Assembly: GCA_021814835.1 (NCBI GenBank) | Contig: JAKAHO010000002.1 | Span: 1-33,056 of the forward strand | Reading direction: 5' to 3' | Length of the DNA stretch: 33,056 nt | Origin: a bacterium | GTDB lineage: Bacteria > Patescibacteriota > Minisyncoccia > UBA6257 > GWB1-50-10 | Part shown: positions 1 to 33,056 of the stretch, piece after piece | Layout of the letters: every line of letters starts with the position of its first letter | Position numbering within the stretch: the stretch's first letter is position 1 | Notes under the pieces: generated by a model | What the model saw: the letters and a program-made list of their open reading frames with translations, nothing else | What the model was told of the DNA's origin: nothing | Database searches by the model: none | Position numbers and translations under genes: made by a program

Positions 1-433
1 GATTGCGAACCGATGTCCGCACATGGGCGCTTTTCCCTGCAATAACGCCGAATCCCGGCTGTCCCGACTCAAGTTCCTCGGCAAGCATAGCGCCCCCGAT
101 ATACGCAATCGGCTGACCCGCGTGGAGTTCGCGGGTGAGAAATTCATATGATGTCTCGCCTCTCGCTTGTTGCAATCCCTTTGAAATGGTAACCGCAACG
201 GTATCGCGATGCACAAACGGACGCACCTGTTTTAATGCCCCCGGCAGGCACCACGAGGGCACGCACAAGAAAAGAAATTGCGCGTGCGGCACTATTTCAA
301 AAAGCGACTTCTGGCCTTGCACCTTGCCGGGGCAGATATCCCAGCATTGCACAACATGCCTCGAGCGCCCGACAAGCGACCGCATTGCCCGCCCCATCTC
401 TCCCATTCCCACGATAACCACACGTGGTTTCAT
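1..433 (-). CDS. gpsA: NAD(P)H-dependent glycerol-3-phosphate dehydrogenase-like protein, N-terminal part (gene runs off the window start)
   Basis: Hand translation of the minus strand from ATG at 433 is open to position 1: MKPRVVIVGMGEMGRAM...ISKGL...IGGAMLAEEL. It has an N-terminal Rossmann-like G-x-G-x-x-G, and the ISKG / GxxxAxE pattern resembles GpsA. The ORF is not in the supplied track because it has no stop inside the window. Confidence 0.55.
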   Translation of the reverse strand, partial: MKPRVVIVGMGEMGRAMRSLVGRSRHVVQCWDICPGKVQGQKSLFEIVPHAQFLFLCVPSWCLPGALKQVRPFVHRDTVAVTISKGLQQARGETSYEFLTRELHAGQPIAYIGGAMLAEELESGQPGFGVIAGKSAHVRTSVRN

Positions 434-440
434 ATATTCA

Positions 441-1088
441 TTATACCTTTAATTTCGAAACAGGACACTCGGAATGATTGTGTTTTTTTGCCGAGCAATA
501 TTCCCTTCCGTACATAATAATGCGCAATGAAAGATTGCGCCATTCGCCGCGCGGAATTATTTCCATAAGGTCGCGTTCGATTTTTTCGGGGTCTATATTT
601 TCGGTAAGCCCCCAAAGACGCGTAAGGCGCCGCACGTGCGTATCCACCGCGACTCCCTCCACAATGCCGTACGCGGCTTCCAGAATCACATTAGCAGTCT
701 TCCTTCCTACGCCGGGAATGGTAATAAGCTCCTCCATCGTGCAGGGAACCTTCCCGTCAAATTGCTCCTTCACAAGTTTTGCGGCTAAAAGAATATTCTT
801 TGCCTTGTTGCGGTAAAAACCCGTAGACTTTATATCTTTCTCAAACGCTGACTGCTTCGCGCGGAGATAATCCTCAAACTTCGGATACTTCTTGAACAAA
901 TCCGCAGTTACCTCATTTACTTTTTTGTCGGTGCATTGCGCGGAGAGCACCACCGCAACCAAAAGCTCCCAAGGATTGCTATGATTCAGCGAAACGCGTA
1001 TCTCGGGGTACAGTTTTTTAAGCAGCGCGATTATTGCCGCTGCTTTTTTCCTCCGCTCAGCAAGAAGCGCCCCGCTCATTTTTTTCAT
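441..1088 (-). CDS. nth: Endonuclease III (HhH-GPD base-excision DNA glycosylase)
   Basis: 215-aa ORF. It has an Nth-like core (LVAVVLSAQCTDKKVN) and a helix-hairpin-helix GPD motif (LITIPGVGRKTANVIL ... VDTHV). The C-terminus carries only two Cys (C-x9-C) instead of the usual four Fe-S ligands. Confidence 0.85.
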   Translation of the reverse strand: MKKMSGALLAERRKKAAAIIALLKKLYPEIRVSLNHSNPWELLVAVVLSAQCTDKKVNEVTADLFKKYPKFEDYLRAKQSAFEKDIKSTGFYRNKAKNILLAAKLVKEQFDGKVPCTMEELITIPGVGRKTANVILEAAYGIVEGVAVDTHVRRLTRLWGLTENIDPEKIERDLMEIIPRGEWRNLSLRIIMYGREYCSAKKHNHSECPVSKLKV

Positions 1089-1109
1089 ATGCGTCCAAAT
1101 TCCCCGCGT

Positions 1110-1199
1110 CTAGTGATACGCAAGCGCCGAATATCCGAGATATGCGAACACAAGTCCTACAATTATGAAAATCCAAAATTCAACATGCTTCATATCCAT
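1110..1199 (-). CDS. Possible 29-aa hydrophobic micro-protein (MDMKHVEFWIFIIVGLVFAYLGYSALAYH)
   Basis: Hand-translated small ORF between hpf and nth. Its ATG overlaps the hpf stop codon as TAATG, which suggests translational coupling. It encodes a single predicted TM helix. I can assess no homology. Confidence 0.25.
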   Translation of the reverse strand: MDMKHVEFWIFIIVGLVFAYLGYSALAYH

Positions 1200-1546
1200 T
1201 ATTCGCTGTACTTGGTTTTCCTGCCCGATTGCGACGTCGTCTTCTCTTTATATTTACGGAGCTCAAGCTTCAGCAAATCTTTCACATCATCGATTGCCGC
1301 CCGCGCATCCGAATTCTCCGCCTCAACGCGGATAGTTTTACCGGGAAGTCCAAGCGTTACTTCGGCATAATACACATCCCCATGCGTGTGATGGCGCGAG
1401 GTCCGTGCAAGTTCGCAGAACACAGTAAGCTCCTCCTTCTCTTCAAACCGCGTAATGATATCCTCGCACGAACCTATCTTCTCTTCGATGTATTCCTTAA
1501 TGGCGGGCGTAAGCTCCAGCTTGGTGCCCATAATGTTGATTATCAT
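1199..1546 (-). CDS. hpf: Ribosome hibernation promoting factor / ribosome-associated inhibitor (S30AE family, short form)
   Basis: 115-aa ORF. The N-terminus (MIINIMGTKLELTPAIKEYIEEKI) and overall length are typical of HPF/RaiA. Confidence 0.85.
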   Translation of the reverse strand: MIINIMGTKLELTPAIKEYIEEKIGSCEDIITRFEEKEELTVFCELARTSRHHTHGDVYYAEVTLGLPGKTIRVEAENSDARAAIDDVKDLLKLELRKYKEKTTSQSGRKTKYSE

Positions 1547-1553
1547 AGTGTTA

Positions 1554-1559
1554 ATTATA
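1554..1559 (-). promoter_or_regulatory. Candidate -10 box (TATAAT) 7 nt upstream of the hpf ATG; possible leaderless transcript
   Basis: The minus strand reads ...CTTAGTATAATTAACACTATG. The hexamer is a perfect match; the -35 is weak (TTCTGA at 17 nt). Confidence 0.3.
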
Positions 1560-1565
1560 CTAAGA

Positions 1566-1595
1566 AATCCCGCCTCTCAGAAGTGAGGCGGGATT
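1566..1595 (-). terminator. Intrinsic terminator-like hairpin downstream of the 615-aa repeat protein gene
   Basis: The stem is a perfect 11 bp (AATCCCGCCTC / GAGGCGGGATT) with an 8-nt loop. It is followed on the minus strand by the moderately U-rich UUUCUUAGU. Confidence 0.45.
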
Positions 1596-1601
1596 GTTAT
1601 C

Positions 1602-3449
1602 TCAATATCCTGACGGAGGTAATACAGGAACCGCTCCTGCGGGCGGCATCATACCGGGAGCCCCTCCGGGCGCAGCTTGAGGACCCATCTGCGCCATACA
1701 CTGCGAAATCTTCAAGCTGATGTCTGCGGGTACTGGAACCTCGCCGCTCTTTATTTTATCGTACATTTCCGATCCATATGCAGCATTGAGACAGCTCTCG
1801 GCTATCGGGGGAAACTGCGGTAGAGGACCGCCGCCCATCACCCCCTGCGTCGTTCCTGAACCGCCATTCACTCCCTGCGGAAGCAACGGCATTCCTTGGG
1901 GCAGCTGCGGCATCATCTGCTGTGGCCCCTCGGGCTGAAATTCTTTCGTGCATCCTTCGATAATGGACGGTAAATTCGAGGGGGGTTCAGCGGCCGCGCT
2001 CGTGTCGCCGAGTTTTGCGCGGATACACGTCTGCAATTGCGGGGGCATCTGCCGGAGTTGCGCATTAAATCCTCCGACTGCGCCTCTCACGCATTCCTGC
2101 ATAATAGTACTCATCTCGGGCGTTACTTCCGCTGTGCCTGATTTCAACTTGCCCAACGTTTCACCGCCAAGTTTTTCCGCAAGACACGACTCCGCTCCGG
2201 GCGGCAGATTCGTAAATGCGCTCCTCATACGCACGGCGCCCTGCTGCGCCATACTCTGGAAACAAGTGCGCAAGGCCTCCCCTTTATCGGGTGATGGCGC
2301 ATCCCCGGCGCGAATCTTCTGCAAATCAATCGTACCCACATTCTCTTCTATGCACTTCATCACTTCAGGCGGCGCCATTTTGAGCCCTTGTTCAAACTTA
2401 TCTTTTACTTTCGCCATCTGACTCTCGAAACACGTTTTCACCGATTCGCCTATTTTTGGCGTCGGCGTAAGCGTTCCGTCTTCTATTTTTGCAATTACGT
2501 CAGATCCAAGATTTTGCGAAAGACACGTCTTCACTTCTTCGGGCGCCTGGGCAAGTCCTGCACGCATACGGCCCATGCCGTCTTTTATTTCCTGAATTTT
2601 ATCAGGAGAAAGAATGCCGTGCTCCTGCGCATACGCAAAGCACTCATCGGCATGCTCCGTTGCATTGCAATATGCATCGCACGCTTCTTTAGATGAACAG
2701 CCGCCGGGTCCCCTGCCTCCGGTCTTTTTTGCGATTGCAAGATCCTCAGGAGAAATAAGCCCCGCCTTTTCCGCAAATGCTATGCACTGATTGAAGTGGT
2801 CGCCGACCGCGCAATACTGCTCGCATGAATCTTTTGATGTGCAGCCGCCGGGAGTCTCTCCATTTTTAATGAACGCGGTCATCTTTCTTGCTTGCGCAAG
2901 TTCCTCGGGCGACAACGTTCCCGCCTTTTCCGCAAATGCTAAACACTCATCCGCGTGTTGACCGCCAGAGCAGTACGCCTCGCACTGGTCTTTTGTCTTG
3001 CATCCGCCGGGCATCGTGGCGCCCGCCGCGAGTGCCGCTTGAATGCGCTTCATCTCGCCAAGTTCGGAAGCGCTCGCAATACCATGCGACTCCGCAAAGG
3101 TTGTGCATGCCTGCAAATGCGATACGTCTGCGCAATACGTTCTGCATGTCTTTTCATCCTTACATCCGCCGGGTCCCTCTCCGCGCAATACATCCGCAAA
3201 CTTTCTCGCGCGTGCCGCCTCATCCTGCGAGATAAGCTTATGGGCCTCGCCGAAATCGGTACACGCAGTAATATGCGCAGTGTCAGTACAATACGCCTTG
3301 CACGCCGCCTGATCGGTACAATTGCCAAGTTCTGCAATCGGATACGTTATCTCGGGAGTCTGCGCATGTACCGCAATCGCCACGCTCACAAATATTCCTG
3401 TCGCAAGAACGAGTGCGGGCAAGAATGCGGATAAAGTTATTTTTTTCAT
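1602..3449 (-). CDS. Secreted cysteine-rich protein with two different families of tandem repeats
   Basis: 615-aa ORF with an N-terminal signal peptide (MKKITLSAFLPALVLATGIFVSVAIAVHAQ). It carries five copies of a ~50-aa four-Cys module and five copies of a ~40-aa two-Cys module, and ends in a Pro/Gly/Met-rich tail. Confidence 0.8.
   Translation of the reverse strand: MKKITLSAFLPALVLATGIFVSVAIAVHAQTPEITYPIAELGNCTDQAACKAYCTDTAHITACTDFGEAHKLISQDEAARARKFADVLRGEGPGGCKDEKTCRTYCADVSHLQACTTFAESHGIASASELGEMKRIQAALAAGATMPGGCKTKDQCEAYCSGGQHADECLAFAEKAGTLSPEELAQARKMTAFIKNGETPGGCTSKDSCEQYCAVGDHFNQCIAFAEKAGLISPEDLAIAKKTGGRGPGGCSSKEACDAYCNATEHADECFAYAQEHGILSPDKIQEIKDGMGRMRAGLAQAPEEVKTCLSQNLGSDVIAKIEDGTLTPTPKIGESVKTCFESQMAKVKDKFEQGLKMAPPEVMKCIEENVGTIDLQKIRAGDAPSPDKGEALRTCFQSMAQQGAVRMRSAFTNLPPGAESCLAEKLGGETLGKLKSGTAEVTPEMSTIMQECVRGAVGGFNAQLRQMPPQLQTCIRAKLGDTSAAAEPPSNLPSIIEGCTKEFQPEGPQQMMPQLPQGMPLLPQGVNGGSGTTQGVMGGGPLPQFPPIAESCLNAAYGSEMYDKIKSGEVPVPADISLKISQCMAQMGPQAAPGGAPGMMPPAGAVPVLPPSGY
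1689..2552 (-). repeat. Five tandem coding repeats (type 2), each with x-x-C-[LI]-x3-[LVY]-G ... K-[IL]-x-x-G ... C
   Basis: Examples are VKTCLSQNLGSDVIAKIEDG...VKTCFES, VMKCIEENVGTIDLQKIRAG...LRTCFQS, AESCLAEKLGGETLGKLKSG...MQECVRG, LQTCIRAKLGD...IEGCTKE and AESCLNAAYGSEMYDKIKSG...ISQCMAQ. Boundaries are approximate. Confidence 0.6.
2595..3326 (-). repeat. Five tandem coding repeats (type 1), each with G-G-C-x5-C-x3-C-x8-C-x2-F-A-E-x-x-G
   Basis: Examples are GGCKDEKTCRTYCADVSHLQACTTFAESHGI, GGCKTKDQCEAYCSGGQHADECLAFAEKAGT, GGCTSKDSCEQYCAVGDHFNQCIAFAEKAGL and GGCSSKEACDAYCNATEHADECFAYAQEHGI. The first copy is more divergent (GNCTDQAACKAYCTDTAHITACTDFGEAHKL). Boundaries are approximate. Confidence 0.7.
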
Positions 3450-3466
3450 AGATTCAGATGATATGA

Positions 3467-3733
3467 TTATTGACCAAAAGGATTCTTATATCCGGTATCA
3501 TACGGATTTGTCTGCGTCTTAAAGGGATTCGTCTCGGGCACATTTGCTGCCGGGTTGGGCGCAGCCTGGTTGTAAATCTGGCCGCCGAGTCCTGCGTCCT
3601 GGGGGCTCGTCACTTTTTCCTGTACTCCTCCCGTTGCAGGCCCAGGTGCGACAACCGGCTGCGTGAGATACCACCATACACCCGCCGCGATGACCAATGC
3701 CCCGACTATCGCGTAGATTAGTGTTTTGCTCAT
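3467..3733 (-). CDS. Small membrane-anchored protein with a low-complexity Pro/Gly/Asn-rich tail
   Basis: 88-aa ORF with an N-terminal TM helix (LIYAIVGALVIAAGVWWYL). It sits co-directionally in a tight gene array. I recognise no family. Confidence 0.55.
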   Translation of the reverse strand: MSKTLIYAIVGALVIAAGVWWYLTQPVVAPGPATGGVQEKVTSPQDAGLGGQIYNQAAPNPAANVPETNPFKTQTNPYDTGYKNPFGQ

Positions 3734-3794
3734 AGTACCTTCAGTATATCAAAAACCACGAATCCCTGTTCGGAAGACGCGCAATAATACGGCG

Positions 3795-4418
3795 CTAGCG
3801 GGAAAAGGGCGCGTTGCACTCGTTGAACATTGATGAATTCTCGAATTTCCAATACTCGGTCGCAAGACTCTTCTTCTCCTCTGCGGAAAGCGTAGCGGGA
3901 AGCTGGGCTTTCGGATTGATAATCATAAGCGCGCTGTCCTTTCTGAACTCAATGCCGTATGAGGAATTTACCCCATACACAATAATGCGTCCGGTTTTCG
4001 CATCAAGAATGACGTGGCAACCCGCCCCGCATCCATCCTTAACCACTGTGTAGCGTCCAGAAAAATTCGGACCGAGTTTTGCCCCATCAATAAGCGGCTG
4101 CTTATTTTCCGCGGGAACGTCATAGGTAGAAAAATCGGGAGCTGCGGGCGCCCCAGAAAAGACCGGCTCCTTAGTAGTAAACTCTTTGAATGAATACAGG
4201 GGACACTTTGTCGGTATCTGCTCGACTATCGAGAGACCCTTCGCTACCTCGCACCTCCGCGGTACGGTGTTTAATACCCGATAACCGGCGCGGGCGCACT
4301 CCTCAAAATTGGTAACAAGAGGTCTGTCCTTCGGAAATACGTAAATAACGAACAAAAAGGCGGCCACGCACGCGACTGCAGTTGCCGCAACAATAAATAT
4401 TCGTACTCCCCGTGACAT
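3795..4418 (-). CDS. Membrane-anchored hypothetical protein
   Basis: 207-aa ORF with an N-terminal TM helix (IFIVAATAVACVAAFLFVIYVF) and several Cys in the extracytoplasmic part. I recognise no family. Confidence 0.65.
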   Translation of the reverse strand: MSRGVRIFIVAATAVACVAAFLFVIYVFPKDRPLVTNFEECARAGYRVLNTVPRRCEVAKGLSIVEQIPTKCPLYSFKEFTTKEPVFSGAPAAPDFSTYDVPAENKQPLIDGAKLGPNFSGRYTVVKDGCGAGCHVILDAKTGRIIVYGVNSSYGIEFRKDSALMIINPKAQLPATLSAEEKKSLATEYWKFENSSMFNECNAPFSR

Positions 4419-4426
4419 ATATATGC

Positions 4427-4435
4427 ATTATACCA
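4427..4435 (-). promoter_or_regulatory. Extended -10 promoter element (TGgTATAAT) 8 nt upstream of the ATG at 4418; possible leaderless mRNA
   Basis: The minus strand reads GTAGTGGTATAATGCATATATATG. The element overlaps the 3' end region of uppS. Confidence 0.4.
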
Positions 4436-5134
4436 CTACGCGCCATGCATGCGCCTGCGCGTCTCGTAATCGAGAAGGGCGCGGTGAAATTCCTTCGCGG
4501 TAAATGAGGGCCAAAATAAATTGGTGAAATACAGTTCGCTGTTTGCGGTAAGCCACATCATAAAGCCTGCTGAAGAGTGCGGTTCCCCGCCCGTGCGGAT
4601 AACGAGATCAACAGGCGGAAGTTCATGCGTCCACAATGATGCTTCAACCGCTTCATTGCTCGGCTTCAATTGATTGCGCTGGATAACTTTAATCGCCTCA
4701 ACCATTTCCCGCTTGCCGTCGTACCCGAGCAGTACGGTAAGGTTATGGTCCGAAAAATGTTTGGTACGGCTCTCAAGCTCGCGCACAAGCTCATTTACCT
4801 TCGTGTCTTTCAATAATTCGCGGAATCTTCCGAAGACGCGTACGCGCACCTTGTGCTTGATAATCGAATCATTCTTCAAAATGTTTGCGAGTTCCCTTCG
4901 GATAAGCGCGAGTAATATTTTTGTCTCCGCAACAGGGCGCTTCGTGAGATTGTCTTCGGATGCCGCCCAAAAGGTAAGGCACTCGACTCCTGAACGGAAC
5001 GCTTCTTCAATAATCACGTGCGTCGCAGCACCCCCCGCAGCATACGCTTTTGTGTAGTTAACTCCCTCCTGCTTTGCCCAGCGCCGGTTACCGTCGGGAA
5101 TCACCGCAATGTGGCGTGGAATCTTTGAAGACAT
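4436..5134 (-). CDS. uppS: Undecaprenyl/isoprenyl diphosphate synthase (cis-prenyltransferase)
   Basis: 232-aa ORF with the hallmark HIAVIPDGNRRWA motif and a C-terminal RTGGE..S.F..W motif (VIRTGGEPHSSAGFMMW). Confidence 0.9.
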   Translation of the reverse strand: MSSKIPRHIAVIPDGNRRWAKQEGVNYTKAYAAGGAATHVIIEEAFRSGVECLTFWAASEDNLTKRPVAETKILLALIRRELANILKNDSIIKHKVRVRVFGRFRELLKDTKVNELVRELESRTKHFSDHNLTVLLGYDGKREMVEAIKVIQRNQLKPSNEAVEASLWTHELPPVDLVIRTGGEPHSSAGFMMWLTANSELYFTNLFWPSFTAKEFHRALLDYETRRRMHGA

Positions 5135-5170
5135 ATGGGTTTTAGTGTACTAGAATGCGCGGTGAGTATC

Positions 5171-5198
5171 AAAAAGCGCCCCATTGTTGGAGCGCTTT
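5171..5198 (-). terminator. Weak terminator-like hairpin after typA
   Basis: The stem is 7 bp (AAAGCGC / GCGCTTT) with a 12-nt loop and a short U tract on the minus strand. Confidence 0.3.
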
Positions 5199-5217
5199 CT
5201 TTGCTGTTATTTCGAAT

Positions 5218-7053
5218 CTATTTTGAACCTTTGGCATCGCGTTCCGCCTTCTTGCGGTCGCCCTCCTTCAGATACGTCTTTCTGATACGGATGGTCTTCG
5301 GGGTCACCTCGACAAGCTCATCGTCGCCGATGTAATCGAGCGCATCCTCAAGCCCCATCTCGCGCGGAACTTCGAGCGACTCCTGAATACCAAAGTTCTT
5401 AGTACGGAAATTCGTGAGTTCTTTTGTGCGGCAGATATTCACCTGGATGTCATCCGCCTTCGCATTCTGGCCGATAACCATGCCCTCATACACCTCAACC
5501 GCAGGACCGATGAACAAGGGTCCGCGGCCCTGCGCCGTAATAAGTCCGTAGCTGTTTGAAACACCCGATTCGGAGCTGACAAGCGAACCGTGCGGCTCTG
5601 CCGGCAAATCGCCTTTGTACTGCTCATAACCGAGGAAAAGACTGTTCATAATTCCCTTACCCTTCGTGCTCGTGAGGAATACGTTGCGGATACCGATAAG
5701 TCCGCGCGTCGGGACCGTAAAGTCCATGTGCGTCGTACCGCGGTCCACGCGCATGTCTTTCATAGCGCCGAGCCTCCGGCCCATCATTTCGATGACAGTT
5801 CCGCCGAACTCCTCAGGAACTTCAAATGAAACCAACTCAACAGGTTCTGTTTTCTTGCCGTCCTGCTCGCGGAAAATAACCTGCGGTTTTGAAACCTCAA
5901 GCTCATATCCTTCGCGGCGCATCTTCTCAATAATAATAGAGAGGTGAAGTTCTCCGCGGCCCGCGACGGTCCACTTATCCGGTGAGTCAGTCGGCGAAAC
6001 AGAAAGCGCTACGTCTGTTTCAAGCTCATGCTCAAGCCTCTCGCGCAAATTGCGTGAAGTTGAGTACTGACCTTCCTTCCCGGTAAAGGGAGATGTGTTC
6101 ACACCGAACACCATCTTGATAGTCGGCTCATCAATCATAATCGGCGGCAACGGCATCGGATTCTCAATATCGGTAATCGTCTCGCCGATGGACACATCAT
6201 CAATACCCGCAATGCCCACGATGTCTCCCGCGCTTACGGATTCCACATCAATGCGCTTCATACCCTCGAAGCCGAGCACGGTAGAAATCTGCACTTTCTT
6301 CGTCTCGCCCTTGCGGTTCACGTGCAATACCTGTGCGCCCTTCTTAAGGGTTCCAGCATAGAGGCGTCCCACCGCAATCTTGCCTTTATAGTTGTCGTAA
6401 AAAAGACTGACCGTAAGCATCTGCAACGGATTTGTTTCTGAAATCTTCGGACCGGGAATGTACTTCACGATTGCGTCAAAAAGCGGAATGACATCGGTCA
6501 TCGTTGAAAGATCGGGAGTGAGTCCCGCCTTGCCCTGTGCGCCTGCGGCGTAAATAACCGGGAAGTTGGACTGCTCGTCTGAAGCGCCAAGCTCGATGAA
6601 CAAATCGAAGGTCTGATCGAGCGCCCACATAGGACGCGCATCCGGCTTATCGATTTTGTTCACTACCACGATTACTTTGTGGCCCGCCTGAATCGCTTTG
6701 CGTAACACGAACTTCGTCTGCGGCATAGGACCTTCCTTTGCGTCCACCAAAAGTAAAACGCCATCCACCATGCGCATAATACGCTCCACCTCTCCGCCGA
6801 AATCGGCGTGTCCCGGAGTATCAACAATGTTGATTTTAAGTCCTTTGTAGTTAATCGAAGCGTTCTTCGAGAAAATCGTAATGCCGCGCTCGCGCTCGAG
6901 CTCGTTCGAATCCATCATAAGGTCCTTGTTCGCGTCCGCCTTCACGTGGAAGTTCTCGGACTGCTTGAGAAGCGCATCAACAAGCGTCGTCTTTCCGTGG
7001 TCGACGTGTGCAATGATGGCGATGTTTCTGATGTCTTCTCGTATCGTATTCAT
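5218..7053 (-). CDS. typA: Translational GTPase TypA/BipA
   Basis: 611-aa ORF. It has G1 (AHVDHGKTT), G3 (DTPGHADF) and G4 (NKID) motifs, and its length and order are typical of BipA. Confidence 0.95.
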
Positions 7054-7086
7054 AAAAAATACCTGGGTTTCACAGGCGTGAACTAT

Positions 7087-7115
7087 ATAGTACGCACTAA
7101 ATCGCCTCTTGTCAA
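7087..7115 (-). promoter_or_regulatory. Sigma-70-like promoter upstream of typA (TTGACA-17 nt-TACTAT)
   Basis: The minus strand reads CTTTGACAAGAGGCGATTTAGTGCGTACTATATAG. The -35 is perfect, the spacer is 17 nt and the -10 matches 5 of 6. It lies about 30 nt upstream of the ATG. Confidence 0.45.
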
Positions 7116-7136
7116 AGGCGTCTCCGCGCGCCCCGT

Positions 7137-7892
7137 TTACTGTTTTACCCCTTCCAAATAGAGAAAAATGGGAATCTCCTTGCGAATCTTATTCTCTGCT
7201 GCTGCACGCGGACCGGGCTCGCTCGATTTATGCGAAATCCACTCTTCTATGCCTCTAACGAGCAGTCCCGCTTTCCGCAAAAACTTGAAATACACCTGGA
7301 GCGGTCGGTGGAATGAAAGCGTCACCTCATCAGGCTTGTCTCCCGGGTGCATCTGAATCTTCACGGTACTCTCGGACATATACCCATCAATACGGCGGTA
7401 CTGTTCTTTCAACTCCTCGTCCCAGCCCCAGCTTGAACGCTTCGGCACGCGGAACGCGGGGTGATTCATGACGATATGCACGGACCCTTTCGGCTTTAAG
7501 ACGCGCGCAACTTCCTGGAATACGTTTTGCGCATTCTCAATGTTTTGTATGGCGAGCACTATCACCACCTTGTCGATGCTTGCGTCCTTAATAAATCCAA
7601 GCTCCGTTGCGGGAGAAACGTGATAATCGATATTTGCGGGCTTTCCCTTTTGCGCAATCGCGATTAAGTTTTTCGCGACATCAACACCGATAACGTGCGC
7701 GCCGGCTTCCGCAAACGCGCGCGAGAAAAACCCGGATCCGCACGCAAGGTCAAGAATCGTATCGCCATGCTTGGGCGCCACGACGCGCATCAAATTAGGA
7801 AGTACCACCTCTTTCTGGTAGGTTCCTTCTTTTTCGACAAGTTCGCCGTACCACTCAGCAACATTGCCCCACGATGTCTGTTTGTTCGCCAT
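7137..7892 (-). CDS. Class I SAM-dependent methyltransferase
   Basis: 251-aa ORF with SAM-binding motif I (ILDLACGSGFFS), followed by the acidic post-I motif (VIGVDV) and LKPKG. Confidence 0.85.
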   Translation of the reverse strand: MANKQTSWGNVAEWYGELVEKEGTYQKEVVLPNLMRVVAPKHGDTILDLACGSGFFSRAFAEAGAHVIGVDVAKNLIAIAQKGKPANIDYHVSPATELGFIKDASIDKVVIVLAIQNIENAQNVFQEVARVLKPKGSVHIVMNHPAFRVPKRSSWGWDEELKEQYRRIDGYMSESTVKIQMHPGDKPDEVTLSFHRPLQVYFKFLRKAGLLVRGIEEWISHKSSEPGPRAAAENKIRKEIPIFLYLEGVKQ

Positions 7893-7963
7893 CTCAGATT
7901 ACTATGCTATGAATCTCCCATTCTCGCAAATGTAAGCACAAAACATACTTAACCATCGCAAGG

Positions 7964-8695
7964 TTAAAGTGAGGTATTAAGAGTACTCGCCTCCGCAACA
8001 ATCTCATCAATAAGCGCACGCAAATCCCAATCCGTACGCCGATACCATGTACGACTCAAACGGCTGACAATTGCTTTATGCTCAGGATAACCGAGTGATT
8101 TTACTTTAAAACATCGCAGCCATTCGGGTGAATTTTGAACCAGAGTATTAAAAATTTCCGATATGTGCCATACAAAAAAATTGTCCTCGTCGCGTTTATA
8201 TTTCGGATAATGCTCATAAAAATAATCATAAAACATAAAATGAAGCATCTCGTGCGCTATAACCACCGAAACAAATCCCGCGGTGCGATGCGAAAACGGA
8301 ATCTGAAATGTCTTATCTTCCAAAAAACGCGGATACATTCCCCAAATCGTCCCGAAAGCGATGTGCTTCCCGCGCGGCCATTTTCTTCCTGCGAATAACG
8401 CATCAACGAGCTCAAAATAGCGCGGAGCAACTTTCAGCCAACGCATTTTATGCCCGCGCATCGCGCGGCTCATTGTGCCCTTCCTCGTTTTATAATTCTT
8501 GATGACAAAATCACGAAGCGCCTTATCATCCAACACCTTCCAGTCATTTTTCTTATCAAAATACTTAATAAGGCGGGGGTAAGTATTAAAAATAAGCCAA
8601 TACAAATTTCTCTCATCAGCTTCACGGATAAATATGCGAAGCGTTTCTAAATCTTTCTTCGCGCTTATTTGAAACTTAATATTCGGATATGCCAT
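7964..8695 (-). CDS. Hypothetical protein with an HExxH metallopeptidase-like motif
   Basis: 243-aa ORF. It contains VVIAHEMLHFMF (HExxH) and a downstream glutamate (WHISEIF). I recognise no other family features. There is no obvious SD. Confidence 0.55.
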   Translation of the reverse strand: MAYPNIKFQISAKKDLETLRIFIREADERNLYWLIFNTYPRLIKYFDKKNDWKVLDDKALRDFVIKNYKTRKGTMSRAMRGHKMRWLKVAPRYFELVDALFAGRKWPRGKHIAFGTIWGMYPRFLEDKTFQIPFSHRTAGFVSVVIAHEMLHFMFYDYFYEHYPKYKRDEDNFFVWHISEIFNTLVQNSPEWLRCFKVKSLGYPEHKAIVSRLSRTWYRRTDWDLRALIDEIVAEASTLNTSL

Positions 8696-8701
8696 AATCG
8701 T

Positions 8702-8739
8702 AAAAAAACGGGGAGAATAACTATTTCGTTATCCTCCCC
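8702..8739 (-). terminator. Intrinsic terminator immediately after the radical SAM/SPASM gene
   Basis: On the minus-strand RNA the stem is GGGGAG-g-AUAAC / GUUAU-u-CUCCCC (11 bp with one mismatch) and the loop is 6 nt. It is followed by G and U7. Confidence 0.6.
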
Positions 8740-8770
8740 ATTGTAGCAATTGTGCAGAACTACCTGCAAC

Positions 8771-10126
8771 TTACCGAGCGGCGGCGTACGCATCCCAAAC
8801 AAGCCACTCAAGAACGCGCTTGCTATGAAAACACGCACGTTCATCGATGTTGTTCTTATCGCCCGTTTTCAGCTCAGCGCTCGCCGGACATCCGCCGCCG
8901 CAAATACCAAGAGCGGGGCAATCCGTGCATTGGGTCATGAAAAACGGGGAGCGATTACGCCAGTTCTCGAAAAGCACATCGAGAAGGTCGTCATGGTCTG
9001 TGTCGTACACAGAACGAGGGAAATACGTTCGTGTCTTAACAAAGTCCTGACAAACCCCGATTCTGCCGTCGGGCGCAATGACAAGCTGACGACCGACAAC
9101 TCCGCAATCCGCGTACATCGGTTCCTGGTCTACAAACGCGCTCACCTTGCGAATGATGCGATCTTCATAAAATCCGATCTCTCGAAAACGCTGAAATGCC
9201 TTAATCTGGCACTCCACCGCCTTGCGATAGAAATCATCGGACAATTTCACGTGCGGAGTATAATGGAGCAGATTCAGACTTGCGCCGTCGGCCGCTCGGA
9301 ATTCCCCTTCCGTGAAAAACGCGAGAAACTCATCGAAATGATCGACGGCCTCCGGCGTCAACGTTACTGAAAGCCCCACGCCTACACCATGCTTCTTCAG
9401 CAAGCGGAACGCATGGGTAATCCTCTCGGCCACGTTGATACCCGACCGCTTCGGTACGCGGTAGAGATTCGTGATAAACGCGGGACCGTCAATTGAGAGT
9501 CCCACTGAAACGGCATTCGCGGAGAAGAATTGTGCGTCTTCTTCGTTGAGTAGGACGCCGTTCGTGACAATCACCAGACGGCAACTGTCCGGCAAAGAAC
9601 CGCGAGCCTTGAGCTCATTGGCGTAAGACACTGCTCTGTACACTGCCTTACGGTTTGCCAGAGGCTCTCCGCCATAAAGATGGATTACTTTCTCAAGTTG
9701 CGGGTTGCCGTATCGCGCCGTCATTGATGCGAACAAATCGAGCGACTTTACGACCGCTTCCTCCGACATGTGCATCGCTCGAAACGAGCCCGACACCGAT
9801 GGAGATTCCTCGAAGCAATAGGTGCAACGAAGGTTACAGCCATCGGTAACAAGCAAGTACATCATCTCAAGCGACATTTTCGATCTGAGCTGATCACGCA
9901 GACGAATAAAATTCTCCTCATCGTCCACGTCGTTTACTACCAGCATTCCCTGCGAAACGAGGGAATTTTTTAGTTCGCCCTCACCTCCATTAGCGGACGA
10001 ACGCAATTCCTCCTTGAAAGCTTGAAGCTCACAGGAAGGAACATAGACCACTCCAAGAGTCAGCGAATGCACCAGTGCAGAGACTTCACCCTGACGCATT
10101 TCATGGCACCATCGAGAAAATCGCAT
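8771..10126 (-). CDS. Radical SAM / SPASM-domain peptide-modifying enzyme (putative RiPP maturase)
   Basis: 451-aa ORF. The radical SAM cluster motif is C97-x3-C-x2-C (DGCNLRCTYCF). A full SPASM signature is present: C-x12-G-x4-C (CGVVGRQLVIAPDGRIGVC), then C-x2-C-x5-C-x3-C (CTDCPALGICGGGC), then a trailing Cys (ACFHS). About 90 aa precede the core, the size of a peptide-recognition (RRE-like) domain. The SD is AGAGGGAAGG, just before the ATG. Confidence 0.9.
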   Translation of the reverse strand: MRFSRWCHEMRQGEVSALVHSLTLGVVYVPSCELQAFKEELRSSANGGEGELKNSLVSQGMLVVNDVDDEENFIRLRDQLRSKMSLEMMYLLVTDGCNLRCTYCFEESPSVSGSFRAMHMSEEAVVKSLDLFASMTARYGNPQLEKVIHLYGGEPLANRKAVYRAVSYANELKARGSLPDSCRLVIVTNGVLLNEEDAQFFSANAVSVGLSIDGPAFITNLYRVPKRSGINVAERITHAFRLLKKHGVGVGLSVTLTPEAVDHFDEFLAFFTEGEFRAADGASLNLLHYTPHVKLSDDFYRKAVECQIKAFQRFREIGFYEDRIIRKVSAFVDQEPMYADCGVVGRQLVIAPDGRIGVCQDFVKTRTYFPRSVYDTDHDDLLDVLFENWRNRSPFFMTQCTDCPALGICGGGCPASAELKTGDKNNIDERACFHSKRVLEWLVWDAYAAAR

Positions 10127-10153
10127 ACCTTCCCTCTCTTTCGGGTATAGAGA

Positions 10154-10179
10154 GGGGGCGGAAAAATTCTTCCGCCCCC
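10154..10179 (-). promoter_or_regulatory. Stable intercistronic stem-loop between the precursor peptide gene and the maturase gene
   Basis: The stem is a perfect 10 bp (GGGGGCGGAA / TTCCGCCCCC) with a 6-nt loop. No U tract follows, so it is not a canonical terminator. It could be an attenuator or an mRNA-stabilising/processing element. Confidence 0.5.
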
Positions 10180-10197
10180 CTTGATGATGAGCCTACT

Positions 10198-10329
10198 TCA
10201 CTTGCAGCGCGTGCACGAAGTGTAGCAGCACTTCGGCCCGCCCTTGCCTTCGCGGACGTTCCCCATGACCTTCACCCGGTTGCCGGGCTGGAGCACGATG
10301 ACCCGCGTCTTCTTGGGAGACTTGTCCAT
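10198..10329 (-). CDS. 43-aa Cys-rich putative RiPP precursor peptide (MDKSPKKTRVIVLQPGNRVKVMGNVREGKGGPKCCYTSCTRCK)
   Basis: This is the internal ATG of the 71-aa track ORF. It is preceded by a strong SD (GGTAGGAGAGGAAAC-ATG). The peptide has a basic leader-like N-terminal part, a Gly-Gly, then four Cys in the last 10 residues. It lies directly upstream of, and co-directional with, the rSAM/SPASM gene. Confidence 0.7.
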   Translation of the reverse strand: MDKSPKKTRVIVLQPGNRVKVMGNVREGKGGPKCCYTSCTRCK

Positions 10330-10369
10330 GTTTCCTCTCCTACCAATTTTATACGCTACTATCAGGCAG

Positions 10370-10388
10370 AAAATCCACAGTGGATTTT
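10370..10388. promoter_or_regulatory. 19-nt palindrome (AAAATCCAC-n-GTGGATTTT) about 40 nt upstream of the precursor ATG
   Basis: The arms are a perfect 9 + 9 nt inverted repeat around a single central base, inside an AT-rich leader/promoter region. It is a candidate operator or 5'-UTR hairpin. Confidence 0.35.
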
Positions 10389-10538
10389 CATTTAATATTA
10401 TTAACCTGACCAATGGCGCTAAAGATTGGATTTTTGTTGTGAACGACCCGTCGAATAGTATGCATTATATACATCATTCCGTCAAACTCTGGCACACAAG
10501 AACGGCGGGGGTGTTATCAAACAAAATATTTCTGATGC

Positions 10539-13520
10539 TCAGTGCATAAGCTGCCTCAACGCGCAGAATTCACACTCCTTCTCGTCGCAATACATATTCC
10601 AAAACGACAATGACAATATCTCTTCCACGCTCTTCTTTATGAGCGCCTCAAGCTCTGCAACCTCCTCGTCAGTAATCGTAAACACCTCCCTCTTGTATCT
10701 CCCCTTATCATCGGGCTCCACAAAATCAACATCCGCCGAAACCATTTCATAGTGAATGCCCTTCTCCATCCTGTTTAACAACAACCGGTAGAAGACGAGC
10801 TGGCGCTTAATATCGCCGTTCGAGCTCGCGGTCGTCCCTTCAATCTCTCCGCGGGTCTTCGGCTTCCCCGTCTTATAGTCCACCACGTTAACCTCATTCC
10901 TATCATTCAAAATTTCCAGCTTATCAAGCTTGCCCGAAAGTTTTATCTCGGGCGTAAGCAAAATTCCCTTCACATCAAACTCGGTGACCACATTCGTCTT
11001 CCACTTTGTGTGATAGGCATCCCAGTATCCTCCGAGAGCATTCAGTCCACGCGTGAGCCACTCCTCGCGGATGGCCGACGAAAACGGCTGCTTGCCCGCA
11101 TGGAATTTGAATCGCTCCAAAAGAAACTCGCGCGTTGCGCGATTCTCGCGAACCGCCTCAAACAAATCCTCAAGCGTGGCATGGACCGCGGTGCCGTAGA
11201 GCTGGTGCGGCTCCTTCGCCGAAGGAATGCGCAATAAATTCTGATAAAAATAACGCCACGGGCAGCTCACATAATTATTGAGTGCCGTCGCAGAAAGCCC
11301 GCGTTCCAAAAATAATTCCCGCACGAACTCCTTATCTTTCGCGCTCACAGGACTCGCCTTCGCTGGCGCAAACAATATTCCCTTTTGTGCAGCGAATTCT
11401 TCCTCAATTTTTGTTGCGTCTCCAACTTCGATATGCGCGGGGTCTATCTCGCCGATAAACTGACTCGGCAACTGTTCCTTTCCAGTAATACTCTCTTTCG
11501 CGTAGGAAATGCTGAGTGTCTTCTTTGCGCGAGTGAGCGCCACATAAAAAAGCCTGCGCTCATCGTCTAACGGGTCATGCAAAAGTCGCGACTCATGTGT
11601 AAGCGAGTAGACTGCAGGAGGCAGGGGCAACGCGTTCCCCTTTTTTGCGTTTCCCCAGTGTCCGTCGTACGCGCCAACAATAAACACATGTCCGAACTCC
11701 TGCCCCTTTGATTTGTGCGCCGTCATAAGCCGCACGCGCTTTGTAAGTCCTCCAAAAGAACTCTTCTTCACAAGCAGGTCATGCAACTCAATCGTCGAGA
11801 GGTATTCAAGAAATGCGTGAAGGTCAGCATCAATGTGCGCCTCGGCATGCTTTTGCGCCTCGTCAAAAAAGCCGTTCAACTTCTCCATCTTCTCCACCAT
11901 ATCGGGAAGCGCCATCACGTGCGCCAAAAAACCCGATTCGTTTACGATACTTCCCACAAACGCCTGTAATTCTTTGTTCTTGCCCGCCTTTGCCCAACGC
12001 ACCATATTGCCGTACCACGTACGCAGTTTTGCGGGGCTCTCGAGTGTCATCCCGCGCAACTCAACGTCGGACTTTAATACGTCATATAGAGAAATATGCT
12101 TCATGTTCGCCTCGCGAATCACGCGGTATACATCGAGCGGGTCAAGCCCCAAGAAATCAACGTGCATAGCTTCTGCAGCGCGCACATCACTACCGAACTC
12201 ATCAATCGCGCGCAGAAGCGTTATGAGTTTCCGAATATCGCGGTCGCGCATCACATTCTCATCCGACTCTATTATGAACGGCACGCCTGCCCGTTCGAGC
12301 ATGGGCACAAGCGTGGCTGCATCGCGATTATTGCGATAGAGCACTGCGATATCCTCAGGTCGCGCGCCCGCATTAATAAGCCTCATTATTTCCTGCGCAA
12401 CAAAATACTGCTCCATCTCGGGGCGTGAAAATGAAAAGAGCTGCGCCCGCACGTTTTCGTGTCCCGCACGCGCCTCAAGCGCTTTTTTCCCGGGAATCAA
12501 GCTGTGCGCCGCATCAAGTATCGACTGCGTCGATCGGTAGTTCTCAGAAAGCACAATAAGCTTCGCGTCCTTATACAAATTTTTAAAATAGACGAAATTC
12601 TCAAGCGAAGCGCCCTGAAACCTGAATATCGCCTGCTTCTCGTCGCCCACTACAAAAATATTGGGATTGGGATGGAAATTCGAAAGCAGCTCAAGAATTC
12701 TGTTCTGCGCATTATTGGTATCCTGATGCTCATCAACCAAAATGTACTGGTACTGCTCCTGCAAGATAAGGAGAAGGTCTTTATTCGTCTGCAGCTCGCG
12801 GAGCACCTCCATAATCATATCGCTGTAGTCGTAGCGCTTCCGCGCGCGAAGCTCCGCCTCATATGCCCCATAAAGCGCTGAAAGCTCGCGGTTCTTCTCA
12901 ATCGTTTTGAGCTCCTTTTTATAATCGCCCTTCATCTCGCCCTTATGTGCGCCTTTCTCGTGAATAAGGTCAGGTGTCTCATCAAAACGCTTCTGCTCCT
13001 GCGCAACCAGTTCCACAAACTGCGCAGGGTCAACGCCCTCGCGCTTCAAATCGTTTATCGCCTTTACAACATCGCGCACGTAATAAAGCGGGTCGCCGAG
13101 CGGCTTTAAAACCGTGAGCTTCGTTTTATGAATAAGCTCCTCAACTATCGCAATCTCATCTATTTCAGTAATGCTCTCTGCGCCGATAATACGCGGAAAT
13201 TCTTCGGGGTACTCCTTAATAATACGGTTGCAAAAACCATGGAAGGTGCTGATGGAAACCGCATACGCGGGCGCGCCGATGACTTCCGTAAGCCTACGGC
13301 GCATATTCGTGGCGCCCGCCTCGGTAAACGTAAGCGCCAAAATATTCTCCGGGTTCGTATCAACGACACGGAGAATATTTGCGATGCGAAGCGTAAGAAT
13401 TTCGGTTTTTCCCGTACCAGGACCCGCGACCACCATGACGGGACCCTCAACCGCATCCACCGCCTCGCGTTGCGCGGCGTTCAGTTTTTTGTAGCGCACG
13501 AGAAAGACGGCGGTATCCAT
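10539..13520 (-). CDS. UvrD/PcrA-type superfamily 1 helicase fused to a C-terminal PD-(D/E)xK (RecB/AddB/Cas4-like) nuclease domain
   Basis: 993-aa ORF. It has Walker A (AGPGTGKT), a DEHQD Walker B and helicase motifs (VGDEKQAIFRFQGA, TAHKSKGQEF). The C-terminal part has nuclease-like GKLDKLE and VVDYKTGK motifs plus Cys at SCPW and C-x5-C-x2-C (CDEKECEFC). Confidence 0.9.
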   Translation of the reverse strand: MDTAVFLVRYKKLNAAQREAVDAVEGPVMVVAGPGTGKTEILTLRIANILRVVDTNPENILALTFTEAGATNMRRRLTEVIGAPAYAVSISTFHGFCNRIIKEYPEEFPRIIGAESITEIDEIAIVEELIHKTKLTVLKPLGDPLYYVRDVVKAINDLKREGVDPAQFVELVAQEQKRFDETPDLIHEKGAHKGEMKGDYKKELKTIEKNRELSALYGAYEAELRARKRYDYSDMIMEVLRELQTNKDLLLILQEQYQYILVDEHQDTNNAQNRILELLSNFHPNPNIFVVGDEKQAIFRFQGASLENFVYFKNLYKDAKLIVLSENYRSTQSILDAAHSLIPGKKALEARAGHENVRAQLFSFSRPEMEQYFVAQEIMRLINAGARPEDIAVLYRNNRDAATLVPMLERAGVPFIIESDENVMRDRDIRKLITLLRAIDEFGSDVRAAEAMHVDFLGLDPLDVYRVIREANMKHISLYDVLKSDVELRGMTLESPAKLRTWYGNMVRWAKAGKNKELQAFVGSIVNESGFLAHVMALPDMVEKMEKLNGFFDEAQKHAEAHIDADLHAFLEYLSTIELHDLLVKKSSFGGLTKRVRLMTAHKSKGQEFGHVFIVGAYDGHWGNAKKGNALPLPPAVYSLTHESRLLHDPLDDERRLFYVALTRAKKTLSISYAKESITGKEQLPSQFIGEIDPAHIEVGDATKIEEEFAAQKGILFAPAKASPVSAKDKEFVRELFLERGLSATALNNYVSCPWRYFYQNLLRIPSAKEPHQLYGTAVHATLEDLFEAVRENRATREFLLERFKFHAGKQPFSSAIREEWLTRGLNALGGYWDAYHTKWKTNVVTEFDVKGILLTPEIKLSGKLDKLEILNDRNEVNVVDYKTGKPKTRGEIEGTTASSNGDIKRQLVFYRLLLNRMEKGIHYEMVSADVDFVEPDDKGRYKREVFTITDEEVAELEALIKKSVEEILSLSFWNMYCDEKECEFCALRQLMH

Positions 13521-13537
13521 ATAGAAGAAATGATTCC

Positions 13538-13846
13538 CTACCTGAAAAGAAGAAGGAGCGCTGCACCGCCGAACATCATATGGGGCGGAGTCGCGTTGCC
13601 GATGTGGTGCATTTCGTAATCAAACACCTCCCCCTCCGCACTCACGTGGCCCACGGTATGCATTTCGTAGTCATACACTTTTCCGTCATCAGAAACTTCC
13701 CCGATTTTTCGCTCCTCAGCATCAAGCACGTGCCCGTCGGTCGTAACCCGGCCCACTTTTAAATCGTGCGCGTTGTACACATGACCCTCGTCGTCGATGC
13801 GTCCGAAGTGACGTCCGTCCAATTCATTGATATTCATCATTGGCAT
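13538..13846 (-). CDS. Small protein made of four 17-aa tandem repeats plus a hydrophobic C-terminal tail
   Basis: 102-aa ORF. The repeats are GRIDDEGHVYNAHDLKV / GRVTTDGHVLDAEERKI / GEVSDDGKVYDYEMHTV / GHVSAEGEVFDYEMHHI, followed by ...FGGAALLLLFR. Confidence 0.6.
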   Translation of the reverse strand: MPMMNINELDGRHFGRIDDEGHVYNAHDLKVGRVTTDGHVLDAEERKIGEVSDDGKVYDYEMHTVGHVSAEGEVFDYEMHHIGNATPPHMMFGGAALLLLFR

Positions 13847-13886
13847 ATTGATGAATTATATCTGGGGTGCGTAAAAAAACAAAGCG

Positions 13887-14792
13887 TCACGAAAACGGCG
13901 ATGTTGTAAGAGCATCGGCGATAAGCGGGGCAATTGATACAACCTCGCATTTCGCAGGAATCTTCGCCGTAAACGGAATGGAATCGGTGACAAATACGCC
14001 TCTTATCTCACGGGTGCGCAAAATACGCTTGAGCCCGGGCCCAGACTGCACCGCATGCGCGACCGCCACATATACATCTTTCGCTCCCTCGCGGCGTAAT
14101 GCGTGCGTAGCCTTGAGCAATGTATCTCCCGACTGCACCATATCATCCACCAGTACCACATTCTTCCCCCGTACCTCACCCGTAATGCGCGCCACTCTTA
14201 CGATACTCGGTGTTTTGCGGATTTTCACAACCGTAATAATATCAGGCGCGCCGATGCGCGCCGCGAACTCTTTTGCGCGGTGGACGCCGCCCTCATCGGG
14301 AGAAACCACGGCGACATTCTGCACGTGATGCGCCCTAAACGCATCGGCAAGCAACCGCATCGGCGAAAGCTCAATAAGCGGAACTTCAAACCGAGCGTTT
14401 ACAAACGAACTATGAAGCCCGATCGCAAGAACGCGCGTCGCGCCCGCGGCGGCAAGTATGTCCGCCATAACACCCGCGGACACCGAACTCCCAGGCGCAT
14501 CCACCTTATCCGACTTTGCATATGCAAAATAGGGAATAATAACGTTCACCGCTCGCGCGCCCTGAATGCGTGCGGTATTTATGAGTATCGCAAGAGAGAG
14601 CACATGTTCCGCAGGAGCAAATGTGGAGCCGACTACGAATACCTCCTTCCCCTCAACGGGCTCTCCGATACGCACCGATACCTCTTTGTCCGGATACGTT
14701 CCTATAGAACACGAGCCCATCCGAATACCGGTCACACGCGCTATCACGCGGGCAAGCGCTGCATTTGTATTCGTGGAGAGGATAAGCCTCAT
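13887..14792 (-). CDS. prs: Ribose-phosphate pyrophosphokinase (PRPP synthetase)
   Basis: 301-aa ORF with a PRPP-binding loop (VVLVDDMVQSGDTL). Its length and order are typical of Prs. The ATG overlaps the upstream stop as ATGA. Confidence 0.9.
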   Translation of the reverse strand: MRLILSTNTNAALARVIARVTGIRMGSCSIGTYPDKEVSVRIGEPVEGKEVFVVGSTFAPAEHVLSLAILINTARIQGARAVNVIIPYFAYAKSDKVDAPGSSVSAGVMADILAAAGATRVLAIGLHSSFVNARFEVPLIELSPMRLLADAFRAHHVQNVAVVSPDEGGVHRAKEFAARIGAPDIITVVKIRKTPSIVRVARITGEVRGKNVVLVDDMVQSGDTLLKATHALRREGAKDVYVAVAHAVQSGPGLKRILRTREIRGVFVTDSIPFTAKIPAKCEVVSIAPLIADALTTSPFS

Positions 14793-15445
14793 GTCTGTTT
14801 TAGAGAATAATTCTTTAAAATGCTCGCCACTCCCTCGTCTTCAACCTGTGGAAACTCCTCGTAGCACTGGCCGACCGCGGCAAAAAAATCCACGACATGG
14901 GGGCACGCCACCTCGTCGGCTTCTCCGCGCACCCGCGCGAGACTGTCCTGGGGAGAAACAGGCACTGCAATGACAACCTTCATTGCCCCCCTTTTTCGCG
15001 CGGATTTTATTGCGACACACATCGTAGCGCCCGTCGCTATTCCGTCATCGGCAATAATGGCAACCTTGCCGGAGAGGTCCCGCATAGGCAATATTTTTCT
15101 GTAGAGCGCGGACCGCGTACGCACTTCTTCATTCTTCTTCTCGATTGTTTTTTGAAACAGTTGTTGCGGACCGCAGACATCCTCATTCATCGTCCAGTCG
15201 AAAAATGATTCATTATCTTCGGTGACAGCACCGACCGCAAACTCATCGTTATGCGGAGGATTCACTTTTTTTACCACAATCACATCGAGCGGAAGCTTGA
15301 GACCCCTTGCAAGTTCGGCAGCAATAACCACGCCGCCTCTCGGCAAGCCGAGAACTACAGCATCAGTACGCGTACGGTACTGTTGCAACAGCGGAAGCAG
15401 TTGAGCTGCAGCCTCTTTGCGGTTCGCAAACAAGGGTTTACTCAT
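14789..15445 (-). CDS. Phosphoribosyltransferase family protein
   Basis: 218-aa ORF with a PRTase signature (VAIIADDGIATGATM). Confidence 0.8.
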   Translation of the reverse strand: MSKPLFANRKEAAAQLLPLLQQYRTRTDAVVLGLPRGGVVIAAELARGLKLPLDVIVVKKVNPPHNDEFAVGAVTEDNESFFDWTMNEDVCGPQQLFQKTIEKKNEEVRTRSALYRKILPMRDLSGKVAIIADDGIATGATMCVAIKSARKRGAMKVVIAVPVSPQDSLARVRGEADEVACPHVVDFFAAVGQCYEEFPQVEDEGVASILKNYSLKQT

Positions 15446-15558
15446 ATGTGTGGCGCTACCCTTATTATACTAGCTTCAAAGATTCCAAACAGTGCATAAC
15501 CGCAGTTTACGCAACCATGAAAAAAGCAAAGAAACGGTTAGTCAGCGTACAAAGTGTA

Positions 15559-16245
15559 TTATTGCAAGTGATAAATCACGTCCTTTCGCTCCGCAACCAC
15601 TCTCCATCCCGCACGCTTTGCGTGGGCATAAAGAATACTGTTTGGATTGAAACACACGGGCTTATCAACAAGCTTCAAAAAAGGAATATCGGCTTCCGAG
15701 TCCCCCACGCCGACAGAGCCCTTAAGTGAAAGTCCATGCTCCTCGACTATACGTTTCAAAAGTTTCGCTTTATCGCGCGCGAGGTCGAGATGCATTATCT
15801 CATTTTTTAATTTTCCCCTTCCGTCCACCTTATATATGCGTCCGTACGAGCGGTCGAATCCGAGCGTTCTGCAAAATTCGTCGACAAGTTCTTTGGGCGA
15901 ATTCGAAATGGCGATGATGTAATATTTCTTGGCACGCAACTCGTGCACAAGGTCGCGCGTGTAGCGGTATACGCGGTTCTGGTGAAACTTCACCACCTTG
16001 CGCGCGATACGAAGGAAGTGTTCGCGGTCCACGCCCGCGATATACGCGTCGAACGCATCGACAACTCCGCGGATATACGCGTCGTATGAACCCTTACGAT
16101 CAAGCCAGTTTTTGTATGCGTCGTGATACATCTTCTCCGCCTTCGCGGGGAAAAACCCGTCCTGAATAAGCGCTTCGGTAACTTCAATAAGAAGACTCGA
16201 GCGGAAAATAGTGCCGTCAATATCGAATATCGCCACTTTCCTCAT
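15559..16245 (-). CDS. HAD-superfamily hydrolase (subfamily IB / phosphoserine phosphatase-like)
   Basis: It has HAD motif I near the N-terminus (VAIFDIDGTIF), motif II (IISNS) and motif IV (GVGDSEADIP). The start is placed at MRKVAIF (16245). The track start at 16284 lies right against the upstream terminator, and 16251 is an alternative. Confidence 0.8.
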   Translation of the reverse strand: MRKVAIFDIDGTIFRSSLLIEVTEALIQDGFFPAKAEKMYHDAYKNWLDRKGSYDAYIRGVVDAFDAYIAGVDREHFLRIARKVVKFHQNRVYRYTRDLVHELRAKKYYIIAISNSPKELVDEFCRTLGFDRSYGRIYKVDGRGKLKNEIMHLDLARDKAKLLKRIVEEHGLSLKGSVGVGDSEADIPFLKLVDKPVCFNPNSILYAHAKRAGWRVVAERKDVIYHLQ

Positions 16246-16251
16246 ATACAT

Positions 16252-16260
16252 ATTGTAGCA
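16252..16260 (-). promoter_or_regulatory. Extended -10 element (TGcTACAAT) 6 nt upstream of the ATG at 16245; possible leaderless mRNA
   Basis: The minus strand reads TTTTGGTGCTACAATATGTATATGAGG. Confidence 0.35.
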
Positions 16261-16286
16261 CCAAAAAATACGCCAGCGAGACACAT

Positions 16287-16311
16287 AAAAAAAACCCCGC
16301 GAGGGGGTTTT
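16287..16311 (-). terminator. Intrinsic terminator after the peroxiredoxin gene
   Basis: On the minus strand a CCCC/GGGG-cored hairpin (AACCCC-ucgc-GGGGUU) is followed by U8. Confidence 0.6.
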
Positions 16312-16317
16312 CTTGTC

Positions 16318-16923
16318 TTATATCTTGCCGACCAAATCAACTCCGGGTGTAAGCGTTTCTGCTCCTGGCTCCCAGCTTGCGGGACACACCTGTCCTGCGT
16401 GCGTCGCCACATACTGCGCCGCCTGCAGTTTGCGGAGCGTTTCCTTCGCGGAACGGCCGATACTGTTGTCATGAATCTCCACCGACTTAATAACACCCTC
16501 GGGGTTCACGATGAACGTACCGCGAAGCGAGAGTCCTTCCTCCTCAATATAAACGCCGAGCATACGGGAAAGTTTTCCGTTGTGGTCGGCCGCCATCGGA
16601 TACTGAACCTTGCCGATTGCAGGCGAGCTGTCATGCCACGCCTTGTGCGTAAACGCGGTATCCGTACTCACGCTTACGACTTCAACATTGAGCTTCTGAA
16701 ACTCCTTATAGTGCGCCGCCAATTCTTCAAGCTCCGTCGGACACACGAAGGTGAAGTCTGCCGGGTAGAAGAACAACACGACCCATTTGCCGAGCAACGA
16801 CGAAAGACGTATCTTTCCAAGTTCATCGTTATGGGAGACATCGAGCTCAACTTCCGGCAGCGTACGCCCGACCAATGGACACGTGCAACCGCTTACGAAA
16901 CAATTCACTTCTTTGTTGTGCAT
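16318..16923 (-). CDS. ahpC: 2-Cys peroxiredoxin (AhpC/TSA family)
   Basis: 201-aa ORF with the peroxidatic Cys motif FYPADFTFVCPTEL and a resolving Cys near the C-terminus (GQVCPASW). It has a short N-terminal extension with C-x5-C-x-C. Confidence 0.9.
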   Translation of the reverse strand: MHNKEVNCFVSGCTCPLVGRTLPEVELDVSHNDELGKIRLSSLLGKWVVLFFYPADFTFVCPTELEELAAHYKEFQKLNVEVVSVSTDTAFTHKAWHDSSPAIGKVQYPMAADHNGKLSRMLGVYIEEEGLSLRGTFIVNPEGVIKSVEIHDNSIGRSAKETLRKLQAAQYVATHAGQVCPASWEPGAETLTPGVDLVGKI

Positions 16924-16981
16924 AAAATATATATTGATTAACTGACGTTTTCAGTATAGTAAACCCGGCAGGGAAAGCAAC

Positions 16982-17018
16982 AAATAAAAAGCGCCAGTCC
17001 GAATTCCGGATAGGCGCT
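16982..17018 (-). terminator. Intrinsic terminator after the Cys-rich lipoprotein gene
   Basis: The hairpin is AGCGCC..UCCG-loop-CGGA..GGCGCU. It is followed on the minus strand by UUUUAUUU. Confidence 0.5.
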
Positions 17019-17051
17019 CAAAGAGGGCATGGCCCTCATAGTATATTGTTG

Positions 17052-17372
17052 CTAGCGGCAGGTGTTACAGCTGGAGCCGCACCCGCTGTTGCAGCACCAG
17101 AGGCCCGGCGAACAAAGGTTGTTGATGCAAGTGTAGGCATATCCTGCCGCGGCACACGTGTTCCCGCCTCCACCGCCGCCGCTGTGGCACAAGTTGTCCG
17201 CGCCGCAAGACCAGCCGGCGTCGCAGTAGCCGCTGCCATTCGGCACACAGCAAGCGCTTGCCGGCATGCAACCGCTTCCGCACTCCACCTTGCCGGCCGC
17301 ACACTTCTTGTCCACGGGACCGCACGCCGAAAGGAATACCGTCGCAAGTGCGACCATCAGAAGCTTCGCCAT
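17052..17372 (-). CDS. Small cysteine-rich putative lipoprotein
   Basis: 106-aa ORF with SD AAGGGGGAA. It has a signal peptide plus a lipobox-like LSAC. It contains 17 Cys and a Gly6 run. The segment is locally GC-rich, so several frames are open. Confidence 0.65.
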   Translation of the reverse strand: MAKLLMVALATVFLSACGPVDKKCAAGKVECGSGCMPASACCVPNGSGYCDAGWSCGADNLCHSGGGGGGNTCAAAGYAYTCINNLCSPGLWCCNSGCGSSCNTCR

Positions 17373-17651
17373 GATTCCCCCTTATTCTAAGCGTGTGAAT
17401 TTTCTAACGTGTTAACGTACAACATCTGTAGTATCTACTGCTTCCCGCACATCGTCAAATCACACAACAAAAAGCCCCACCCCGAGTCCGGAATCAAAAA
17501 TCCCTATCTTCATACGGTCCTTATTATATCGCAATAAAGACAGATGTAAGCTTTCTTCCATTCCCGCGTCTCACTGTATGAAGGAGCGCGCAATCAATAA
17601 AAAGGTCGAACGCAAATTTCGTGTCTCCTGTCGGTAACACTATCTATCACT

Positions 17652-18650
17652 ATGAAAATACATAATAAATTATTTGCGGTCATGACAGTAATAACACTCA
17701 CTGCGAACATTGCCGGCGTAGCAATGGCGAAGAACGGCAATGGCGAGCGCGACAGCGAAAAGGCTGAACCGCAAACGGAACACATACAAACCGCGCGTGC
17801 CCAATTCAGGAAAGATATTGAATCGACCCGGGAATCGGCAAAGCGGCAGTGGGAGCAGAAGCGTGAATCAATGAAAGAAGCCCTAAGGGACGTGAAGGAC
17901 GAACGGAAGCGCGCAACGATAAGCCGCATCGGGCAGAGCCTGAACGGGATAAATGCGCACGTTCTCGCGCGCTACGCTGAGAATCTGGAACAGCTAGATC
18001 GGGTGCTCGCGAACATCAATATCCGAACAAATCGGGCTGAAGTCCGCGGTTTCGCACTTGCGCCGGTCCGTACCGCGCTCGCACTCGCGTCGACAAGCAT
18101 CGCGACAGCCCGCACGGCAGTCATCGCCCAGTCAGGGAAAGCCTATATTGCGGTTATCAGCTCGTCCACAACCGCCCGAGCGGACCTTACCGCCATCCGC
18201 GATTCGTTGAAGAACGATCTCCGTGCCGTCGAGGCGTTAGTGAAAGCGGCGCGTACCGCGGTCCATGCCGCGGCAATTACTCTTGCATCGGTACAGGGTA
18301 TCGGTGAACGGGATGAGGCGCGGGCAACGAGTACGGTCCCCGTTATTATTCTGCCGACGCTCACGAATATCGCCCCCGCAACAACCACGGCGGGCAGTGG
18401 AAATCTTACGCTCACTATAAACGGCGCAAGATTCTCTTCAAGCTCCATCGTCTATTGGTCTACAGCAGAGCTTCCAACGACATTCATATCTCCGACGCAG
18501 CTTACGGCAACCGTATCGGCAACAAACGTGCTCGCCTCCGGCAGTACCGCCATCACGGTAAGGAACACAAGCTCCACGAGTGGCGCATCAAATGCGATTA
18601 TATTCACCGTCATACCGGCAACGACTTCGACGGCAACGAGCACAATATAA
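17652..18650 (+). CDS. Secreted protein with an alpha-helical N-terminal half and a C-terminal IPT/TIG-like Ig-fold domain
   Basis: 332-aa ORF and the only plus-strand gene. The signal peptide is MKIHNKLFAVMTVITLTANIAGVAMA. The C-terminal segment (LTLTINGARFSSSSIVYWS...ITVRN...SNAIIFTV) resembles IPT/TIG repeats. Confidence 0.65.
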   Translation: MKIHNKLFAVMTVITLTANIAGVAMAKNGNGERDSEKAEPQTEHIQTARAQFRKDIESTRESAKRQWEQKRESMKEALRDVKDERKRATISRIGQSLNGINAHVLARYAENLEQLDRVLANINIRTNRAEVRGFALAPVRTALALASTSIATARTAVIAQSGKAYIAVISSSTTARADLTAIRDSLKNDLRAVEALVKAARTAVHAAAITLASVQGIGERDEARATSTVPVIILPTLTNIAPATTTAGSGNLTLTINGARFSSSSIVYWSTAELPTTFISPTQLTATVSATNVLASGSTAITVRNTSSTSGASNAIIFTVIPATTSTATSTI

Positions 18651-18662
18651 CAAACGACCTAT

Positions 18663-18694
18663 AAAAAATCCGCGCATTATGCGCGGATTTTTTA
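18663..18694. terminator. Bidirectional intrinsic terminator between convergent genes
   Basis: The sequence is A6-ATCCGCGCA-tta-TGCGCGGAT-T7. It is symmetric, so it can terminate both the plus-strand TIG gene and the minus-strand copper operon. Confidence 0.7.
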
Positions 18695-18697
18695 TAA

Positions 18698-19096
18698 TTA
18701 TCTGAATTGAATGGTCGCGCTATACATCCCCATTCCGCAAAGCGCCTGAAGCTCATCTCCTGCGCGCTGCGCAGGAACTGGAAATTCAGAAACTCCCGAC
18801 GGAGGCAGCATCTTGCGGATACCAAGCGAGGGAATGGTAAATGCCGCGGAACAATCGAACGTGGACCGCGTACGCACGCGAATTATGGTAGGTATTCCCG
18901 CCCTTGCAGCAATAACACTCGGATAATATCCGCCCTTTGCGGTTATTTCAACGATTTGCGCGCCCCCTTCCATATGCGTCGCCGGCGCGGCCCCGGAAGA
19001 TGAAACGCCTGCCGAACTGCGGGTAATAACAAAGGCGCCCACAATGATGCCCGCAGCAAGGATTATCGATGCAATGAGAAATGTGTATTTATTCAT
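18698..19096 (-). CDS. Membrane-anchored cupredoxin-like protein (last gene of the copper operon)
   Basis: The start is placed at MNKYTF (19096), 5 nt after the upstream stop. It has an N-terminal TM helix and a beta-rich domain ending in ...LQALCGMGMYSATIQF, with Cys/Met candidate copper ligands. Confidence 0.55.
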   Translation of the reverse strand: MNKYTFLIASIILAAGIIVGAFVITRSSAGVSSSGAAPATHMEGGAQIVEITAKGGYYPSVIAARAGIPTIIRVRTRSTFDCSAAFTIPSLGIRKMLPPSGVSEFPVPAQRAGDELQALCGMGMYSATIQFR

Positions 19097-19100
19097 GTTA

Positions 19101-20123
19101 TTAAAATCCAAACACAGGACGAATAATGCCCGCCGCCGCAAAACTGTTCACCATATTCATAATACCGAACGCGATAACGAGCAATCCCGCGGTCTTGAAG
19201 AATACTCCGGACCACTTGCCCTTCCCAAGCTCAACCGAGGTGAAGCTGATGAGCGCGAGTACGGGAAACGTACCGAGCGCAAACGCAAACATCGTCATTG
19301 CGCCCCCGAAAAATGTTCCCGTAGATAAACTGTATACCTGCATCGACTGGGTAAATCCGCATGGCAAAAAGAATGTTGAAGCACCGATGAGAAGCGGCAC
19401 CAAACCATGCTCAAATTGCGCGACGCCCTTCGTTGCACGAGTCAAAAACTTCGGCATATGCGGCTGAAGCCGTTTCGCCCACGGAAAAACCTCAAGAAGG
19501 TTTAAACCGAGCGAAAGCATAATAAGACCGACGACCGTTCCAAGAATGAGCGCCGCAAGCGAGCTCAACGTAAACGCGGACCCGATGAGTCCGATAACGC
19601 CTCCCAGCACAAAGAACGAAATAATTCTTCCTGCATGAAATAATATCTGAGACGTCTTTTTTCCTCCCTCTTTTGCATATTGCGCGGAAACCGAAAGCAA
19701 TAGTCCGCCCACGACCGCAAGACACGATGATACCGACGCAACAAGACCGATGCCGAATGCGGCGGAAAAATTAACATTTTCCGCATTAATAAGATTCACA
19801 AGCCCCGCTTTTTGCAGAAGATAGAACGCTGCCGAAAAGACAAGCGCTATCGGCAACGCATATCGGAACTCGCTCCACTTCGGAACAAAGCGGGTCTTTT
19901 CAATTGTAAGCGTGTAACCGTCTTTTTCTATAACTGCTGAGAGATCGCGCGCGATTGTTTCTGCTGCCGCCTCGGTTTCAACAACCACCTCGGCAGTATT
20001 GCGCGCATCATCTACGCGCACCGAAACAACCCCGGGGACTTCCGAAAGTTTGTCGGTAATGAGCAGTCCGCATGCCTTGCAATGCATTCCCTGCACATGA
20101 AATATATGTTTATTGTGGGTCAT
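19101..20123 (-). CDS. HMA (heavy-metal-associated) domain fused to a TauE/SafE-like multi-pass membrane protein
   Basis: 340-aa ORF. The N-terminal ferredoxin-like HMA domain has a GMHCKAC metal-binding motif. Several Gly-rich TM helices follow. Confidence 0.75.
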   Translation of the reverse strand: MTHNKHIFHVQGMHCKACGLLITDKLSEVPGVVSVRVDDARNTAEVVVETEAAAETIARDLSAVIEKDGYTLTIEKTRFVPKWSEFRYALPIALVFSAAFYLLQKAGLVNLINAENVNFSAAFGIGLVASVSSCLAVVGGLLLSVSAQYAKEGGKKTSQILFHAGRIISFFVLGGVIGLIGSAFTLSSLAALILGTVVGLIMLSLGLNLLEVFPWAKRLQPHMPKFLTRATKGVAQFEHGLVPLLIGASTFFLPCGFTQSMQVYSLSTGTFFGGAMTMFAFALGTFPVLALISFTSVELGKGKWSGVFFKTAGLLVIAFGIMNMVNSFAAAGIIRPVFGF

Positions 20124-20125
20124 AA

Positions 20126-22411
20126 TTATTTAAGATTAAGCGTTTTCAATCTGAGCGAATTGCCGACGACCGACACGCTGCTCCCCGCCATCGCGATTCC
20201 CGCGAATACAGGACTCAAAAATATTCCCCATATGGGATAGAGAGCGCCCGCAGCAAGCGGAATGCCGACGACATTATAGAAGAATGCCCAGAAAAGATTC
20301 TGCCTGATGGTGCGCATGGTGCGTTTCGCAAGAATGTATGCCTGCACCGCCTTTCGCACATCTCCCTTCAAAAGAGTTATGCCTGCGGCCTCCATCGCGA
20401 TATCCGCGCCCGTTGCCATCGCAATGCCGACATTTGCCTGCGTGAGCGCGGGCGCGTCGTTAATGCCGTCGCCGACCATCGCCACATTCTTGCCGCGTGA
20501 CTGAAGTTCTTTTATTTTTGCAGCCTTTTCATTAGGCATCACCTCCGCAATAACTTCATCAATGCCCGCAAGCCTCGCTATATATGCGGCCGATTTCCTG
20601 TTATCTCCGGTAAGCATTATCGTTTTCACGCCTTTTGAGTGAAGCGCGGCCACCGCTTCTTTTGCGCCCGCCTTAATCGTATCGCTGAGCGCGATGAGTC
20701 CGATTATTTCCCCGCTAGAAACAACCGTAACAACCGTCTTCCCCTCATTCTGCAATGCGTCGAAACGTGGAAGTGCCGTATCGTCCGCATTCGGACGGCG
20801 GACGAGAACATCAACGCCGCCCACCTTTCCACGCACACCAATTCCCTCCATCGAGAGAAAATCTTTCGGCTCTTCTAGAGGCACGGAAAGTCTTTCTGCC
20901 TCCGCGATAATCGCGCGCGCAAGCGGGTGCTCGGAATGCCATTCAATACTCGCCGCGACACGCAATACTTCGAACTCGCCTCCGTCTCCCATCGGCACCA
21001 CATCCGTAACTTTCGGCGCACCTTCAGTTATGGTACCCGTCTTGTCGAACACAATCGTATCAACGTGGGAAAGATTTTCGAGCGCCTCCGCTCCTTTTAT
21101 AAGAATGCCGTACTCGGCCCCCTTCCCCACGCCCACAATGATTGCGGTTGGCGTCGCAAGCCCAAGCGCGCAGGGACACGCGATAACGAGTACGCCGACA
21201 AATGAAAGAAGTGCAAATGAAAATGCCTGCGTAATCCCGAGCGGCGAACTTCCCAAAGTAAGCCACAGCGCAAATGAAAGAACCGCAATGCCGAGCACTA
21301 TAGGCACGAATATGCCCGAAATTTTATCGGCGAGCGCCTGAATGGGCGCCTTTGACCCCTGCGCTTCCGCAACCATCTTCACAATCTGCGCGAGCATGGT
21401 ATCCGCACCCACGCGTGTCGCCCTGCACTTCAACACTCCCTGCTTATTAATGGTTGCACCCGTCACACTGTCGCCTGCCCGCTTATCAGCAGGAATCGGT
21501 TCGCCGGTAAGCATGGACTCATCGACAGACGATGCGCCATCTACCACCACGCCGTCCACGGGGACTTTTGCGCCGGGACGAACAATAAATATGTCGCCCG
21601 CGACAAGCTCGGAAACAGAAATCTCCGCCTCCTTTCCGTTGCGGATTACGATTGCGGTTTTCGCCTGAAGCCCAAGAAGCTTTTCTATGGCCTCGCCCGT
21701 GCGAAGACGTGAACGCGCTTCCATATACTTCCCGAGCAGCACGAATCCGATAACCACTATGGTTACATCAAAATATGCGTATTCAGGAAATTTAAAATAT
21801 TCGCGCACCTGCGGAAAAAGCACGATAACGGCGCTGTAAATATACGCAGAAAGCGTACCGATGCCGATAAGCGTATCCATATTGGCCACGCGATAGCGAA
21901 TGAAACGTCCGACTCCCTGCAGGAACGGCATGCCCGCCCAAAAAAGCGTGACGCTTGAAAGCACAAGAAGTATCGCGTTTTTAATCCCCATCGAAACGGG
22001 AATCGTGGGAATTGCGGGAAAATACGCAGCTGCAATCTCAAGAGCCATATTCACAAATACGAGCAACGCAAGGGGAAATACAAAGTTCACCTTTGTGCGC
22101 ATTGCAGAAAGTTCTTCGAGCTTCTCTTCTTTTGCCCGCATATCAGGCCCCTCGTGATGATGCCCCGACATATCCATTCCGGGCGTATGCGCATGGCCAT
22201 CCATTGACTCAAGCGAATAGCCGATAGGACTGAGCTCTTTATTAATAATCTCGAGAGAAGCGGTATTCGCGTCCCCATCAACTTTTACCGTGTCGGTCGC
22301 GAAATTCACATCGACATTTTTCACACCGGTAAGTTTTCCGACGCGCTTTGAAATAATCTGAGCGCAACTCGCGCAATGCATTCCTTTTACCCGATAGGTT
22401 TGTAGTGCCAT
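20126..22411 (-). CDS. copA: Copper-translocating P1B-type ATPase
   Basis: 761-aa ORF. It has an N-terminal HMA domain (GMHCASC), the TM CPC motif ([11 protein letters not shown]), the phosphorylation site DKTGTIT, TGD, and the GDGINDAP hinge. Confidence 0.95.
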
Positions 22412-22413
22412 AG

Positions 22414-22680
22414 TTATTTTAAATCGTATATGCGCAATAACTCCTCGGCGGTCTGCTCCTTATTCTCATGGATTTTATGCTCCACGCAGTGATACAGGTG
22501 GCCCTTCAGCAATGCGTGCTCTGCGCTCCGCAGGAGTCCTATTGCCGCATGGGTCTGTTGGATGATCTCAGGGCAGTAGGCCCCGCCCCCTATCATCGTA
22601 GACACCTTGCGCACAAGCCCCTCCGCCTGCTTCACCAACTTCTCCGCCTTCGCTTTGTCAGCGGTTATTATATGTTTCAT
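22414..22680 (-). CDS. csoR: CsoR/RcnR-family metal-sensing transcriptional repressor
   Basis: 88-aa ORF with the family's conserved Cys-His-Cys ligand pattern (YCPEI ... LYHCV). It sits 2 nt upstream of copA. Confidence 0.85.
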
Positions 22681-22687
22681 ACCTAGT

Positions 22688-22719
22688 ACCTAGTGTATAG
22701 GTTCAATATGTTTCGTCAA
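22688..22719 (-). promoter_or_regulatory. Candidate promoter (TTGACG-16 nt-TACACT) with an overlapping inverted repeat (ACCTA-n5-TAGGT), upstream of csoR
   Basis: The minus strand reads CCTTGACGAAACATATTGAACCTATACACTAGGTACTAGGTATG. The inverted repeat spans the -10 box, an arrangement expected for an autoregulated repressor operator. A third ACCTA half-site lies at 22681..22685. Confidence 0.35.
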
Positions 22720-23051
22720 GGACTATAAAAACAGAGCAAAATCCCACTTAACCGTTACGCATAATTTTCACTTAAAAATTTTCTGTGAACAAAACGCTCC
22801 CGATAAAGATAGCGGCTTTCGTCTCCTGATAAATTACGGCGAATTCAATCGCCTCGCCGGTTGATAATGTTTCACGCAAAATACACCCTGAATTGTCGGA
22901 AAGCTCTCCTATAACTACCCGAAAAATGATAACGCTGCGAAACGCGTACGCGGGAATGTTTTTTTACTTGATCACGATAAAAAAATCTTTGAGTATAAAT
23001 AAAGGCGAGAAGCCATTCCTCCCGCAATAAGCATGATAAAAAATGAATCAC

Positions 23052-23085
23052 AAAAAAATCCGCTCGAATCGAGCGGATTTTTTTT
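23052..23085. terminator. Symmetric (bidirectional) intrinsic terminator
   Basis: The sequence is A7-TCCGCTCG-aat-CGAGCGGA-T8. On the minus strand it directly follows the stop codon of the small basic ORF. Confidence 0.65.
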
Positions 23086-23086
23086 A

Positions 23087-23182
23087 TTAGCGGCTGCGCT
23101 TTGCTGCCTTCCTCTTCTTCGGAGCCGCCTTCCTCTTCTTCGGAGCCGCCTTCCTCTTTGCTACCTTCTTTTTCTTTGCCAT
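23087..23182 (-). CDS. Possible 31-aa highly basic repeat peptide (MAKKKKVAKRKAAPKKRKAAPKKRKAAKRSR)
   Basis: Hand-translated ORF. It contains an in-frame 21-bp tandem repeat and is followed immediately by a strong terminator. No SD is visible. A TGaTACAAT extended -10-like element lies about 60 nt upstream. Confidence 0.35.
   Translation of the reverse strand: MAKKKKVAKRKAAPKKRKAAPKKRKAAKRSR
23106..23158. repeat. Perfect 21-bp direct tandem repeat, about 2.5 copies (CCTTCCTCTTCTTCGGAGCCG)
   Basis: Copies at 23107..23127 and 23128..23148 are identical, and a partial third copy follows. On the minus strand each unit encodes AAPKKRK. Confidence 0.85.
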
Positions 23183-23302
23183 AGATATAAATAAGTTGTT
23201 TGAAATATTCGACCTTTCACTAAAATATTTTATTTAATCTCATTGTATCATTTTATTTTTGCGAAATTGTGAAAAACGTACGCGTTCTGTGCATAACTTA
23301 CA

Positions 23303-23344
23303 ATAAAAACAAAAAGAGCTCCGACACATACATGTGGAGCTCTT
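23303..23344 (-). terminator. Intrinsic terminator after the 35-aa ORF
   Basis: The stem is a perfect 9 bp (AAGAGCTCC / GGAGCTCTT) with a 13-nt loop. It is followed on the minus strand by UUUUUGUUUUU. Confidence 0.55.
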
Positions 23345-23359
23345 GGGAAATTTTCAAAA

Positions 23360-23467
23360 TCACCGCCTACTCTTCCATTCGAAACCGCAATCCTCGCACA
23401 AACGCCGGATGCCGCCGCTTTCGGATATAATCTCGGTATCAAACCGCGTGAGGCGTTTCGCAAGCAT
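23360..23467 (-). CDS. Possible 35-aa CxxC peptide (MLAKRLTRFDTEIISESGGIRRLCEDCGFEWKSRR)
   Basis: Hand-translated ORF. A strong SD (AAAGGAG) lies 5 nt before the ATG. The start is 11 nt after the stop of the 149-aa ORF, and a terminator hairpin begins 15 nt after its stop. It is in a different frame from the 71-aa track ORF 23248..23463. Confidence 0.5.
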   Translation of the reverse strand: MLAKRLTRFDTEIISESGGIRRLCEDCGFEWKSRR

Positions 23468-23478
23468 GTGGCTCCTTT

Positions 23479-23928
23479 CTATATCACGTGCAGACGTCGA
23501 AGTTCCTGCTCCACAATCCACACCGCCCTCTGGAACTCCTTCTTGCCGATGCCCGCAATCACCTGTTTTATCATATCCTTGTTCTTGTGATACAGAAACA
23601 TCGAGGGTCTGACGGCGTCGAATGGATTATCTCGAAGCATGATGGGGCCGCCTGCGATTCCTACGGGGTAGGGATCGATGAGTGCGAACTCACGGGAGAG
23701 AAGCCACGAATGCTCGAAGCTGCGGTAGAAGTAACCATCGACGCACTCGAGTTGAGGAAAGAGATTCGCAAGTGCATGGGTGATAATATGACACGAAAGT
23801 TCTATCACCCGCCCCCTCCTGTCAGACCCGAGACTGAGTCCGTCGGGAAAATGCTCCACGAGCAAGCGAATGGACGCGAAAAGCTGTTGGTCGCTCTTCG
23901 AAATAAACCGCAGGGTGTAGGGCGTCAT
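23479..23928 (-). CDS. Hypothetical protein (149 aa) with an ordered Cys...His...Asp pattern
   Basis: The SD is AAGGAGGG. I recognise no family. C46 (LSCHIITHA), H73 (FEHSWLL) and D85 (LIDPYP) are spaced as in small papain/transglutaminase-fold enzymes. This is speculative. Confidence 0.65.
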   Translation of the reverse strand: MTPYTLRFISKSDQQLFASIRLLVEHFPDGLSLGSDRRGRVIELSCHIITHALANLFPQLECVDGYFYRSFEHSWLLSREFALIDPYPVGIAGGPIMLRDNPFDAVRPSMFLYHKNKDMIKQVIAGIGKKEFQRAVWIVEQELRRLHVI

Positions 23929-24010
23929 TGTCCCTCCTTTTATTTGACGTTGTTAAAGCAAAACTATGCCCACCATACCACATATATGCGCCCCAGCAAC
24001 AGCAGTGATG

Positions 24011-24466
24011 CTATTTAAAAATAACGGGAATTTCCCGGGAATCATCATGCTCGAGAAGCCCGGATGGATTATCTTTCTTCACTATGAGAAATCCTCGCAC
24101 GCCGTAAGATGGCTTTTCGAACGTGAGCGTTCCAGAAAACGGCACAAAGTCGGTAGTCATCCATTCGCCCTCAGCCTTCGCATAACTCTGTGCAATAATT
24201 TTTCCATCCCAGTCCGTGAGCACAAGGGGGAAACTAGCTTCAAAGAACCAGTTCCCGCGCGCACGCCCGCGCACAGTGAGCGGAGAAATAATTTCACTGT
24301 TTGCTTCAGGATATGTAATCACAATCGGCTCGTTTGAATTCGCCGCGCGTTGCGATGCTCTGAAAAATATGAGAGATGCGGCTGACACAACAAACGCTAT
24401 AAGCGCTGCTGAAATATATATGCGCTTCTTTAAAGACATAATTCCTGTTGCGGCGCGCAAGTACAA
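24011..24466 (-). CDS. Membrane-anchored protein with a Gmad2-type immunoglobulin-like domain
   Basis: 151-aa ORF with an N-terminal TM helix. The segment ISPLTVRGRARGNWFFEASFPLVLTDWDGKIIAQSYAKAEGEWMTTDFVPFSGTLTF is characteristic of Gmad2 Ig-like domains. Confidence 0.65.
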   Translation of the reverse strand: MYLRAATGIMSLKKRIYISAALIAFVVSAASLIFFRASQRAANSNEPIVITYPEANSEIISPLTVRGRARGNWFFEASFPLVLTDWDGKIIAQSYAKAEGEWMTTDFVPFSGTLTFEKPSYGVRGFLIVKKDNPSGLLEHDDSREIPVIFK

Positions 24467-24487
24467 GCAATGGGCGCGAGTAGTCGT

Positions 24488-24736
24488 CTAGCTGAGCTCC
24501 TTCTTCTTTTCCTCGAATTCTTTCTTGTCTATCTCGCCCTTCGCATATCGCTCTTTTACAATATCAAGCGGCGATTTTTCTCCATGCCTTCCTCCGCGTT
24601 CGTGGCCCCGTGCCCAACGAACGAGCGCAACGATGCCGCCGATGATAAGCGCCCACCAGAGAACCATAAACAACCAACCGAAACCGCCAAATGGTGAAAA
24701 TCCGTAATACATCATATCGTACATTAAATCATACAT
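24488..24736 (-). CDS. SHOCT-domain membrane protein
   Basis: 82-aa ORF with an N-terminal TM helix and a C-terminal SHOCT motif ([25 protein letters not shown]). Confidence 0.75.
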
Positions 24737-24739
24737 ATG

Positions 24740-25201
24740 TTAATTAAGCATCCAAATTGAGTAATTGAGATACGCCGCGAAGCTCACCCACGCAATATAC
24801 GGGATAAGCACATACGCGGCCGATCTTGAGATTTTTGCGAACGCCGCTATTGCCCAGAGAATGAGCGCCCAAAGTAACACGATATCAATAAGTGCAAGTG
24901 CGGGATTGTGCATCCCGAAAAAGAAATATGACCAAAGCACGTTCACGGTAAGTTGCGCCCAAAATACGTAAAGCGCGCGAACCTCGCCCTTGCGCCACAC
25001 AAGATACGCCGCGACGCCCATGAGAAAATAGAGTGTAATCCACGCGGGACCAAAAACCCATCCCGGGGGCGTGAGTGCCGACTTAGTGAGTCCCGCGTAC
25101 CATCCAGAAATCACAGGAACAGTAAAAACTGAGCCCGCAATACCGGCAAGCTCGCACACGAGGACCATTATACCGAGCCGAGCCCAATCGGGTAGCTTCA
25201 T
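24740..25201 (-). CDS. tspO: TspO/MBR family tryptophan-rich sensory protein
   Basis: 153-aa ORF with five TM helices. It has Trp-rich motifs (WYAGLTKSALTPPGWVFGPAWITLYFLMG; WSYFFFG). Confidence 0.9.
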   Translation of the reverse strand: MKLPDWARLGIMVLVCELAGIAGSVFTVPVISGWYAGLTKSALTPPGWVFGPAWITLYFLMGVAAYLVWRKGEVRALYVFWAQLTVNVLWSYFFFGMHNPALALIDIVLLWALILWAIAAFAKISRSAAYVLIPYIAWVSFAAYLNYSIWMLN

Positions 25202-25234
25202 ATCTTCATTCTATCATCTGCGCCCCTCGTGTAT

Positions 25235-25323
25235 AACAAAAACCGCCCCGGACGTTGCCTTGGGAACGGTTAAGATTTCAATTAAGAAAGCAGTTCCTCG
25301 AATGCGTCAAGTTGGAAGTTCAT
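25235..25323 (-). pseudogene. Remnant copy of the glutaredoxin gene 3' end plus its downstream terminator region
   Basis: Positions 25235..25320 align by eye with 27472..27558 at roughly three-quarters identity. The remnant translates as (M)NFQLDAFEELLS*, against GFQPDAFEELLS* at the C-terminus of the intact gene 27520..27756. Confidence 0.5.
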
Positions 25324-25383
25324 AACATATACGCCTTACGCACCCATTTGCGCGAGGCTTTTATTTTATGTATTTGTTAACGC

Positions 25384-27423
25384 TTATTTAATTAAAAGAT
25401 TTACGTAAAAAACAGTTCCTACCCCCTCCTTCGATTCAAACCAAACCCTCCCTCCCAATCTTTCCACAAGCGTTTTAAGAAGATAAAGTCCCAACCCGGT
25501 TCCCATAGGCACTTTTTCCTTTATATTGTCGGCGCGGAAAAGTTTAGTAAAAATTCTGCTCTTCGCCTCATCGGGAATTCCATAACCGCTGTCCTTAACG
25601 GCGATCATAACCTTGTTGTCCGTCTTTTCGATGGTAATGTCAACCTTTCCGTTCTCGGGAGTATATTTTATCGCATTCGTAAGCAGGTTCTGAAGAATAA
25701 TTCTTGCCGTTTTTGTTCCGATAGCAAGGTAGGGAATCCCGTCTCCATATTTCTTCTGCAACACTATTTTTTTGTCCGTAATTTGACTCGCGAGTTCGTT
25801 CAATACCGAATCTGAAATCTGCAATAAATCCACCTCCCCTTCCTCTATGGGAAATCCGCTTGCTTCTATTTTGGTGATATCGAGAAATCCGCCGACCAAT
25901 TCGGCCATATTTTTACTGCTCTCATGAATTTGTTTCAACACCGTTTTTTGTTCTTCGCTTATCGGTCCCTTGTCACCATCAAGCAACGCCTCAACATTCC
26001 ACGATATTGCGGTAATCGGCGTACCAAGCTGATGCGAGGCAAGAGAAATAAACTCACTCTTCGCCTTGTCTAATGCCCTTTCTTTGCTGATATCCCTTTC
26101 TATTCCCACGAAATATATGAGCGCGCCTCTCACATCAAAAATCGGGGATATGCTTATTATTGCGGTATATACCGTTCCGTCTTTTTTTATATTGGTGATT
26201 TCTCCTACGTATTCCTTTTTTTGGGTCTTAATGACGCTCCATAGATTCTGATAATATTCTAGACCCATCGGCTGCCTCCAAAGCACGCCGGCCTTTTTGC
26301 CGATTGCCTCTTCGGGCTTATAGCCGGTTATTTTTTCGATTGCCCTATTGCCATAAATTACAATTCCCTCCGCGTCGGTAATTACAATCTGATCGGATGC
26401 ATTATCCACTGCAAGTTTAAACTTCTGCAAATCATTTGCGAGTTTTTCGATTTTATTTCTTTCCGACACTATCTGCCCTCTGCGCCGATACGCGAACCAC
26501 AAAAAGAAAAGAAAGAGCGATTCAAAAACAAACGAAATGCCGGCATACAACTCAGTCCTTTGGTAAGCGCTGTCTATATAACTTGGCGTAAGTTTTAACT
26601 GCCAAACCTTATCAGCAATCACTATATCCTGACTCACCTCGCCCGTTCTCGGCAAAATATAATTCTGCGCTGCCGGATCTTTTACAAGGTCGCCTTGAGG
26701 ATTAATAACGCGCTCGCCGCTGTTGTTCAGTATGACATCGGCCCCGATGGGAACAATAAAGTTTTTAGTTTGAATATATTCGTTTTTGCTGTATACGAGA
26801 CTGCTGCTCGCAACAGGCGCAAGCAAATGGGACAAACGCATTACCACCAACGCCTCCCCAAAATAATTACCGCCTCTATAAATCGGAGAATACAGAATAA
26901 GCCCCGGATATCCCTGTTGAAGCATAATCGGTTCAGTAACAACCGTAGAGCGAGTTGTTTTTGCTTTTTCTATCGAAAGTAAACGATTGGGGTATTGATT
27001 CAGATCCAATCCTATGACTTTGGCATTATCCTCGTTCATCGGATATGCGTAACGGATATTGTTATTCGCATCAACCCATTCAATAGTAATGGGCATCGCA
27101 ATTGGTCCCGCGGCAATACTCCCCACAAGAGCGGAGCTAAATAAATCGAACTCCTCTTTATTTATTTCGTTGCCGGAAGCGAAAAAGGCGCGAGTACTTT
27201 CTACGGCGACCGATACGGCTTGTAGGCGTCTGTTAATTAAAGACTTAGTGCCTTCAACTTCGTTATTGTAAACAGTGCGTGAAAATCCAAGTTCCAATCC
27301 GTATCCGATGATATTTATCCCGATAAGCAATAATAAAACCAATAATCCCGGAATAATAACGACGAGTATTCCGGGAAGAATAAAGAGTTTCGGCGCATTC
27401 AATGATGTGTCGCCTTCTTCCAT
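25384..27423 (-). CDS. Sensor histidine kinase (extracytoplasmic sensor domain - TM - PAS - HisKA - HATPase_c)
   Basis: 679-aa ORF. Two TM segments flank a ~260-aa periplasmic-type domain. It has a PAS-like region (DQIVITDAEGIVIYGNRAIEKITGY), an H-box (SHQLGTPITAI), an N-box (LLTNAIKYT) and G-boxes (DSGYGIP, GTGLGLY). There is no response regulator in the window. Confidence 0.9.
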   Translation of the reverse strand: MEEGDTSLNAPKLFILPGILVVIIPGLLVLLLLIGINIIGYGLELGFSRTVYNNEVEGTKSLINRRLQAVSVAVESTRAFFASGNEINKEEFDLFSSALVGSIAAGPIAMPITIEWVDANNNIRYAYPMNEDNAKVIGLDLNQYPNRLLSIEKAKTTRSTVVTEPIMLQQGYPGLILYSPIYRGGNYFGEALVVMRLSHLLAPVASSSLVYSKNEYIQTKNFIVPIGADVILNNSGERVINPQGDLVKDPAAQNYILPRTGEVSQDIVIADKVWQLKLTPSYIDSAYQRTELYAGISFVFESLFLFFLWFAYRRRGQIVSERNKIEKLANDLQKFKLAVDNASDQIVITDAEGIVIYGNRAIEKITGYKPEEAIGKKAGVLWRQPMGLEYYQNLWSVIKTQKKEYVGEITNIKKDGTVYTAIISISPIFDVRGALIYFVGIERDISKERALDKAKSEFISLASHQLGTPITAISWNVEALLDGDKGPISEEQKTVLKQIHESSKNMAELVGGFLDITKIEASGFPIEEGEVDLLQISDSVLNELASQITDKKIVLQKKYGDGIPYLAIGTKTARIILQNLLTNAIKYTPENGKVDITIEKTDNKVMIAVKDSGYGIPDEAKSRIFTKLFRADNIKEKVPMGTGLGLYLLKTLVERLGGRVWFESKEGVGTVFYVNLLIK

Positions 27424-27473
27424 ATCCTATAAGTATACCAGTCGATGACAAAGCGTACGAGAATTTTTGAAAA

Positions 27474-27508
27474 CAAAAAACCGCCCGTAAGTTGCCCTAA
27501 GAGCGGTT
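27474..27508 (-). terminator. Possible terminator after the glutaredoxin-like gene
   Basis: The stem is AACCGC...GCGGTT with a long loop. It is followed on the minus strand by U6. Confidence 0.35.
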
Positions 27509-27519
27509 GAAGCATCTGA

Positions 27520-27756
27520 CTAGGAAAGTAACTCCTCAAATGCGTCGGGTTGGAATCCCACAATAATCTCACTATCAATCTCGACAACGGGTACGCCCAT
27601 CTGCCCGCTTTTTCTCACCATTTCGTCCGCGGCGCTCATATCGCGGCTCACGTCAATATCATTGAACGCAATGCCCTTCGTTTTAAAGAAGTTTTTCGCC
27701 ATAACGCAGTAAGGGCAGGTCTGCGTGGAATATATTGTTACTGAATGTGTATTCAT
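27520..27756 (-). CDS. Glutaredoxin-like protein (NrdH/YruB-type small thioredoxin-fold protein)
   Basis: 78-aa ORF with a CPYC active site (TCPYCVMAKNFF) and the conserved GVPVV segment. Confidence 0.85.
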   Translation of the reverse strand: MNTHSVTIYSTQTCPYCVMAKNFFKTKGIAFNDIDVSRDMSAADEMVRKSGQMGVPVVEIDSEIIVGFQPDAFEELLS

Positions 27757-27769
27757 ATATGTATAATTA

Positions 27770-28054
27770 TTATTTATATTTGCAGATTAAACGCTTCAAA
27801 TCTCCGACAAACGGCGCCTTTGGAAGCTCGTAGCACATACGCTTTCCCGACCGCCTTGCAACAAGCAACCCCGTACGCGCCATAACTTTCAGATGATGCG
27901 AAGTAATAGCCACGCTCATATTGAGCTTTTCAGCGATATCGGAAACACAAATATTCTTTGTGTCAAAAATGACGCAAAGAATCTTCAGTCGACCCGTGTC
28001 CCCCGCCGTCCGCAAAAGCCCGGCAATATCGTGTATATCTTTTTTTATGCGCAT
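27770..28054 (-). CDS. ArsR/SmtB-family winged-helix metalloregulator
   Basis: 94-aa ORF with the HTH segment CVSDIAEKLNMSVAITSHHLKVMARTGLL. Confidence 0.85.
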   Translation of the reverse strand: MRIKKDIHDIAGLLRTAGDTGRLKILCVIFDTKNICVSDIAEKLNMSVAITSHHLKVMARTGLLVARRSGKRMCYELPKAPFVGDLKRLICKYK

Positions 28055-28058
28055 ACCT

Positions 28059-28107
28059 CGTTCAAATGAACGTTTGAATGATATCGCACATAATCACCGC
28101 TTGTCAA
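28059..28107 (-). promoter_or_regulatory. Sigma-70-like promoter (TTGACA-18 nt-TATCAT) with overlapping palindromes, upstream of the ArsR gene
   Basis: The minus strand reads GTGTTGACAAGCGGTGATTATGTGCGATATCATTCAAACGTTCATTTGAACGAGGTATG. The inverted repeats CGTTCA-aa-TGAACG and TTCAAA-n6-TTTGAA overlap and follow the -10 box, as expected for an ArsR/SmtB operator. Confidence 0.45.
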
Positions 28108-28117
28108 CACGCACAAC

Positions 28118-30652
28118 CTACATTTCAAGTTTTGATGCCAAAAACAACTTCAATATTTCAAACCAAGCAAGACTCGCGCCCACCACAATGAAAATAATGA
28201 GAACATCCGTGGGAAACAACGGTGCAAGATGAAAGAGACCCGCAAAAAAGGGCGTATAAAGCACAACCGCAAGAAATGCGAGTGCGCCTGCAAACACTAT
28301 CCAAAATACCCTGCTCGCAGATAAGAACGTCTGAATGATGGTCTTGCCCCACGAAAGGTTCGAGGCGATGAGCATTAGGTTTGCGAGCACGAGCGAAACA
28401 AGCGCAAATGAACGCGCCTCAAGTTCGCCTCTGCCGACGTGAAGCGTGTACGCGTAAATGGCGAATGTCGCAAGAAGCACGCCAAGGCCCTGCACAAGAC
28501 TAATGCTCACATTCTTAAAATTAAAGAGGCGTTGATGCAAATTTCTTGGGGGTCGCATCATAATATTTTCAGCTTCCTTTTCCGATTCGAATACCACAGA
28601 GCACGCGGGGTCGATAATAAATTCCAAAAATGCGATATGCGCGGGCACAAGCGCCGGGGGCATATTAAAGAGAATGGGCAAAATAGACATTCCCGCGATA
28701 GGTACGTGCACTGCCAAAATGTAGCCAATCGCGCGCTTCAGGTTATCATAAATTCTTCTTCCCATGCGCACCGTAACCACAATCGAAGAAAAATCGTCGT
28801 TCAACAGAACAAGCGATGAGGCCTCGCGCGCCACATCCGTCCCCCGCTCGCCCATCGCGATACCGATATGCGCAGCCTTGAGCGCGGGCGCATCATTCAC
28901 GCCGTCGCCCGTCATTGCCACAATCTCACCGTTTGCCTTAAGCGCATTAACAATAAGCAACTTCTGCTCGGGAAGCACCCGCGCAAAAATATTTATATCT
29001 TTAATTTTTTCTCTGAGTTCCGAATGAGTAAGTCTCCGTAGGTCATCGCCCGTCAAAAATTGTTCGGGATTTTTGAGTCCCGTCTGCCGCGCGACAAACT
29101 GCGCAGTGCCAGGATAATCGCCGGTAATCATAATAATGCGCATGCCTGCCGCGTATGCCTCTCGTACCGATTCCGGCACCGTCTCGCGCACGGGGTCAAC
29201 GAAACCAAGAAGCCCGAGAAACGTAAATGCAAAATCATGCTGCGAAACGGGTAAATCACCGTGCGCATAGCGAGACTCCGCGACGCCAAGCACGCGCAAA
29301 CCCCTATCAGACATCTCTTTCACTTTTTCAAGTATGCGCCCTCTTTCTTTTTCGCTTGCATTACAAAGACTCAGCACCGCCTCAGGCGAGCCCTTAGAGG
29401 CAACAATATAAGATCCGCCAGTCTTTGCGCACCACACGTGTGACAACGCAAGTAATTCTTTCGTTAATGGAAATTCCCTTATAAGCGTTAATTCCTGAAG
29501 TGCACCGTAACCAGACAACGATTTACCAACATTATTTAATTCCTTTTCAAGCGGATCGTAGGGGTCCCTCTGGCCTGCGAGCACGCCGCATTCAAGTAAT
29601 CGCTCAAACGACTTTGACGCGGTATGCATTCCATCTGCCAGCACAATGAATGAATCATTCGTGTAAACCTCCGCCAATTTCGCACTATTCAATGTGAGTG
29701 TTCCCGTTTTATCGGCGCACAGCACCGTTGCCGCGCCCAATGTCTCAATAACCGCCGAACGGCGTGTCAGTACTTTATTCTTTGAAATCCTCCACGCGCC
29801 CATGGTGAGGAAAAGCAAAAGCACCACAGGAAACTCCTCGGGAATAGTTGCCATACTGAGCGAAAGTCCTGCAAGAAAACCGCCGACAATGTCATGCTTC
29901 ACGATTGCGTACGCGACAACAACAAGCACACTGAAGATTGCGCTCCCCGCCGCAACAAGGCGGACAATTCTATATGTTTCTTTATGAAGTAATGTCTGCT
30001 CCTCTTTGATACCCTCCAAACTTTTTCCAATTTTGCCGATTTCGGTGCGCGCGCCAATTGCATGCACTTTTGCGATTGCATGCCCGCTCACTACCATCGA
30101 TGCGGAATAAACAAATGGCACATCGTCCCCTCCCGGTCTTGCAGCTGCTTTTGCGCCGTCCCAATTTGTTTTGCGGACTGCAGCCGATTCTCCCGTAAGT
30201 AATGATTCATCTACGCTCAAATTTTCCGATGACAAAACGGTCGCGTCCGCAGGGACGCGGTCGCCCTCGCGAATAATAACGATATCGCCTTTCACAACAT
30301 CTCTTCCCGCAATGCGCCGCTGTTCGCCATCGCGGACAATAAGCGCGCGGGGACTTGAAAGGTCCCGCAATGCTTCAAGTATCCGCTCGGTCTTACGCTC
30401 CTGATAATAGGTGATGCCTATAATGACGCACGCGGAAATAATAAGCATTATCGCGTCCCGCACATCACCGATAAAAAGGTAAATAGTCGCGGTCGCCGCG
30501 AGCAAGAAAAGCATCGGCTCCGAAAGTACCGCCCATAATATTGCTAAGCCTCCCCGCTTTTTCTGGGAAGGCAGTTCGTTAAACCCCTCAGCCGCAAGCA
30601 GTCTTTGCGCTTCTGCCTCCGAAAGTCCTTGAATGAGATTCGCGCTGTTCAT
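28118..30652 (-). CDS. Cation-translocating P-type ATPase (P2-type, Ca2+/Mg2+-like; specificity not determinable)
   Basis: 844-aa ORF. It has an N-terminal cation-ATPase domain (LSEAEAQRLLAAEGFNEL), TGES, the phosphorylation site DKTGTLT, MITGD and GDGVNDAPAL. The TM4 motif is PEEFP rather than PEGLP. Confidence 0.9.
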   Translation of the reverse strand: MNSANLIQGLSEAEAQRLLAAEGFNELPSQKKRGGLAILWAVLSEPMLFLLAATATIYLFIGDVRDAIMLIISACVIIGITYYQERKTERILEALRDLSSPRALIVRDGEQRRIAGRDVVKGDIVIIREGDRVPADATVLSSENLSVDESLLTGESAAVRKTNWDGAKAAARPGGDDVPFVYSASMVVSGHAIAKVHAIGARTEIGKIGKSLEGIKEEQTLLHKETYRIVRLVAAGSAIFSVLVVVAYAIVKHDIVGGFLAGLSLSMATIPEEFPVVLLLFLTMGAWRISKNKVLTRRSAVIETLGAATVLCADKTGTLTLNSAKLAEVYTNDSFIVLADGMHTASKSFERLLECGVLAGQRDPYDPLEKELNNVGKSLSGYGALQELTLIREFPLTKELLALSHVWCAKTGGSYIVASKGSPEAVLSLCNASEKERGRILEKVKEMSDRGLRVLGVAESRYAHGDLPVSQHDFAFTFLGLLGFVDPVRETVPESVREAYAAGMRIIMITGDYPGTAQFVARQTGLKNPEQFLTGDDLRRLTHSELREKIKDINIFARVLPEQKLLIVNALKANGEIVAMTGDGVNDAPALKAAHIGIAMGERGTDVAREASSLVLLNDDFSSIVVTVRMGRRIYDNLKRAIGYILAVHVPIAGMSILPILFNMPPALVPAHIAFLEFIIDPACSVVFESEKEAENIMMRPPRNLHQRLFNFKNVSISLVQGLGVLLATFAIYAYTLHVGRGELEARSFALVSLVLANLMLIASNLSWGKTIIQTFLSASRVFWIVFAGALAFLAVVLYTPFFAGLFHLAPLFPTDVLIIFIVVGASLAWFEILKLFLASKLEM

Positions 30653-30664
30653 ACAATATCCGGT

Positions 30665-31006
30665 TTAGAATCCCGTCACGCTGTTAATAAGGTCAAGCTG
30701 GCTGTACGCCTGCGAAAAGAATTGCTGTACCACAATAATTCCAATCGCTATCGCAACAACGGTGAGCACAAGAGAGGTGATGCCTATCATTCTTGCCCTC
30801 TCATCGGACTGTTTGAGATACGTAAACGCGTAATGCAAACCGAATGGCGCGAGAAAAAAACTGACACTGTAAATAAGCACCTGCTTGGCGACCGAGGTAT
30901 CGATCGCGTGAGGCTTTAATTCAAATCCGCAATGAGGGCAAAAAATGTCGGTCTCGGAAACCTCGGTCCCGCATTTCGGACAGCGTGGCGTAAGCGTCGC
31001 TTCCAT
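30665..31006 (-). CDS. Zinc-ribbon domain membrane protein
   Basis: The start is placed at MEATLTPRCPKCG (31006), because codons 1-19 of the track ORF overlie the cspA terminator. It has a CPKC-x13-CPHC zinc ribbon followed by two TM helices. Confidence 0.7.
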   Translation of the reverse strand: MEATLTPRCPKCGTEVSETDIFCPHCGFELKPHAIDTSVAKQVLIYSVSFFLAPFGLHYAFTYLKQSDERARMIGITSLVLTVVAIAIGIIVVQQFFSQAYSQLDLINSVTGF

Positions 31007-31012
31007 CTGTAT

Positions 31013-31018
31013 AGTATA
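31013..31018 (-). promoter_or_regulatory. Candidate -10 box (TATACT) 6 nt upstream of the ATG at 31006; possible leaderless mRNA
   Basis: The minus strand reads TTTTTTTGTATATACTATACAGATGGAA, directly after the cspA terminator. Confidence 0.3.
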
Positions 31019-31021
31019 TAC

Positions 31022-31048
31022 AAAAAAATACCCCGCCGTTAGGCGAGG
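31022..31048 (-). terminator. Intrinsic terminator after cspA
   Basis: On the minus strand the stem is CCUCGCC-uaac-GGCGGGG (7 bp including one G-U pair). It is followed by UAUUUUUUU. Confidence 0.55.
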
Positions 31049-31063
31049 CATTCTCTGCATCAT

Positions 31064-31261
31064 TTAGACGCGGGATACGTTTACTGCGTTGGGTCCTTTC
31101 GGAGAGTCAGCTTTTTCGAAAGTGACCCTATCACCCTCGCGAAGCTCATCAAAGGTTACTCCTTTGAGCTCGTTAGTGTGAAAGAACAAGTCTTTCGTTT
31201 CGCCTTCAACGGTGATAAATCCGAATCCTTTTTCGTTAAGTTTCTTGATTATTCCTTCCAT
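31064..31261 (-). CDS. cspA: Cold-shock protein (CSD, CspA family)
   Basis: 65-aa ORF with RNP-1 (KGFGFI) and an RNP-2-like motif (DLFFH). Confidence 0.9.
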
Positions 31262-31362
31262 GTAAAGTTAAAAGTTAATTTGTGTGTTTTAAGGTTTGAT
31301 CCTAAAGTCTAGTTTTCTAAAAGAAGCTCGACGAAATTTTTGTTAGTAACTATCTTGGCATA

Positions 31363-31391
31363 AATATAACACGCAATAATAAATTAGTCAA
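31363..31391 (-). promoter_or_regulatory. Sigma-70-like promoter (TTGACT-17 nt-TATATT), giving a roughly 100-nt 5' UTR for cspA
   Basis: The minus strand reads GCTTGACTAATTTATTATTGCGTGTTATATTTATG. Long 5' UTRs are typical of cold-shock genes. Confidence 0.45.
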
Positions 31392-31398
31392 GCATCCA

Positions 31399-31800
31399 CT
31401 ATTTGCGCTCTTGCGTAGTATCCGCTGCCACCACGCACCCTGTATAATTTTTCTCCGCGCCTTTTTCGAGCACGAGCGCGCCATCTCCCTTGCTCCAAAA
31501 TACAAACGACTCATCGCTGTTTGCATAACGCGCCCCGTCAGCTGATATCGTTTGCGGCAAACGAAGATTGCGCCCGTCGCTCAATTTAATTGACACGCTC
31601 CCCGTGGGAATCGGCGGCTCCCCTGGCTTCACGGGTATCGCCGCTCCCCTGTAATACGCTGCGTCAATTGTTTTATTGTCGCCGCAGATATACATTGCCC
31701 GCGTAATAAGTATCTGCGAGGCGGATGTATTCGCAAAATAATACCACGCACCCGCACCAAGGATAACCAGAAAAGAGATGACGATAAGATATTTTTTCAT
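31399..31800 (-). CDS. Membrane-anchored MliC-like (lysozyme-inhibitor fold) protein
   Basis: The start is placed at MKKYLIVISF (31800) to avoid overlapping the MFS gene end. It has a TM/signal anchor, and YICGDNKTIDAAYY...ISADGARYANSDESFVFWSKGDGALV resembles the MliC family. Confidence 0.5.
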   Translation of the reverse strand: MKKYLIVISFLVILGAGAWYYFANTSASQILITRAMYICGDNKTIDAAYYRGAAIPVKPGEPPIPTGSVSIKLSDGRNLRLPQTISADGARYANSDESFVFWSKGDGALVLEKGAEKNYTGCVVAADTTQERK

Positions 31801-31814
31801 AATAACTATTTTAT

Positions 31815-33011
31815 TTATATGAGCGCCTCCTGCTTTCTCCAATTATATGCATAAAAAAATCCCGCAGTAGCGAGCGCGAGCAATAACGACACAAAAAATC
31901 CCGCCCTATAGGACAAATACGTAATCGCGATGCCGGTTGCGAATGGACCTACCGTTTGTCCGATATCCATAATGGCGGACAACGCCCCGAGCGATGCGCC
32001 AAGCTTGTCCTTCTCCGTCACCTCCGCGACATATGAGCTTGTGGCGACTGACGTGAATGAGAGTCCGAGCGCAAAAACAAGTCCGATAAGCGTCGCTGCG
32101 ATAACGCTCTCAAAATATCCGAGAATGCCGATAGCAACCCCAAGCGTGATAACGCCCGCCAAAACCAGCTTTCGTTTATCAACAACATCAGCCAGCTTTC
32201 CGAATAATGGCTGGGAAAGCGCAATTGAGAGAATTTGTACTGAAAAAATAAGCCCGATTTCCCGCGCGGGGATACCGAGATTGGTGAGATAAAGCGGTAA
32301 ATAGGTTTCAAGCGCGCCGTAGGCAAAGTAGGTCGCCATTTCAACCGATGCCGTCGAAAACAATTTCTTATTGGCGATAAAGTATTGCAAGTCTATGAGC
32401 AAATCTTTTGTCGCGAATCCTCCCGTCTGCGCTTCGTCTTGTATGAGAACAGTAAAAATAAATACGGGGATCGCGAGAACGAACGCCGCAATATACACAT
32501 ACGTATACTGCATAAGCGCCGCGCCGGCAGATGCAAAATAGGAAATGATAAACCCGCCAAGCATCGGTGCGAGCGCCCTGCCAACAAGCGTGGCCGACGA
32601 ATACAAACCAAGCTTCACTCCCTTCGTTGATTCATACGCTCTCACTATCATTGCAGCCGAGACGGGCCCCAATATTGCCGTCGCGATGCCGTGAAAGAAC
32701 CGTATCGGAATGAGCCACATCGGGGTGCTGACGGATAGATAGAGAAGCGGAGCAACAACGAATATAATCGCAGAGGCCAGCAAAAGCTTCTTCCTCCCGA
32801 TTTTGTCTGACATAAGACCAATAGGAAAACTAAAGAGTATTCCCGCCAAGGGCGAAAATGCGGAGATGAGCCCCACTATGAAGTCGCTTCCGCCGAGGGC
32901 GTGCACGTAGAGCGGAAGTACGGGGCTTTTTGAAATAGTGGTCGAAAATATCCCGAAAAAACCTATGAGTGATAGGTAATAAATCATTTTCGAACTGAAC
33001 GCGTTGCTCAT
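31815..33011 (-). CDS. Major facilitator superfamily transporter
   Basis: 398-aa ORF with about 12 hydrophobic segments. An MFS signature loop lies between TM2 and TM3 (GLMSDKIGRKKLLL). Confidence 0.9.
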   Translation of the reverse strand: MSNAFSSKMIYYLSLIGFFGIFSTTISKSPVLPLYVHALGGSDFIVGLISAFSPLAGILFSFPIGLMSDKIGRKKLLLASAIIFVVAPLLYLSVSTPMWLIPIRFFHGIATAILGPVSAAMIVRAYESTKGVKLGLYSSATLVGRALAPMLGGFIISYFASAGAALMQYTYVYIAAFVLAIPVFIFTVLIQDEAQTGGFATKDLLIDLQYFIANKKLFSTASVEMATYFAYGALETYLPLYLTNLGIPAREIGLIFSVQILSIALSQPLFGKLADVVDKRKLVLAGVITLGVAIGILGYFESVIAATLIGLVFALGLSFTSVATSSYVAEVTEKDKLGASLGALSAIMDIGQTVGPFATGIAITYLSYRAGFFVSLLLALATAGFFYAYNWRKQEALI

Positions 33012-33056
33012 TACCTACAGTTTAACAGAAAACCGCCTCAATCTATAAAACGAGAG

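Follow-up and report, generated by a model that had tools for sequence, protein, structure and literature searches.

What does a 43-residue, cysteine-rich open reading frame placed just ahead of a radical SAM enzyme gene signify in the 33,056-nt stretch of DNA analysed here (the window)? Patescibacteria (CPR) are uncultivated bacteria with minimal genomes, and biosynthetic gene clusters are often reported by genome surveys as rare or absent in them; in one such survey, the Patescibacteria genomes yielded none (PMC11613949). A preliminary description of the window had read the locus as a RiPP-type pairing of a short Cys-rich precursor with a radical SAM/SPASM maturase, SCIFF-like and self-contained in two genes, with no dedicated protease. 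Two questions arise. Is the pairing genuine, and does it end with two genes of the SCIFF type? The recurrence of the short ORF and the conserved motifs of both products support the pairing, and the 43-aa ORF and the 451-aa enzyme are very probably a real precursor/maturase pair. The locus as a whole probably belongs to an uncurated RiPP family with three conserved parts, namely the precursor, an RRE/radical SAM/SPASM maturase and an HExxH protein. This trio of Cys-rich peptide, radical SAM enzyme and zinc-protease-like protein was found in ~85 loci of uncultivated, small-genome Patescibacteria, and the family is confined almost exclusively to Patescibacteria genomes. The peptide, this particular maturase clade and the HExxH partner all lack a model of their own in NCBIfam and Pfam, and literature searches on FibroRumin, on the core CCYTSC and on CPR/Patescibacteria with ranthipeptide, RiPP or radical SAM returned nothing on the present family.

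The cassette comprises three genes in ~2.4 kb on the minus strand. Read 5′ to 3′, it consists of the 43-aa ORF, a hairpin, the 451-aa radical SAM enzyme, a terminator-like hairpin and the 243-aa HExxH gene, and every sequence feature listed in the preliminary description is present on this strand. The precursor gene (10198..10329, minus strand, 43 aa plus stop) encodes MDKSPKKTRVIVLQPGNRVKVMGNVREGKGGPKCCYTSCTRCK and has the strong Shine-Dalgarno (SD) sequence previously ascribed to it, GGAGAGG, which ends 5 nt 5′ of the ATG. The peptide is composed of a basic N-terminus, the leader motif VIVLQPGNRVKVMGNV, a variable linker, the core CCYTSCTRC and then a Lys. The source annotation has no 43-aa gene call for this ORF. 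A longer, 71-aa form starting from TTG at 10413 was rejected, as it had been before, since its N-terminal extension is without counterpart in homologues. The Gly-Gly pointed out earlier is indeed present in the window peptide and in a few relatives, but it is not a family feature, and a double-glycine cleavage site was rejected since the GG is not conserved.

Each of the 18 genome loci with upstream DNA carries a homologous short ORF 59–137 nt 5′ of the orthologous enzyme gene, and in most metagenome loci a precursor-like short ORF precedes the enzyme; taken together, nearly every locus that extends upstream has one. In one in-family locus (L077), no precursor was found within 450 nt 5′ of the maturase or when all six frames of the locus were scanned for the Cys motif. 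The leader follows the consensus v-x-VP-x3-R-x-KVLG-x-I across the family, and the core CC[YF]TSCTRC occurs near the C-terminus in 58 distinct peptides. The mean pairwise identity is 0.82 for the 9-mer core vs 0.33 for the leader. Within the core, C2 and C6 never change, R8 and C9 rarely do, and the only strictly invariant residues are Cys; residue 7 varies (T/S/M/N/A/V/C), as does residue 3 (Y/F/H/Q/N/W), which is aromatic in 53/57 distinct core DNA sequences. The identical 9-mer is encoded by 15 DNA variants, with all nine third positions variable, and substitutions in the core fall mostly on the third codon position (2667, 2218 and 8668 pairwise differences at codon positions 1, 2 and 3, respectively). 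Co-occurrence of the pair and conservation of the Cys positions, both proposed beforehand for checking, hold over ~85 loci. The window peptide has no NCBIfam match at E ≤ 1 and likewise none in Pfam; 28 family peptides gave no NCBIfam match at E ≤ 10, one chance match aside.

The maturase (8771..10126, minus strand, 451 aa) begins 71 nt downstream of the peptide ORF on the same strand, as had been described. Motifs, profiles and an AF2 model (pLDDT 94, pTM 0.91) characterise it as an RRE/radical SAM/SPASM peptide maturase. Its radical SAM cluster motif CxxxCxxC (C97/C101/C104; 9815..9838, minus strand) is invariant in 65 homologues. The SPASM region (8831..9106, minus strand) contains seven Cys with the spacing C341-x12-G354-x4-C359, C400-x2-C403-x5-C409-x3-C413 and a trailing C432; in alignments of 23 and of 65 homologues the six Cys from C341 to C413 never vary, and conservation of C432 is 90% or higher, in agreement with the complete seven-Cys signature reported in the preliminary description. 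These SPASM Cys residues align one-to-one with those of CteB and TigE. PF04055 matches the enzyme at 64.1 bits, above its cut-off of 29.5, and the Pfam SPASM model matches weakly (14 bits vs a cut-off of 21.5). More than 120 homologues with 45–73% identity were collected, and those informatively named are Patescibacteria.

Residues 7–82 (9881..10108, minus strand) form a predicted RRE with a winged helix-turn-helix topology of three strands and three helices (β7–12, β15–20, β26–30, α31–43, α51–58 and α66–82 in the AF2 model, with high confidence). The family profile aligns with TigE (PDB 8VPO), whose RRE spans residues 3–85 (PMC10878394), from position 3, and with CteB from residue 27. Both the topology and these alignments fit the peptide-recognition domain previously suggested for the N-terminus. 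In Foldseek searches, CteB is the top structural neighbour (E 4e-22, TM 0.71–0.75 over the full length), followed by TigE (E 2e-21) and then by anSME, ChlB and SuiB. The best PDB sequence-profile match is TigE 8VPO (E 4e-31), with an alignment that spans the RRE, radical SAM and SPASM parts. The closest solved structures include both a C–C bond former (TigE) and a thioether former (CteB). The anaerobic sulfatase maturase model TIGR03942 reaches 89.3 bits, below its cut-off of 349; the anSME models span only residues 93–432, so the N-terminal RRE region lies outside them, and the enzyme does not fall into the anaerobic sulfatase-maturase clade, a placement that the preliminary description had regarded as contrary to its own reading. 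We assign the maturase to the RRE-dependent radical SAM/SPASM RiPP maturases, with a conserved short precursor gene adjoining it. A defence-system reading was rejected, given that the likeness of the maturase to pVip is that of a generic radical SAM core only.

Which known system comes closest? By score, the curated family nearest to the maturase is FibroRumin: TIGR04136 is the best NCBIfam match, with 231.6 bits (cut-off 400) and residues 3–447 aligned on positions 1–454 of the 458-position model, the N-terminal domain included, and it is also the best match for 23/23 homologues tested (best E 8.6e-93). In the FibroRumin reference locus (Campylobacter sp. RM16187 plasmid NZ_CP012551) the precursors are short and Cys-rich as in the CPR cassette, and a stretch of the leader is alike (..KKLFGLIL.. 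vs ..RAKVLGKI.. in CPR). One locus (L098), with a CPR-type leader joined to a CxCxC core, bridges the two types. However, the maturase stays under the cut-off with an identity of 29%, and 28 CPR peptides are unmatched by the FibroRumin peptide model. FibroRumin cores have longer CxCxC runs and an acidic tail, whereas the CPR core is a 9-residue CC[YF]TSCTRC; in the reference locus the precursors are in tandem, accompanied by a UvrA-like ABC ATPase but by no HExxH protein. A literature search found no published chemistry for FibroRumin.

It is against this background that other readings of the pair have to be weighed. If the short ORF stood by chance 5′ of a radical SAM enzyme whose true substrate differs, e.g. 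a sulfatase or a cofactor, the lack of a 43-aa gene in the source annotation would be natural, and so would the finding that gene callers usually miss the precursor gene, a database of 5.8 billion protein sequences having only 32 peptides of the present kind as called proteins. However, with a motif kept in 58 distinct peptides under a synonymous substitution pattern, an SD in place, a predicted RRE on the enzyme and anSME models far under their cut-offs, the probability of a chance ORF is negligible. Another reading is a two-gene mini-SCIFF, i.e. a SCIFF-type precursor with an ScfB-type maturase and no protease. The cassette shares with SCIFF/ranthipeptide systems (CteA–CteB, thermocellin; PapA–PapB, freyrasin) the RRE/radical SAM/seven-Cys SPASM architecture, a 43-aa precursor with a Cys-rich C-terminal core beside an enzyme of ~450 aa, stronger conservation in the core than in the leader, no exporter conserved nearby, and a top structural match, CteB, that is itself a SCIFF maturase. 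Yet TIGR03974 (ScfB) yields 101.7 bits in two partial stretches against a cut-off of 425 and ranks fourth, and the PapB model yields 115.5 bits against 340. The peptide is matched neither by TIGR03973 nor by any other NCBIfam model; its four Cys fall within a 9-mer, compared with six over ~45 aa in SCIFF peptides, and it lacks the CxxxD or Cx4T repeats of ranthipeptides as well as a conserved GG. Furthermore, a third gene adjoins the pair in 84/86 loci, a conserved partner that SCIFF/ranthipeptide systems do not have, and the hosts are Patescibacteria instead of Clostridia. SCIFF membership was accordingly rejected, the earlier SCIFF-like assignment is not upheld, and the mini-SCIFF reading is quite improbable.

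The precursor/maturase pairing being preferred, what does the enzyme install? By analogy with characterised relatives, we see about an even chance that the maturase makes Cys-derived thioethers in the peptide. Other radical chemistry (C–C or cyclophane formation from Tyr/Phe3, epimerisation or Cys oxidation), with the Cys residues serving as metal ligands or in disulfides, is in our judgement unlikely. It draws on matches to the cyclopropyl synthase TigE that equal those to CteB, on the cyclophane-forming YhhB, GrrM and FxsB among the NCBIfam matches, and on the common aromatic residue at core position 3. Nevertheless, this position tolerates Q and N, no core residue other than Cys is strictly invariant, and the higher-scoring characterised families PapB, ScfB and QhpD form thioethers. 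In TigE a diagnostic GYW motif supplies the Tyr ligand of the Aux I cluster (PMC10878394); this motif is not seen in the family at aligned positions, and the CPR substrate lacks the repeated Val/Ile motif of TigE/TvgB substrates (PMC10878394). A cyclopropyl-synthase reading was rejected on the absence of the GYW motif.

The third gene (7964..8695, minus strand) encodes the 243-aa HExxH protein and was recognised by synteny and an invariant motif. Seen from the radical SAM side, it lies downstream of the maturase on the same strand in 84/86 in-family loci, while all other neighbours vary, which overturns the view of a self-contained two-gene cassette with no dedicated protease. In the two exceptions the gene is either absent (L055) or convergent (L087); in the former an S33-type alpha/beta hydrolase occupies its place and is a possible replacement. 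In another locus (L120) the HExxH gene comes after a different radical SAM gene and a short ORF rich in Cys. When neighbours were compared all-against-all across the loci, nothing besides the three parts proved to be conserved, be it an exporter, an immunity gene or a regulator.

The motif H148-E149-x-x-H152 is encoded at 8240–8254, and E180 is located on the following helix. In the AF2 model (pLDDT 93), these residues sit on helices 141–162 and 169–187, with strands 112–116 and 129–133 ahead. Across 32 homologues, H148, E149, H152, S179, E180, N183, Q187, Y203 and H206 are invariant. An invariant HExxH with a third-ligand-type Glu on the next helix is what a zincin should possess; on the other hand, no significant sequence or fold likeness to a recognised peptidase family was detected. 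Pfam searches gave sub-threshold matches to putative zincins only, namely DUF3267 in 21/32 members (best E 0.0036), DUF5700 in 8/32 (best E 1.3e-5, in one member) and SprT-like. There was no match in NCBIfam, in PADLOC or by PDB sequence profile, and Foldseek returned nothing significant, with best E values of 2.9 in the PDB and 0.038 in the viral library. The protein is a candidate zincin-type metallopeptidase.

The maturase gene and the HExxH gene are separated by a compound spacer (8707..8770, minus strand), in which a -35-like box TTGCAG (8764–8769) and a -10-like box TACAAT (8740–8745), 18 nt apart, are followed by an overlapping 15-bp hairpin with a run of seven T (8742..8707; z -6.2 against dinucleotide shuffles). 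The ATG of the HExxH gene comes 11 nt past the hairpin without an SD. This arrangement recurs in 65 distinct loci: the -10-like box ends no more than 7 nt before the hairpin in 46 of them and is joined by a -35-like box in 31 (rates at random positions, 18% and 1.8%, respectively), the ATG follows the hairpin at a median of 9 nt, and an SD at 5–13 nt is found in none. A similar hairpin leader also precedes orphan copies of the HExxH gene that have no radical SAM gene upstream. Judging from sequence, the hairpin thus belongs to a conserved leader (promoter, hairpin, ATG) of the third gene, which apparently has its own promoter and is separately transcribed. It had been taken for an intrinsic terminator closing the unit. 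The hairpin is real and this role may hold at the transcript level, but the conserved unit continues past it into a third conserved gene.

Does the HExxH protein then belong to the pathway? The balance leans toward its acting on the cassette peptide; that it is specifically the leader peptidase, as its motif and synteny suggest, has slightly less than an even chance. It may instead be an independently regulated enzyme of wider role, e.g. in housekeeping proteolysis, in immunity or degradation, or as a metalloenzyme without proteolytic activity, a reading we consider somewhat unlikely, along with its corollary that the peptide/radical SAM pair merely tends to adjoin the gene. Such independence would agree with the promoter-like element and the hairpin leader kept in orphan copies, with the absence of the cassette from 3/6 in-family copies sampled, with distant relatives in unrelated contexts (e.g. 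beside glycosyltransferases) and with the missing likeness to a proven peptidase. It is harder to reconcile with the adjacency and orientation that persist amid changing neighbours, with the occurrence beside a second radical SAM/Cys-rich-peptide pair and with an active site that fits a gluzincin.

The following mechanism may be proposed. The leader motif would dock as a β-strand on the N-terminal RRE, as the CteB–CteA and TigE structures suggest, and the core would enter the radical SAM active site, where an acceptor carbon in Tyr3, Thr4, residue 7 or Arg8 would lose a hydrogen to the 5′-deoxyadenosyl radical. As core residues 3 and 7 are variable, no single acceptor is obvious. A Cys thiolate (C2, C6 and C9 being invariant or nearly so) would form the thioether, with the SPASM clusters presumably handling the thiolate and the electron as in sactipeptide/ranthipeptide enzymology. 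Most likely, the HExxH protein would subsequently trim the leader. At the RNA level, the hairpin 3′ of the precursor gene might favour an excess of precursor transcript, and that 3′ of the maturase gene might insulate the HExxH gene.

PQQ (PqqA/PqqE/PqqF) and mycofactocin (MftA/MftC/MftE) are peptide-derived cofactors made via a SPASM enzyme and a peptidase. The cassette resembles them in its small precursor with conserved reactive residues at or near the C-terminus, its radical SAM/SPASM enzyme, its separate hydrolase, a core conserved better than the leader and the lack of a dedicated exporter. Its sequence kinship with them is, however, no closer than that of the general SPASM class, it has no further tailoring genes, and its Cys-rich core is unlike either cofactor precursor. 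The near-invariant CC[YF]TSCTRC core argues for a single conserved target or function. The fuller proposition, that the product is a small molecule, cross-linked and rich in Cys, which serves a single conserved role in Patescibacteria rather than a diversifying bacteriocin, and that its zincin-like processing enzyme has a new fold, is speculative and on present evidence improbable. Under such a conserved role, the product may act as a cofactor derived from a peptide, bind metal or serve as an episymbiont-host signal. The contrast in identity between core and leader, the lack of an exporter or immunity gene and the 7TM-type histidine kinases in the flanks are compatible with it. Those kinases flank ~8 distinct loci, the window's own kinase being 15 kb off, and are a weak hint.

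Were these proposals true, the HExxH protein would represent a zincin-like enzyme fold absent so far from solved structures; its gene has an unusual conserved leader of putative promoter, terminator-like hairpin and ATG without SD. The cassette is a compact recurrent peptide-modification system in Patescibacteria, and with three genes in so short a stretch it can be tested directly by heterologous co-expression. Defining the function of its product would provide a first handle on peptide-based chemistry in Patescibacteria and assign a role to the HExxH family, which comprises several hundred clusters. A model of leader motif plus core would let annotators detect the precursors.

Several smaller elements surround the precursor gene; Rfam and tRNA scans detected no RNA genes in the whole window. 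Upstream of the gene, a consensus scan gave a sigma-70-like promoter candidate (10457..10485, minus strand; TTGACG, 17 nt, CATACT), but five such sites in the 3-kb region vs 3.8 expected make this weak evidence on its own. About 40 nt 5′ of the precursor ATG lies a perfect palindrome with 10-bp arms, GAAAATCCAC-t-GTGGATTTTC (10369..10389), a candidate operator or 5′-UTR hairpin. The pattern GAAAATYCAY-n3-RTGRATTTTC occurs at an equal relative position in three further loci (L026, L028 and L037) with paired changes in the arms and as a variant in L017/L018, and the palindrome is present in 6/51 distinct upstream regions vs 0.02 expected per region. A candidate attenuator or element of mRNA stability lies between the precursor and maturase genes, a 12-bp GC-rich hairpin without a T-run (10153..10180, minus strand) that has an MFE of -27.9 kcal/mol and, relative to dinucleotide shuffles, a z of -2.0; the equivalent spacer is strongly structured in 53/59 distinct loci (median z -3.8, mononucleotide shuffles).

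The cassette belongs to an uncurated RiPP family that is centred on Patescibacteria and is a sister of FibroRumin; its short core is distinct, and its conserved HExxH partner has no structural assignment. At the window locus it opens with a small ORF at 10198..10329 (-), which encodes MDKSPKKTRVIVLQPGNRVKVMGNVREGKGGPKCCYTSCTRCK and is preceded by the Shine-Dalgarno (SD) sequence GGAGAGG. The 451-aa maturase ORF (8771..10126, -) starts 71 nt downstream of the precursor ORF. Between these two genes lies a GC-rich hairpin of 12 bp that lacks a T-run (10153..10180, -), and a 15-bp hairpin with seven T (8742..8707, -; z of -6.2 against dinucleotide shuffles) lies beyond the maturase gene. The preliminary description of the 43-aa ORF, its SD, the 71-nt spacing and the hairpin was accurate, with all features on the minus strand; in the ORF listing of the window, the small ORF appears only in a 71-aa TTG-initiated form. 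A perfect palindrome, GAAAATCCAC-t-GTGGATTTTC, is located at 10369..10389, between a promoter candidate and the precursor SD, and may be an operator or a 5′-UTR hairpin. It recurs at the same distance in three fetched loci (L026, L028 and L037) with paired arm changes, and a variant is present in L017/L018.

Loci from other genomes were fetched by relatives of the maturase, 25 from species-representative genomes and 80 from metagenomes. Short upstream ORFs containing two or more Cys were listed without bias for the genome loci; in all 18 that have upstream DNA, an ORF with the C-terminus ...CC[YF]T[SVADQ]C[TSNM][RY]C ends 59–137 nt before the maturase gene. The metagenome loci gave the same result, with W, H, Q and N as variants at core position 3 and S or A possible at position 4. 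The proposed co-occurrence of peptide and maturase and conservation of the Cys positions held in both sets, with the exception of L077, where neither the 450 nt upstream of the maturase nor a six-frame Cys-motif scan of the locus yielded a precursor. The outgroup loci (maturase ≤33% identity) differ as well. In total, 58 distinct precursor peptides were obtained, which share a basic N-terminus, the leader motif v-x-VP-x3-R-x-KVLG-x-I (VIVLQPGNRVKVMGNV in the window peptide), a variable linker of 7–15 residues and a 9-residue core that is usually C-terminal or within two residues of the C-terminus. The core is much the best conserved part, with a mean pairwise identity of 0.82 (a value raised somewhat by gathering the peptides with a motif pattern), against 0.33 in the leader motif and 0.15 in the linker. 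The identical core CCYTSCTRC is encoded by 15 different DNA sequences, in which all nine third codon positions but only 3 of the 18 first and second positions vary, and pairwise differences over all cores amount to 2667, 2218 and 8668 at codon positions 1, 2 and 3, respectively. This pattern indicates purifying selection acting on the translated sequence. The comparison establishes the small ORF, at the level of sequence, as a translated and conserved precursor. Only 32 called proteins of this peptide type are present in a database of 5.8 billion sequences, all of them unnamed or 'hypothetical'.

The maturase carries the radical SAM motif C97-x3-C101-x2-C104 and the seven-Cys SPASM pattern C341-x12-G-x4-C359, C400-x2-C-x5-C-x3-C413 and C432; in Pfam, Radical_SAM was matched with 64 bits and SPASM weakly. 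The AlphaFold2 model (pLDDT 94, pTM 0.91) folds residues 7–82 into three strands and three helices with the topology of an RRE. The profile of the maturase family aligns with the cyclopropylglycine synthase TigE (8VPO; E 4e-31) from TigE residue 5 on, covering the RRE region, which comprises residues 3–85 in TigE (PMC10878394), and also matches the SCIFF maturase CteB (5WGG). The GYW motif of TigE (PMC10878394) is not present at the aligned positions of the family in this profile alignment. In a Foldseek search with the model, CteB ranked first (E 4e-22, TM 0.71–0.75, 459 columns), followed by TigE, anSME, ChlB and SuiB. Taken together, the family matches, the RRE topology and the structural neighbours identify the enzyme as an RRE/radical SAM/seven-Cys SPASM peptide maturase. 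The central idea of the preliminary description, a RiPP precursor paired with a radical SAM/SPASM maturase, is borne out by the 58 conserved peptides, the codon pattern and the maturase motifs; its Cys signature and N-terminal peptide-recognition domain are supported too.

Its assignment of the pair to a SCIFF-like family is not supported. The best NCBIfam model for the window maturase is TIGR04136, the FibroRumin maturase (231.6 bits over residues 3–447; cut-off 400), and the same model ranks first for 23 of the 23 homologues tested. Far lower scores were obtained for PapB (115.5; cut-off 340), CbpB, the SCIFF maturase TIGR03974 (101.7; cut-off 425), QhpD and anSME (89.3; cut-off 349). SCIFF membership is rejected on these scores, and the maturase clade is a sister of the FibroRumin maturases. 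More than 120 database clusters are 45–73% identical to the window maturase. Almost all homologues with an informative organism name are from Patescibacteria (Azam-, Portnoy-, Lipton-, Moranii-, Nealson- and Wolfe-bacteria, Paceibacterota, Parcubacteria), and the remaining labels ('bacterium', 'uncultured Gammaproteobacteria' and one 'Bacteroidota') are either generic or likely to be errors. The distribution of the cassette is patchy: of 185,579 species-representative genomes scanned across all phyla, about 20 encode an in-family maturase, and the flanking genes are unrelated from locus to locus.

A Campylobacter plasmid carries the one annotated FibroRumin locus that was found. Its two 55-aa precursors are encoded in tandem (...ELFGLINIQANYVESCIGQCTGCMCSCRCSCSGK... 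and ...KKLFGLILDNDNIIAARCACVSCNSCTCACSCRK...), its maturase shares 29% identity with that of the window, and the locus also has a gene for a UvrA-like ABC ATPase. The LFGLI of the FibroRumin precursors resembles the KVLGxI of the patescibacterial (CPR) peptides, whereas the cores of the two differ. In the literature searched, no mention of FibroRumin or of the CPR core was found. At the fetched locus L098, a short ORF (2181–2435, +) located 5′ of a 33%-identical maturase combines a CPR-type leader (vvPtd..fqRvtGKI) with a FibroRumin-like CxCxC core (RCACHCQCVCNC... / RCACHCQCVCNCPSTCANCK), and judged from these features its precursor seems to stand between the two types in evolution; the maturase of L098 is not followed by an HExxH gene.

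An all-against-all comparison of neighbours revealed only one other conserved gene beside precursor and maturase, that of a 243-aa HExxH protein (7964..8695, -) directly downstream of the maturase. This gene follows the maturase on the same strand in 84 loci, and the proposal of a two-gene unit lacking a protease is not supported. Two in-family loci with sufficient DNA depart from this arrangement: in L087 the HExxH gene is convergent, and in L055 it is absent. In its place L055, whose maturase is 65% identical, has a 267-aa alpha/beta hydrolase (1187–1990, +; Pfam Hydrolase_4, serine aminopeptidase S33), which may be a non-orthologous replacement or merely the next gene after loss of the HExxH gene. 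Two further loci carry additional genes: in L005, a second, shorter radical SAM/SPASM gene (6536–7630, +; 364 aa, without an RRE-length N-terminus) comes right after the cassette, and in L006 a second copy of the HExxH gene (190–888, -) lies 3 kb upstream on the opposite strand. The G+C content of the window HExxH gene (0.40–0.45) is lower than that of the adjoining maturase gene (0.50–0.55) and of the whole window (0.50).

No Pfam or NCBIfam family was assigned to the HExxH protein in searches of both, a sequence-profile search of the PDB gave no match, and no significant structural neighbour was found in the PDB or a viral structure library. Sub-threshold Pfam matches of 32 homologues are consistently to putative zincins (DUF3267 in 21, DUF5700 in 8, and SprT-like), and H148-E149-x-x-H152, S179-E180, N183, Q187, Y203 and H206 are invariant among them. 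In the AlphaFold2 model (pLDDT 93), the HExxH motif and E180 are on consecutive helices following a small sheet. At E ≤ 1e-10, a profile search of 1.84 billion representatives gave 374 clusters. Distant relatives (33% identity) have retained the motifs but occur in other gene contexts, e.g. with two GT2 glycosyltransferases. Six in-family copies were sampled from the side of this protein: two belong to canonical cassettes (L117, L119), three occur as orphans (L115, L116, L118) and one, in L120, is beside a different radical SAM gene. Given the 84 loci and the orphan copies, the cassette almost always has the HExxH protein, but the HExxH protein does not always have the cassette. In L120 (1014–4217, +) the HExxH gene comes after three others: that radical SAM gene (437 aa, 23% identity), the gene of another HExxH protein (176 aa, IIHEMIHL) and a short ORF whose product ends in ...KKLGLSTSKSIDLKMQSSQCAGQCRCAY (...QCAGQCRCAY). 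By its gene content, L120 may represent another type of Cys-rich peptide system that shares the HExxH partner.

In about 90% of distinct loci, each of the two intergenic spacers shows strong secondary structure (median z -3.8 and -4.0 against mononucleotide shuffles). In the spacer before the HExxH gene (window 8696..8770, -; 65 distinct loci), promoter-like boxes, hairpin and ATG follow in a fixed order. A -35-like TTGAxx, often overlapping the maturase stop codon, is followed after 16–18 nt by a -10-like TAnnnT, in many cases preceded by TG, and at most 7 nt separate the end of this box from the GC-rich hairpin and T-run. The -10-like box is present in 46 of the 65 loci and both boxes in 31, compared with 18% and 1.8% of random positions. 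The HExxH ATG lies a median of 9 nt past the hairpin, and an SD before it was found in none of the 65 loci. The orphan copies in L115, L116 and L118 and the L120 copy retain this leader. We propose that the hairpin would terminate transcripts arriving from the precursor–maturase unit, and that those from the internal promoter would begin within its 5′ arm and so escape termination. Since the hairpin would end the first transcript and the internal promoter would serve the HExxH gene, the claim that the unit is closed by a terminator may be right about the transcript, though not about the set of conserved genes.

These comparisons establish the conserved translated precursor, the RRE/radical SAM/SPASM-class maturase and the conserved HExxH neighbour. 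As to mechanism, the leader would bind the RRE, radical hydrogen abstraction would be followed by formation of a Cys-derived thioether, and the HExxH protein would remove the leader. The PapB, ScfB and QhpD families and CteB form thioethers. We infer the same chemistry here by analogy, because these are the best-scoring characterised families and the top structural match, and because only Cys is invariant among the core residues. No conserved exporter or immunity gene was found in the neighbour comparison, and together with the conserved core this pattern is nearer to that of SCIFF, PQQ or mycofactocin than to that of a diversifying bacteriocin; the product may serve as a cofactor, bind metal or act as a signal. 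Sensor histidine kinases, several with HisKA_7TM, are encoded a few kb from the cassette in about eight distinct loci (L002, L004, L009, L012, L018, L023, L087 and L102), and response regulators are near it in four; the 7TM kinases give a weak hint as to function. The sole histidine kinase of the window (25384..27423, -) is of CHASE-PAS type and 15 kb from the cassette.

No tRNA gene or Rfam family at gathering score was found in the 33-kb window (1..33056). Around the cassette lie housekeeping genes, which encode a BipA GTPase, a methyltransferase, a UvrD-type helicase fused to a PD-(D/E)XK nuclease, PRPP synthetase, UPP synthase, two P-type ATPases (one with a heavy-metal-associated domain) and an MFS transporter. 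A 109-aa ORF at 17052..17381 (-), unrelated to the cassette peptide, has a lipoprotein-like signal (MAKLLMVALATVFLSAC...) and a body very rich in Cys and Gly.
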